NCBI GenBank assembly: GCA_964618775.1
Contig: CAZUDG010000002.1
Location: 1 to 53,801, forward strand
Length of the DNA: 53,801 nt
Direction of reading: 5' to 3'
Origin: an uncultured Lachnospiraceae bacterium
GTDB taxonomy: Bacteria; Bacillota; Clostridia; Lachnospirales; Lachnospiraceae
Part shown: positions 1 to 53,801 of the stretch, in pieces
Numbering within the stretch: the first letter of the stretch is position 1
Layout of the letters: the number at the start of each line of letters is the position of its first letter
Program-made: the position numbers and the translations under genes
The notes under the pieces: model-generated
Database searches by the model: none
What the model saw: only the letters and a program-made list of their open reading frames with translations
Told to the model about the DNA's origin: nothing

Positions 1-74
<74 letters not shown>

Positions 75-82
75 TTTTACTT

Positions 83-155
<73 letters not shown>

Positions 156-185
156 TGTCTTTTTGCATTTTTGCAACAAGATGAT

Positions 186-258
186 GGGATATTAGCTCAG
201 TTGGTAGAGCACTTGACTTTTAATCAAGCTGTCCCGGGTTCGAGTCCCGGATGTCTCA
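186..258 (+). tRNA. tRNA-Lys (anticodon UUU)
   Basis: Acceptor GGGATAT/ATGTCTC (two G:U pairs), D-arm TAGCTCAGTTGGTAGAGC, anticodon stem CTTGA/TCAAG with loop CTTTTAA, T-arm CCGGG-TTCGAGT-CCCGG. Confidence 0.88.
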
Positions 259-300
259 TTAGTTATTAATATAATTTCAATAAAATGAAATGATTATATA

Positions 301-347
301 GATATAAAATAAGGAGGAAATGTCATCCTATTTTATATCTTTTTTTA
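301..347 (+). terminator. Rho-independent terminator of the tRNA cluster
   Basis: Hairpin GATATAAAATAAGGA / TCCTATTTTATATC (one bulge) followed by a run of seven T. Confidence 0.6.
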
Positions 348-450
348 TTACTTTTTAGAGAGCCATACAAAAGTCAATAATAGTATGATATAATTGTAAA
401 AGATGTGGTCAAAACTAATAATTAAAAGTATTTATTTTAGGAGGAATATA

Positions 451-2436
451 ATGAGTCGTATTGATGATTTATCAGTTAATGCTATACGTATATTATCAGC
501 AGATCAGGTACAAAAGGCAAATTCAGGTCACCCAGGCTTACCACTTGGTGCAGCTCCGATGGCATATGAGCTATTTGCAAAACATATGAAACATAATCCT
601 AGCAACCCTAAGTGGGCTAATAGAGATAGATTTATATTATCTGCAGGTCATGGTTCAGCAATGTTATATTCTATTTTACATCTATTTGGATATGAAGATT
701 CGCCAATAGAAGAATTAAGGAAGTTTAGACAACTTGGCTCATTAACACCGGGTCATCCTGAGTATGGAGACACCATAGGTGTTGAAGCAACGACAGGACC
801 TCTTGGTGCGGGAATGGCTAATGCCGTAGGAATGGCAATAGCAGAAGAACATTTAGCTGCTGTTTTTAATAAAAATGGATATCCTATAGTAGATCATTAT
901 ACATTTGCAATTGGTGGAGATGGTTGTATGATGGAAGGTATAACATCTGAGGCATTTTCACTAGCAGGCACATTGGGATTAAACAAGTTAATAGTTATGT
1001 ATGATTCAAATCAAATATCTATAGAGGGTGATACGGATGTAGTATTTGAGGAGAATGTACAAAAAAGGTTTGAAGCATATGGATTCCAGACTATAATGGT
1101 CGAAGATGGTACAGACCTAAAAGCAATAGATAAAGCCATTGAATTGGCAAAAGCAGAAAAAAATAAGCCAACTTTGATAACAGTTAAAACAGAAATCGGA
1201 TATGGCTCTGCAAAAGAAGGGCTTGCTAGTGCTCATGGAGAGCCACTTGGAGAAGATAATGTTGTAGGTCTAAGACAAAACCTAGATTGGCCATCGGAGA
1301 AAGCTTTTAATGTGCCAACAGAGATATATGACCATTATCAAGCTATAGCAAAAGAAAATGAAAAAATAGAAGAAGAATGGAATTCATTATTTGAAGAATA
1401 TAGCAAGAAATATCCACAAATGAAAGAGTTATGGAATAAATATCATGATGAAGATATAGCAGTGGATTTAATAGATAATGAAGAATTTTGGTCATATGGG
1501 GCAGATGCTGAAGCAACAAGAAGTATCTCAGGTAAGATAATTAATAGACTTAAAGATATCATACCAGGTATGGTAGGTGGTTCTGCGGATCTAAATCCTT
1601 CTACAAAAACTTACATGAACGATGAGGGAGGATTTAGCAAAGATAATCCTAAAGGGAGAAATATCCACTTTGGTGTTAGGGAATTAGCTATGGCTGGAAT
1701 AGGTAATGGTTTAACATTACATGGAGGTTTAAAACCTTTTGTTTCAACATTTTTTGTATTTAGTGATTATATGAAACCAATGATGAGGTTAGCATCTATA
1801 ATGAAAATACCAATGACCTATGTGTTCACTCATGACAGTATAGGAGTTGGAGAAGATGGCCCGACTCATGAGCCAATAGAGCAATTAACTATGTTGCGTG
1901 GAACACCTAATATGACGGTGTTTCGCCCTGCAGATGCTACAGAGACAATTGCAGGCTGGTACAATGCTATGACATCTAAGGAAACTCCTACAGCTTTAGT
2001 TTTAACTCGCCAAAATCTTCCTAGTCTTGATGGATCTAGTAAGGAAGCATTAAAGGGTGGATATATTATTGAAGATTCAAAAAAAGATGTTCCAGATGCC
2101 ATAATTATAGCAAGTGGTTCTGAAGTACAACTTGGTATTGAAGCAAAAGCAAAGTTAGAGACAGAAGGAATAGATGTAAGAGTAGTAAGCATGCCTTCAA
2201 TGGAATTATTTGAAAAACAATCAGAGGAATATAAGGAAAAGGTATTACCAAGGATTGTAAGAGCAAGAGTGGCAGTAGAAGCAGGATCAGCAACTTCTTG
2301 GGGTAAATACATTGGTTTAGATGGTGCCTATATATGTATGACGACATTTGGCGCATCAGGAAAAGCTGAAGAAGTATTTGAAGAATTTGGATTTACAACA
2401 GGTAATGTAATTAATACAGTTAAGTCTGTACTGTAA
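451..2436 (+). CDS. tkt: Transketolase
   Basis: Full-length match in pattern to bacterial Tkt (SGHPG, GDGCMMEG thiamine-diphosphate motif, GEDGPTHEPIE). The ATG at 451 sits 6 nt after the AGGAGGA RBS. The ORF-track start at 403 has no RBS. Confidence 0.95.
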   Translation: MSRIDDLSVNAIRILSADQVQKANSGHPGLPLGAAPMAYELFAKHMKHNPSNPKWANRDRFILSAGHGSAMLYSILHLFGYEDSPIEELRKFRQLGSLTPGHPEYGDTIGVEATTGPLGAGMANAVGMAIAEEHLAAVFNKNGYPIVDHYTFAIGGDGCMMEGITSEAFSLAGTLGLNKLIVMYDSNQISIEGDTDVVFEENVQKRFEAYGFQTIMVEDGTDLKAIDKAIELAKAEKNKPTLITVKTEIGYGSAKEGLASAHGEPLGEDNVVGLRQNLDWPSEKAFNVPTEIYDHYQAIAKENEKIEEEWNSLFEEYSKKYPQMKELWNKYHDEDIAVDLIDNEEFWSYGADAEATRSISGKIINRLKDIIPGMVGGSADLNPSTKTYMNDEGGFSKDNPKGRNIHFGVRELAMAGIGNGLTLHGGLKPFVSTFFVFSDYMKPMMRLASIMKIPMTYVFTHDSIGVGEDGPTHEPIEQLTMLRGTPNMTVFRPADATETIAGWYNAMTSKETPTALVLTRQNLPSLDGSSKEALKGGYIIEDSKKDVPDAIIIASGSEVQLGIEAKAKLETEGIDVRVVSMPSMELFEKQSEEYKEKVLPRIVRARVAVEAGSATSWGKYIGLDGAYICMTTFGASGKAEEVFEEFGFTTGNVINTVKSVL

Positions 2437-2490
2437 ATGTAAGATTATAATATAAAAAGAAATAAGTATTACAATCAATAATACAATTAT

Positions 2491-2560
2491 AAAATGCTCC
2501 TCTTAGGGTAAACAGTTTAGATAATAAAGCTGATATTCTAAGGAGGAGCATTTTATTTTT
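2491..2560 (+). terminator. Terminator after tkt
   Basis: AAAATGCTCCTCTTAG pairs with CTAAGGAGGAGCATTTT (one bulge, loop of about 31 nt), followed by TTTTATTTTT. Confidence 0.55.
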
Positions 2561-2809
2561 CATTATGTATTTCATGTAAGCTGATTATAAAAATTTATTA
2601 ATATTTTATTAAGATGGAATAATTCAAACAATGTTCATAATTTAGTGATATAATATACTTTGATAAGGAAAAAACATCTTGCATTAGTTAAAATGAACAA
2701 TATGTTTTTAAACTTATATTTTATTATATAAAAATTGTCTACAATAGATTGATAAAACTAAAGTAGAAGTATTTTAGAATTATTATTATTTGTATACAAG
2801 GAGGACGTA

Positions 2810-3733
2810 ATGAATTTACCAAAGCAATATTCAGATATTAAAAGCCTTAAAAAGGTTATGTTTTTATATGATTCTGCATTAAAAGAAATTGAAACAAAAA
2901 TTGAAGTTCTAAACAATGAGTTTAAAATAGCAAACAAATATAATCCAATAGAACATGTTACAACTCGCATTAAAACGCCACAAAGTATAGCAAAAAAACT
3001 TAGACATAACAATAAGGAGTTTACAATTGATAACATTATAAAGTACATAAATGATATAGCAGGGATTAGAATTATATGTTCCTTTAGATCAGATATTTTT
3101 CACATAGCGGAAGCTATATCTAAACAAAGTGACGTAAAGGTTCTTAAAATCAAAGATTATGTAACAAAACCTAAAGCGAATGGTTATGCTAGTTACCATA
3201 TGATTGTTTCCCTACCTATATACCTTACTAATGCCAAAATTGATACCAAAGTAGAAATTCAACTACGAACTATATCAATGGACTATTGGGCGAGCTTAGA
3301 ACACAAAATATATTATAAGTTTGAAGGCAATGCTCCGAATCATATACGTAAAGAATTGAAAGAATGTGCAGATATTGTTTCATTTTTAGATGAGAAAATG
3401 CTAGCTATCAACGATCAAGTCAAGGAATACAATATTACTTTGAATGATGAAGAAGATGAGGCCTTTCCAATTGAAGCTAACATGGTAGAATTATTTGGTC
3501 ATATATATGAAGATGAATATGAAAAACAAGATGAATCAAAAGTTGCTTATGGTGACTACTTATTAAAAGGTTATGATATTATTGATGCAGATAGTAAGGT
3601 CAAAAACCATAAAGAAACAAATTATCAGGGAGAAAAAGGCTTTAGAAAAGCTAAAGGAAATAGCAAAGAAAGTATATTTTCTGATAAAAAAGATAGAAGT
3701 TTATTAAGTTTTTTGAAGATGAATAATAGCTAG
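2810..3733 (+). CDS. Small alarmone synthetase (RelA/SpoT-domain GTP pyrophosphokinase, RelQ/RelP class) with a long C-terminal extension
   Basis: Synthetase-domain motifs are present: RIKTPQSIAKKL, DIAGIRIICSF, NGYASYHMIV, EIQLRTISMDYWASLEHKIYYK. RBS AAGGAGGA lies upstream. There is no hydrolase domain. Confidence 0.85.
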   Translation: MNLPKQYSDIKSLKKVMFLYDSALKEIETKIEVLNNEFKIANKYNPIEHVTTRIKTPQSIAKKLRHNNKEFTIDNIIKYINDIAGIRIICSFRSDIFHIAEAISKQSDVKVLKIKDYVTKPKANGYASYHMIVSLPIYLTNAKIDTKVEIQLRTISMDYWASLEHKIYYKFEGNAPNHIRKELKECADIVSFLDEKMLAINDQVKEYNITLNDEEDEAFPIEANMVELFGHIYEDEYEKQDESKVAYGDYLLKGYDIIDADSKVKNHKETNYQGEKGFRKAKGNSKESIFSDKKDRSLLSFLKMNNS

Positions 3734-3781
3734 AAAGTAATATTTAAACAAGTAACACACAAGTAAAATACAAATAATAAA

Positions 3782-3822
3782 GCCTGTAAATAAACTAAAA
3801 GTTAATTTGCAGGCATGTTTAT
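3782..3822. terminator. Hairpin between convergent genes (candidate bidirectional terminator)
   Basis: GCCTGTAAAT / ATTTGCAGGC forms a 10-bp stem (one G:U) with a 13-nt loop and T-rich flanks. Confidence 0.45.
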
Positions 3823-3867
3823 TATAAGTATATTTAAAGAATATATATTCATATTATTGGACTAAGA

Positions 3868-4980
3868 TTAATCTAAATTAAGGTCTTTTAATATGTCTCC
3901 AAGGCTTGTTGTTGCTTCTTCATCAGAAGTGAACTCGATTGCCTTTCTTTGTGGCATGCTATTTGATCTTTTATTAAACTTAGGTCTTGGTTTACTTGTA
4001 GGTCTTGCAGGAGAAGCACTGGTTTCATCAAGAGCTTTCATGCTTAAGTTAATTTTTCCATCTTTAATATCTAATACTTTTGCTTCAACTTCTTGCCCTT
4101 CTTTTACAATTTCGTTAGGGGATTTTACAAACTTATTAGAAAGCTGGGAAATATGAACTAATCCTGAAAGGCCTTGGCCTAGATTAATGAAAGCACCATA
4201 AGGTACAATACTATCTACAGTTCCTTTTACAATCGCACCTTTTTCAAGGCTAGCAAGTTTTTCTTGTTGAATTTCTTTTTGATTTTTAATTTCTACTTGT
4301 TTGCTAGATAGTACTAGTCTGTTTTTACTTTCTTCAACAGTAATAACGATAGCTTCAACTTCTTTATCTATCCATTCATCTAAGTTTTCTACGTAACGAA
4401 TTGAAAGTTGTGACGCAGGGATAAAACCTCTAATTCCATCTACATATGTTAGAACCCCACCTTTAACAGATTGGGTTATTTTAACGGTAAGCTCTGTTTC
4501 GTTATCCATATGATCTTTTAATTCTTCCCAGGCAAGGGCATAATCTGCTCTTTTTTTAGATAAAAGGATATTACCTTCCCCATCATCATCCTTAATAACT
4601 TCTGCAGAGATTTCATCACCTACTGAGACACCGTCCTTTAAAGAGAAATTAGGATCACCACTAAACTCATTAGCTGTAATCATTCCCTCTGCATAAGAAC
4701 CAAGGTCTAAAATTATCTCGGTATCAGAAACTCCAACAACTGAACCTTTAATGATATCACCAACATTTACTTTGTGGAAAGATTTATCTATTTGTTCTTC
4801 GAAATCATCCATGGAAGGAAGATTTTCTTCTTGAGCAAGCTCTTGGGTAGTGTCAGATACCTCTTCATTATTAATATCTTTAGCTTCTTCCTCAGTTTCT
4901 ATATCATCTTTCGTAGTTTTAGTTTCTAAATCTTCGTCAATAGTTTCATTAGTTAAATTATCTTGTTGATTCTCACTCAT
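3868..4980 (-). CDS. S1 RNA-binding domain protein (ribosomal protein S1-like, 3-4 S1 repeats) with acidic N-terminal and basic C-terminal tails
   Basis: Repeated S1/OB motifs are visible (GDIIKGSVVGV, GFIPASQLS, GAIVKGTVDSIVPYGAFINLGQGLSGLVHISQLS, VEAKVLDIKDGKINLSMK). The ATG at 4980 lies 6 nt after GGAG. The ORF-track start at 4992 is a TTG with no RBS. Confidence 0.8.
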   Translation of the reverse strand: MSENQQDNLTNETIDEDLETKTTKDDIETEEEAKDINNEEVSDTTQELAQEENLPSMDDFEEQIDKSFHKVNVGDIIKGSVVGVSDTEIILDLGSYAEGMITANEFSGDPNFSLKDGVSVGDEISAEVIKDDDGEGNILLSKKRADYALAWEELKDHMDNETELTVKITQSVKGGVLTYVDGIRGFIPASQLSIRYVENLDEWIDKEVEAIVITVEESKNRLVLSSKQVEIKNQKEIQQEKLASLEKGAIVKGTVDSIVPYGAFINLGQGLSGLVHISQLSNKFVKSPNEIVKEGQEVEAKVLDIKDGKINLSMKALDETSASPARPTSKPRPKFNKRSNSMPQRKAIEFTSDEEATTSLGDILKDLNLD

Positions 4981-5242
4981 GTTATACTCCAATCTGTGGC
5001 ACTTTCACCTATTTTATTTGGTATTACCTAATTTTAAACTTTATATTTAGAATTAAATAAAAACACTACTAATATTATAGCATAATTCGGAGTTTACACA
5101 AGTTATGAAATTAGATATACAAGATTATAAATACATTAAAATGTAATATATAACAATTCACCTTGGCTCATTGTTAATATAATAAATAGATGTTAAAATA
5201 AAAATATAAAAGTAGATATCAACCTAACCAAGAAGAGTAGAA

Positions 5243-6373
5243 ATGAGGGAAAGTATGAAGAAGGGAAAGAAACGATTGTTATTCCTACTACTAATTCCAA
5301 TTTCTTTATTAATAGTGGCCTTAGTAGATTATAATTACTGGATTGCAGAATACATATTTGCTCGCATAGTTTATAAATACTTATCTCAACCTATTAGTAA
5401 TATAATGGGTTTAATTCCCATTTCATTTATGGAGGTCTCTATTCTATTGATTATTCTCTTATTTATATTTCTTTTTATCTATTTGCTTAAGCTAGCATTC
5501 ATTGATGAGAATGTAAGAAAAGAGAAGTCTATTAATTTGATTATTAATGTTTCTTCTGGCTTTAGTATATTATTATTTATGTTTGTAATATTTGCAGGAA
5601 CAAATTATTATAGATATCCTTTTGCCGAAATAAGCAACATTACAGTCGAGGGTTCGACAGTAGATGAACTTTATCAACTAAATATTTACTTAGTCAAACA
5701 AGCTTATGAAACAAGAGAACAACTTGAACTACAGACAGAACATATTAATGAAGATGGGGTATTTGAGTTTTCAGATATACATTGGAGGGAGCTTACAAGT
5801 AAGGCTGAGAAAGCATTTGAAAATTTATCTATAGACCATCCTGTACTGTCTGGAAACTACGGTAAGCCTAAACCTGTTATAGCATCACAATTTATGTCAA
5901 GAATGGAGATCACAGGCATATTTTGGCCCTTTACCCTTGAAGCAAACATTAATGCACATGCCCCAGATCATACCATTCCTTCAACTATGGCTCATGAAAT
6001 GGCACATCAAAGAGGATTTATGAGGGAAGATGAGGCTAATTATATAGCTTACCTTGCATGCATAAGTTCTGATAGTTTGGTTTTTAAGTATAGTGGACTA
6101 ATGTTGGCACTTAATTCTGCAGGCAATGCACTGTATAATGAGGATCCCTTGCTTTATGTCCAAACAAGGGAACTTTATAATGAGGGAATGGTTGTCGACT
6201 TAAGGCATAAATCTAATTATTGGAATAAATATAAAGACACTGCAATAAGTATTGTATCCAACAAAATGAATGATACATATTTAAAAGCTAACAATCAAAA
6301 AGATGGAGTTAAAAGCTATGGAAGAATGGTTGATTTATTGCTAGTTGGACTTAAAGATGAATATTATTTATAA
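5243..6373 (+). CDS. Membrane protein with an HExxH zinc-metallopeptidase-like motif (recalls the DUF3810 family)
   Basis: Three or four N-terminal TM helices. The HEMAHQ motif is followed by EDEANYIAY. An alternative start at 5255 has a better RBS (GAGGGA). The family name is from memory and unverified. Confidence 0.6.
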   Translation: MRESMKKGKKRLLFLLLIPISLLIVALVDYNYWIAEYIFARIVYKYLSQPISNIMGLIPISFMEVSILLIILLFIFLFIYLLKLAFIDENVRKEKSINLIINVSSGFSILLFMFVIFAGTNYYRYPFAEISNITVEGSTVDELYQLNIYLVKQAYETREQLELQTEHINEDGVFEFSDIHWRELTSKAEKAFENLSIDHPVLSGNYGKPKPVIASQFMSRMEITGIFWPFTLEANINAHAPDHTIPSTMAHEMAHQRGFMREDEANYIAYLACISSDSLVFKYSGLMLALNSAGNALYNEDPLLYVQTRELYNEGMVVDLRHKSNYWNKYKDTAISIVSNKMNDTYLKANNQKDGVKSYGRMVDLLLVGLKDEYYL

Positions 6374-6397
6374 CTAGTATATAAATAAAGATACATA

Positions 6398-7150
6398 CTA
6401 GTAAGAATAAAGATAGGCCCGACCTTTATTCCCAATTTTATTTATAGCCCCAAGATGATTTAGAATATGTACAGTATATTGTGCATCTTTTAATTGTATT
6501 TTAGCTGCTTTCCTAAAATCCTTTACTGTAAACGGGGACTCTAAGTCACTTGGTATAAGCTGTATGTAATCATCCAATGATTCTAATCTCACTTCGTCGA
6601 CTAGCTTTGTTGGTATTCGGTCGCATTTTGTGGCACCACTTTTTTTGTCTTTACTCCAACCATCTAATAAACGATATTCATCCATATCCATAAGTAGTAA
6701 ATGAAAATTCAAGTTCGGGTGATTTAAAAAACTTTTTATCCTATATAATTCTCGAAAAATTAAATAAGGGGTCCCAGTTATAGTAGATTTACGCGGTTTA
6801 TTTATTTCACCGGTTTCATCATTTATCCAATGTATCATTTTGATATGGGCAATAGGATAAGCAATAGTAAGGGGCTGTAAATCCAGGAGAATGTTCAATT
6901 TTCTCCTTAATTGGTTGAAATTACGATTTTGTACTTCAATAATCCCTTTATCATTGATAATATCAGCATAAAAGCCTTCTATTTTAACTTCATGATTTTT
7001 AGGATTTGGTTCGATATATTTTTTTACAACAGCGTGTACTGTTTTTTCTGATAAGAGGCCTATATGTGAAGATTCTCCAATGACCCCATTTTTATCTATG
7101 GCGGTAGAAAGAACTTGTTTACATGTTTTATTAAATAAGATTTTGTCCAT
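6398..7150 (-). CDS. Conserved hypothetical protein, possible PD-(D/E)xK nuclease fold
   Basis: A clean 250-aa ORF. The segment GFYADIINDKGIIEVQNRNF has the D...E-x-Q/K spacing typical of restriction-endonuclease-like folds. No other domain was recognised. Confidence 0.4.
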   Translation of the reverse strand: MDKILFNKTCKQVLSTAIDKNGVIGESSHIGLLSEKTVHAVVKKYIEPNPKNHEVKIEGFYADIINDKGIIEVQNRNFNQLRRKLNILLDLQPLTIAYPIAHIKMIHWINDETGEINKPRKSTITGTPYLIFRELYRIKSFLNHPNLNFHLLLMDMDEYRLLDGWSKDKKSGATKCDRIPTKLVDEVRLESLDDYIQLIPSDLESPFTVKDFRKAAKIQLKDAQYTVHILNHLGAINKIGNKGRAYLYSY

Positions 7151-7295
7151 ATTTTAAAACACCCTTTTCAAATAGTATAACCTTATACTAACATAGTGGG
7201 GCATATTTTTTAAGTCTAGACTAGAATCCTTTTTAAATTTTTATAAAAGATATTTCAAAGATATATTAAAATACACATTACAAGGAGGCAAAATT

Positions 7296-8591
7296 ATGGA
7301 AAATAGTAATGCTAAAGAATTAATTGATTTTATAAATAAGGCTACCACTCCATATCATACTGTAAAAGAGGGAAAAAAATTATTAGATGAGGCAAAATTT
7401 ACTCAGCTAAATGTAAGAGATGAATGGGATCTTCAACCAGGAGAAAATTATTATGTGACTCCATTTGCTACATCATTATTTGCATTTACTATAGGTGATG
7501 ATTGGGAAGTAGGACAAAATATTAGAATAGGTGCAGCTCATACAGATAGTCCAGGATTTAGAGTGAAGCCTAATGGGGAAATGGAATCCAATGGGTATTT
7601 GAAGTTAAATACAGAAGTATATGGTGGGCCAATAATTAATACTTGGCTTGATAGGCCACTATCATTGGCAGGCAAGGTGGCAACAAAAAGCGATGATCCT
7701 TTTAAACCAAGCATGCAACTTTTTGATGTAAAGGAAGCACTTATTACCATTCCAAATTTGCCAGTTCATTTCAATAGAGAAGTTAATAAAGGCATTGAAC
7801 TAAACAAACAGATTGATACTCTTCCTCTTTTTTCAATGGAAAATGAAGACACAGATAAAGATAAGTTTTTCATTGAATATATAGCTAAAGAAATAGGTGT
7901 TAAAAAGGAAGAAATTCTAGATTATGATATATATGTATATAGTGTCGAAGAAGGAACAAGGCTTGGTATGAATAAAGAGTTTATATCAAGTCCTAGATTA
8001 GATAATTTGACATCTGTTCTTGCTTTATTAAAGGCTATTATAAAAGGAGTTAGAAGGGAAGGAATTAACTTAATAGCACTTTATGATAACGAAGAAATAG
8101 GAAGTAGAAGTAAACAAGGAGCAGATTCATCAACACTCAATCTATTAATAGAAAAGATATTTCGTGGACTTAAGTCTAAAGATGAGGAAAGATTATTTGA
8201 TGTTGCATTAGATAGTATGTTATTATCTGTAGATGTAGCTCATGGAACTCATCCTAATAGGCCAGATAAATACGATCCAAGTAATAAAACCAAATTAAAT
8301 CAGGGCATAATAATAAAAATAGATAGCAATCAAAAGTATGCTTTTGATACAGAAGCAGTAGCCATAGTACAACAAATATGTGAGAAATCAGGAATCAAAT
8401 ATCAGAAATTTGTAAACCGCTCTGATGTGGGTGGTGGAGGAACTTTGGGATCTATAATATCATCTTGGTTGCCTATAAAAACAGTTGATTTAGGAGTTCC
8501 TTTACTGGCTATGCATTCGGCTAGAGAGACAATGGGTTTATATGACCAGACATATTTGGAAAACCTTCTTTCTGCTTTTTTTGGATTGTAG
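7296..8591 (+). CDS. M18 family (aspartyl) aminopeptidase
   Basis: The AHTDSPGFRVKP motif, length of 431 aa, acidic metal-ligand regions (YDNEEIGS, DVAHGTHPN) and the C-terminal LAMHSARE motif all fit. RBS is AAGGAGG. Confidence 0.85.
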   Translation: MENSNAKELIDFINKATTPYHTVKEGKKLLDEAKFTQLNVRDEWDLQPGENYYVTPFATSLFAFTIGDDWEVGQNIRIGAAHTDSPGFRVKPNGEMESNGYLKLNTEVYGGPIINTWLDRPLSLAGKVATKSDDPFKPSMQLFDVKEALITIPNLPVHFNREVNKGIELNKQIDTLPLFSMENEDTDKDKFFIEYIAKEIGVKKEEILDYDIYVYSVEEGTRLGMNKEFISSPRLDNLTSVLALLKAIIKGVRREGINLIALYDNEEIGSRSKQGADSSTLNLLIEKIFRGLKSKDEERLFDVALDSMLLSVDVAHGTHPNRPDKYDPSNKTKLNQGIIIKIDSNQKYAFDTEAVAIVQQICEKSGIKYQKFVNRSDVGGGGTLGSIISSWLPIKTVDLGVPLLAMHSARETMGLYDQTYLENLLSAFFGL

Positions 8592-8634
8592 ACTGTTCAA
8601 TACTACTAAAAATTAAAATAAAAAAGCTTTTAGA

Positions 8635-8663
8635 TTGACAAAAATAACAAAAGGTGATAATAT
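8635..8663 (+). promoter_or_regulatory. Candidate sigma-A promoter (TTGACA, 17 nt, TG-n-TAATAT)
   Basis: Perfect -35 TTGACA at 8635-8640, a 17-nt spacer, and an extended -10 TGATAATAT at 8655-8663. Confidence 0.45.
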
Positions 8664-8669
8664 GGATTC

Positions 8670-8795
8670 AGTTTATAGGAGAAGTTAACCTTGTTCGTAG
8701 AGGTGCAATATGTGGGGGACGTACTGCAAATACTTTAACTTAATAGGACTAAGTGCTTATGTTTGAGAACATAAGTACTTAGTCCTATTTTTCTT
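8670..8795 (+). ncRNA. Candidate orphan small transcript (about 125 nt) between the promoter-like element and a 22-bp terminator; carries an 18-codon micro-ORF
   Basis: It is bounded by the promoter above and the hairpin at 8742-8789 plus T-run. No long ORF lies on this strand. The micro-ORF at 8710-8766 (MWGTYCKYFNLIGLSAYV) follows GAGGTG. Confidence 0.3.
8742..8795 (+). terminator. Strong Rho-independent terminator
   Basis: A 22-bp stem AATAGGACTAAGTGCTTATGTT / AACATAAGTACTTAGTCCTATT (one G:U) with the 4-nt loop TGAG, followed by TTTTTCTT. Confidence 0.8.
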
Positions 8796-8836
8796 GTAAA
8801 GATTTGAATATTTTAAGTTTAGCTATACTGTTGACT

Positions 8837-9070
8837 CTAGGTAGTGCATCCCATTTCTGATTGCTCACTATCTAACTCTTTTGCTTGTTTTAATAGGAAT
8901 TTATATCTTTTATGCATGGCATTCAATTCGTAAATATAACAGTCAATTAAATCTGGATCAGACACATTTTCAAAATTAGAATAGGCACTCTCAATTGCTA
9001 TTTTTGTTTTTTCGATATCAGAAATTAATGAACCATATTTTGACTCTTCTTTTTTGGAAAACAATTTCAT
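8837..9070 (-). CDS. yaaL: YaaL family protein (DUF2508)
   Basis: A 77-aa protein with the characteristic SAYSNFENVSDPDLIDCYIYELNAMHKRYKFLLKQAK pattern. It lies next to bofA, as in Bacillus. Confidence 0.75.
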   Translation of the reverse strand: MKLFSKKEESKYGSLISDIEKTKIAIESAYSNFENVSDPDLIDCYIYELNAMHKRYKFLLKQAKELDSEQSEMGCTT

Positions 9071-9208
9071 TTAGCATTCTCCTTCTTCTTAAAGTTAATA
9101 TTAAAGGATTATTTGTTATATTATTAGTATAGTCTTGGAAATAGAAGAATATACTACATTAGTTAGGAAATTATACCTTTATAAATATAAAATGGGAGGG
9201 ATATTGGC

Positions 9209-9493
9209 GTGGAATCAAATGTGGAAAGCAAAATATTGATTTTAATAGTAATAATTTGTCTAACACTATTAATTGTTAGTTTAATAAAAAAGAGATTTGA
9301 TCTAATAGTAAACTTCGGACTACGTATTTTTGCAGGCTTATTAGCTATTTATATATTAAACACTATACTAAAAGGATTTAATCTTGATTTAGCCGTTGGA
9401 ATGAATTCTCTTACAGCTTTGGTGGTGGGAGTATTAGGATTGCCAGGCTTTGCTTTACTATATGGACTAGCAATATATTTCTTTATAGTATAA
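9209..9493 (+). CDS. bofA: Pro-sigma-K processing inhibitor BofA
   Basis: A 94-aa two-TM protein with the BofA-type C-terminal pattern (GMNSLTALVVGVLGLPGFALLY). GTG start after GGGAGGGA. Confidence 0.8.
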   Translation: MESNVESKILILIVIICLTLLIVSLIKKRFDLIVNFGLRIFAGLLAIYILNTILKGFNLDLAVGMNSLTALVVGVLGLPGFALLYGLAIYFFIV

Positions 9494-9506
9494 ACAAATA
9501 TAAGCC

Positions 9507-10139
9507 TTGTGCATAGAATATTATAAAAGTAATGAAACGTGGATAAATATGTTTTATAGATATAATAATATTAAAAATTGTAGTAATAGTAGACAAGGTT
9601 GTAATCATAGGGTTAAAAAAAATAATTACAGTAATGATATGTATTATAATGATTATCAAGAAGATAAATATGTAATTGGAGCTTATGTTAGTGGAGGACC
9701 GTTAGCTCCTAATATTAATGGAATGATATTATTTGAGCCTGACATGGAAGGAACAATAGTTTCTGCAACATTTTATAATCTACCAGAATATGAACCAGCT
9801 AGTAATGATCAAGGACCAATAGGTCCATTTGGCTTTCATCTTCACGAACATGGTTCTTGTAATATAGGAAACATTGCCTCTCTATTCGAAGATGCAGGAG
9901 GCCACTGGAATCCTGACAATCAGCCTCATGGCAACCACGCTGGGGATTTCCCAGTAGTTTTTTCTAATAATGGCTATAGCCAACAATCCTTCTTTACTAA
10001 TAAATTTAGACCAGAAGATGTAATTGGAAAGGCAGTTATAATTCATCAAAATCCAGATGATTATAGAACTCAACCATCAGGTAATTCTGGCAAAAGATTA
10101 GCGTGTGGGGTGATTGGTTATATAAGCTTAAAAGGGTAG
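9507..10139 (+). CDS. sodC: Cu/Zn superoxide dismutase family protein with no signal peptide and an N/Y-rich N-terminus
   Basis: All metal ligands can be read: FHLHEHG, GGHWNP, QPHG, NHAGD, VIIHQNPDD. The Cys pair GSC / LACGVI is present. The true start is uncertain (9507, 9549 or later). Confidence 0.8.
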   Translation: MCIEYYKSNETWINMFYRYNNIKNCSNSRQGCNHRVKKNNYSNDMYYNDYQEDKYVIGAYVSGGPLAPNINGMILFEPDMEGTIVSATFYNLPEYEPASNDQGPIGPFGFHLHEHGSCNIGNIASLFEDAGGHWNPDNQPHGNHAGDFPVVFSNNGYSQQSFFTNKFRPEDVIGKAVIIHQNPDDYRTQPSGNSGKRLACGVIGYISLKG

Positions 10140-10237
10140 AAGGCCTTAATAGGTGGATTATGTAGAGTTATTAATATGTGCTATAATTAGGGCGAGCAGA
10201 TAAGGTAATAATTAAATTTACAAAGGAGGTAGAAAGT

Positions 10238-11083
10238 ATGTTAAAAACTAAAAATGGCAAACCTGTAGCCAGTATTGGCCAAGGCACATGGTATCTTGGA
10301 GAAAGCCAAAGATTTGAAGATGAAGAGATTGAAACACTAAAAATGGGTATAAATAAGGGTATGAACTTAATAGATACTGCAGAAATGTATGGTAGTGGTG
10401 GGGCAGAGGTATTGACAGGAAAGGCAATATCTAGTTTTCCAAGGGAAGACTTATATATTGTATCAAAGGTATATCCTTTTAATTCAAGTAAAGAGAATAT
10501 TATAAAGGCATGTAGCAATAGTCTAAAGAGATTAAATACATCTTATATTGATTTGTATTTATTACATTGGCGTGGAAGTAATAGTTTATCTGAAGTAGTC
10601 GAGGGAATGGAAGAGTTAAAAGAACGTGGAATGATACGTGACTGGGGAGTTTCTAATTTCGATATTCGTGATATGGAAGAACTTTTTAAAGTTGAAAATG
10701 GTGATAAATGCCTTGTAAATCAAGTTCTTTACAATCTTGATAGTCGTGGGGTTGAGTTTAGCCTATTACCTTGGATGCAAGAGCGCAATGTAGTAATTAT
10801 GGCATATTGTCCGCTGGCCCAAGGGGGGAAATTAAGCAAAGGATTACTAGAAAATGAGCTAGTCAAAGATATTGCGAGAGTTCATAATTCTAGTCCTGCA
10901 CAAGTTCTTTTGGCATTCCTTTGCTCTAAAGCACTAGTTGTGCCTATACCAAGAACAAAACAAATAGAATACGCCATCCAAAATGCTGAGGCAATGGATA
11001 TTAAATTAACTAAGGAAGAGCTAGATAGATTGGATCAGGAATTCCCACCACCTAACAGAAAGATGCCTTTAGATATACAATAG
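10238..11083 (+). CDS. Aldo/keto reductase
   Basis: AKR pattern is present (IDTAEMYG, VSKV, LYLLHW, GVSNF, PLAQG). RBS is AAAGGAGG. Confidence 0.85.
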   Translation: MLKTKNGKPVASIGQGTWYLGESQRFEDEEIETLKMGINKGMNLIDTAEMYGSGGAEVLTGKAISSFPREDLYIVSKVYPFNSSKENIIKACSNSLKRLNTSYIDLYLLHWRGSNSLSEVVEGMEELKERGMIRDWGVSNFDIRDMEELFKVENGDKCLVNQVLYNLDSRGVEFSLLPWMQERNVVIMAYCPLAQGGKLSKGLLENELVKDIARVHNSSPAQVLLAFLCSKALVVPIPRTKQIEYAIQNAEAMDIKLTKEELDRLDQEFPPPNRKMPLDIQ

Positions 11084-11278
11084 CAGTATAAGTGTTTAAA
11101 ATTATAGTTATATAGAATCTCCAAGACTCTTTTTCTAATGATATTGTTAGTATAAATAAAGGGTTTCGGAGATTTTTTGCTTTCAAATAAAGTTTTATCT
11201 TCACGACTAAAAATATACACATAAATTTCTATAGATTATAGTCGGAACGACGAAAAATGTAATTCAAGAAAATTATGG

Positions 11279-11308
11279 TTGACATTTAATACCAGAGTGT
11301 TGTAAAAT
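11279..11308 (+). promoter_or_regulatory. Candidate promoter of the Tad-type operon
   Basis: TTGACA at 11279-11284, an 18-nt spacer ending in TG, then TAAAAT at 11303-11308. It lies about 25 nt upstream of the first gene. Confidence 0.4.
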
Positions 11309-11329
11309 TATGTCATCTTAATCAGTGAG

Positions 11330-11902
11330 GTGAGCTACATTAATTTAAAAATGTATAGCCTACTAATCTTTTTGCTTCTTGCGGTTTATCATGATCTGAA
11401 ATCCTACAAAATCAAAAACTATCTGATTGTAATTGGAGTGTTAACTGGACTTATAATTAACCTTATAGAGCTTGGTTTAGTAGCTAATTATTCCTTTTTA
11501 CTAGCAACAATTATTCCAATAATTATACTTTTTCCTCTTTTTATAATTAAGGCAATGGGAGCAGGGGATATAAAATTATTCTCAATAATTGGATCCTATC
11601 TAGGAGTTTATCCTATTATTAAAATCATTATCATATCATTTTTTGTTGGCGGAATTATGTCAATAATATATCTAATTCGTACAAAATCTTTTATTAAAAG
11701 ATTTGTACACATGAAGTCTTATATAACAAATCTTATAAGATATGATCAATTCAGTATTAATTCAGAAAAAATCAGTATTAAAACCATGAAGAAAGATCCA
11801 TATTATCAAAAGGAACGAGATGGAAGAGAAGGTGTAATTCATTTTTCTCTTGCAATTTTTGCAGCTTTTATAATATATATTTTTATAACATATTTTAATT
11901 AA
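11330..11902 (+). CDS. A24 family prepilin peptidase (CpaA/TadV-like), copy 1
   Basis: Polytopic membrane protein with the two catalytic Asp contexts (AVYHDLKSYKI and AMGAGDIKLFSIIG). Start is either GTG 11330 or ATG 11351. Confidence 0.8.
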   Translation: MSYINLKMYSLLIFLLLAVYHDLKSYKIKNYLIVIGVLTGLIINLIELGLVANYSFLLATIIPIIILFPLFIIKAMGAGDIKLFSIIGSYLGVYPIIKIIIISFFVGGIMSIIYLIRTKSFIKRFVHMKSYITNLIRYDQFSINSEKISIKTMKKDPYYQKERDGREGVIHFSLAIFAAFIIYIFITYFN

Positions 11903-11926
11903 ACAAGATGGAAGAGGTGAAAGCAA

Positions 11927-12931
11927 TTGGGCATAACTTTAGGGATTTTCGATTCAGATGTGGAGTATTCCAGTCAATTAATGAATTATATAAAAAGAAA
12001 AAATAAGAATATTAATCAAGTAAGAATTTTTACTAATAAGAATATATTATATGACTTTCTTCTAGACAATCAAATTAATGTACTGCTCATTAGTGAAGAC
12101 AAGATACAAGAAGATATAGAACATGATAATGTTGGCCACATATGTATTCTTTCAGAAGGGACCTATATATCGGAAGGTGGTGTGGATGAGGGAGAAAGGA
12201 TCATATATAAATATCAATCGGCAGAAAAAATAATATGCGAATTAGTAAACTATTATCCTGAATTATCTAATCAAAAAAACACTATTCCTTCTAATAAATC
12301 CAAAATTATAAGTATATTTTCTTTAAATGAAGATTTTGTTCAAGAGACCTTTTCCTTTAATCTGGCTAATGAATTTGGAAATATTAAAAAGACTTTACTA
12401 ATAGATTTTTGCTTACTACATGGTAGGGAACAGTTATCAAGTTTCAATTCTGATAAGAATCTTTCTGAGTTTATCTATTTTCTCAAATCAAAAACCCCTG
12501 ATATACTTTTTAAAATGAATGAACATATTCAAAGTCTAGGTAGTTTTAAATACTTAAACGGTGTTATGTTTGGACCAGATCTTTTTGATCTAACGACTAA
12601 AGATATAGAATTTTGGCTAGGAGAATTATATGCTACAGATTATGAAGTGATAATTTTTAACGTTAGCTGCTATATCCCCATCATGCTAGACTTATTTAGA
12701 AAAAGTAATGAGCTTTTCTTAGTTACTAAAGGAGGTATGTGGAAGCAGAACCTATATAATAATTTAATAAAACAATTAAACTGGTCTGGTTATGAAGATG
12801 TAATAAGAAAGATTATTACTGTTGAAGTAGATAAAAGGCTTTCAGGGACAAATGATGAATATCAGATTAACAATATTTTTACAGAAGAATGGGGTGATTT
12901 AACAGGTAATTATGCAAGAAATATTGGATGA
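11927..12931 (+). CDS. TadZ/CpaE-like protein: receiver-like N-domain plus MinD/ParA-like domain with a destroyed Walker A
   Basis: Gene position (immediately upstream of and overlapping the CpaF ATPase gene) and architecture both fit TadZ. KIISIFSLNEDFVQETFSFNLA aligns column-for-column with the canonical K-x-I-x-V-x-S-x-KGGVGK(S/T)T-x-x-x-NLA, but GGxGK is replaced by EDFVQE. TTG start. Confidence 0.6.
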   Translation: MGITLGIFDSDVEYSSQLMNYIKRKNKNINQVRIFTNKNILYDFLLDNQINVLLISEDKIQEDIEHDNVGHICILSEGTYISEGGVDEGERIIYKYQSAEKIICELVNYYPELSNQKNTIPSNKSKIISIFSLNEDFVQETFSFNLANEFGNIKKTLLIDFCLLHGREQLSSFNSDKNLSEFIYFLKSKTPDILFKMNEHIQSLGSFKYLNGVMFGPDLFDLTTKDIEFWLGELYATDYEVIIFNVSCYIPIMLDLFRKSNELFLVTKGGMWKQNLYNNLIKQLNWSGYEDVIRKIITVEVDKRLSGTNDEYQINNIFTEEWGDLTGNYARNIG

Positions 12932-14126
12932 GATAAAACAAGAAGTTGTCAGTAGAATCGATCTATATAAAGAATACCAAGATGAAGAAATCATAGATGT
13001 AATTGATGAAGTTATTATCAAAAAGAGTAAAGAGCTTTATATAAGTACAAGTAATAAAAGGCAGTTAAGAAAACTAATATTTAATTCTATTAGGCGTTAC
13101 GATATCCTTCAGGATTTGATAGAAGATCCAACTATAACTGAAATAATGATAAATGGTTCAGACCATATATTTATTGAACAAAAAGGAAAGATTAGTTTAT
13201 GGGACAAGCAATTTGAATCAAATAAGAAGCTAGAAGATATAATACAAGCAATAGTATCAAAATCCAATAGAATTATAAATGAATCTAATCCAATTGTAGA
13301 TGCAAGGCTTTCAGATGGATCAAGAGTAAATATAGTGTTACCTCCAGTGTCTTTATCAGGGCCAATTGTTACAATTCGTAGATTTCCTGACAAGCCTATA
13401 TCAATGAAAAAGTTAATTCAGTTTGGAACCCTAACGAAGGAATTAGCAGATTTTTTAGAAAAGCTTGTAATTGCTGGATATAACATATTTATAAGTGGGG
13501 GAACAGGCTCTGGAAAAACAACCTTTTTAAATGTGCTTTCTAATTTTATTCCATCAGATGAAAGAATAATAACAATAGAGGATTCAGCCGAGCTACAAAT
13601 CCAAAACATAAAAAACCTAGTTCGCCTAGAAGTTAGAAATGCCAATGTTGAAGGCAAAAATGAAGTTTCTATAAGGGAATTAATAAAAACTAGCCTTAGA
13701 ATGCGACCTGATAGAATTGTGGTAGGGGAAGTTAGGGATGCAGCCGCACTTGATATGCTACAAGCCATGAATAGTGGACATGACGGGTCTTTATCAACAG
13801 GGCATGCTAACTCTACAAGAGATATGCTTAATAGGCTAGAAACCTTAGTTTTAATGGCTCTGGATTTACCAATTACTGCAGTACGTAAGCAGATAATTTC
13901 CGCTATTGATATAATAATTCATATAGAAAGGCTTAGGGATAAAAGTAGAAAGGTAGTTGAAGTATCAGAGGTTATAGATTGTATAGAAGGGGAATATGTG
14001 GTTAATAAATTATATGTATTTGAGGAAAGAGGCCAGGATGAAAAAGGAAATGTAATTGGAAAGATTGAGAAGACGAATAATAAAATAATTAATGATTTTA
14101 AGTTAAGAAAAGCGGGGATTTTGTGA
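12912..14126 (+). CDS. cpaF: CpaF/TadA family type IV filament secretion ATPase
   Basis: Walker A GGTGSGKTT, Asp box IITIEDSAEL, Walker B RIVVGEVRD and His box GHDGSLSTGHAN are all present. It overlaps the upstream gene by 20 nt. Confidence 0.93.
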   Translation: MQEILDEIKQEVVSRIDLYKEYQDEEIIDVIDEVIIKKSKELYISTSNKRQLRKLIFNSIRRYDILQDLIEDPTITEIMINGSDHIFIEQKGKISLWDKQFESNKKLEDIIQAIVSKSNRIINESNPIVDARLSDGSRVNIVLPPVSLSGPIVTIRRFPDKPISMKKLIQFGTLTKELADFLEKLVIAGYNIFISGGTGSGKTTFLNVLSNFIPSDERIITIEDSAELQIQNIKNLVRLEVRNANVEGKNEVSIRELIKTSLRMRPDRIVVGEVRDAAALDMLQAMNSGHDGSLSTGHANSTRDMLNRLETLVLMALDLPITAVRKQIISAIDIIIHIERLRDKSRKVVEVSEVIDCIEGEYVVNKLYVFEERGQDEKGNVIGKIEKTNNKIINDFKLRKAGIL

Positions 14127-14866
14127 TAGAAGACTACAATGAGTATCAATATTCAAAAAAGGAAAGGTATAAATACTTCATTCAAGGTGCTTTAATAGGA
14201 GGATTTGTAGGTTATCTATTTTATGCAAATGTTTTTGGAATATTATTATTAACCCCATATGGACTCCACTTTGTAAAAAAGAAAAAGAAGGAATTAATAA
14301 ACAATAGAAAATGGCAGTTAAATTTAGAATTTAGAGATGGTTTATTAAGTGTTTCTTCCGCCTTAAATGCTGGATACTCCATAGAAAATGCTTTTGAACA
14401 GGCAGTATTAGATCTAAAGCTTATGTATCAAGAAGACTCACTAATAGTAGTTGAATTTGAAAGTATAGTAAATCAAATTCGTATGAATAGGACAATAGAA
14501 TATATTTTAGAAGATTTAGCAAAGAGAACAGATATAGAGGATATAAGCAGTTTTTCTGCAGTATTTAACACAGCAAAGAGAACTGGAGGGGACCTAATAA
14601 AGATTATAAGAAATACAGGTAATAATATAGGAGACAAAATAGAAGTAAAGCGAGAAATAAAAACCTTAATATCTGCCAAAAAAATCGAATCAAAAATTAT
14701 GAGGATTATACCATTTGGAATTATTATTTATTTAAGAATGTTCTCGCCAGGTTTTTTAGATCCACTGTATAACAACATTGTTGGCTTTTTAATTATGTCA
14801 ATAATATTAATGATATATCTTTTTGCATATAAGATGTCAGAAAACATTATGAATATTGAGGTGTGA
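14123..14866 (+). CDS. tadB: TadB-like platform protein (T2SS-F family)
   Basis: An N-terminal TM, a cytoplasmic helical domain and C-terminal TM helices. The GTGA start/stop overlaps cpaF. Gene order is typical of tad loci. Confidence 0.7.
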   Translation: MIEDYNEYQYSKKERYKYFIQGALIGGFVGYLFYANVFGILLLTPYGLHFVKKKKKELINNRKWQLNLEFRDGLLSVSSALNAGYSIENAFEQAVLDLKLMYQEDSLIVVEFESIVNQIRMNRTIEYILEDLAKRTDIEDISSFSAVFNTAKRTGGDLIKIIRNTGNNIGDKIEVKREIKTLISAKKIESKIMRIIPFGIIIYLRMFSPGFLDPLYNNIVGFLIMSIILMIYLFAYKMSENIMNIEV

Positions 14867-14867
14867 C

Positions 14868-16337
14868 ATGATCTTCATTAACTTTATAATATTAGCATTA
14901 TTCCTGATTTTACTGTTTAAAACAAAAGATTACGATAAGTCATTTGTAGATAAACTAGATAAAAAGAAATATAAATTAAACTATTTATTTCCAGCAGGAC
15001 TATTTGTTATCGATAATATAGCTAATATCATAAATCACATTGGTTTTTCAAAACAAGAGGAATCATTGAAAGCTATATATATAGGAGAATCCATAAAGAC
15101 TGTAAAAAGAATATATTTGTGTAATAAGATTATAATATTTGCTTTAATTATTTTTATTTTCAACCTATTTTCTATATTTAATTATTTGACCTTATCATAT
15201 AAGGGAGACTTGCAAAAGGACAACTTAATCAGCAGGCCATTCACATCAGCGGAAGTGAAAACAATAAAGTTAGATGTACAGATTACAGAAGATGACTTGG
15301 TTGTTTTAACTGAAGAAGTTGACTTAGAAGTCCAAGGGAGAAAATATAGTAAAGAAGAGATTAGTGAATTAATAATTATGGCAAAAACACATATTGATTC
15401 ATCTATATTAAAGGACAACAAATCAAAAGATCAAATAGGCTCTGATATTAACTTAGTAGAGTATATTCCAGATACAGATTTATATGTTGACTGGGAATTA
15501 GAGAATTACCAGCTGATTTCTAGAGATGGAATTGTGAATAATAAAGAAATAGAAGATAAAATTCCCACTTGGGTAAAAGCAGTCATTTCATATTATGATC
15601 TAGAAGTAGAATATAAAATTGACCTTACAGTCTTACCAAAAGTCTTTACAAAAGAAGAGGAGGTATATAGAAGATTAAAAGAGGAGCTAGAAAAAGTCGA
15701 CCTAGATTCAGCGAGTGAAGAGACTTTAATCCTTCCAAGTTCTATAGATGATATGGAAGTATACTGGAAGGAAAAAAAAGACAGGTCAAGTCTACAGCTA
15801 TTATTGGTTGGTCTGTTGGCAGCAGTGTTAGTGTTTGCAGCTTATGATAAGGATTTATACGATAAAGTAGAAGAACGTAATAGGCAAATGCTTTTAGACT
15901 ATCCAGAAATTATCAACAAAGTCACATTATTATTGGGAGCAGGAATGCCAATGGCGAATGCTTGGCATAAGGTAGTACAAGACTATAAATCAAAGAAGGC
16001 AGGTAAAAGATATGCCTATGAAGAAATGATAATTACAAGTAATGAAATTTTACTTGGGACATCTGAAATTACAGCATATGAAAGTTTTGGTAGAAGGGTA
16101 AAATTACTACCGTACCTAAGATTTGCATCACTACTATCTCAAAATGTAAAAAAAGGATCTGGAGATTTACTTAGACTGTTAGAAGTTGAAACGATGGAAT
16201 CCTTTGAAGAACGTAAGGAATTATCAAAGAGAATAGGAGAAGAAGCAGGAACTAAGCTCCTGTTTCCTATGATCCTTATGCTTTTGATAGTTTTAATAAT
16301 TATAATTATTCCAGCCTTCCTGTCATTTCAATTTTAA
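14868..16337 (+). CDS. tadC: TadC-like platform protein with a long N-terminal extension
   Basis: The C-terminal roughly 190 aa resemble a T2SS-F domain (LLDYPEIINKVTLLLGAGMPMANAW ... terminal TM). The N-terminal roughly 300 aa hold extra TM helices and a charged soluble segment. The ATG at 14868 follows GAGGTG; the ORF-track TTG at 14856 is the alternative. Confidence 0.65.
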   Translation: MIFINFIILALFLILLFKTKDYDKSFVDKLDKKKYKLNYLFPAGLFVIDNIANIINHIGFSKQEESLKAIYIGESIKTVKRIYLCNKIIIFALIIFIFNLFSIFNYLTLSYKGDLQKDNLISRPFTSAEVKTIKLDVQITEDDLVVLTEEVDLEVQGRKYSKEEISELIIMAKTHIDSSILKDNKSKDQIGSDINLVEYIPDTDLYVDWELENYQLISRDGIVNNKEIEDKIPTWVKAVISYYDLEVEYKIDLTVLPKVFTKEEEVYRRLKEELEKVDLDSASEETLILPSSIDDMEVYWKEKKDRSSLQLLLVGLLAAVLVFAAYDKDLYDKVEERNRQMLLDYPEIINKVTLLLGAGMPMANAWHKVVQDYKSKKAGKRYAYEEMIITSNEILLGTSEITAYESFGRRVKLLPYLRFASLLSQNVKKGSGDLLRLLEVETMESFEERKELSKRIGEEAGTKLLFPMILMLLIVLIIIIIPAFLSFQF

Positions 16338-16433
16338 AACAATAGAAACTGCAAGATATTATAACTAGGCCGGAACCTAACATAAGAATAAAAGGAAACC
16401 CCAGTTATCTAATAAAAACAAGGAGGAAAGAGA

Positions 16434-16625
16434 ATGGATATTAAAACATTAAAAGATATTATCAGCGAATTTATTATGGAAGAGGAGGGAATTGGGGTTG
16501 TAGAGATAATCTTAATATTAGTTATACTAATTGGCCTTGTTATTATTTTTAGAGATCAAATGACATCTTTAGTTAATCAGATATTCTCTTCTATTACTAA
16601 CAAAACAGGGAATATTATAAGGTAG
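16434..16625 (+). CDS. flp: Flp-type (type IVb/c) pilin precursor
   Basis: A 63-aa protein with a charged leader ending in EEEG, then IGVVEIILILVILIGLVIIF (Glu at +5 if cleaved after Gly19). Strong RBS AAGGAGGAAAG. It lies directly after the platform genes. Confidence 0.75.
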   Translation: MDIKTLKDIISEFIMEEEGIGVVEIILILVILIGLVIIFRDQMTSLVNQIFSSITNKTGNIIR

Positions 16626-19106
16626 ATGAATAAAAAGTATAGAATTGATGGATCAATAACGGTGTTTTTATCAATGACTTTGTTAATTATAATATCTTTA
16701 GTTATGACTACTGCAGAAGCTCTTAGAGCATATAGTATGGCAGTATATACTGAAAGGGCACTGTATACAGCGCTAGATTCAGTATTTGCAGAATTTTACC
16801 ACCCCTTATTTAAAGAATATCATGTGTTTGGACTAGATGGTGGATATGGAGGCAGTTTAATCCAAGAAAAGATAATAGAAGAAAAAATAACAGATTATAT
16901 GGACCATACCTTCTATCCAAGTAATAATATTTCCTTTGGTAATTTTAATGTGCCTATACAGAGTTTTAATATGTTTGGTATAAACGCTAATAATGTAAAT
17001 ATTAAAGACATTAAAACCTTTGAGGATTATAATGGAGATTTGTTTTACACCCAAGGAGTCGATTATACCAGGTATAGTCTTGCAGCAGAAGGGATGGACA
17101 AGCTTCTTGAACAATTTAATTTGATCAAGGAAAAGGAATTAAAGGATGTTGTAACAACACAAGAAGTACTAGAAAAAAAGATGTTTGTAGAAGAAAAGGT
17201 ATCTTTAATCAATGATGACATAATTGCCTTATCTAATTTATTAGATGGAATTATTATTACAAATGAGGGGCCGAAATTAAACAATGAAGGAAATTTATAC
17301 ATAAAGCAAAGTTTCGTTAAAAAAATATGTAGTGATAATAAGATAATTTATGATCCCTATCCCATTAACTCATGGGTTTCTGCATCTTTAAAAGGTAAAT
17401 ATATTAATCCGACCAGCGAAATTAATAAAAGTGTTAGCCTGTTAAATTCATTAATAGAGAACGGGGCAATTAGAGAAAAGACAGAAAAAACCTATAAAGT
17501 TAAATCCAAAATCAGTCTAGAAAGCATTGAAGATAAAGATGAAAAAGCCAGGATAATACAGGAAATAAAAGAAGAAAAGAATATTATTAAAGACTGTGAT
17601 AAATATGAAGAAGAGCTTATCAGTGATTTCAGAAATAGTATTAAAGTAATCAAAAATTTAACATCTAACACATCTAGCCTAATACCAAATACAATCGCAA
17701 TAGTAAACAGATTAATTATAAATCAAAACCAATTATCCGACTCAATAACCGAATATAAAACCTTATTATTAGGAAAAAAAGATATTTTAGAAAAAGATTT
17801 ATATTCAAGTTTGTGGGGTGACTATCTAGAACTAGAAAAATATAAAGGTAATTATTCAGGAGATAAAGATTTTTATAATTTTATAGGAATGAAGAACACA
17901 TTAGAGGATAATCAATTAATATTAAATAAAATTCAAAAGATTATGGATATAAAAATCTCATCAAAAAAGGATACATGGGAAAATGCAAAATTAAGTCTAA
18001 ACCAAGCAAATGATATCCTAAAAAAATATAGTTTTGAATTTCTCAATTTAGACTATAGGTCCTTGAGTAAAAAAGAGGAAGAGGCAGATGTATTTGAGGG
18101 AGTTAACAACATTATAAGTGATGGCATAATGGAACTTCTGTTAGTAGATAATGTTAATATCTCAGATAAGAGTATAGGAGAGGTTGAGATAAGCCGTTTA
18201 CCGTCATATAAATATAAAAACAAAAAGTCATTAGATACAAATTATAATATAAGTGAATTAAATTTAACGAGTTCTTTTAATGGATTTAAAGAAATATTAG
18301 CTTCCTTTACAGATAGTTTTAATGGTGAAGAACTCCTAATCTCTTCGGCAGATTCAATAGGTGGGTCCTTATTATATCAAAAATATATATTAGATCATTT
18401 TGGGTCATATCAAAGTGAAAGAAAGGTAAACATACCGACATCCCTAGATTATGAGGTAGAGTATATTCTCCAAGGCAAAAAATCTGATTCTGAGAATTTG
18501 AAATCCTTTGTATTTAACTTGTTTGTTTTTAGAACACTAATGAACTCAACATCTTTATTTGCTAATTCTGAGAGTAATGAACAAGCAAGATTATTGGCAG
18601 TTTCCCTAGTTGGTTTTCTAGGTCAACCGATATTAGTGACAATAGCAAAAAGTATAATATTATTCACATGGAGCATAGCTGAAAGTATTGTTGAAATATC
18701 TGCCTTATTACAAGAAAAAAGCATAGCATTACTAAAACAAACTAAGGATTTTGAAATAGATTTAAAAGATTTACCCTTTTTAAATAGGAGATTTATTCAG
18801 GCTAAGGTAAACAAAATGAGCAGCAGCAAGTCACCACAACACTTAGATTATGAAGACTACCTAAACATTATGCTACTATTTAAGAACAAGAATGAAAAAA
18901 CTTTCCAGGCTCTAGATTTAATTCAAATAAATCTTCAGAATAATTATGAAGACTCCTTTCTTATAAGTAATTGTATTTATGGCATTAGCGCTTCTGCGGA
19001 CTTTTCTATGGAAGAAAAACTTGTTTCTTTACCATTTATCCAAAAAACAACAGGAAAAGCTAACAAAAAATATTTACACTCTACTAATAGGGAATATTCA
19101 TATTAG
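16626..19106 (+). CDS. 826-aa Tad-locus protein with a pseudopilin/TadE-like N-terminal anchor; function unknown
   Basis: The start abuts the flp stop (TAGATG). The N-terminus GSITVFLSMTLLIIISLVMTTAEALR resembles TadE-type hydrophobic N-termini. The long N/K/E/I-rich body has no motif I recognise. Hydrophobic helices lie near residues 640-700. It may correspond to a Clostridial DUF family, which is unverified. Confidence 0.55.
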   Translation: MNKKYRIDGSITVFLSMTLLIIISLVMTTAEALRAYSMAVYTERALYTALDSVFAEFYHPLFKEYHVFGLDGGYGGSLIQEKIIEEKITDYMDHTFYPSNNISFGNFNVPIQSFNMFGINANNVNIKDIKTFEDYNGDLFYTQGVDYTRYSLAAEGMDKLLEQFNLIKEKELKDVVTTQEVLEKKMFVEEKVSLINDDIIALSNLLDGIIITNEGPKLNNEGNLYIKQSFVKKICSDNKIIYDPYPINSWVSASLKGKYINPTSEINKSVSLLNSLIENGAIREKTEKTYKVKSKISLESIEDKDEKARIIQEIKEEKNIIKDCDKYEEELISDFRNSIKVIKNLTSNTSSLIPNTIAIVNRLIINQNQLSDSITEYKTLLLGKKDILEKDLYSSLWGDYLELEKYKGNYSGDKDFYNFIGMKNTLEDNQLILNKIQKIMDIKISSKKDTWENAKLSLNQANDILKKYSFEFLNLDYRSLSKKEEEADVFEGVNNIISDGIMELLLVDNVNISDKSIGEVEISRLPSYKYKNKKSLDTNYNISELNLTSSFNGFKEILASFTDSFNGEELLISSADSIGGSLLYQKYILDHFGSYQSERKVNIPTSLDYEVEYILQGKKSDSENLKSFVFNLFVFRTLMNSTSLFANSESNEQARLLAVSLVGFLGQPILVTIAKSIILFTWSIAESIVEISALLQEKSIALLKQTKDFEIDLKDLPFLNRRFIQAKVNKMSSSKSPQHLDYEDYLNIMLLFKNKNEKTFQALDLIQINLQNNYEDSFLISNCIYGISASADFSMEEKLVSLPFIQKTTGKANKKYLHSTNREYSY

Positions 19107-19134
19107 AAAAACTAGAAGGATTTGATTATAGGGT

Positions 19135-19257
19135 GAATTGGTATATCCGTTCAAAACAAAGGTAAAAACAATTATTCTCTCCAAGAAAAAGAAGCATTCA
19201 TCCAAACATGCACCCAGAAACTAAAAACAACCCTTAAATGAACGGATATACCAGTTC
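19135..19257. repeat. 19-bp inverted repeat flanking an 85-nt spacer inside the Tad operon
   Basis: GAATTGGTATATCCGTTCA (19135-19153) pairs with TGAACGGATATACCAGTTC (19239-19257). 18 of 19 positions are complementary and the remaining one is G:T. Confidence 0.85.
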
Positions 19258-19296
19258 ATCCAATAATAAGTATTGGCTTATAATGAGGAGTTACAT

Positions 19297-20199
19297 TTGA
19301 AAAGTAGTAAATTATTAAAGACAAGAGGAAAAGCTTCTCTTACAGTTGAAGCAGCACTAGTTTTACCAATCTTCATATTTGCCATACTTGCATTTATATA
19401 TTTTTTACAAATACTAATAATACATGATAGTTTACAAGAAGTAATAACAGAGATAGGGCTTAACTCTGCAAAATACGGCTATGTTTATGATAGTCTTAGT
19501 GATTTCGACAAAGAATCAAAAGACAAGTTAATTATATCCACCGGTGAAACGGAAGACGATGGAATAATAGATAGTGTGATAGAAAGGGAAATTGCAAGAA
19601 GTATAGATAGTGCATATTTTAAATTAGCCCTATACGACAAATTAAATATTGATAAAGTCAATAGTTCATGTATTAAAGATGGATTTACTGGTATTAGTAC
19701 TTATTTTTCAAGTTATATGGAAGAAGATAATAATGTAGATTTAATAATTAATTACAAAATCAAAATACCTACGGTATTTATTAAGATAGATGGTTTTCAA
19801 ATAGTGCAAAGAGTAAAGCTTAGAGGTTGGAATGGTTATCAACCAGATTCTAAAATTGATATGGATTTAGACAACAAGGTTGACCAGGATGAAAGGACAG
19901 TGTACATAACCACCACTGGAATGGTTTATCATACTTCCAACCATTGTACCCATCTAAGCTTATCAATTAGGGATGTACCATTTGATCAGTTAAAGGATCT
20001 TCGTAATCATGCAGGAGGAAAATATAAAAACTGTAATCTTTGTAGTTCACAATCACAAGACATAAATACTGCCTATATTACTATATTTGGTGATAGATAT
20101 CATAGTAACAAGGGTTGTAGTGGACTCAAAAGGACTATTGAGGAAGTAGCGATTTCTCAGGTAGGCGATAGAAGATTATGCAAGAGGTGTGGTAAATAG
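19297..20199 (+). CDS. TadE-like pseudopilin fused to two C-terminal Cys/His (zinc-ribbon-like) modules
   Basis: The N-terminus GKASLTVEAALVLPIFIFAILAFIYF is a TadE-type motif. Two C-terminal repeats have the form Y-I-T-x-x-G-x-x-YH-x(4-5)-C-x-x-L ... C-x-x-C (VYHTSNHCTHL...CNLC and RYHSNKGCSGL...CKRC). The TTG at 19297 lies 6 nt after GAGGAG; the ORF-track TTG at 19273 is the alternative. Confidence 0.65.
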   Translation: MKSSKLLKTRGKASLTVEAALVLPIFIFAILAFIYFLQILIIHDSLQEVITEIGLNSAKYGYVYDSLSDFDKESKDKLIISTGETEDDGIIDSVIEREIARSIDSAYFKLALYDKLNIDKVNSSCIKDGFTGISTYFSSYMEEDNNVDLIINYKIKIPTVFIKIDGFQIVQRVKLRGWNGYQPDSKIDMDLDNKVDQDERTVYITTTGMVYHTSNHCTHLSLSIRDVPFDQLKDLRNHAGGKYKNCNLCSSQSQDINTAYITIFGDRYHSNKGCSGLKRTIEEVAISQVGDRRLCKRCGK

Positions 20200-20211
20200 A
20201 GAGGATGAAAG

Positions 20212-20646
20212 ATGGAAGATATCAGTTTATTGCTTAAAATAATAACGATAGTCTGGCTTTTTATATGCAGTGTTCAAGATATAAAAGAACAGCAAATTAA
20301 TCTTGTTTTAATAGGAGTGGGCTTTATTTCTCTGTTTACCTTATCTTTAATAGAAAATCAGCTCCTAATATGGGAAAGATTAGGGGGAGTCGGTTTGGGA
20401 ATCTTTTTAATCTTACTAAGCAAAATTACAAGAGGGCAAATTGGAATAGGTGATGGCTTAATACTATCTGTAACAGGCATTTCTTTAGGTTTTTATCTTA
20501 ATTCTATTTTACTTATATACAGTTTGTTTATTTCTGCAGTTTTTTCTATTGGGATTATGATAATTAAAAAAGCTAACAGGAAATCAACGATTCCTTTTAC
20601 TCCCTTTGTTTTTATCGTCTCCTTGGGGGTGGTCTTAGGTGAATAA
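20212..20646 (+). CDS. A24 family prepilin peptidase, copy 2 (short form)
   Basis: A 144-aa polytopic membrane protein with Asp contexts CSVQDIKEQQI and IGIGDGLILSVTG. Confidence 0.7.
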   Translation: MEDISLLLKIITIVWLFICSVQDIKEQQINLVLIGVGFISLFTLSLIENQLLIWERLGGVGLGIFLILLSKITRGQIGIGDGLILSVTGISLGFYLNSILLIYSLFISAVFSIGIMIIKKANRKSTIPFTPFVFIVSLGVVLGE

Positions 20647-21226
20647 GATGTTTAAAATCACTTGTAAAGGGAGTTATACAATTGAAGCAGCTTTAATTTT
20701 TCCATTAATATTGTATATAATTATTGCACTAGTGTATTTAGGTTTTTATTTACATGATTTTGGAAAGGTTCAAGCAGTTGTTCATGAAAGTCAAACTAGG
20801 GGAAAAGGACTGGTAAGAAATGAAGTAAATATAAACTCAGGACTACTGTCCTATTCAGATTATCTTGATAGAACTATATTTTATCCAATAGATAATGATT
20901 TTAATAAAAAAGAAAGTCAAATTGCAGAATTTATTTATAAAAGGTGCCAGGATAAACTCCTAATATCTAAAATAAATGATATAGAGGCTAAAGTAGGGAT
21001 TTTTGATATTAATTTAAAAATTATTATGGAAGTTAAATTTCCTTTTAAAATAATAGAAAAACTTTTTAATAGAGAAGGAAATATAGTAATAGAGAGTAAG
21101 GAAGAAATTCATAATCCTACGACTTATATACGAGGATATGAAGTGTCATATAATTTTGTTAAAAAAATAGATGTTGTCAACAAAGTAGTTACTGGGTTAA
21201 AAAAGTTAATTGGAATATCAAAATAA
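20639..21226 (+). CDS. TadE-like pseudopilin/minor pilin
   Basis: The N-terminus GSYTIEAALIFPLILYIIIALVYLGFY is a TadE-type motif. It overlaps the upstream gene by 8 nt. The rest is unrecognised. Confidence 0.55.
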   Translation: MNKMFKITCKGSYTIEAALIFPLILYIIIALVYLGFYLHDFGKVQAVVHESQTRGKGLVRNEVNINSGLLSYSDYLDRTIFYPIDNDFNKKESQIAEFIYKRCQDKLLISKINDIEAKVGIFDINLKIIMEVKFPFKIIEKLFNREGNIVIESKEEIHNPTTYIRGYEVSYNFVKKIDVVNKVVTGLKKLIGISK

Positions 21227-21244
21227 TATATAGGCAGGTATGTC

Positions 21245-22729
21245 ATGGTGCTAGAAGTAAAATATATAATGGATATGCAAGATAATTATTTAATATTAGA
21301 ATGCAATGAAGATAGTTTGAAAAGTTTTTCATCTAAAATGATATTAAGTAATAGGATTCCTGGATTATTAAAAACAGAAATAAGATCTATCGATGATAAA
21401 GATTTTTTCTATTACAATATAACATCAAATGATAGCTTGTTTAATATTTACGAAAATAGGTTGTTTGGTTATCAAGCCTTAAAAGATATATTAAAAGCTA
21501 TTATAAAAACTATTGAAGACAGTAGAGAGTATCTTTTAGAGGAAGAAGATTTTATATTAAAACCCGAGTCTGTTTATATTAATAAAAACAATGAGGAAGT
21601 TCTATTATGTTATTATACTAGTTATAACATACCGCTTTTGAAACAATTTGGTAAATTAATAGAGTATTTTATGAATAAGGTAGATTATAAAGATGAACAG
21701 GCTGTTTTATTAGTTTATGCCTTATATAAGATAACCAAGGAAAGCAATGTTACCTTCAAACAAATAAAAGATGAACTAAACAAGAACATACAAAACAAAA
21801 TGCCTTCTTATATTAATATAGAAAATTCAAATAATGAATATAAAATAGCAGAGACATTAAATAGTAATGGCAATGACTTAGACAAAATAGAAAATAAAAC
21901 AATTAATGGTAAGGATATAAAAAAAGGAAATGCTAATAATTACAATAATACTAATCATACAAGTTGCTCAAGTGAATTTACAAGTGAAATATCTGATGAA
22001 AAAGAAGTAATGATTTATAGTAAGAAAAGCTACATTTTAGCTTTGATATCAATTTTATCTGTATTTTTATTATTTATTATAGTATTGCGGCTAGGCTTAT
22101 TACATAACTCATTTGGAACACAAATTGATTTAATCAAATTATCATGTTTTATAATTGTTGCTGCATGTTTAGAAGGCTTATTTATAAGCAGAATTTTTCA
22201 CAAGGACAATAAGATTTCTAAGATTATTCCAGATACTAAAATCTTTGATATCTCTTATGGAAAAAAAGAAGATCCTTACAATGGTTTTAACCAAGATGAA
22301 AACTTTACTAATAATGATTGTGAAGAATCTAATAACTATATGACCCAGGTGGTAGGGAAGAATGAAGATAAGGAAGATTATAAAACCGAGATATTATCAT
22401 ATTTAGGAGGCAATCAAAGCTCATACTATTTAGAACCAAGCAACTTAATGGACGATAAGATTTATATAAATACATCTCCCTTTATAGTGGGCAATTATAT
22501 TAATGGAGTTAACTATAGGATAGAGGATTCGTCAGTAAGTAGATTTCATGCAAGATTTTTTGTTAATAACGAAAGCATTAGTGTTGTTGACTTAGATTCA
22601 ACCAACGGAACCTTTATAAACGGTTCTAAGATTGAAGCTCATACCTCCTATGAATTATATGACAGAGATGAGATTTGTTTTTCTAAGTGTAGGTTTATAC
22701 TTAAAATAAACTTTATAAAGAAAGAATAA
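21245..22729 (+). CDS. Membrane FHA-domain protein (unknown N-terminal domain, 2 TM helices, C-terminal FHA)
   Basis: A C-terminal FHA signature is present (FIVGN...SVSRFHARFFVNNESISVVDLDSTNGTFINGSKI). TM helices are SYILALISILSVFLLFIIVL and LSCFIIVAACLEGLFISRIF. The N-terminal NYLILE...ILSNRIPGLL pattern recalls a Clostridial DUF; that link is unverified. Confidence 0.75.
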   Translation: MVLEVKYIMDMQDNYLILECNEDSLKSFSSKMILSNRIPGLLKTEIRSIDDKDFFYYNITSNDSLFNIYENRLFGYQALKDILKAIIKTIEDSREYLLEEEDFILKPESVYINKNNEEVLLCYYTSYNIPLLKQFGKLIEYFMNKVDYKDEQAVLLVYALYKITKESNVTFKQIKDELNKNIQNKMPSYINIENSNNEYKIAETLNSNGNDLDKIENKTINGKDIKKGNANNYNNTNHTSCSSEFTSEISDEKEVMIYSKKSYILALISILSVFLLFIIVLRLGLLHNSFGTQIDLIKLSCFIIVAACLEGLFISRIFHKDNKISKIIPDTKIFDISYGKKEDPYNGFNQDENFTNNDCEESNNYMTQVVGKNEDKEDYKTEILSYLGGNQSSYYLEPSNLMDDKIYINTSPFIVGNYINGVNYRIEDSSVSRFHARFFVNNESISVVDLDSTNGTFINGSKIEAHTSYELYDRDEICFSKCRFILKINFIKKE

Positions 22730-22862
22730 AATTATCTAATCTTTCACATCTAAATTTGTTAAATTATTAAGATATAATAAAATACCTTGTAAAAGTAAAC
22801 TTTTTAATTTAATATACTGATGTAAAGATAATTTATGCTTTTGATTAATAAAGGGATTAAAT

Positions 22863-23948
22863 ATGATATCAAAAAAGATATATACAAACTTAATGAGCCT
22901 GGGATTTAATAGTGTAAGTATAGATAAGGACAATATAAGCCTATTCCAACGTCTAGTTGGAGAAATGGTTACTGTTGTAGCCTTATATGATTGTCCCTCA
23001 GGACTAGAATATACAGCGGAGCAACTAACATATATAGACAAGCAAATTAGAAATCATTATCATAGCAAAGGGCATAGCAATGTTGATTTGCTAGGAGTTG
23101 TAATCACTAATAAGGTGGAAAATATAAGAGACGTTGCTATAATGAATAATAATTTTTGGATTTTAGACTCTGAAAAAAAGAGTCTTATTATCTATGAAAA
23201 TCAAGAAGGACAGTATAATGATATAAGAAAACAGATAGGGAATGTATTAGCTGAAGTAAGATTAGAAAGTTTAGGAGATACGTCACCTAGACCAAGACAA
23301 AGCTATTCTAATAAAGTAAGTACAAAATCAAAAAGTGGAATGATTAGAAATCTCTTATCTCAATGGAATACAATCTTAATAATAATTAATGTATTAGTTT
23401 ATTTCATAGTAGATTTCATTAGTAGAAAAAGTGGTCAAGAGCACATTGTAATGTCTGGAGCGCAATATTGGCCCTCAATAGTTCATGGACATGAATATTA
23501 TCGCTTATTAACCTATATGTTTTTGCACTCAAACATAACTCACTTAGCTAATAATATGCTGGTTATGTTTTTTCTAGGTGGAAATCTTGAAAGAGTTGTA
23601 GGCAAATGGAATTTTTTAATTATTTATTTTGGTTCGGGTGTTATAGCAGGCATTGTGTCCATGCTTTATAATATGTTTGATAATCTTAATGTTATTTCTA
23701 TTGGGGCATCAGGTGCTATATTTGGAATTGTAGGAGCTATGGTCAATTTGGTCATTAGAAACAAAGGACGTCTTGTAAATATAAGCTCTAGACAAATGAT
23801 TATGTTTGTTGTATTTAGTTTATATGGAGGACTAACAAGCCAAGGTATTGACAATGCGGCCCATATAGGTGGTTTATTTGCTGGGCTTATACTTGCAGCC
23901 ATATTTTGTAGAACTCCAAAGAGTAAAATGTATAACTATATTAGCTAA
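22863..23948 (+). CDS. Rhomboid family intramembrane serine protease with a cytoplasmic N-terminal domain
   Basis: HSNITHLANNM (H-x(3)-N region), catalytic GASGAIFG and catalytic His in AAHIGGLFAG are present, within six TM helices in the C-terminal half. Confidence 0.85.
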   Translation: MISKKIYTNLMSLGFNSVSIDKDNISLFQRLVGEMVTVVALYDCPSGLEYTAEQLTYIDKQIRNHYHSKGHSNVDLLGVVITNKVENIRDVAIMNNNFWILDSEKKSLIIYENQEGQYNDIRKQIGNVLAEVRLESLGDTSPRPRQSYSNKVSTKSKSGMIRNLLSQWNTILIIINVLVYFIVDFISRKSGQEHIVMSGAQYWPSIVHGHEYYRLLTYMFLHSNITHLANNMLVMFFLGGNLERVVGKWNFLIIYFGSGVIAGIVSMLYNMFDNLNVISIGASGAIFGIVGAMVNLVIRNKGRLVNISSRQMIMFVVFSLYGGLTSQGIDNAAHIGGLFAGLILAAIFCRTPKSKMYNYIS

Positions 23949-23951
23949 TCT

Positions 23952-24698
23952 TTAGTTAAAATCATAGATTGGCAAAGTAACTCTAAAGCATGTTTCTTCA
24001 TTGTCTGATATTATTTCAAGATTACCTACGTGTGATGATATAATACTTTTAGCTATAGGTAATCCCAAACCAGTGCCAGAGTCTTTATTTGTAAAGTAGG
24101 GATTTAAAATTTTTTCTTTTAATGCATTAGTTACAGGTTTGCCATTATCAATAATATCAATAATAAGAGTAGTATTACTGGACTTACATAATATTTGAAC
24201 CAAGCCGTAACCCCTTGGGGATGACTCGATGGCATTTTTAACAAGGTTAGTGAAGGCTTGTTTTAGCCTCATTTTGTCAAACATATAACTTGTAAAATAT
24301 TTCTTTGAAACCTCATCAACATTTAGGATAAGTTTAACGCTGCTCTCTTCGGCAAAAGATAACATAGAGTTAACAACTGACCCTATCAAAGATAATAGAT
24401 TACCCTCGCAAATTGTTACGTCTATACAGTTATGAATTTCTTTAAAGTTCTTTACTAATTCAATACTATCAGCAATATCATTTTTAATTTGATTCCAATA
24501 TTTAATATCTTTTATATCAGGATATCTACATTCCATAAGTTGTATTGAACTGTTAATTAGAGTTAGGGGATTATTGATTTCATGAAACATCTCATTCATA
24601 ACATCGTTATAGTAATCAATGTATTGGTTAACAACAGAAGAACAATCCTCACTAAGCGTTTTTGAACTATTTACATATTTATCAGTTAATTTACCCAT
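23952..24698 (-). CDS. Soluble sensor-less histidine kinase (DHp + HATPase_c only)
   Basis: H-box FHEINNPLTLI, N-box LVKNAIES, G1 IDNG and G2 GTGLGLPIAKSI are present. There are no TM helices, no PAS/GAF-sized N-terminal domain, and no adjacent response regulator. Confidence 0.8.
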   Translation of the reverse strand: MGKLTDKYVNSSKTLSEDCSSVVNQYIDYYNDVMNEMFHEINNPLTLINSSIQLMECRYPDIKDIKYWNQIKNDIADSIELVKNFKEIHNCIDVTICEGNLLSLIGSVVNSMLSFAEESSVKLILNVDEVSKKYFTSYMFDKMRLKQAFTNLVKNAIESSPRGYGLVQILCKSSNTTLIIDIIDNGKPVTNALKEKILNPYFTNKDSGTGLGLPIAKSIISSHVGNLEIISDNEETCFRVTLPIYDFN

Positions 24699-24835
24699 AT
24701 TATAGCCCCCATAAAATAATATTACCAGATTATGGTTAACTTTACAATAAGAACCAGTCTACAAAAAAAGGCATATTTTGAGAAAATGTGATAAAGTCAT
24801 TACAAATGAGCATAGCTTAAGGAAGGGAGAAGGTT

Positions 24836-25252
24836 ATGGATAGCAATTGTGTGTTTTGTAAAATAACGAAAAAAAAGATCCCATCTAAAATTTTATATGA
24901 AGATGATGATTTCCAAGTTATCTTAGATGGTGCACCCGCTACAAAGGGTCATGCAATATTAATTACCAAGAAACATTTTAAGAACTTATTTGAAATGGAT
25001 TATGAAACTGCAGGAAGGTTATTCCCTGTTGTTCTAAAAGTTGGGAAAGTAATGAAAAAAGAATTAAAGTGTTCTGGTTTTAACTTAGTACAAAATAACG
25101 GAAAGGATGCAGGGCAAACGGTTTTTCATTTTCATCTACATTTAATACCTAGAAATGAGAATGATGGTGTGGACTTTAGGTGGGAATCAAAAGAATATGA
25201 TGATGAAGAAACAACTAAGCTAGCCCAAGATATTTTTCAGAAGTTCAATTAA
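24836..25252 (+). CDS. HIT (histidine triad) family protein
   Basis: The CVFCKI N-terminus and the histidine triad HFHLHLIP are present. 138 aa. Confidence 0.9.
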   Translation: MDSNCVFCKITKKKIPSKILYEDDDFQVILDGAPATKGHAILITKKHFKNLFEMDYETAGRLFPVVLKVGKVMKKELKCSGFNLVQNNGKDAGQTVFHFHLHLIPRNENDGVDFRWESKEYDDEETTKLAQDIFQKFN

Positions 25253-25279
25253 TTTTGCTAAATTACATGCTATCATAAA

Positions 25280-25345
25280 AAGCAAGGGCAATATAGGCAT
25301 TTAAAACAGTCTTTGGAATTCTATATGCCCTTGCTTATATTTGTA
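25280..25345. terminator. Hairpin between convergent HIT gene and murG
   Basis: AAGCAAGGGCAATATAG pairs with CTATATGCCCTTGCTT (one bulge) and has T-rich 3' flanks. Confidence 0.45.
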
Positions 25346-25363
25346 TTAAAACATAGACTCAAA

Positions 25364-26428
25364 CTATAGGGAAATTTCTTTAATTAAATTAACTATAGTT
25401 CTTGTTGCGTCAGATTGTTCGCTTTTGTTCATAGAATCTATATACTTTTCCTTGTTATCATAAACAAGATTTATGGCATTTGCTAAAGAATCAGAATCTA
25501 GGTCCTCTTGGTTTAATATATATGAAAACCCTTGTTTTTCAAAAGAATGTGCATTTAATATTTGATCTCCCCTACTAGCTCCTAAAAATAAAGGTATTAA
25601 TATATTGGGCTTTCTTAAGGCTAATAATTCACATATCGCATTTGCACCTGCTCTAGAAACCACAATATCCGCAGCAGCGAAAAGATTGTTTAATTCTCTG
25701 TTTATATATTCAAATTGGGCATATCCTTTTATATTGTCATAGGCAGGATCTATTTTTCCCTTTCCACAAAGATGAATAACTTGATATTTCTCTAATATTA
25801 GCGGTAGAGCTTCACGAACTTTTTCATTTACGCTTTGGGCCCCTGAACTACCACCCATAACCATTATAGCGGGTTTGTTTAATGAAAAACCACAAAAATC
25901 TATTCCTTTAATCTTATTTCCGGAAAACAACTCTTTACGAATAGGGGTGCCTGTAAGAACGGCTTTACCTTGAGGGATATGTACTAGAGTTTCAGGGAAA
26001 TTCACACAGACTTTATCAGTAAAAGGAATGCTTATTTTGTTAGCAAGGCCAGGTGTTATATCTGACTCATGGATAATACAAGGTACTTTTCTTCTTTTGG
26101 CAGCCATTACAACTGGTACTGAAACAAAGCCTCCCTTTGAAAAGATAATATCAGGTTTTAGTTTTTTAATTAATGAAGAGGCTTCACTATAGCCCTTTAA
26201 AACCCTAAAAGGATCTGTAAAATTTTTCACATCAAAATAGCGACGTAGTTTTCCAGAAGATATTCCATAATATTTAACACCCATATTTTCTATTAACTTT
26301 TTTTCGATTCCATCGTATGAACCAATGTATATAACTTCAAAGCCTTCTTCTTGTAAAGAAGGAAGCAATGCGATATTTGGAGTAACATGACCTGCGGTTC
26401 CTCCACCTGTTAAAATTATTCTTTTCAA
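25364..26428 (-). CDS. murG: UDP-N-acetylglucosamine--N-acetylmuramyl-(pentapeptide) pyrophosphoryl-undecaprenol GlcNAc transferase
   Basis: The N-terminal ILTGGGTAGHVTPNIAL, the GGSSGAQ motif and the length of 354 aa all fit. Confidence 0.92.
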   Translation of the reverse strand: MKRIILTGGGTAGHVTPNIALLPSLQEEGFEVIYIGSYDGIEKKLIENMGVKYYGISSGKLRRYFDVKNFTDPFRVLKGYSEASSLIKKLKPDIIFSKGGFVSVPVVMAAKRRKVPCIIHESDITPGLANKISIPFTDKVCVNFPETLVHIPQGKAVLTGTPIRKELFSGNKIKGIDFCGFSLNKPAIMVMGGSSGAQSVNEKVREALPLILEKYQVIHLCGKGKIDPAYDNIKGYAQFEYINRELNNLFAAADIVVSRAGANAICELLALRKPNILIPLFLGASRGDQILNAHSFEKQGFSYILNQEDLDSDSLANAINLVYDNKEKYIDSMNKSEQSDATRTIVNLIKEISL

Positions 26429-26629
26429 AATTGTTTAAACCTCCTGAATTTTATACTTCATAGAAGATATTTAATTAAATGTATGTGTAACTAAATATAC
26501 CATACTATTAGTATAATTTTAATATATATTTTGAATTTATTTGCTTATTGGAATTATCTAATATATAATTTTTGTAATTTTAAAATTTATATGTAGATTA
26601 TTTATTGGAATATTAGAAAGGATAATATA

Positions 26630-27331
26630 ATGATGGATAAAATTGGAATTATAGGAGCCATGGATGAAGAGGTAGAAGAGCTTAAAAATATAATGTCAAA
26701 TACTAGAGTACAAACCATTGCAACTATGGTTTTTTATGAGGGAACTATAGGAAGTAAAGAAATAGTTGTAGTTAGGTCTGGGATAGGAAAGGTAAATGCG
26801 GCTATCTGTGCCCAGATTTTAATCGATAAGTTTCATGTAGAAGGGATAATAAACACAGGCATTGCTGGTTCCTTAGATGGAAATATTGATATAGGAGATA
26901 TTGTTTTATCAAAAGATGCAATTCAGCACGATATGGATGTAAAGGCTTTTGGTCATGAGTATGGTAAAATACCAAGAATGGAAACTTCAATATTTGAAGC
27001 AAACAATGACATGGTAGATAAGGCTGAAATTGCTTGTAGAAAGGTAAATCCTAGTACAAATATATATACTGGTAGAATTTTGAGTGGGGATCAATTTATT
27101 CAAGATAAGGAAAAGAAAGCATGGTTGATATCAAACTTTAATGGTATTTGTGTGGAAATGGAAGGGGCTTCAATTGCCCATGTAGCATGGCTAAATCAAG
27201 TTCCGTTTTTAATTATTCGAGCAATTTCAGATAAAGCAGATGGTAGCGCACAAATGGACTATTATAAATTTGAAAAACTTGCTATAGAGCGTACATTAAG
27301 ATTGTTGGTTGAATTTATTCCAAGTTTATAA
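26630..27331 (+). CDS. mtnN: 5'-methylthioadenosine/S-adenosylhomocysteine nucleosidase
   Basis: IGIIGAMDEEV, GIGKVNAA, VEMEGASIA and RAISDKAD motifs are present. 233 aa. Confidence 0.9.
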   Translation: MMDKIGIIGAMDEEVEELKNIMSNTRVQTIATMVFYEGTIGSKEIVVVRSGIGKVNAAICAQILIDKFHVEGIINTGIAGSLDGNIDIGDIVLSKDAIQHDMDVKAFGHEYGKIPRMETSIFEANNDMVDKAEIACRKVNPSTNIYTGRILSGDQFIQDKEKKAWLISNFNGICVEMEGASIAHVAWLNQVPFLIIRAISDKADGSAQMDYYKFEKLAIERTLRLLVEFIPSL

Positions 27332-27475
27332 CTTTTCGTTGACATCCATTGACAAGATTGTCTAGTAAGAAAGGTGAAACGATATAATTCTGAGAAAAAC
27401 CTGTTGGACTCAGTGTTTTGTTGGGGTTCAAGGACTTATTTTGTCTAACGATTCTTCCCTCTAAACTCTTTTAAT

Positions 27476-27507
27476 ATTTTTAATCATTAGATATAATGAT
27501 TAAAAAT
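27476..27507. promoter_or_regulatory. 13-bp-arm palindrome centred on a TATAAT hexamer (candidate operator/promoter)
   Basis: ATTTTTAATCATT - AGATAT - AATGATTAAAAAT. A TATAAT hexamer lies at 27492-27497. The element is 24 nt upstream of the 27531 start. Confidence 0.35.
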
Positions 27508-27530
27508 TAGCTTGAGTTAGGGGGATTATT

Positions 27531-28862
27531 TTGTTGGAAAGTTTGTTTTACAAAAATATAATAATTTATATTTTAGTTGGTGTTTTTGCTTTAAGTATGT
27601 TATTGAAATTCGTTTTAGCTATAGGGTATTCACGAATGATAAGGGCCTCAAATAAAATGGGGAGAAATAAAAATAAATTTTTAAGAAAACTGAAACTTAA
27701 ATTTGAAAAATGTTATCAATTGAAGATAGTGGTTAACAATGTGGATGCTTTTGTTGACAAGTCTATAAATAATCACAAAGTACTTGGGATATTGTTGATA
27801 ACCTGGGAAAAGTTTAGTGGACAGATTTGGTTTTTTTCTGGGATACTTGGTCTTTCTGCGACTTTATTAGGGGTAATATTAGAAGTTGATAAAATGTGGA
27901 TATTAGGTGTATTTGTTGTTGGTTTTTTAACAAGTGGATTGTTGATGTTTTTTGAAGGACTCCTTAATGGGAAAGAGAAAAAAAATATAATTAGGTTAAA
28001 TCTTATAGATTATTTTGAAAATTATTTAAAGAATAGATTGGAACAAGAGGAAAAAAGACCAGAACTTATAGAGAAATATAAAAATGAATATTTTTCAAAT
28101 TTTGTTATTGAGAATAAAAAGATATTAAAGTATGTAGCAGCAGGAGAGGAAAAGCTCCAAGAGGACTTAGAGGAAGCAACTAAAAAAACAAAAAAAAGAT
28201 CTAGTCGTAGAGAAGAGAGACTAAGTGTAAGAATAGATAAGAAAAGAAAAAAGGAAGAGAAAGAAGCAACTAAATTATTTAAAAAACAAGCAAAAGAATC
28301 GGCAAAGCTAAAGAGAAAAGAAAACAAGAAGAAACGACAAATAGAGGCAAAGGAAAAAACAAGGCTAGAAAGATTGCAAAGAAAAGAAGAAAAAACAAGA
28401 CAAGCTGAAATTAAGAGAGCATTAAATCTTGAAAGACAGATACTTGGTAAAAGTAAAAAAACAAAGAAGATTACTACTGCTCAACAGAACAAGGAAAATT
28501 TGAAGAAAGAAATAGAAGGATTTAGGCAAATTGAAAAAAGAAATAAAGAACAAGAAAATATGGAACAAAAAGATAAGAGTAAAGATCTTGTGGATATATC
28601 AAAAATTATGAACTATACTTCAGAAAGGAATAAACGTGTATCGGAGAATGAAACTAAAAACATTGAAATTAGCCATAATCTTGAAAAGATGAAAAAGGAA
28701 GCGGCAGTTACAGTAGATAAGAGAAGTGGTTTAGGAGAAGACAAAGAGCTACTAGATAAGAGGCTTGATGAAAGTGATAATTATAAAATAAAAAGAAATA
28801 AACAACTAAGTAAGGAAGACAAACAAATAATTGAAGATATACTAAGTGAGTTTTTGGCCTAA
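27531..28862 (+). CDS. Membrane protein (3 TM helices) with a long Lys/Glu/Arg-rich coiled-coil-like tail; function unknown
   Basis: A clean 443-aa ORF with a TTG start after GGGGGA. N-terminal TM helices are followed by about 270 aa of highly charged low-complexity sequence (KKRKKEEKEATKLFKKQAKESAKLKRKENKKKRQ...). Confidence 0.5.
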   Translation: MLESLFYKNIIIYILVGVFALSMLLKFVLAIGYSRMIRASNKMGRNKNKFLRKLKLKFEKCYQLKIVVNNVDAFVDKSINNHKVLGILLITWEKFSGQIWFFSGILGLSATLLGVILEVDKMWILGVFVVGFLTSGLLMFFEGLLNGKEKKNIIRLNLIDYFENYLKNRLEQEEKRPELIEKYKNEYFSNFVIENKKILKYVAAGEEKLQEDLEEATKKTKKRSSRREERLSVRIDKKRKKEEKEATKLFKKQAKESAKLKRKENKKKRQIEAKEKTRLERLQRKEEKTRQAEIKRALNLERQILGKSKKTKKITTAQQNKENLKKEIEGFRQIEKRNKEQENMEQKDKSKDLVDISKIMNYTSERNKRVSENETKNIEISHNLEKMKKEAAVTVDKRSGLGEDKELLDKRLDESDNYKIKRNKQLSKEDKQIIEDILSEFLA

Positions 28863-29055
28863 ATTATGAATGGATTATTATAGATTAGAAGGATTAATAT
28901 AAGCATAAGGATTTATTGATAAGGTGATTATAGAATTTATTAAAGAATGAGAGTAATAACAACTAATAATTGGAATTTGTATTGAATAAGATATTTGTCT
29001 TTGATAAAATAAGAGTATGATTATAGATTATCAAATAAGAAAGGGGATTATACGA

Positions 29056-30405
29056 ATGAGAGAAAGAGTGACATTTGATTATTCTGCGACTAAAGATTTT
29101 GTTGCTGAATCTGAAGTTTTAATGATGGATGCAATTGCAGAAAATGCTAAGGCCCAGTTATTGAATAATACAGGACCAGGAAGTGAGTTTACAGGTTGGA
29201 TAGATCTACCTCTTGATTATGACAAAGAAGAATTTGATCGTATACTTAAAGCCGCTGATAAGATTAAGGAGAATTCCGAGGTATTTTTGGTAATTGGAAT
29301 AGGAGGCTCATATTTAGGAGCTAAAGCAGCAATAGACTTTTTAGGTCATAGTTTTTATAATAACCTTTCAAGCAAGGAAAGAGGAACTCCAGAAATATAT
29401 TTTGTTGGTAATAATATTAGTAGCAGTTACATTAACCATCTTAGTGATGTAATTGGAGATAGAGATTTTTCAATCAATATGATTAGTAAGTCGGGAACCA
29501 CTACTGAGCCAGCTATTGCCTTTAGGGTATTTAAGAAAAAACTTATCGAAAAATATGGTAAAGAAGAATCTCGAAACCGCATATTTGTTACAACAGACAA
29601 AGAAAAGGGAGCTTTAAAGAATCTAGCCACAGAAGAAAATTATGAAAGTTTTATAGTGCCTGATGAAGTGGGTGGAAGGTATTCTGTATTGACTGCTGTG
29701 GGATTGTTACCAATTGCTGTAAGTGGAGCAGATATTACAAAGCTTATGGAAGGTGCAGCCTCTATGAGAGAAGTCTGCCTTAACAGTTCTTATAAAGAAA
29801 ATGGACCAATGATATATGCTGCAATAAGAAACATCCTGCTGAGAAAAGGCAAATCTATCGAAATTTTAGCAAATTATGAACCATCTCTTCATTATTTAAG
29901 TGAATGGTGGAAACAATTATATGGTGAAAGTGAAGGAAAAGACCAGAAGGGTATATATCCTGCTTCTGTAGACTTATCTACAGATTTACATTCAATGGGT
30001 CAGTTTATTCAAGATGGTCAAAGGATTCTCTTTGAAACTATCTTAAATGTTGAAAAATCAAGGGATGAGATAGTTATAGAAGAGGAAGAAGTTGACCTAG
30101 ATGGTCTTAATTATCTAGCCGGTAAGACTGTTGACTTTGTAAATAAAAGTGCTATGAATGGTACTAAGTTAGCTCATTCAGACGGTGGAGTGCCTAACTT
30201 AGTTGTTAACATTCCAGAACAAAACGAATTTTATTTAGGAGAACTATTCTACTTCTTCGAGTTTGCTTGTGGCATAAGTGGCTATATACTAGGTGTGAAT
30301 CCGTTTGATCAACCTGGTGTTGAAAGTTATAAAAAGAATATGTTTGCGTTACTTGGCAAACCAGGGTTTGAAGAAGAAAGAGAAGGGTTAATGAAACGCT
30401 TATAA
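29056..30405 (+). CDS. pgi: Glucose-6-phosphate isomerase
   Basis: The Firmicutes-type short Pgi pattern is present ([41 protein letters not shown]). The ATG at 29056 follows AAAGGGGA. The ORF-track start at 29017 lacks an RBS. Confidence 0.92.
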
Positions 30406-30441
30406 AGATTGTATGTAATAAATAATAGAATAAATAATATT

Positions 30442-30550
30442 AAATAGGCATACTTGCATATAGAGTTCAAAGAATAGCATTAATATTAAGAATGACGTTA
30501 ATATAATGGTAGGAATCTGAATTCATTAGATTAGGCAAGTGTGCCTATTT
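30442..30550. repeat. 16-bp inverted repeat with a 77-nt spacer downstream of pgi (long-loop hairpin or terminator)
   Basis: AAATAGGCATACTTGC (30442-30457) pairs with GCAAGTGTGCCTATTT (30535-30550). 15 of 16 positions are complementary and one is G:T. It is followed by TATG. Confidence 0.7.
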
Positions 30551-30571
30551 TATGTAATTAAAGATTAAGAA

Positions 30572-30658
30572 ATGGAGGAAGTACAAAAAGTCTGTACTAG
30601 AATAATGATTATAGACAAGGGCAAGCCTATTGCCTCTGGAAGAAATACCATTAACTGA
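30572..30658 (+). pseudogene. Possible relic of the C-terminus of an ABC transporter ATPase (28 codons)
   Basis: MEEVQKVCTRIMIIDKGKPIASGRNTIN matches the very common post-H-loop pattern MEE(V/A)E-x-(L/V)CDR(I/V)-x-I(I/L)-x-KGK-x-(I/V)A-x-G. An in-frame stop sits two codons upstream and no Walker motifs are present. Confidence 0.3.
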
Positions 30659-30701
30659 GGGAATTAAAGATGAATTAAATTCTGATGGCTTGTTCATATT
30701 A

Positions 30702-31706
30702 TCAATCTTTTCGAATACTTACCTCACCGGAGTTAAGGTATTCTATTTCGCCCTGTTCATTTTGGACCTTAAGCCTGAAGTTTTCATCTATATCTAGAGC
30801 AAAGGCCCTTTCTATATTATTCTCACCTTTTATAACATTAATTTCTTTATTAAGAATCATAGAACGATTTCTATATTCAGATAAGAAGGTTTTCTCTTCA
30901 AGTGTTTTATAATATGACATAAATATTTCTAAAATATCAGCAATTAACTTACTTCTACGCTCACCTGAGTTTTCGTGATTATCAAAAACTGATGTAGATA
31001 TATTTTCTAATTCTTTTGGAAAGCCATTTGTAGGGGCAAATACATTTATACCAATGCCTAAGATAGCATATTTTAGGCCCCCGCCTTCCAGGTCCATTGA
31101 AGCCTCAGTTAGGATTCCAGATACTTTCTTATCATCAAGAAAGATATCATTAACCCATTTGATTTTTGCCTCTTTGTTAGAATTCATCTCTATAGCCTGT
31201 GCTACAGCAACAGCAGCACAAGTAGTTATTGATAAGGATTCATAGGCAGAAATCTTTGGCCTAAGAAGTAGGCTCATGTAAACTCCTGTGCTTTCAGGAG
31301 AAAAAAAACTTCTACCCCTTCTTCCTCTCCCTTTTGTTTGCTGCTCTGCAATAATTACATGACCTTCTGAAGCCCCAGAGTCAGCCTCGAGCTTAAGCAT
31401 AGAGTTAGTAGATTCAACCTCTTTATAAACTTTTATGTCAAAGATATCTGTTTTTAGGTGTTTGCTGATACTTTGGCTAGATAAGAGCTCGTTATCAATA
31501 TTTAAGCAATAGCCCTTGTTGGTAATGGCTGTAATGTTGTGCCCTTCTTCTTGTAGGTGCTTTATAGCCTTCCATACAGAGTTTCTACTAATATCTAAGT
31601 GGTCAGCAATCCTACTACCTGAGATGTGGTCACCTTTATGTTTTTCTAAAATTTCAAGAACTCTAAATCTAGTTGTCAATTTATAAACCTCCAAATTACC
31701 AAACAA
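30702..31706 (-). CDS. birA: Bifunctional biotin-[acetyl-CoA-carboxylase] ligase / biotin operon repressor
   Basis: An N-terminal HTH, the GRGRRGRSF biotin-binding loop, KWVNDI and a C-terminal SH3-like tail are present. 334 aa. Confidence 0.9.
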   Translation of the reverse strand: MFGNLEVYKLTTRFRVLEILEKHKGDHISGSRIADHLDISRNSVWKAIKHLQEEGHNITAITNKGYCLNIDNELLSSQSISKHLKTDIFDIKVYKEVESTNSMLKLEADSGASEGHVIIAEQQTKGRGRRGRSFFSPESTGVYMSLLLRPKISAYESLSITTCAAVAVAQAIEMNSNKEAKIKWVNDIFLDDKKVSGILTEASMDLEGGGLKYAILGIGINVFAPTNGFPKELENISTSVFDNHENSGERRSKLIADILEIFMSYYKTLEEKTFLSEYRNRSMILNKEINVIKGENNIERAFALDIDENFRLKVQNEQGEIEYLNSGEVSIRKD

Positions 31707-31724
31707 AGATATTATTCATCAAAA

Positions 31725-31997
31725 TCAGTTGTCCTCTTCTATAACATCAATTTCTAGATAATCAAAATCGATACTTTCAATAAAATTATCTTGGGTAAAC
31801 CTAGTTTTGTCATGTTTTTTAAAATCATCAATAGTTGATTCTAGCCAAAGGGGTTTTGCTAAATCAAAATCATAACAAACATCATCAACGGCTTGATAGA
31901 TTTTTTTTGTACGATTTAAGGTTTGATCATCATTTTCAACGATCATATCTTTAACTATCCTATTATCCTTAATTGTTTTTGCCCATAATCTAAACAT
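31725..31997 (-). CDS. Small acidic hypothetical protein, likely co-transcribed with birA
   Basis: A 90-aa ORF lying 18 nt upstream of birA on the same strand. No motif was recognised. Confidence 0.5.
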   Translation of the reverse strand: MFRLWAKTIKDNRIVKDMIVENDDQTLNRTKKIYQAVDDVCYDFDLAKPLWLESTIDDFKKHDKTRFTQDNFIESIDFDYLEIDVIEEDN

Positions 31998-32208
31998 TTC
32001 TACCTCGTTTCATAAAAAGTGTTTTGTTTATACTTAAAATAATATAATTTAGATAATCCAAGCTGTTTATGCATTGATAGTATATCATAAAGGGAAAATA
32101 TTAGGAACTTGAAAAATCACAATAATCAGCTTATTGATGGATAGTATATGCAAGACATGGATACACTAATTATACAAATATTGAAAGATAAAAGAAAGGA
32201 TATTAAAT

Positions 32209-32472
32209 ATGGAAATGAAAAAACAAGACTCAAACCAAACAGAACCTAATAGGCCAAATCCAGAAATACGAAATCCTAGTAAATCACCCATTAGCAATCC
32301 CATTTCTAAGCCTGGTATAGATAGAAGGGGTATAGAGCCTGAACATGATACGAGAAACATACCAGATGAAATGCCGCCACCTATTGATTTACCTGAGGTT
32401 GACCCAGAAAAGATACCAGTTGTAGATCCTGACCATCCACCTGTATCTGGAGGTGGTATTGGATTTTATTAA
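32209..32472 (+). CDS. Small proline-rich, probably disordered protein
   Basis: 87 aa with about one quarter Pro, P-I/P-E/P-D dipeptide repeats, a GGGIGFY C-terminus and no hydrophobic segment. Codon pattern looks coding. The RBS is weak (AAAGGA). Confidence 0.45.
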   Translation: MEMKKQDSNQTEPNRPNPEIRNPSKSPISNPISKPGIDRRGIEPEHDTRNIPDEMPPPIDLPEVDPEKIPVVDPDHPPVSGGGIGFY

Positions 32473-32540
32473 TCATCTAATTTATAAAAAATATAATTAA
32501 TTTGATAACAAAGGCTTAAAGCCATTAATAAAGCCTGTCC

Positions 32541-32636
32541 AAAACACTGCTTAGTATGAAACGTTTCTAATATACACATTAAGGTGTTCAAACACCAATG
32601 TAAATTAGCGACTCTATCCTAAGCGGTGTTTTTATA
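32541..32636 (+). terminator. 14-bp stem with a 64-nt structured loop and a T-run (terminator-like), enclosing a GGTGTT-CA-AACACC palindrome
   Basis: AAAACACTGCTTAG (32541-32554) pairs with CTAAGCGGTGTTTT (32619-32632, one G:T) and is followed by TAT. The inner palindrome is at 32583-32596. Confidence 0.4.
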
Positions 32637-32748
32637 ACCCTTATAATCATTAAACTGCTGGCAATTACACCTTATTTGTAGCTTGCATTTTAGCATAAGT
32701 TATTATAAGATAATTCTAGTAGTTGTGTCGTTGGATAAGGAGTAAAAC

Positions 32749-33294
32749 ATGGACTCTAGAAAGCGAAGAGAAGAATTATTTAAAATATTAGAGCGATCCA
32801 AAGAGCCTATATCTGGTTCTGAACTAGCGAAGAGGCTAGGTGTCAGTCGCCAAGTAATTGTTCAAGACATTGCTTTATTAAGGGCATCTAACGAGCAAAT
32901 TATGTCTACTAATAAAGGTTATTTAATATTCAAACAAAAATCTAATAAGTTTACAAGAACATTTCATGTAAAACACTCGACAGAGGATATAGAAAAAGAA
33001 TTGTGTTTGATAGTAGATATGGGTGGAAGAATATTAGATGTAGGAGTGTCTCATGGTATCTATGGAAGCATTTCAACTGAGCTTATTATTAATAATAGGC
33101 GAGATGTATATGATTTCGTAGACAAGCTAAAACAAGGAAAGATAAAACCTTTAAAAGAACTAACAGGAGATATTCATTTACATAAAGTAGAAGCTGATTC
33201 AGAAGAAATATTAGATAATATAGAAGAGGCATTACATTGTAAAGGCCTTTTGCATAAGGACTTACAAAGACAGTATCCCGAACTTAAGACATAA
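32749..33294 (+). CDS. niaR: Transcription repressor NiaR/NadR (HTH + 3H domain)
   Basis: N-terminal HTH (ISGSELAKRLGVSRQVIVQDIALLR) plus a 3H-domain histidine pattern (FHVKH, VSHGIYG, GDIHLHKV). 181 aa. Confidence 0.8.
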   Translation: MDSRKRREELFKILERSKEPISGSELAKRLGVSRQVIVQDIALLRASNEQIMSTNKGYLIFKQKSNKFTRTFHVKHSTEDIEKELCLIVDMGGRILDVGVSHGIYGSISTELIINNRRDVYDFVDKLKQGKIKPLKELTGDIHLHKVEADSEEILDNIEEALHCKGLLHKDLQRQYPELKT

Positions 33295-33326
33295 AGTTTT
33301 TTCGGATTTTAAGAGGAAGTGTAAAT

Positions 33327-34931
33327 ATGGCATATCAAGCCTTATATAGAAAGTTTCGCCCTAGAGATTTTGATGATGTTAAGGGGCAAGATCATATAGT
33401 AACAACATTAAAAAATCAAATAAAGGCAAATCGAATTGGTCATGCCTATTTATTCTCCGGAACCAGGGGAACAGGAAAAACAACAGTTGCCAAGATCTTA
33501 GCCAAGGCAGTTAACTGTGAGGATCCAGTAGATGGTGGCCCATGCAATCAGTGTACTACATGTAATCATATTAATAGTAATACATCAATGAATATAATTG
33601 AAATTGATGCTGCTTCCAACAATGGTGTTGACGATGTAAGAGAAATTGTAGAAGAAGTTAGATATTCTCCTGGACAGGGTAAATACAAGGTGTATATAAT
33701 TGATGAGGTTCACATGTTATCCAAATCAGCATTTAATGCCTTGTTAAAGACATTGGAAGAACCCCCGTCATATGTTATTTTTATACTTGCAACTACTGAA
33801 CCTCAGAAGTTGCCCCTTACAATTTTATCACGGTGTCAAAGATATGATTTTAAACGAATTACTATTGAAGCTATTACAAATCGCTTGTATGAGGTCCTAA
33901 AGAAAGAAGATGTTGAAGCAGAAGACAAGGCTCTGCGTTATGTTGCTAGGGTGGCAGATGGATCAATGCGTGATGCTCTAAGTCTATTAGATCAGTGTAT
34001 AGCATTTTACTACGGAGAAATGTTGACATATGATAGAGTGCTAGATGTTTTGGGAGCTATGGACGTAGAGGTATATTCTTTTTTACTTACTTGTATAAGT
34101 GATAAAAGAGTATCTGAAGGAATTGAGTTTCTAGACAAGATCATACTTGAAGGGAAAGAACTAACTACCTTTGTTAATGAATTTACTTGGTATTTAAGGA
34201 ATGTTCTTTTAGTAAAATCATCGGAAAAGAATCTTGATAAAATAGATATATCATTAGATGATATTCCTATATTACAAGAGCAAAGTCAAAAGATAGAGAT
34301 GAATACTATAATAAGATATATTCAGATTTTTTCTGAACTATCAAATCAGATCAAATTTTCCTCTCAAAAGAGAGTTCTAGTAGAGGTTTCATTAATTAAA
34401 CTAATGAAACCGCAGATGGATGTTGATTATAATTCTTTGCTTGAAAGAATAAGGGTTTTAGAAGAACAAGTTGAGAATGGAATTACCATAAAAGAATCAA
34501 ATAATAGAGAGGCAATGATAACAAAAGAGAGCAATCATCCTAAAAAGATGATTAAAGAAAAACAAGAGAAACTAGAAGAAGCGGCAAAAGCCCTTCCAGA
34601 GGACTTAAAGTTAATAGGACAAAACTGGAGGAAGATAACATCAAGGGTAGGATCGAGTTGGAGGCCAAATTTAGAGGTATCAATTCCTAGGGTTGGCAAT
34701 GATAATAATTTGATATTAACATGTCCTGATAAGTTGGATTTAGATAGAATTTCAGGGGAAGAACATGTGAAGGAGCTTAAGGATATAATTGCAAAGGTTA
34801 TAGGTAAAGATATAGATTTAGATATACATTTTAAACTAGATAATAATAATCAAGATAACATGGATAGCTTACATGATTTACAATCCCTTTCAAAACTAAA
34901 TGAAAAAGTTAAAGTAGAATATGAAAATTAA
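33327..34931 (+). CDS. dnaX: DNA polymerase III subunit gamma/tau
   Basis: YRKFRP, Walker A GTRGTGKTT, a Zn module C-x-x-x-x-x-x-x-x-C-x-x-C-x-x-C, DEVHML and SRCQRYDF are present. Confidence 0.95.
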   Translation: MAYQALYRKFRPRDFDDVKGQDHIVTTLKNQIKANRIGHAYLFSGTRGTGKTTVAKILAKAVNCEDPVDGGPCNQCTTCNHINSNTSMNIIEIDAASNNGVDDVREIVEEVRYSPGQGKYKVYIIDEVHMLSKSAFNALLKTLEEPPSYVIFILATTEPQKLPLTILSRCQRYDFKRITIEAITNRLYEVLKKEDVEAEDKALRYVARVADGSMRDALSLLDQCIAFYYGEMLTYDRVLDVLGAMDVEVYSFLLTCISDKRVSEGIEFLDKIILEGKELTTFVNEFTWYLRNVLLVKSSEKNLDKIDISLDDIPILQEQSQKIEMNTIIRYIQIFSELSNQIKFSSQKRVLVEVSLIKLMKPQMDVDYNSLLERIRVLEEQVENGITIKESNNREAMITKESNHPKKMIKEKQEKLEEAAKALPEDLKLIGQNWRKITSRVGSSWRPNLEVSIPRVGNDNNLILTCPDKLDLDRISGEEHVKELKDIIAKVIGKDIDLDIHFKLDNNNQDNMDSLHDLQSLSKLNEKVKVEYEN

Positions 34932-34953
34932 CAAATAAAAAGGAGTTATAATA

Positions 34954-35298
34954 ATGGCAAAACGTGGAGGATTCCCAGGTGGTATGCCTGGTAATATGAA
35001 TAATTTAATGAAGCAAGCTCAAAGAATGCAAAAGAAAATGGAAGACAAAACCAAAGAACTTGAAGAAAAGGAATGGGAAGCTACAGTAGGTGGAGGTGCT
35101 GTTACTGTTAGAGTTTCAGGTAAAAAGGAAGTTGTTTCTGTAAAAATAGAAGAAGAAGTTGTCGATCCAGATGATGTAGAAATGTTGGAAGACTTAGTTA
35201 TGGCAGCAGTTAATGAAGCTTACAGACAAATGAATGAAGAAACCGAAGCTGTTATGGGTGATATAACAGGCGGCTTAGGAGGGGGCTTGCCTTTCTGA
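34954..35298 (+). CDS. ybaB: YbaB/EbfC family nucleoid-associated protein
   Basis: [17 protein letters not shown] and GGGAVTV patterns are present, and it holds the conserved position between dnaX and recR. Confidence 0.92.
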
Positions 35299-35894
35299 TG
35301 AATTATTATAGTAGTCAGATTAGTAATTTAATCGAAGAACTCTCTAGGCTTCCAGGTATAGGATCAAAAACAGCTCAGCGTCTGGCATTTCATATTATTA
35401 ATATGCCAGGAGATCAAGTGAAGGGTTTGACTGATGCTATATCATCTGCAAAAGCAAATGTTAAGTACTGTAAACAATGCTTGACGTTAACAGATGAAGA
35501 GTTGTGCCCTATTTGTTCTAGTCCTAAAAGAGATCAAACAACTATAATGGTTGTAGAAAACACAAGGGATTTGTCTGCATACGAAAAAACAGGCAAGTAC
35601 AATGGTGTATATCATGTCCTTCATGGTGCAATATCTCCTATGAATGGAATTGGACCAGATGATATTAGACTTAAAGAGCTTATGATGCGTCTTCAAAAGG
35701 ATGTAGATGAAGTTATTATAGCAACTAACTCTAGCCTTGAAGGTGAAACTACTGCTATGTATATTAGCAAGCTTATAAAACCTACTAACATTAAAGCTAC
35801 TAGAATAGCAAGTGGAGTACCTGTTGGTGGAGACTTAGAGAATATAGATGAAGTGACATTACTTCGCGCTTTAGAAGGACGCACGGAATTATAG
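35298..35894 (+). CDS. recR: Recombination protein RecR
   Basis: [15 protein letters not shown] helix-hairpin-helix, a C-x-x-C...C-x-x-C zinc finger and a Toprim region are present. Its start overlaps the ybaB stop. Confidence 0.95.
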
Positions 35895-35978
35895 TGATAA
35901 ACAGTAACTGTCCGCTTCAAATAAAGTCCTTTCATCTTTCAAACAAGCAAAAGCTTAAAATAAAATACTTATAAAATC

Positions 35979-36026
35979 AGAACCAAAGTAAGAGTTTAGT
36001 ATCACTTTTACTCTGGTTCTTTTTTA
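35979..36026 (+). terminator. Terminator after recR
   Basis: An imperfect stem of about 17 bp, AGAACCAAAGTAAGAGT / CACTTTTACTCTGGTTCT, followed by six T. Confidence 0.6.
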
Positions 36027-36054
36027 ATTTCCAAAAACAGGGGGACAATGTCAG

Positions 36055-36092
36055 ATTGTACGGGTGAAACAATACAAGTTTATGCGTACAAT
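36055..36092. promoter_or_regulatory. Split AraR-like half sites (ATTGTACG - 22 nt - CGTACAAT)
   Basis: The two 8-nt arms are perfect reverse complements. Each carries the GTAC core of the AraR operator. Confidence 0.35.
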
Positions 36093-36155
36093 TTAAAGCT
36101 AAAGAAAAGTTGCCTAAAACGCATAGTGTGAGATAATATAATTGGTTATAATTTT

Positions 36156-36174
36156 AAATTGTACGTACAAAAAA
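36156..36174. promoter_or_regulatory. AraR operator (perfect palindrome TTGTACGTACAA)
   Basis: AAATTGTACGTACAAAAA matches the Firmicutes AraR operator core TGTACGTACA as I remember it from Bacillus subtilis. It lies upstream of an ara transporter/catabolic cluster that encodes AraR. Confidence 0.7.
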
Positions 36175-36206
36175 CTAAGACTATAAAGAAAATTTGCAAA
36201 TAGATA

Positions 36207-36235
36207 TTGACAACTTATAGACAATATTGTATATT
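36207..36235 (+). promoter_or_regulatory. Candidate sigma-A promoter of the arabinose operon
   Basis: TTGACA (36207-36212), a 17-nt spacer ending in TG, then TATATT (36230-36235). Confidence 0.45.
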
Positions 36236-36317
36236 ATATATATAATTAACTAGGGAAATATTAAAGAATGTTGTAATAAAAAACAAAAAATATCATTAGA
36301 AATTAAATAAACTGCTA

Positions 36318-36362
36318 TATATGTACAATTTTACGTCACATTCTCAAGTTGTACATACAACA
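36318..36362. promoter_or_regulatory. Two further AraR-like boxes (ATGTACAATTTTACGTCA and TTGTACATACAA)
   Basis: TTGTACATACAA (36349-36360) differs from the perfect box by one base. The adjacent box at 36321-36338 is degenerate. Confidence 0.5.
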
Positions 36363-36528
36363 AGTTAAAATTGTATGGTTGGGTTCGAATCTTACCTAGG
36401 ACTGGTTACCTGAGATAAAATACACTTTATTCTATAAGAATAGGGGGCTCGTTATACTTAAGGTATAGTGAGACCTTTATATATATTTACTAATAACCAA
36501 AGCAAGAACAAAAAGGAGGAAGTAAAAA

Positions 36529-37707
36529 ATGAAAAAGTCGATTAAGCAGTTATGGGGTGTTTTGATAATTGCGGTTATGGTACTAGGATTAGTTGCATGC
36601 GGTAATGATTCCGGTGATAAACAAGAAGCAACTGATGCAGCAGTAGAGCAAACAGAAGCAAAAACTGATGCAGTGGAAGAGGACACTGAAGACACAAGTA
36701 ATAGTGGAGAAGGTAAAAGAGTTGGTGTTGCCATGCCTACACAATCCTCCCAAAGATGGATTGATGATGGAGACAACATTAAGAAGGAGCTAGAGGCTCT
36801 AGGCTATGAAGTTGACTTGCAATTTGCTGAAGATGATGTACAAGCACAAGTATCTCAAATTGAGAACTTAATTACAAATGGAGCTGATTGTTTAGTTGTT
36901 GCAGCAATTGACTCCTCAGCTTTAGTTAATGTTCTTGGAGAAGCAAAGAATAATAATATTCCAGTTATTGCATATGATCGTCTGCTTATGGATACTGATG
37001 CAGTTTCCTATTATGCTACATTTGATAATGAAGGCGTTGGCGTTGCAATTGGAACCTATATTGAAGAAAAGATGGAATTAGCAACTGCAGAAGATGAAGG
37101 ACGAAGCTACAACATTGAATTTTTCATGGGTTCACCAGATGATAACAACGCTGTATTCTTAGACAGAGGTGTTCATTCAGTGCTAGATCCATACTTAGAA
37201 AGTGGTGTTTTAGTATGTCAGTCAGGTCAAGTAGATTTTGCCCAAACCAATACACTTCGTTGGAGCCAAGAGACAGCTCAAAAACGTTGTGAAGATATTT
37301 TATCAGGATTTTATGCTGATGGTGAGACTCTAGATATAGTAGCAAGTGCTTTTGATGGTTTAAGTTATGGTGCAGCAGCAGCTTTAACTGGTGCAGGATA
37401 TACTACCGGTGACGGATGGCCATTAATCACAGGTCAAGATGCAGAACTTATGGCAACTAAGAATATTATCTCAGGAGCCCAAACAATGTCAATTTTTAAA
37501 GACACTAGAGTTTTAGCTGAAAAAGCTGTTTCTATGGTTCAAGCAGTTCTTGAAGATAAAGAACCAGAAATTAATGATACAGAAACTTATAACAATAATG
37601 TTATAACTGTACCATCTTACCTATGTGAACCAGTACCTGTTGATGCTAGTAACTATGAAGAAGTTTTAATTGATTCTGGATATTATACAGCTGATGAAGT
37701 AAAATAA
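36529..37707 (+). CDS. Sugar ABC transporter substrate-binding lipoprotein (CUT2, ChvE-like; probable arabinose binding)
   Basis: Signal peptide with lipobox LVAC-G. Periplasmic-binding-protein type I pattern (VGVAMPT, IAYDRL). Strong RBS AAAGGAGGAAG. The gene lies in ara context. Confidence 0.85.
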   Translation: MKKSIKQLWGVLIIAVMVLGLVACGNDSGDKQEATDAAVEQTEAKTDAVEEDTEDTSNSGEGKRVGVAMPTQSSQRWIDDGDNIKKELEALGYEVDLQFAEDDVQAQVSQIENLITNGADCLVVAAIDSSALVNVLGEAKNNNIPVIAYDRLLMDTDAVSYYATFDNEGVGVAIGTYIEEKMELATAEDEGRSYNIEFFMGSPDDNNAVFLDRGVHSVLDPYLESGVLVCQSGQVDFAQTNTLRWSQETAQKRCEDILSGFYADGETLDIVASAFDGLSYGAAAALTGAGYTTGDGWPLITGQDAELMATKNIISGAQTMSIFKDTRVLAEKAVSMVQAVLEDKEPEINDTETYNNNVITVPSYLCEPVPVDASNYEEVLIDSGYYTADEVK

Positions 37708-37806
37708 TCAAATTGCATCATAATAAAGGTGGCAACTTGGTTGTCACCTTTATTTATATAATAGAATTTAAATATTGTAACAAAATTATGAAAAGGAGAT
37801 GACAAA

Positions 37807-39363
37807 ATGTCTAACATAATTTTGGAGATGAATCGTATCACAAAAGAATTTCCAGGAATAAAGGCTTTGGATGACATTAATTTCAAGGTAGAACGTGGAG
37901 AAATTCATGCTATATGTGGAGAAAATGGAGCGGGGAAATCCACATTAATGAATGTTTTATCAGGTGTATATCCATATGGTTCATTTGAAGGAGAGATAGT
38001 TTACAATGGCGAGATTTGTGAATTTCACAACATAAGAGACAGTGAAAAAAAGGGAATCGTAATAATTCACCAGGAGCTTGCTTTAAGCCCCAATTTATCA
38101 ATCGCAGAGAATATTTTCCTAGGTAACGAAGTAACATCTCACAAAGGTATTATAGATTGGACTCAAACTATGCAGAAAGCAAAAGAAATGCTTTCTGTGG
38201 TTGGCTTGGAAAATGAAAATCTAGAGGCTGCTGTTAGTAGTTTGGGAGTTGGCAAACAACAATTAATAGAAATTGTTAAGGCGCTAACAAAAGACGTAGA
38301 ACTATTGATTCTTGACGAGCCTACGGCTTCTTTAAATGATGAAGAAAGCTTAAATCTTTTAAATATTATATTAGGACTTAAGGAAAAGGGAATAACCTGT
38401 ATAATTATCTCTCATAAGTTAAATGAGCTAGAATATGTAGCAGACAACATTACAATTTTGAGAGATGGTAAAACAATAGAAACATTGAATAAGGATGAAG
38501 AAGGATTTGATGAAAACAGAATAATTAGAGGTATGGTTGGAAGGGAACTTACTAATCGTTATCCACCTTTTGAAAATAATGCAAAAGAGGTAGTTTTTGA
38601 AGTTAAAGACTGGAATGTATATCATCCAGACGATGGGAATAGGCAAGTGTTAAAGGATATATCTTTTAACGTCCGAGCGGGTGAAGTTGTTGGCTTCGCT
38701 GGTCTTATGGGGGCAGGAAGAACAGAGCTTGCCATGAGTATATTTGGAAAATCTTATGGACAAAAGATTTCTGGTCAAATATATAAAGAAGGGGAAGAGC
38801 TAAACTTAAAGGATGTAAAAGATGCAATTGAGCATAAAATAGCATATGTTCCAGAAGATAGAAAAACTGCTGGCCTAATAGGTATGCATGACATTAAGTT
38901 TAATATGACTTTACCCGCACTTAAGAACTTTTTCTCTAAAAACGGTGTAATAGATCAAAAAAATGAAATCAAAGTTTCTAAAAAATATAAAGATTTAATT
39001 AATATAAGGGCAAGATCAATTGAGCAAGAAGCGGGATCTCTTTCTGGTGGAAATCAACAAAAGGTTGTTTTAGCCAAATGGATGATTACAGAACCAGACA
39101 TATTGATTTTGGATGAACCTACTAGAGGTATAGATGTAGGCGCAAAATACGAAATATATAATATTATTAATGAGTTATCAAGAGAAGGGAAAGCAATAAT
39201 TTTTATATCTTCTGAAATGCCAGAAATTATCGGTATGTGTGATAGGGTCTATGTTTTAAATGAAGGTGAAATCGTAGGAGAACTATATAGAGACGACTTA
39301 TCTCAAGAGAATATCATGACACATATTGTATCTCACAATAGGAGGGAAAATAATGAAAAGTAA
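37807..39363 (+). CDS. Sugar ABC transporter ATP-binding protein (duplicated ABC domains, GguA/RbsA type)
   Basis: Walker A GENGAGKST, signature LGVGKQQ and Walker B LLILDEPT in the first half. A degenerate second P-loop GLMGAGRTE with LSGGNQQK and ILILDEPT in the second half. Confidence 0.92.
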   Translation: MSNIILEMNRITKEFPGIKALDDINFKVERGEIHAICGENGAGKSTLMNVLSGVYPYGSFEGEIVYNGEICEFHNIRDSEKKGIVIIHQELALSPNLSIAENIFLGNEVTSHKGIIDWTQTMQKAKEMLSVVGLENENLEAAVSSLGVGKQQLIEIVKALTKDVELLILDEPTASLNDEESLNLLNIILGLKEKGITCIIISHKLNELEYVADNITILRDGKTIETLNKDEEGFDENRIIRGMVGRELTNRYPPFENNAKEVVFEVKDWNVYHPDDGNRQVLKDISFNVRAGEVVGFAGLMGAGRTELAMSIFGKSYGQKISGQIYKEGEELNLKDVKDAIEHKIAYVPEDRKTAGLIGMHDIKFNMTLPALKNFFSKNGVIDQKNEIKVSKKYKDLINIRARSIEQEAGSLSGGNQQKVVLAKWMITEPDILILDEPTRGIDVGAKYEIYNIINELSREGKAIIFISSEMPEIIGMCDRVYVLNEGEIVGELYRDDLSQENIMTHIVSHNRRENNEK

Positions 39364-40516
39364 AAAGATTAATTTAGATATGAAGAAGTATGGCATGTTC
39401 ATTCTTTTGATAGTCATCTTTTTGTTATTCTATGGATTATCTTCAGGTAGAAATGCAACGGCAATGAACATAAACAACTTAATTATGCAAAACAGTTATG
39501 TAGTTATTCTAGCAACAGGGATGCTACTTTGTGTACTAACAGGAAACGTAGATTTAGGTGTTGGATCGGTTGTAGCATTTACAGGTGCCATATGCGCTAT
39601 ACTTGTAATTGATATGGGTATGGCTACACCTTTAGCATTTCTTATTGCTATCGTAATTGGATTAGCATGCGGTATGTTTGCTGGATTTTTTATAGCATAT
39701 CTACAAGTACCTCCATTCATAGTTACCTTAGCAACTATGTTGATGGGACGTGGATTAACATATGTAGCTCTAAAAGCACAGACAAAGGGGCCATTACCAG
39801 AGTCTTATACAGCTGTTGGTGCGGGTTATCTACCTACAATTAATATAGGATCAGCAGAAGTCCCATTGGATTTAGTAACTATAGTAGTTACAATAGTTTT
39901 ATCAGTATTACTAATACTATCGGAATTAAAATCAATTAGAACCATAAAGAAATATGGTTTTGACATGAATCCTATGTGGCAGATAATTTTAAGAAACCTT
40001 GTATCTTTAGGGTTACTTTGGTTCTTTATGCTAAAGTTAGCGGCATATAGAGGGATTCCAATTGTGTTAGTATTAATGGTTGCTTTAATTGGAATATATC
40101 ATTTTATAACCAGTAAAACAGTATATGGACGTTATATATATGCGCTGGGAGGTAACGCAAAAGCTGCACAATTATCAGGAATTGATACCAAGAAAGTTTT
40201 CTTTTGGGTATATACTAATATGGGTCTGCTAAGTGCAGTTGCAGGTATTGTGTTATCAGCAAGAAATGCTTCTGCTACGCCAAAAGCCGGTGATGGATTT
40301 GAGCTAGATGCAATAGCATCATGTTATATAGGTGGTGCTGCGACTGCTGGTGGAGCAGGTACAATTATTGGTGCAGTAATAGGTGCATTTATAATGGGAA
40401 TCTTAAACAACGGAATGTCCTTAATTGGATGGTCAACAGACATTCAAAGAGTAGTAAAAGGTGGAGTATTATTAGGAGCGGTAACTGTTGATTTATTATC
40501 AAAACGTAAAAAATAG
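39353..40516 (+). CDS. Sugar ABC transporter permease (GguB/XylH type)
   Basis: A polytopic membrane protein of about 388 aa. The ATG at 39353 follows AGGAGGGA and overlaps the ATPase stop. The ORF-track start at 39326 is inside the ATPase gene. Confidence 0.88.
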   Translation: MKSKKINLDMKKYGMFILLIVIFLLFYGLSSGRNATAMNINNLIMQNSYVVILATGMLLCVLTGNVDLGVGSVVAFTGAICAILVIDMGMATPLAFLIAIVIGLACGMFAGFFIAYLQVPPFIVTLATMLMGRGLTYVALKAQTKGPLPESYTAVGAGYLPTINIGSAEVPLDLVTIVVTIVLSVLLILSELKSIRTIKKYGFDMNPMWQIILRNLVSLGLLWFFMLKLAAYRGIPIVLVLMVALIGIYHFITSKTVYGRYIYALGGNAKAAQLSGIDTKKVFFWVYTNMGLLSAVAGIVLSARNASATPKAGDGFELDAIASCYIGGAATAGGAGTIIGAVIGAFIMGILNNGMSLIGWSTDIQRVVKGGVLLGAVTVDLLSKRKK

Positions 40517-40571
40517 ATTATCAATACAGAAGAAATAGCAATAAAATACTTTATTGGGGAGGTGACTAGCG

Positions 40572-41648
40572 TTGGATAAACAAATACCGAAATATTTGCA
40601 ACTAGTAAGTTGGGTTAAATCCAAGGTGGAATCTAATGAATTTAAGCCAGGAGACAAACTTTTTTCAGAAAATCAATTAAGTTCAATGTTTTCTATGAGT
40701 AGACAAACAATCCGACATGGTATTGCCAAGTTAGAGCAAGAAGGAATTGTAAAAAGTATTCAAGGTAGTGGGACATACATAACTAACAAGGTTAATAGTC
40801 GCCCAAAAACATTAAATGTTGCTGTAGTGACAACATATGTAGATCGATATATCTTTCCAAATGTTATTAAGGAGATAGAGAAGGTTATTTCTAATGCTGG
40901 TTTTTACACCCAAATAGCTTTTACCTATAATACCATCGAAAGAGAAACTTCAATACTTAACTCATTTTTAAATGATAATCAAGTTGATGGCATTATAATT
41001 GAACCCACAAAAAGCGGAATTCCCAATCCAAACATCAAGCTATACGAAGAACTGAAAAAACGCAATATACCAATAATATTTATTAATAGCTACTATCCAA
41101 ATTTAGGTTTGCCACATGTGTCTTTGAACGATAAAGATGCAGGGTATCTTGCAGTCAATCAGCTTATTAAAGCTGGTCATACTAAGATTGGTGGAATTTT
41201 TAAAGCTGACGATAGACAGGGGCATTTTCGATATACAGGATTTGTTAAAGGAATGCTAGATGCTGGATTAAAAATAAATGAAAAAAGCATAATCTGGATA
41301 GACACAGAAGATATCAACAATATGAAACATAACGAGAAACGAATACTTAGTAGAATAGAAGGGTGTACGGGATACGTTTGCTATAATGATGAGGTTGCAG
41401 TCCCTTTTGTAAACATTTGTAGAAAAAATAATATTCATGTTCCTGATCAACTATCTATTGTAAGTATTGATGACTCTGATATGGCTGCCTATTGTGAAGT
41501 TCCATTAACCTCTGTGGCATATCCAATTACGGAACTCGGCCATAGGGCAGCTGAAAACTTGCTTGAATTAATTAATGATAGTAGTTTTGATGCAAATTAT
41601 GAATTCCCGGCTACCATAACTATAAGAGATTCAGTTAAAAGGATATAG
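40572..41648 (+). CDS. araR: Arabinose operon repressor AraR (GntR-type HTH + LacI/PBP-type sugar-binding domain)
   Basis: N-terminal GntR winged helix (LFSENQLSSMFSMSRQTIRHGIAKLEQEGIV) is fused to a PBP1 domain. TTG start after GGAGGTG. The gene lies between the ara transporter and araA. Confidence 0.85.
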   Translation: MDKQIPKYLQLVSWVKSKVESNEFKPGDKLFSENQLSSMFSMSRQTIRHGIAKLEQEGIVKSIQGSGTYITNKVNSRPKTLNVAVVTTYVDRYIFPNVIKEIEKVISNAGFYTQIAFTYNTIERETSILNSFLNDNQVDGIIIEPTKSGIPNPNIKLYEELKKRNIPIIFINSYYPNLGLPHVSLNDKDAGYLAVNQLIKAGHTKIGGIFKADDRQGHFRYTGFVKGMLDAGLKINEKSIIWIDTEDINNMKHNEKRILSRIEGCTGYVCYNDEVAVPFVNICRKNNIHVPDQLSIVSIDDSDMAAYCEVPLTSVAYPITELGHRAAENLLELINDSSFDANYEFPATITIRDSVKRI

Positions 41649-41676
41649 TATCTTAACACCACTAGGAGGTATAGAA

Positions 41677-43158
41677 TTGTCAAACATGAAAAAGTATGAA
41701 TTTTGGTTTATTACTGGTGCGCAACATCTTTATGGAGAAGAAACCTTAAGACAGGTAGAGGAACATACAAAAATTATTGTAGAAGGATTGAATAATTCGG
41801 AATTAATTCCTTGTGCAATTACTTATAAGCCAATTGTAACGACCCCAGATGAAATAACAAATATTATGAAGGAAGCAAATTATGACAAAAATTGTGCTGG
41901 TATTATTACATGGATGCACACATTTTCTCCTTCAAAAATGTGGATTAATGGACTTGCATTACTAGACAAGCCATATTGTCATTTTCATACACAGTTTAAT
42001 CGTGAAATACCAAACGAAGAAATTGATATGGATTTTATGAACTTAAATCAATCAGCACATGGAGATAGAGAACATGGATTTATTGCTGCTAGGCTTCGTG
42101 TGCCTAGAAAAGTAGTAGTTGGATACTGGCAAGACGATGATATTAGGGAAAAGATAGGCAGCTGGATGAGAAGCGCTGTAGGTGTTGCAGTGAGTAAAGA
42201 TCTTAAAGTAATGCGTTTTGGTGATAACATGCGTCAAGTAGCAGTTACTGAAGGGGATAAGGTTGAAGCTCAAATCAAGCTAGGATGGCAAGTTAATACA
42301 GTTGCAGTAGGTGATCTAGTAGAGTTAATGAAGGAAGTAACTGATAAAGAAATTGATGACCTAGTAGAGATATACAAAGAAAAATATACTATTGTAACAG
42401 AAAACACCCATTCAATTCGTTATCAGGCAAAAGTAGAAATTGCAATGAAAAGAATGCTTGATGCAGAAGGTTGTGGTGCATTTACTAATACATTTGAGGA
42501 CCTACATGGAATGGAGCAGCTACCTGGTCTTGCATCTCAAAGATTAATGGAGGCAGGATATGGCTACGGTGGTGAGGGTGATTGGAAAGTATCTGCAATG
42601 ACCCATATAATGAAACAGATGTCTGAGGGTCTTGAAGGTGGAACTGCATTTATGGAAGATTACACATATGACTTAACAAAAGGTAAAGAATTATCATTGG
42701 GTGCTCATATGCTTGAAATTTGTCCATCTGTAGCAGCAGAAAAGCCTAGAATTGAAGTACATCATCTTGGCATAGGTGGCAAGGAATCACCAGCACGTTT
42801 AGTGTTTGATGGTCATCCAGGTGAAGCAATAGTGGTATCACTAATTGATATGGGCGGTCGATTACGTCTTATTGTTCAAGATATTGAAGCTGTGGAACCA
42901 ATCTATGAAATGCCTAATCTTCCTGTTGCACGTGTTATGTGGAAGCCAATGCCAGACTTACTAATAGGTGCAGAATGCTGGATATTAGCAGGTGGTGCCC
43001 ACCATAGTGTGTTATCATACACCTTGACAGCACAGCATATGCAGGATTTTGCTGAAATCATGGGAATTGAGTTCGTTCATATTAACAAAGAAACAAAGGT
43101 TAATGAATTCAAACAAATGTTATTCTTGCAAGATATAGCATGGAAAATCAACAGATAG
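41677..43158 (+). CDS. araA: L-arabinose isomerase
   Basis: YEFWFITGAQHLYGEE N-terminus, NLNQSAHGDRE and GYGYGGEGDWK are present. About 490 aa. The TTG at 41677 lies 7 nt after AGGAGG; the ATG at 41689 is the alternative. Confidence 0.95.
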   Translation: MSNMKKYEFWFITGAQHLYGEETLRQVEEHTKIIVEGLNNSELIPCAITYKPIVTTPDEITNIMKEANYDKNCAGIITWMHTFSPSKMWINGLALLDKPYCHFHTQFNREIPNEEIDMDFMNLNQSAHGDREHGFIAARLRVPRKVVVGYWQDDDIREKIGSWMRSAVGVAVSKDLKVMRFGDNMRQVAVTEGDKVEAQIKLGWQVNTVAVGDLVELMKEVTDKEIDDLVEIYKEKYTIVTENTHSIRYQAKVEIAMKRMLDAEGCGAFTNTFEDLHGMEQLPGLASQRLMEAGYGYGGEGDWKVSAMTHIMKQMSEGLEGGTAFMEDYTYDLTKGKELSLGAHMLEICPSVAAEKPRIEVHHLGIGGKESPARLVFDGHPGEAIVVSLIDMGGRLRLIVQDIEAVEPIYEMPNLPVARVMWKPMPDLLIGAECWILAGGAHHSVLSYTLTAQHMQDFAEIMGIEFVHINKETKVNEFKQMLFLQDIAWKINR

Positions 43159-43327
43159 TATTTGAAATCTAACAGATATACAGATAATGTTTGGAGTCAA
43201 GCAGATATAAGATATTTATAGCGTAAAACATGAAATTTGAGGGGAAGTATAATTAAAGATAAAGGACGATTTTAGTCCTGTAACAATGTGTTTAGCAATT
43301 ATCCAATTAAAGGTGGTGAGATAAGAC

Positions 43328-44017
43328 ATGTTAGAAGATTTAAAAATGCAAGTATATGAAGCAAATATGGAGTTGCCTAAAAGAGGGTTGATCACATATA
43401 CATGGGGTAACGTCAGTGGTATTGATAGAGAAAAAGGTTATTTTGTAATAAAACCCAGTGGTGTAGATTATGAACAATTAAAACCAGAAGATATGGTAGT
43501 AATGGACTTAGACGGCAATAAAGTAGAAGGAGAATACAAACCATCTTCTGATACTCCCACCCATTTGGAACTTTACAAGGCTTTTAAAGATATTGGTGGA
43601 ATTGTTCATACTCATTCACCATGGGCTACTTCATTTGCCCAGGCCAAAAAGGGAATACCATGTTATGGAACAACCCATGCAGATTATTTTTATGGGGAGA
43701 TACCATGTGCCAGAGACTTAAGCAAAGAAGAAATAGCAACATCCTATGAAAAGAACACAGGTTTAGTTATAATTGAAACTTTCGAAAAATTGAATCCATT
43801 AGATGTACCAGGGGTGCTATGCTCAAATCATGGACCATTTACTTGGGGGAAGGATGCAGCTGAAGCTGTTCATAATGCCGTTGTTTTAGAAGAAGTGGCT
43901 AAGATGGCATATCGTACAGAAAATTTATCCCCTAATGCAAATCCAATTCCTAAGGATCTTTTAGATAAGCATTTCCTTAGAAAACATGGCAAGGATGCAT
44001 ATTATGGACAAAATTGA
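43328..44017 (+). CDS. araD: L-ribulose-5-phosphate 4-epimerase
   Basis: The class II aldolase/adducin pattern is present ([34 protein letters not shown]). 229 aa. Confidence 0.93.
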
Positions 44018-44034
44018 TAGAAGGAATGGAGTAG

Positions 44035-45657
44035 ATGTACTTGAGCGATAATAGTATAAATAAAAGGAAAGAATCAATATTAAATGGAAAAACAAGTCTA
44101 GGAATAGAATTAGGATCGACTAGAATTAAGGCTGTTTTAATTGATGAAGCTTGTAAACCTATTGCATCTGGTGAATATGCTTGGGAAAACAAATTCACAG
44201 ATAATTTCTGGACTTACTCATTAGATGATATATGGCTAGGCCTTCAAGGTAGTTACAAACAAATGAAAGACGATGTAAAGGAACAATACGGAGTAACCCT
44301 TACGACTATTGGTTCGGTAGGTTTTAGTGCAATGATGCATGGATATATGGTCTTTAATAAAGACGAAGAACTATTAGTGCCATTTCGTACATGGAGAAAC
44401 ACCACAACTACGGAGGCATCGAAAGAACTAATAGAATTGTTCCAGTATAATATTCCTTTAAGGTGGAGTATTGCGCATTTGTATCAAGCAATATTAAACG
44501 AAGAGGAACACATATCTGAAATTGACTATTTAGTTACTCTATCTGGTTATGTTCATTGGAAGTTAACCGGAAGAAAGGTTATTGGAATAGGAGATGCATC
44601 GGGCATGTTTCCAATTACTTATTCTGAAAAAGATTATAACACAAGGATGATTAATCAGTTTGATGAACGTATTTCGTCAAAAAACCTTCCTTGGACCCTT
44701 AATGATATCCTGCCTGAAGTTCTATTAGCAGGTGAAGAAGCTGGTAGATTGACTAAAGAAGGGGCCAAAACCCTTGATGTTGAGGGTGATTTAGAATCTG
44801 GGATTCCTTTCTGCCCACCAGAGGGTGATGCTGGAACAGGAATGGTTGCAACCAATAGCGTAACTCCAAAGACAGCCAATGTTTCAGCAGGAACAAGCAT
44901 TTTTGCTATGATTGTTACAGAGGATGATTTGTCAAAGGTTCATGAAGAGATTGACATGGTAACAACACCGTCGGGAGAACCAGTTGCAATGGTCCATGTA
45001 AATAATTGTACATCTGATATAAATGCTTGGGTTTCAATATTTGAAGAGTTTACACAACTAATGGGAATAGAAGTGGACCAAGGTAGCTTATTCACAAAGC
45101 TTTACAATAAAGCTCTTGAAGGAGATAAAGACGGTGGAGATATATTGCCTTATGGATATTATTCCGGAGAGCCTATAACTAAGCTAGAAGAAGGCAGACC
45201 TATGCTTATTAGAAAACCAGATTCAAAATTCAACTTGGCAAACTTCATGAGGGCCAACATTTATTCGGCCTTCGGAGCCCTAAATATTGGTTTAGATATC
45301 TTGTATAAAGAAGAAAATGTAGAATTAAGTAGCGTCTTAGCCCATGGAGGGATTTTCAAAACAAAAGGTGTTGCACAAAGTTTTCTTGCAGCAGCTATGA
45401 AAACACCTGTTTCTGTTATGGAGACTGCTGGAGAAGGTGGAGCATGGGGAATGGCTCTCCTTGCCAACTATATGCTATATAATCAAAAAGATGGAGATCT
45501 TAATCTTAGCAAATACTTAGGGGATTATGTGTTTGCAGATAGTGAAGCATTTGAAATAAAGCCAAACAAAGAGGACGTAGAAGGCTTTGAACGATTTATG
45601 GACTTATATAAAACAGGCATTGCTGTAGAGCAAAAAGCTGTTGAAGTAATACGTTAG
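44035..45657 (+). CDS. araB: Ribulokinase (FGGY carbohydrate kinase family)
   Basis: The FGGY N-terminal LGIELGSTRIKAVL, length of 540 aa, and position directly after araD all fit. Confidence 0.8.
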   Translation: MYLSDNSINKRKESILNGKTSLGIELGSTRIKAVLIDEACKPIASGEYAWENKFTDNFWTYSLDDIWLGLQGSYKQMKDDVKEQYGVTLTTIGSVGFSAMMHGYMVFNKDEELLVPFRTWRNTTTTEASKELIELFQYNIPLRWSIAHLYQAILNEEEHISEIDYLVTLSGYVHWKLTGRKVIGIGDASGMFPITYSEKDYNTRMINQFDERISSKNLPWTLNDILPEVLLAGEEAGRLTKEGAKTLDVEGDLESGIPFCPPEGDAGTGMVATNSVTPKTANVSAGTSIFAMIVTEDDLSKVHEEIDMVTTPSGEPVAMVHVNNCTSDINAWVSIFEEFTQLMGIEVDQGSLFTKLYNKALEGDKDGGDILPYGYYSGEPITKLEEGRPMLIRKPDSKFNLANFMRANIYSAFGALNIGLDILYKEENVELSSVLAHGGIFKTKGVAQSFLAAAMKTPVSVMETAGEGGAWGMALLANYMLYNQKDGDLNLSKYLGDYVFADSEAFEIKPNKEDVEGFERFMDLYKTGIAVEQKAVEVIR

Positions 45658-45667
45658 TAGATACAAA

Positions 45668-45716
45668 GAATCCCATACCTTTAATGATAGTTTTAAAGGT
45701 ATGGGATTCTTTTTTT
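45668..45716. terminator. Bidirectional Rho-independent terminator
   Basis: A perfect 17-bp stem GAATCCCATACCTTTAA / TTAAAGGTATGGGATTC with an 8-nt loop, followed by seven T. It lies between convergent araB and the GH13 gene. Confidence 0.85.
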
Positions 45717-45730
45717 ATCCTTATTAATTC

Positions 45731-47644
45731 TTAAATTTTCAAGGTTATTTCAATTAGTTTGTGGCTTAAAGGTGGTAAATCATAAGTGATTATACCATTA
45801 ATTAATTTCATGCTTTCTTGATTTTCTATATTTGTCGCAGATTTAGGATGAAATCTTGCTAAATCTAAGCGAGTAAACTCGCTCTCTTTAGAGTTCATGT
45901 TAACAGACACAATTATAAGTTTTTCATCATTATATCTAGCATAAGCAATACTAGATGCATAAGCATATACAACCTCAATATCACCATCAACAAACAAGTT
46001 AGAGCTTTGCCGTAAGTCAATCATGTTTTTATACATATCTAAGACTTCTATGTCTTCATGACCCCAAGGGTATGTCCCTCGGTTAAAGGGATCATCAAAT
46101 CCCTCCATTCCTGCCTCATCTCCATAATATATACAAGGAACTCCAGGAAGGGTCATCTGCAGAAGAACTGCATTCTTAAGACGCTGTTTTGCAAGACTTC
46201 CCATAGACTCGTCTAGTTTATAGACAGCTTGCTCATCCTTTGAAAGATGCATATTGGCACCATCACCTAGAACTGTTAATATACGAATTGAATCATGGGT
46301 TGATAAAAAGTTCATCATAGCATATAAGGCTTGCCTAGGATAATTTTCATATAAAGACATTACTCGTCTTGCAAAATTATAGGCGTCAATATGCTGGCAA
46401 GTAAAATCTGTAATGGCATTACTAAGAGGGTAATTCATTACAGAATCCAATTCTTCACCAAGGAGATATTCACGATGAATACCATAACTAACCTTGTTAG
46501 AAGCGTCTTCCCATACTTCTCCAATTAAAATTGCATCAGAGTCAGTAGATTTCACTTCTTTTCTCATTAATTTAATAAAATCCTCAGGTAATTCATCAGC
46601 GACATCAAGTCTCCAACCTGAAGCCCCAAGTTTAAGCCATTTTTTGATAATAGCATTAGGAGAAGTAAGAATATATTCTACAAAAGATGGGTCCATTTCA
46701 TTTACGTCAGGGAGGGTCTTAAATCCCCACCAAGCCTCATATTCATCAGGGTAGTCAATAAAATCATACCAAGAATAATAAGGGGATTCCTTTGATTGAT
46801 ATGCTCCAAGAGTAGAATATTTCCCATGTTTATTAAAGTATTTACTATCGCTACCAGTATGGTTAAAGACACCGTCTAGAATTATTCTTATACCATAATT
46901 CTTAGCTTCTTGACATAACTCTTTGAAAAGTTCATTATCTCCAAACATAGGATCAACCTTTTCGTAATCTCCAGTATCGTACTTATGGTTTGAAAAGGCT
47001 TCAAATATAGGATTAAGATAAATAACTGTTATTCCAAGGTCTCTAAGATAGGCTAGTTTTTTAATTATTCCGTCAAGATTGCCACCATAAAAGTCATTAG
47101 CAAGATAATCGTCCCCAAACTGTTCGGCTTTGTAGAAAGGTGTATCACCCCAATTTCTAGGGATTATATCTTTGCGGTTATCTTTAAAGCTGTTCATATC
47201 ACCTTTTGAAAATCTGTCTGGAAAGATTTGATATGCTATTCCATTTCTGAACCAGAGTGGAGTTTCGTAGTCTTCTTTATATACTGTTATTTGAAAACAA
47301 GGAGGAATCCTTGTATAAGTTTGTCCCAAGCCTCCAAGTTGTTCAAGATTGTTGCCATAATATAAAGTGTTACCATTAGTTTTTATAACAAAATAATACC
47401 AAATAAGGCCAGGTTCTTCAGGAAGAGAAATCTTGGCTTCATATATACACCCTGTTCCTATTGAATCTAAATAATACATTGGAACACATGTGGGTTCACT
47501 ATCTTTAAAGTGATAAACTAACTCGATAGAATGGGGAATTTCACTGGATTTTCCAAAAAGCCTGAGTGTGACTTCACTCAGGCATGGAAGGGCTCCAAAT
47601 GGAGTCCTATATAAGTTGTTTCTTGAATTGTGCTCTATTACCAT
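45731..47644 (-). CDS. GH13 alpha-amylase family enzyme (neopullulanase/cyclomaltodextrinase-like, with N-terminal Ig-like domain)
   Basis: Four GH13 regions are readable: DGVFNH, GWRLDVADE, GEVWED, FLSTHD. The ATG at 47644 overlaps the glgP stop (ATGGTAA). The ORF-track start at 47665 is inside glgP. Confidence 0.88.
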   Translation of the reverse strand: MVIEHNSRNNLYRTPFGALPCLSEVTLRLFGKSSEIPHSIELVYHFKDSEPTCVPMYYLDSIGTGCIYEAKISLPEEPGLIWYYFVIKTNGNTLYYGNNLEQLGGLGQTYTRIPPCFQITVYKEDYETPLWFRNGIAYQIFPDRFSKGDMNSFKDNRKDIIPRNWGDTPFYKAEQFGDDYLANDFYGGNLDGIIKKLAYLRDLGITVIYLNPIFEAFSNHKYDTGDYEKVDPMFGDNELFKELCQEAKNYGIRIILDGVFNHTGSDSKYFNKHGKYSTLGAYQSKESPYYSWYDFIDYPDEYEAWWGFKTLPDVNEMDPSFVEYILTSPNAIIKKWLKLGASGWRLDVADELPEDFIKLMRKEVKSTDSDAILIGEVWEDASNKVSYGIHREYLLGEELDSVMNYPLSNAITDFTCQHIDAYNFARRVMSLYENYPRQALYAMMNFLSTHDSIRILTVLGDGANMHLSKDEQAVYKLDESMGSLAKQRLKNAVLLQMTLPGVPCIYYGDEAGMEGFDDPFNRGTYPWGHEDIEVLDMYKNMIDLRQSSNLFVDGDIEVVYAYASSIAYARYNDEKLIIVSVNMNSKESEFTRLDLARFHPKSATNIENQESMKLINGIITYDLPPLSHKLIEITLKI

Positions 47645-50094
47645 TTCGTCTTCTCCAGATTCCAAATGTTATCATTATAGTTTTCGATAGTTCTATCGCT
47701 TGAAAAGAATCCTGAAGCAGCAGTATTAAGAACTGCTTTATGCCACCATAAATCCTTGTCTAAGAAATCCTTTGAAACTTGACGTTGCATCTCTACGTAT
47801 GCCCTAAAATCCCTAACAACCATGTATGGGTCCGGCATACCATAATCGCCAAAGAGTAGAGATTGATAGATATCCCTAAAGGCATTAGGTTCACCAGCAA
47901 CAAGAGGGCCACTTAGCAATTGTTCAAGCACTTGGTGGAGTTCATAATCTGATGTATAAATTTGCTGTACCTCATTGGAATCATAAGCAAATCTATTCTC
48001 TACTTCATTAGCCCGTAATCCGAAAATGTATATGTTTTCTTCGCCTACTTGTTGGGTCATTTCTACATTAGCACCATCAAGAGAACCGATAGTAAGGCCA
48101 CCATTTAACATAAACTTCATATTACCTGTTCCAGAGGCTTCCTTACCAGCAGTAGAGATTTGCTCAGATAGGTCGGCTGCAGGAATAAGGATTTCAGCAA
48201 TACTAACACTGTAATTTTCTAAAAATACAACCTTCATTTTGTTACCAACTCTGGAATCATTATTAACCAGATTAGCTATTGAATTGATCAGCTTAATTAT
48301 ATCTTTGGCTCTACCATATCCAGGAGCAGCTTTTGCAGCGAAGATAAATGTTCTTGGCGTAAAAGGTCTGCTTGGATCTTCTATTAAACGATTATATAAA
48401 TACAATATGTGTAGGGCATTAAGTAATTGACGTTTATATTCATGCAATCTCTTTGCTTGAACATCAAACATAGAATCTATATTAATATCAATGCCATTCT
48501 GGTCTTTGATATACTGAGCGAGTTTCTTTTTGTTGTCTAGCCTAATTGAAGCAAATTCTTCCCTAAAATCCTTATTACCTGCATATGGCTTTAGAAGTTC
48601 GAGTTGTTTAGAGTCTGTTAGCCATTCATGACCGATCTTACTGGAAATAAGCTTAGAAAGCTTTGGATTAGAATAGTTTATCCAACGTCTAAAGGTAATA
48701 CCATTAGTTATTCCCATAAATTTATCTGGAAAAATATTGGCATAATCGGCAAACAAATCGTCAACCAAAATTTGAGAATGGAGCATAGAAACCCCATTTA
48801 CCTTGAAACAAGTAGCGAGACAAACGTTAGCCATATTAATCTGATCATTGGCGATGATTGCCATATATTCATGCTTGTTGCGGTCTCCAGGACAAGCTCT
48901 ATTTAATTTTTCCATCAACCTTTGGTTGATTTCTTTTAATATTGAAAAGATTCTTGGAAGTAATGGTTGGAACAAATATATTGGCCATTTCTCTAAGGCC
49001 TCACTCATTACCGTATGGTTAGTAAAGGCAAAAGTATTAGTTACAATATCCCATGCCTCATCCCATTCTAGCCCTTCTTCATCTAACAAAAGCCTCATCA
49101 TCTCTGGAATAGCAAGAGTGGGGTGAGTATCATTTATATGAATAACAACCTTGTCTGAAAACTTTGAAAAATCATTCCCATAGTTCTCTTTATAATCATG
49201 GAGGATCCACTGAACTGTAGCTGAAGATAAAAAATACTCCTGTTTTAGTCTTAACAACTTACCTTCAGGATTATTATCCTCTGGATATAGAATCTTGGAA
49301 ATGAACTCGTCCTTTTCTTTTTTAGCAATAGAATCTACATGATTGCCCTTGTTGAACTTTTCCATATCTAATCGTTCAGAAGATTCGGCTTCCCATAATC
49401 GTATATAATTAGCACGATTTGAATTATAACCACTGATTGGGAAATCATAAGGGACAGCTCTAATAGTTTCAGCATTATGGTATACAACTTTAAGTTTGCC
49501 ATTTATCCAAATGGATTCAAGGCTACCACCAAATTTGATATCAATTTTCTCATATGGTCGTTTTACTTCCCATATATTATCTTCTGAAAGCCACCAATCT
49601 GGTTCTTCAATTTGTTTACCGTCTTTAATTATTTGTTTGAACAGGCCATACTCATAACGTATTGTAGAGCCAACGGCTGGCAACTCTAGGGTAGTTAAAG
49701 AATCCATAAAACAAGCTGCAAGTCGACCTAAACCACCGTTGCCAAGACCGGCATCATGTTCACTTTGAATTACCTCATCGATATTTATGCCAAAATCAGT
49801 TAAGACATTCTTAAAGGTGTCGGATTGCATCAGATTAAGAATGTTATTAGCTAGAGATCTTCCTATTAAAAACTCCATAGATATATAGTATACCTTTTTG
49901 TTTTGATCTTCTTTGTCTTTTTTAGCAGTATCAGCCATCTTAACTAGCAACTCATCGCGCACTAGCAAAGCACAGGCTTGGTATATTAGTTCTGGTGTCA
50001 CATCATTTGTATTTTTTCCAAACTGAGTTTTAAGTTTAAGGGTGATTGCATCCTTAAGGTCTTTCTCGTTGGAAAAGGTTAAATTAGTTTGCAT
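47638..50094 (-). CDS. glgP: Glycogen/alpha-glucan phosphorylase
   Basis: 818 aa. The pyridoxal-phosphate site EASGTGNMKFMLNG and the GLGNGGLGRLAACF motif are present. Confidence 0.95.
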   Translation of the reverse strand: MQTNLTFSNEKDLKDAITLKLKTQFGKNTNDVTPELIYQACALLVRDELLVKMADTAKKDKEDQNKKVYYISMEFLIGRSLANNILNLMQSDTFKNVLTDFGINIDEVIQSEHDAGLGNGGLGRLAACFMDSLTTLELPAVGSTIRYEYGLFKQIIKDGKQIEEPDWWLSEDNIWEVKRPYEKIDIKFGGSLESIWINGKLKVVYHNAETIRAVPYDFPISGYNSNRANYIRLWEAESSERLDMEKFNKGNHVDSIAKKEKDEFISKILYPEDNNPEGKLLRLKQEYFLSSATVQWILHDYKENYGNDFSKFSDKVVIHINDTHPTLAIPEMMRLLLDEEGLEWDEAWDIVTNTFAFTNHTVMSEALEKWPIYLFQPLLPRIFSILKEINQRLMEKLNRACPGDRNKHEYMAIIANDQINMANVCLATCFKVNGVSMLHSQILVDDLFADYANIFPDKFMGITNGITFRRWINYSNPKLSKLISSKIGHEWLTDSKQLELLKPYAGNKDFREEFASIRLDNKKKLAQYIKDQNGIDINIDSMFDVQAKRLHEYKRQLLNALHILYLYNRLIEDPSRPFTPRTFIFAAKAAPGYGRAKDIIKLINSIANLVNNDSRVGNKMKVVFLENYSVSIAEILIPAADLSEQISTAGKEASGTGNMKFMLNGGLTIGSLDGANVEMTQQVGEENIYIFGLRANEVENRFAYDSNEVQQIYTSDYELHQVLEQLLSGPLVAGEPNAFRDIYQSLLFGDYGMPDPYMVVRDFRAYVEMQRQVSKDFLDKDLWWHKAVLNTAASGFFSSDRTIENYNDNIWNLEKTKW

Positions 50095-50272
50095 AACTCC
50101 TCCTATAATTAAACTATATTCTATAATTCGCTAAAGTCTTAGGTTGTAATTAAAACAAGATGTTAAATTATATAACGAATTTCTACTTTAATGCAAATAT
50201 TATAACATAGTTTTTTATCCTGTAATAGTAATTGTTATTATTATCATCAATATTAAGTTAGCTGAAATTTTG

Positions 50273-51715
50273 CTAATAATCAAGTACCTTTGAATATAGA
50301 TTAGCATATTGTTTAGCTGAGGTTTCCCAGGAAAAGTCTTTTGCCATAGCCTGTCTTGCAATGTTATTCCATGTGGTTTTGTCTTCATATATACCTTTTG
50401 CATATAAAATGGCATCCCACATTTCATCTGCGCTATAGTTAGTAAAAGAAAATCCTGTGCCTTCTCCTGTAAATTCATTATAAGGAATTACAGTATCTTT
50501 TAAGCCACCTGTTTCCCTTACAATAGGAACCGTACCATATCTCATACTGATTATTTGACTTAATCCGCAAGGCTCAAATAGTGAAGGCATTAGAAATGCA
50601 TCAGAAGCAGCATAGATTTTATGAGCAAGATCGTTAGAAAATGTAATGTTAGCGGAAATTTGCTCATTATTCTTCATGGCATAATCTTGAAACATCTTCT
50701 CATACTCTTCATCACCAGTTCCCAGTACAACTAACTGTATATCACTTTCGATTAATTTATCCATTATAATAGCAATCAAGTCTAATCCCTTTTGATCAGT
50801 GAGTCTTGAAACTAAGCCAATCATAAAAGTAGACTTGCTTGGTTTTAATTTAAGTTGCTTTTGAAGGGCGACTTTGTTTTCTTTCTTCCTACTTGGGAAG
50901 TCTCTGCGGTTATATTTTGCAAAAATCATACTATCTGCAGAAGGGTCGTATTCTTCATAAGAAATTCCGTTTACAATACCAGTTAAACTATTAGATCTAG
51001 CTCGCAGTAAACCATCTAGTTGTTCACCATAATAAGGTGTTTGGATTTCTTCTTTATAAGTTTTGCTCACTGTTGTAACATGGTCTGCATAAACTATACC
51101 ACCTTTTAATAAGTTAGCATCTCCCTTGAATTCCAACTTATCAGGAGCAAATAAACATTCTGCTAGACCTGTTGCGTCTTGAATTTCATCTAATCCCCAA
51201 ACACCTTGGAATTTAAGGTTATGTATTGTCATTATAGTTTTTATATTATGATAAAACTCGTCATGTTGGTATTGAGCGTTTAAGAATACGGGAATAAGTC
51301 CTGTTTGCCAGTCATGGCAATGTATAAGATCGGGCCTGAAATTAATATTAGGTAAAACAGAAAGCACTGCTTTACTAAAAAATGAGAATTTTTCTATGTC
51401 ATGATGAATATAACTATATAAAGCCTGGCCACCAAAATAAAACTCGTCATCAATAAAATAAAATGTTACACCCTTGTAGTTAAGCTCAAATATACCACAA
51501 TATTTGGTTCTCCAGCCTAAGGAAACATTAATATGTGTAATGAAATTCATTTGGTCAGTATATTCCTTGGGTATAGAACCGTACTTGGGCATTATAACCC
51601 TTAAATCATATTGCTCCTTATCAAAGGCAAAGGGAAGTGACCCTACGACATCTGCTAGACCGCCAGTTTTGGCAAATGGTACAGATTCAGAAGATGCTAA
51701 TAAAATGCGTTTCAT
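50273..51715 (-). CDS. glgA: Glycogen synthase (ADP-glucose type, GT5)
   Basis: The N-terminal SESVPFAKTGGLADVVGSLP motif, length of 480 aa, and a C-terminal GT-B pattern (PSLFEPCGLSQI, VRETGGLKDTV) are present. Confidence 0.95.
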   Translation of the reverse strand: MKRILLASSESVPFAKTGGLADVVGSLPFAFDKEQYDLRVIMPKYGSIPKEYTDQMNFITHINVSLGWRTKYCGIFELNYKGVTFYFIDDEFYFGGQALYSYIHHDIEKFSFFSKAVLSVLPNINFRPDLIHCHDWQTGLIPVFLNAQYQHDEFYHNIKTIMTIHNLKFQGVWGLDEIQDATGLAECLFAPDKLEFKGDANLLKGGIVYADHVTTVSKTYKEEIQTPYYGEQLDGLLRARSNSLTGIVNGISYEEYDPSADSMIFAKYNRRDFPSRKKENKVALQKQLKLKPSKSTFMIGLVSRLTDQKGLDLIAIIMDKLIESDIQLVVLGTGDEEYEKMFQDYAMKNNEQISANITFSNDLAHKIYAASDAFLMPSLFEPCGLSQIISMRYGTVPIVRETGGLKDTVIPYNEFTGEGTGFSFTNYSADEMWDAILYAKGIYEDKTTWNNIARQAMAKDFSWETSAKQYANLYSKVLDY

Positions 51716-51996
51716 ACAGATTCCTCCTTATAAATACATTAATAACAATAGAATACGACTAATTAATAAAGGTTATTAGTACTAGTTTTGATTATGTGCT
51801 TGAATTATTAATTTTTCTTATATATAATTAATACAGAAACAACTTTTTCTGGAACTTCTATTATTAATATCATATCATATTTTTGCTTTGCGAGTAAAGA
51901 AGATTGTGCAAATCTACAATAATTATGGTTTAAATCATGTGCAATCTTATAGATTTCAACATATTCAATAGAATAAAAGAGGAGGGGGACAAAACC

Positions 51997-53801
51997 ATGG
52001 AACAACAAGCAATTATAAGCCTAGAAATTTCCGAATTTCAAATATATTTGTTTCACGAAGGGACAAACTACAAAGCTTATGATTTTCTAGGCGCCATATA
52101 TTTTCCTGGTGGGGATGGACATGCTCCAGGTTTTAGATTTGCTGTATGGGCTCCCAATGCAATTAATGTAAGTCTTGTGGGGGACTTTAATGGATGGGAA
52201 GTCGACAAAGACCCAATGAAGGATATAAAGAACTCAGGTGGTATATGGTCTGTTTTTATTCCAGATATGAAGCCAGGGGAATTATATAAGTATGCTATAA
52301 CATCACCTACTGGAGAAGTTATACTTAAGGCCGACCCTTATGGTTATTGTTCTGAGTTTAGACCGGATACGGCATCTGTTACCTATAGATTGGATGAATA
52401 TAAGTGGAGGAATTCTATTAATAAAAGCCCTGACAAAGTCACAACATTTGAGTCACCTATGTTAATTTATGAAGTTCATCTTGGATCTTGGAAAAGACAT
52501 GAAGATGGCTCTTTTTTAACATATAGGGAACTATCAGAGGAACTAATTCCATATGTTGTGAATATGGGTTATACACATATAGAATTAATGCCTATTCAGG
52601 AATATCCTTATGATGCATCTTGGGGATATCAAGTGGTAGGTTATTACAGTTGTACTAGACGTTATGGTGACCCAGAAGATTTGATGTATTTTATTGATAG
52701 GTGTCATGATGTTGGATTAAAGGTAATTATGGACTGGGTTCCGGCTCACTTTCCAAAAGATAGTCATGGATTAGCAAAATTTGATGGGACTTGTTTGTAT
52801 GAATATGAAGATAAAAAATTGGGTGAGCATCCTCACTGGGGGACCTTAGTATTTGATTATAGAAAGCCACAAGTTCAATCATTTCTGATATCTAACGCTA
52901 TGTTCTGGTTAGAAGAATACCGTGTTGATGGTTTTAGGGTTGATGCTGTTTCATCAATGATTTATTTAAATTATGGAAGGGAAGAGGGTGAATGGGAAGC
53001 TAATAAGTATGGCGGTAATGGCAACCTTGAAGCAATGGATTTCTTAAAGAATCTTAACAAGGCTATATTTGCTGAATTTCCTAATGTACTTATGATAGCA
53101 GAGGAATCCACAGCATTTCCAAAGGTAACTGCGCCTGTTCATGAAGAGGGACTTGGATTTAACTACAAATGGAATATGGGTTGGATGCATGATTCACTAA
53201 ATTATTTTGCTACGGACCCACTATTTAGAAAGGGCAATCATAATTTATTAACATTTGTAATGATGTATGCATATTCTGAGAACTATATTTTACCTCTTTC
53301 CCATGATGAGGTTGTTCATGGCAAAAAATCACTAATAGATAAGATGTATGGTTCATATGAAGAAAAGTTCGATACCCTAAGAGCTTTTTATGCATATGCC
53401 ATGGCTCTGCCAGGTAAAAAATTATTATTTATGGGTGGAGAGTTTGGTCAGTTTACAGAATGGAATTTTGAAAAGGGGCTGGATTGGAATCTGTTAGAAT
53501 ATGAAAGCCATAAAAGGTTACACAATTATGTAAGAGAATTAAATAATGTTTATAAAAGCAATAAATCTATGTACCAACTAGACACTAAGGGTGAAGGATT
53601 TGAGTGGATAGAAGCAGATGATGCAGAAAAAAGTGTGCTAGTTTTTATGCGTAAAGGCAAACAAAATGGTGAATACATAATTGTGGTTTCCAATTTTACA
53701 CCTGTTGCTAGAAAACAGTATTCTATAAATGTGCCTACAAAAGGCCAGTATTATGAGGTAATTAATAGTAATTGGATTGATTATGGAGGTGATGAAGACG
53801 G
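51997..53801 (+). CDS. glgB: 1,4-alpha-glucan branching enzyme, 3'-truncated by the window edge (absent from the ORF track)
   Basis: The ATG at 51997 follows GAGGAGGGGGA. My manual translation gives MEQQAIISLEISEFQIYLFHEGTNYKAYDFLGA...FRFAVWAPNAINVSLVGDFNGW and later DWVPAHFPKD, FRVDAV, AEEST, LSHDEVVHGK. The frame stays open to the last base. Confidence 0.9.
   Translation, partial: MEQQAIISLEISEFQIYLFHEGTNYKAYDFLGAIYFPGGDGHAPGFRFAVWAPNAINVSLVGDFNGWEVDKDPMKDIKNSGGIWSVFIPDMKPGELYKYAITSPTGEVILKADPYGYCSEFRPDTASVTYRLDEYKWRNSINKSPDKVTTFESPMLIYEVHLGSWKRHEDGSFLTYRELSEELIPYVVNMGYTHIELMPIQEYPYDASWGYQVVGYYSCTRRYGDPEDLMYFIDRCHDVGLKVIMDWVPAHFPKDSHGLAKFDGTCLYEYEDKKLGEHPHWGTLVFDYRKPQVQSFLISNAMFWLEEYRVDGFRVDAVSSMIYLNYGREEGEWEANKYGGNGNLEAMDFLKNLNKAIFAEFPNVLMIAEESTAFPKVTAPVHEEGLGFNYKWNMGWMHDSLNYFATDPLFRKGNHNLLTFVMMYAYSENYILPLSHDEVVHGKKSLIDKMYGSYEEKFDTLRAFYAYAMALPGKKLLFMGGEFGQFTEWNFEKGLDWNLLEYESHKRLHNYVRELNNVYKSNKSMYQLDTKGEGFEWIEADDAEKSVLVFMRKGKQNGEYIIVVSNFTPVARKQYSINVPTKGQYYEVINSNWIDYGGDED

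Follow-up and report, generated by a model that had tools for sequence, protein, structure and literature searches.

Gene order and core machinery

The window analyzed here, a stretch of 53,801 nucleotides from an uncultured Lachnospiraceae bacterium, contains an operon of eleven genes (11330-22729) that lie very close together or overlap slightly; all features described below lie on the plus strand. The first-pass annotation had reported eleven same-strand genes together with their junctions, and a re-check of the coordinates proved all of these correct. In the ORF check, 11 of 11 reading frames were recovered on the plus strand at their earlier positions, with genes 2 and 3 overlapping by 20 nt (12912/12931), GTGA joining genes 3 and 4 at 14123, genes 4 and 5 meeting at 14866/14868, TAG-ATG joining genes 6 and 7 at 16625/16626, and an 8-nt overlap of genes 9 and 10 (20639/20646). 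The only sizeable intergenic gap of the operon (19107-19296) holds a conserved structured element. A sigma-70/SigA-type promoter, TTGACA-N18-TAAAAT, is located at 11279..11308. With an 11/12 match it is the top promoter-like site across 10.9-23.2 kb, and TTGACA-N17/18-TAA[AGT]AT is found at the same place just 5' of gene 1 in seven relatives (L002, L003, L005, L008, L010, L013 and L055), in support of the promoter proposed earlier. An Rfam search of the short leader 5' of gene 1 returned no element.

Core assignments were based on Pfam, NCBIfam and PDB searches, and on hhalign for gene 4 against gene 5. HMM searches, which the first-pass annotation had asked for, back Peptidase_A24, TadZ-like_ARD, T2SSE, T2SSF, TadE and FHA. 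For comparison, about 80 related loci were examined, out of 207 species matches. Gene 1 (11330..11902, likely start ATG 11351) encodes a TadV/CpaA-like prepilin peptidase (PF01478, 59.6 bits) consisting of Peptidase_A24 only, without a methyltransferase domain, and keeping both catalytic Asp motifs (HDLK, GAGDIK). It was detected in 36/80 loci and so varies more than any other member of the operon. The A24 identity noted earlier thus stands, but the count is two rather than one: gene 9 (20212..20646) encodes a second peptidase of 144 aa (PF01478, 38.8 bits), again with both Asp motifs (QDIK, GIGDGL), and is present in 73/80 loci.

The earlier TadZ-like, CpaF, TadB-like and TadC-like assignments were all borne out. 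Gene 2 (11927..12931; PF21194 TadZ-like_ARD, 29.6 bits) combines an atypical receiver with a ParA/MinD-like domain carrying a degenerate P-loop, and both domains align to Eubacterium rectale TadZ 3FKQ (E = 5.9e-7). Its Walker-A position reads SLNEDFVQET, compared to SPCGGVGTST in 3FKQ and SPIGGFEKT in the family consensus. Gene 3 (12912..14126; PF00437, 193.9 bits) encodes the CpaF/TadA secretion ATPase, the motor, which matches Caulobacter CpaF 8rkd/9e24 at 5e-97, with FlaI next best at 1e-46. Its translation shows Walker A (GGTGSGKTT) as well as Asp, Walker B and His boxes, and no FHA fusion. The TadB-like platform protein of gene 4 (14123..14866), present in 71/80 loci, has one T2SSF domain and two TM segments, its PF00482 score of 25.4 bits lying barely over the cut-off. 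Gene 5 (14856..16337, likely start ATG 14868) has TM segments at 3-21, 92-110, 311-329 and 468-486; the second and third of these are separated by an additional ~200 aa with a predicted extracytoplasmic location. Its T2SSF match (residues 354-486, 18.8 bits) is sub-threshold; we nevertheless regard it as TadC-like because hhalign shows it to be paralogous to gene 4 (probability 95.8%, E = 7e-9) and its orthologue in L081 has T2SSF plus aBig_2 matches.

Pilins and the DUF5702 protein

Four protein families, those of genes 6, 7, 8 and 10, share a prepilin-type N-terminus, [G/A]|[S/I]-x-[T/V]-[V/I]. Gene 6 (16434..16625) encodes the major pilin of 63 aa, with predicted cleavage at EEEG|IGVVE; G-1 and Glu+5 are found in 78/78 homologues. 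The single pilin described earlier is therefore a pilin, but of the Flp1_like family (PF16982, 80.4 bits); the Pfam search gave no canonical Flp match. Gene 8 (19273..20199) encodes a TadE-like minor pilin with the motif KA|SLTVE and Glu+5 in 77/77 homologues. Its likely start, TTG 19297 preceded by the SD GAGGAG, was taken from the gene call in contig L087, which is 99% identical. The C-terminal 106 aa contain invariant H18/C23/C52/C55 and H75/C80/C101/C104, two putative Zn-binding His-Cys3 modules for which Pfam and PDB searches returned no family. Gene 10 (20639..21226) encodes a small TadE-like minor pilin (motif KG|SYTIE, Glu+5 in 66/66 homologues). The earlier proposal of TadE-type anchors in the distal half agrees with PF07811 scores of 27.5 bits for gene 10 and, sub-threshold, 17.1 bits for gene 8. 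Arguing against a Tad/Flp pilus are the Flp1_like pilin, in which position +6 is Ile and not the Tyr of canonical Flp, and the Pfam scores of TadC and gene 8, which lie under the curated cut-offs.

The DUF5702 protein of gene 7 (16626..19106; 826 aa; PF18960, 227.8 bits) carries the N-terminal motif DG|SITVF, with G-1 in 80/80 homologues. It is the only one of the four prepilin-motif proteins without Glu+5, this position being Phe in 72/80, Tyr in 8/80 and Glu in 0/80. The AF2 model (pLDDT 79, pTM 0.68) places alpha1 at 11-55, a beta element at 119-131, helices at 138-773 and C-terminal beta elements at 783-796 and 815-825, so that a helical insert of ~640 aa is flanked by pilin-like secondary-structure elements. 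A comparison of the model with the PDB gave no fold match with E < 0.05, and we infer the pilin fold with insert solely from the element order. On this basis DUF5702 is predicted to be an apical pilin-like tip subunit, a functional analogue of TadG/CpaL/GspK. The first-pass annotation had found no TadG, which holds at sequence level, but the layout of DUF5702 fits an apical minor pilin of the TadG/CpaL type. One feature argues against a tip role: residues 656-695 form a hydrophobic helical hairpin, which, if membrane-spanning, would stop DUF5702 from leaving the membrane as a pilus subunit.

Structured RNA and the DUF6382-FHA protein

Between genes 7 and 8 lies a conserved, covarying structured RNA of ~150 nt (19125..19267). 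It forms a long hairpin with 29-nt arms that are 90% complementary and 85 nt apart, a predicted fold of -43.6 kcal/mol (z = -7.7) and an invariant loop motif, CUCUCCA.G (19177-19185). In an alignment of 31 sequences, 18 of 24 pairs show compensatory changes and 95.6% of cells are paired, a level of covariation reached by 0/500 shuffles; G.U-type cases number 44 versus 15 of A.C type. Searches with the covariance model gave a single sense-strand copy, at this same position, in each of 54 loci and in the window, with no copies elsewhere in 1.64 Mb, and comparison with Rfam gave no family. With respect to expression or stability, the RNA would most likely set the balance between the genes that precede it (peptidase 1, the TadZ-like protein, motor, platform, pilin and tip) and those that follow it (minor pilins, peptidase 2 and FHA). 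Alternatively, though less probably, the region may act at the DNA level.

Gene 11 (21245..22729), which in related loci invariably comes last among the Tad genes, encodes a TsfJ-like protein composed of DUF6382 (PF19909, 161 bits), two TM helices (263-281, 296-317) and an FHA domain (PF00498, 57 bits). AF2 is confident at 1-180, 250-330 and 390-490, the linkers being disordered, and the FHA domain can be superposed on FHA domains of known structure. We predict that the protein is an adaptor or regulator facing the cytoplasm, to which its membrane hairpin would present both domains. It would couple pilus assembly to Ser/Thr phosphorylation, the FHA domain binding a phosphorylated Thr either on a component of the machine or within the protein itself, at the invariant linker motif T381-x-x-L384. 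In favor of such coupling, S432, R433, H435, N454, G455 and T456 are conserved, the TxxL motif is invariant, and in Wukongibacter PP2C phosphatase and Hanks kinase genes lie directly 3' of the DUF6382-FHA gene. Against it, 0 of 80 Lachnospiraceae loci have a linked kinase or phosphatase. Furthermore, the canonical GR is GK in 53/75 homologues and GN in this window; with the phosphate-binding Arg replaced by Lys in most homologues and by Asn here, this protein may bind phospho-Thr weakly or no longer at all.

A rhomboid protease gene (22863..23948; PF01694, 118 bits) follows downstream on the same strand, as in 62/80 loci; in ~31 loci glycerol kinase sits between the FHA and rhomboid genes, and the protease is absent at the Wukongibacter locus and L084. 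The 134-nt gap before it contains no terminator-like site. The protease is a conserved neighbor of uncertain operon membership.

Origin, spread and relation to known systems

The distal half accounts for 5916 of 11127 coding nt, consistent with the earlier estimate of more than half, and the AT- and N/K/I-richness seen by eye is real: GC is 29.0% in the operon versus 33.2% elsewhere (gene-level p = 1.4e-5), and N+K+I 28.2% versus 22.5%. GC3 is equal to that of the flanks (22.6 versus 23.7%, p = 0.45), so AT-richness is not a sign of foreign DNA; it is an effect of amino-acid composition. Together with the flanking synteny rhomboid-HIT-MurG-PGI, kept in distant relatives, this argues against a genomic island, and the locus looks ancestral and vertically inherited.

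The same gene set is collinear in essentially all 80 loci. Lachnospiraceae carriers include Anaerocolumna, Herbinix, Mobilitalea, Eubacterium and others, and more distant clostridia, including Wukongibacter, have it too. The best candidate for a new system, as the locus had been called, is hence not a one-off; DUF5702 alone comprises 6,657 clusters at 50% identity. Nor is the distal half unnameable, as Pfam already holds DUF5702 and DUF6382+FHA. The accessory set had rightly been called largely uncharacterized: our literature search found no functional study of the gene set and no experimental characterization of the accessory proteins. Judged by its gene content, the locus is a genuine operon, whose eleven genes specify a monoderm pilus of the Tad/Flp type (type IVc) without secretin, as first proposed, and this predicted pilus subtype is widespread in Lachnospiraceae-like gut and environmental clostridia.

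We assign a probability of roughly 70% to the whole model, i.e., a vertically inherited monoderm Tad pilus operon with tip complex, FHA adaptor and hairpin RNA. The A24 peptidases would cleave prepilins behind the conserved Gly/Ala, and the TadZ-like protein, its P-loop lost, would probably serve as scaffold. DUF5702 and the two TadE-like minor pilins would form an initiation or tip complex, onto which CpaF-TadB-TadC would polymerize Flp subunits. Like GspK/PilK and TadG/CpaL, DUF5702 would cap the filament; its helical insert and the gene 8 Zn modules would form the functional end exposed at the surface, whose role would most likely be adhesion. This Tad subtype is known from genes alone, and beyond domain identity we infer all roles.

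In Tad systems, CpaL/TadG has been described as an analogue of PilK that carries a large insertion ahead of the donor C-terminal strand (PMC13533445, PMC12607857), a published layout with which the DUF5702 element order agrees. DUF6382-FHA proteins are components of T7SSe/f; in T7SSe the protein occurs alongside a kinase and a phosphatase, whereas no linked kinase was found for T7SSf, whose TsfV has a TadZ-type receiver domain (PMC11217815). TseJ/TsfJ of these type VII secretion variants are the only described relatives of gene 11 (PMC11217815). The first-pass annotation had likened the locus to Kil and to FHA control of T6SS. An FHA domain is indeed present, but the analogy is loose: in Kil it is fused to the ATPase (PMC8460266), whereas here it resides on a separate DUF6382-2TM-FHA membrane protein.

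Organisation, distribution and surroundings of the operon

The ORF table of the window contains eleven + strand ORFs between 11330 and 22729, which are numbered here as genes 1 to 11 from 5' to 3'. The first-pass annotation had described eleven same-strand genes with tiny gaps or overlaps, and its junctions were found to be correct, all on the + strand. Genes 2 and 3 overlap by 20 nt (12912/12931), genes 3 and 4 meet in a GTGA at 14123, the stop of gene 4 at 14866 is followed by the ATG of gene 5 at 14868, genes 6 and 7 adjoin as TAG-ATG at 16625/16626, and genes 9 and 10 overlap by 8 nt (20639/20646). Genes 7 to 11 make up 5916 of the 11127 coding nt and thus, as claimed, more than half of the coding length.

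The TTGACA/TAAAAT promoter proposed for the operon was recovered as TTGACA-N18-TAAAAT at 11279-11308, an 11/12 match and the top promoter-like match in the region from 10.9 to 23.2 kb. As a class, promoter-like matches are not enriched in this AT-rich region (87 found versus 75 expected). Seven relatives, with proteins of only 34-50% identity, have a TTGACA-N17/18-TAA[AGT]AT element immediately 5' of gene 1, and the presence of this equivalent at such divergence supports a functional role of the 11279-11308 site. No + strand terminator-like site was found inside the operon, and an Rfam search of the operon leader returned no riboswitch, e.g., of the c-di-GMP type seen in the Clostridioides pilA1 leader. 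The only sizeable intergenic gap, 19107-19296 between genes 7 and 8, contains a structured RNA element; any split of the operon would be expected here.

To collect related loci, we used homologues of DUF5702, the family of gene 7, taking one genome per species; 207 loci were confirmed and 80 of these were fetched. Almost all fetched loci belong to Lachnospiraceae, including Anaerocolumna, Herbinix, Mobilitalea, Lachnoclostridium, Eubacterium, Bovifimicola and many MAGs. The nearest species-level relatives are only about 50% identical, and one metagenome contig is 99% identical. When all ORFs were searched with the eleven window proteins, essentially every locus displayed one collinear same-strand order. 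Gene 7 was matched in 80/80 loci, genes 6 and 8 in 77/80 each, genes 5 and 11 in 74/80 each, gene 9 in 73/80, gene 4 in 71/80, gene 3 in 70/80, gene 10 in 65/80, gene 2 in 51/80 and gene 1 in 36/80, the absences falling mostly at contig ends or among the most divergent small proteins. More remote DUF6382-FHA proteins, at 22-30% identity, also terminate the same kind of operon, and Wukongibacter sp. M2B1 carries a complete set, including the TadE protein with two His-Cys3 modules and the second peptidase. Searching 1.84 billion representative proteins with a DUF5702 profile yielded 6,657 clusters at E <= 1e-3, 2,646 of them reaching 1e-30. The locus had been put forward as the best candidate for a new system; it turns out to be one member of a large conserved subtype and is not singular.

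The operon had been judged by eye to be AT-rich and rich in Asn, Lys and Ile, and both impressions were borne out by calculation. Its GC content is 29.0% compared to 33.2% in the rest of the window (per-gene p = 1.4e-5), and N+K+I amount to 28.2% of residues compared to 22.5% elsewhere. Taken by itself, the low GC content could indicate a recently acquired genomic island peculiar to the window organism. However, GC3 of the operon is like that of the flanking genes (22.6% versus 23.7%, p = 0.45), and given this equality the AT-richness is an amino-acid effect of membrane and low-complexity proteins and no sign of foreign origin. The flanks consist of housekeeping genes, with Cu/Zn SOD and an aldo-keto reductase on the upstream side and genes for a rhomboid, an opposite-strand histidine kinase, HIT, a MurG-like protein, a nucleoside phosphorylase and PGI on the downstream side. 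The downstream neighbourhood of rhomboid, HIT, MurG-like and PGI recurs beside the operon in distant relatives, among them a gut species, and the operon is flanked by neither an integrase nor a tRNA junction nor direct repeats. Among the window ORFs scanned (5.2-33.3 kb), none encodes a type VII secretion component, a toxin or an integrase. On the basis of GC3 and synteny, horizontal transfer was rejected as the cause of the low GC content, and we regard recent acquisition as very improbable indeed. The shared neighbourhood and the spread of the gene set across relatives indicate that the operon is an old, vertically inherited part of these genomes.

Several observations concern the surroundings. 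The rhomboid protease gene (22863-23948, +) lies on the same strand 3' of gene 11, the FHA gene, in 62/80 loci, and is also found downstream of the FHA gene in distant gut relatives. As a twelfth operon gene it was rejected, with three points weighing against it: a glycerol kinase gene (glpK) separates the rhomboid from the FHA gene in about 31 loci, the synteny extends to wider housekeeping genes, and the rhomboid is missing from non-Lachnospiraceae loci. Neighbourhood conservation is the simpler reading of this linkage, with a functional link possible. Convergent to the rhomboid, a small, soluble histidine-kinase-like protein with HisKA and HATPase_c domains and no TM segment is encoded at 23952-24698 (-). 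No counterpart of it was called in the related loci examined, which makes a link to the Tad operon unlikely. Further downstream, a 443-aa ORF at 27531-28862 (+) has no Pfam match, and the segment 28001-29000 in its region shows the extremes of the window in AT skew (0.40) and GC skew (0.43). Three tandem tRNA genes (Rfam tRNA, 64-71 bits) occupy the start of the window at 1-258 (+). In one gut metagenome contig (L085, 893-6655), three phage-integrase-family genes as well as DUF6262 genes occupy the place of the motor genes, directly 5' of the gene for the Flp1_like pilin, and a PIN toxin pair is placed between the FHA gene and the rhomboid; this operon appears to be disrupted by a mobile element.

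The Tad core and the proposed filament-end proteins

Pfam profile searches supported the CpaF, TadB, TadC and Flp-type assignments, the pilin being recognised by Flp1_like and not by Flp. Whereas a single A24 peptidase had been reported, we found two, namely gene 1 (Peptidase_A24, 59.6 bits, 190 aa) and gene 9 (38.8 bits, 144 aa). Both retain the two catalytic Asp motifs and are without a methyltransferase domain, as in the TadV/CpaA type.

Gene 2 has a TadZ-like atypical receiver domain (29.6 bits) and aligns to TadZ of Eubacterium rectale (3FKQ), itself a member of the Lachnospiraceae, across both the atypical receiver and the ParA-like domain (E = 5.9e-7). The two proteins differ at the Walker-A position (window 12300-12330), which reads SPCGGVGTST in 3FKQ and SLNEDFVQET in gene 2, so that the P-loop GGVGTST is replaced by NEDFVQET. 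The consensus of the TadZ-like family at this position, SPIGGFEKT, is atypical, too. With its Walker-A motif degenerate, gene 2 has probably lost nucleotide binding and would serve as a non-catalytic scaffold.

Gene 3 scores 193.9 bits against T2SSE and matches Caulobacter CpaF at 5e-97, far better than FlaI (1e-46, the next match) or VirB11; by these profile and sequence matches it is a CpaF orthologue. Genes 4 and 5 reach only 25.4 and 18.8 bits with T2SSF, the latter being sub-threshold, and orthologues of both match this family. Their family alignments are related to each other (hhalign probability 95.8%, E = 7e-9), and the two genes are the Tad-specific pair of single-domain platform paralogues. 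Gene 5 contains about 200 extra amino acids between TM2 and TM3 (residues about 111-310, window 15190-15790), predicted from the topology to be extracellular. In the orthologue of one related locus (L081), the insertion matches aBig_2, an Ig-like family. The insertion may stand in for the periplasmic alignment parts that diderm Tad systems have and that are missing here. The pilin, gene 6, comprises 63 aa and matches Flp1_like (PF16982) with 80.4 bits; the canonical Flp family gave no match. Its prepilin site is G|IGVVE with Ile at +6, compared to Tyr in the Flp motif G|XXXXEY.

The second half of the operon had been described as largely unnameable. This does not hold for gene 7, the 826-aa protein, which belongs to DUF5702 (227.8 bits), or for gene 11, which combines DUF6382 with an FHA domain. 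A prepilin-type N-terminus of the form [G/A]|[S/I]-x-[T/V]-[V/I] is common to all four secreted or anchored families of the operon. Glu+5 is invariant in the pilin (78/78), in gene 8 (77/77) and in gene 10 (66/66), whereas DUF5702 has Phe or Tyr at this position in 80/80 sequences and never Glu. The absence of Glu5 marks the apical subunit of type IV filaments, e.g., GspK or PilK.

The AlphaFold model of gene 7 (pLDDT 79, pTM 0.68) predicts a 45-residue N-terminal helix, a beta element at 119-131, some 640 helical residues including one 80-residue helix, and C-terminal strands at 783-796 and 815-825. DUF5702 is the sole Pfam match of the protein, with no TadG N-terminal, Tad or vWA domain found. 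Foldseek searches of the model against PDB returned no match at E < 0.05 and nothing vWA-like. A likeness to alpha-pore-forming toxins (2nrj, 6h2f, 6zz5, 4phq) was dismissed, as E = 2.6-5.7 and probability <= 0.06, and other helical-bundle matches were not significant either. The two hydrophobic helices at 656-695 include Lys, Glu and Asp residues that are conserved, and for this reason the pair is probably buried, not membrane-spanning.

In Tad systems, CpaL/TadG has been described as an analogue of PilK in which a large insertion precedes the donor C-terminal strand (PMC13533445), and CpaL as a pilin module plus vWA domain, modelled at the tip together with CpaJ and CpaK (PMC12607857). Like TadG/CpaL of Aggregatibacter and Caulobacter, DUF5702 proteins are large (about 600-800 aa), have a prepilin-like N-terminus and pilin-like elements split by a big insertion before the C-terminal strand or strands, and are encoded together with two small minor pilins; a tip position and licensing of assembly have been proposed for TadG/CpaL (PMC13533445, PMC12607857). 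However, DUF5702 shows no sequence similarity to TadG/CpaL, has neither a Tad N-terminal nor a vWA domain, and its insertion is all-helical and without a PDB counterpart. From the missing Glu+5 and the CpaL/TadG-like order of elements we infer that DUF5702 would be the apical subunit of a tip complex. It thus becomes a candidate for the tip or for initiation, and its fold would be new, the layout being read from the order of secondary structure and not from 3D contacts. Together with genes 8 and 10, DUF5702 would form an initiation/tip complex and would functionally replace the missing TadG. The first-pass statement that the operon lacks TadG consequently stands at the level of sequence, by which DUF5702 is not a TadG family member; it needs qualifying in so far as DUF5702 has an analogous layout and an inferred role that would be analogous only. 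The reported lack of a secretin agrees with Pfam, which detected none in the operon ORFs.

The two TadE-like proteins score 27.5 bits (gene 10) and, sub-threshold, 17.1 bits (gene 8). Gene 8 additionally carries two invariant His-Cys3 modules, for which no Pfam or PDB family was found. A Pygopus PHD finger, the single marginal PDB match (E = 0.002), was unconvincing as a relative, and a large-database search with the module retrieved mainly fragments of orthologues of the gene 8 pilin and so offered no hint of its role.

Candidate control elements: the DUF6382-FHA protein and an intercistronic RNA

Gene 11 matches DUF6382 (PF19909, 161 bits) and FHA (PF00498, 57 bits), with TM segments at 263-281 and 296-317, and the domains of its AF2 model agree with a DUF6382-2TM-FHA architecture. 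Given the two TM helices, both domains are predicted to face the cytoplasm. The FHA domain is genuine: it matches the FHA domain of Bdellovibrio DgcB with E = 2e-17, reaches TM-scores of about 0.9 in Foldseek when normalised to solved FHA domains, and keeps the loop residues S432, R433 and H435 (Ser-Arg-x-His) as well as N454, G455 and T456 (Asn-Gly-Thr). The phosphate-binding Arg of the FHA GR motif is a Lys in 53/75 homologues and Asn417 in the window. The best 50 Foldseek matches of the full gene 11 model were all FHA domains, with none to DUF6382, and a profile search of a DUF6382-only alignment against PDB sequences and Pfam returned nothing. A small pseudokinase-like fold of the EssB/YukC type, suspected from the beta-beta-alpha-beta-beta-beta-alpha order, is not claimed.

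About 10 residues ahead of the FHA domain, in a disordered linker, gene 11 contains the motif Thr381-x-x-Leu384 (window 22385-22396), preceded by an acidic run and invariant in 63/63 aligned homologues. The sequence pT-x-x-L/I is a classical FHA ligand, and the Thr381 motif is therefore a candidate phospho-acceptor and self-ligand of the FHA domain. The position of this invariant motif before the FHA domain and its classical ligand form make an intra- or intermolecular phospho-switch plausible, by analogy to GarA, OdhI or DgcB. Control by phosphorylation is further supported by Wukongibacter, where genes for a PP2C phosphatase and a Hanks-type Ser/Thr kinase lie directly 3' of the Tad gene set (L083, 11717-13469). 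No linked kinase or phosphatase genes were found within 10 kb in the 80 Lachnospiraceae loci, so that a chromosomal kinase would have to serve there.

DUF6382 was met in the literature searched only in Garrett et al. 2024, a study of type VII secretion variants (PMC11217815). There, TsfJ of T7SSf has an N-terminal DUF6382, a C-terminal FHA domain and two TM helices, T7SSe encodes a soluble version, TseJ, together with a kinase and a phosphatase, and a further T7SSf protein carries an atypical receiver domain of the TadZ type (PMC11217815). Gene 11 has exactly the TsfJ architecture, including the two TM helices and the predicted cytoplasmic location of both domains, and as in T7SSf the present operon pairs a TadZ-type atypical receiver domain with DUF6382-FHA. 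In contrast to TseJ and TsfJ, gene 11 is the last gene of a Tad operon, and DUF6382-FHA is not described as a Tad component in PMC11217815. EssC-type ATPase, WXG100 and YukD-like genes were found neither in the ORFs from 5.2 to 33.3 kb nor in the Tad loci of relatives. The pairing of both modules in two unrelated machines suggests that they might interact.

The gap between genes 7 and 8 contains the strongest inverted repeat of the locus by far, at 19125-19267 (+). Its 29-nt arms (19125-19153 and 19239-19267) are 90% complementary and 85 nt apart, and the predicted fold has -43.6 kcal/mol (z = -7.7). An element of about 150 nt is found just 3' of the DUF5702 gene in 54 related loci (within L001-L071), and 31 sequences from the same operon position in relatives were aligned. 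The stem consensus is tAGaATGGnTTGGGATrTCCGyTCTT...AAGAACGGAyATCCCAnnCCATyCTA; the CUCUCCAAG loop has the invariant motif CUCUCCA.G (window 19177-19185), and the alignment also has the conserved AAAUCAUUUGCU. RNAalifold predicted 24 pairs, 18 of them with compensatory double changes. In the pair count, 95.6% of cells were paired and 115 were double-changed, values reached by 0/500 shuffles, and slid controls gave 34-47% pairing.

Pairing of this kind fits an RNA stem and DNA inverted repeats alike, and an invertible DNA switch (inverton) or mobile-element remnant that phase-varies the distal genes has to be weighed. Near-perfect 29-nt inverted repeats surround a short segment, the arm sequence GGGATRTCCG is conserved across genera as expected of a protein recognition site, and phase variation is classically seen at pilus and fimbrial loci. 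Three further observations speak instead for an RNA encoded on the sense strand. Stem cells that are not Watson-Crick are of the G.U type in 44 and of the A.C type in 15 cases (43 versus 10 in the inner 22 pairs), with p values of 2e-4 and 6e-6, respectively, that are indicative only as the cells are phylogenetically non-independent. The loop motif has the same orientation in 35/35 loci and in the 99%-identical metagenome contig L087. A covariance model, finally, scores about twice as high on the sense strand as on the antisense strand. With this model, 54 loci and the window each gave a single copy, which invariably followed the DUF5702 gene closely, and 24 of these loci lie outside the seed; no copies occurred elsewhere in 1.64 Mb, which argues against a MITE. 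No recombinase gene is present among the annotated window neighbours. We therefore consider a DNA switch or mobile-element remnant quite improbable and treat the element as an RNA.

Rfam 15 has no family for this RNA at gathering threshold, and even at E <= 10 only miRNA-precursor hairpin models were returned (13-26 bits versus thresholds of 70-211). Our best guess is an RNase III-type processing/stability element or a protein- or ribosome-binding riboregulator. Such an element would determine how much of the proximal gene products is made relative to the distal ones. That the loop CUCUCC pairs specifically with the Shine-Dalgarno sequence of gene 8 is kept as a hypothesis only, since the five loci inspected have ordinary AAGGAG/GAGG sites and any pairing would be generic; the C/U-rich loop as a generic anti-Shine-Dalgarno is speculative.

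Possible functions and relation to known Tad systems

Searches of the literature found no functional work on this gene set, in line with the first-pass view that its output had not been defined experimentally, and no study of the same set in a relative. In the literature searched, DUF5702, Flp1_like and their accessions are not mentioned, and Tad terms combined with Lachnospiraceae genera gave nothing relevant. Tad systems in Clostridia have been detected computationally (Denise et al. 2019), and type IVc pili of monoderms have been studied only in Actinobacteria, with none from Firmicutes (Pelicic 2019, PMC6916266).

The most far-reaching interpretation is a distinct, phospho-regulated type IV filament branch of the Lachnospiraceae, in which a DUF5702 tip would do more than an adhesin, e.g., insert into membranes or deliver an effector, and act on target cells or host surfaces, with gating by DUF6382-FHA and a new class of cis-RNA. 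We assign this reading a probability of roughly one in eight. A rival proposal is that the operon encodes a Tad-derived contact-dependent or export apparatus, be it for Kil-like killing or as a T2SS-like pseudopilus piston, and not an adhesive pilus. DUF5702 would then act as an effector or as a tip active on membranes, with firing on contact being triggered by the FHA protein. The FHA protein in the operon, the kinase and phosphatase genes linked in one lineage and the occurrence of the DUF6382-FHA adaptor in toxin-exporting type VII secretion variants are compatible with this idea, as is the elongated, helical shape of DUF5702 with its hydrophobic helical hairpin and no adhesin-type domain such as vWA. 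The Foldseek toxin matches could be listed in its favour as well but are statistically meaningless. Against it, no toxin, immunity, WXG100, LXG or EssC gene was found in the window or the related loci examined, the FHA-ATPase fusion and the secretin that define Kil are absent, and the gene set is chromosomally fixed beside housekeeping genes family-wide, unlike typical antagonism loci. We consider such an apparatus unlikely.

A pilus for DNA uptake (competence), in which the His-Cys3 modules of gene 8 bind DNA, is more doubtful still. The two invariant H-C-C-C modules are located at the predicted extracellular end of gene 8, and we take their spacing to recall Zn-dependent nucleic-acid-binding modules. 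Moreover, Tad pili mediate transformation in M. luteus according to work cited in PMC6916266. However, neither comEA, comEC, dprA nor any other competence gene was found in the window or among the neighbours of related loci, the Zn module is without detectable relation to any DNA-binding family, and its homologues are essentially all orthologues of the gene 8 pilin.

Lachnospiraceae are among the most abundant bacteria of the gut and of anaerobic digesters. As the operon type occurs in at least 207 species representatives, one assigned function would annotate very many hypothetical genes, and it could explain attachment to mucus, to fibre or of the bacteria to each other. If DUF5702 has a tip role, the PilK/GspK/CpaL licensing model would also cover Tad systems of monoderms, and the presence of DUF6382-FHA in both Tad and type VII systems suggests that Firmicutes couple Ser/Thr signalling to their envelope machines in a common way. 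The RNA is a well-supported covarying motif at a fixed operon position that is not in Rfam. Current understanding is not overturned by these findings, which make the Tad biology of abundant gut Firmicutes accessible to study.

The first-pass annotation had likened the locus to the Kil system of Myxococcus xanthus. Both combine a Tad core with FHA-domain protein(s) and many genes of no assigned function (PMC8460266), but this likeness is superficial. Kil belongs to a diderm, has a short secretin, carries its FHA domain fused to the ATPase KilF and is encoded in two gene clusters (PMC8460266). In the present operon, the gene 3 ATPase is without FHA, the single FHA protein is the DUF6382 membrane protein, and there are no killing-related genes.

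The operon also resembles the monoderm Tad/Flp systems of Actinobacteria, i.e., tad2003 of Bifidobacterium breve and the system of Micrococcus luteus, which likewise have no secretin or outer-membrane parts (PMC6916266). Like these, it encodes a CpaF/TadA ATPase, a pair of platform paralogues with a single domain each, a very small pilin, two minor pilins of the TadE/F type, a TadZ or TadZ-like protein and an A24 peptidase that has no methyltransferase domain (PMC6916266). The present operon differs in its pilin, which is Flp1_like instead of Flp and lacks Tyr+6, in having two in-operon peptidases and a degenerate TadZ P-loop, in the extracytoplasmic insertion of about 200 aa in TadC, in the additional DUF5702, His-Cys3 and DUF6382-FHA proteins, and in the intercistronic structured RNA. 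Among Tad systems it thus represents a new variant, whose accessory proteins are uncharacterised.
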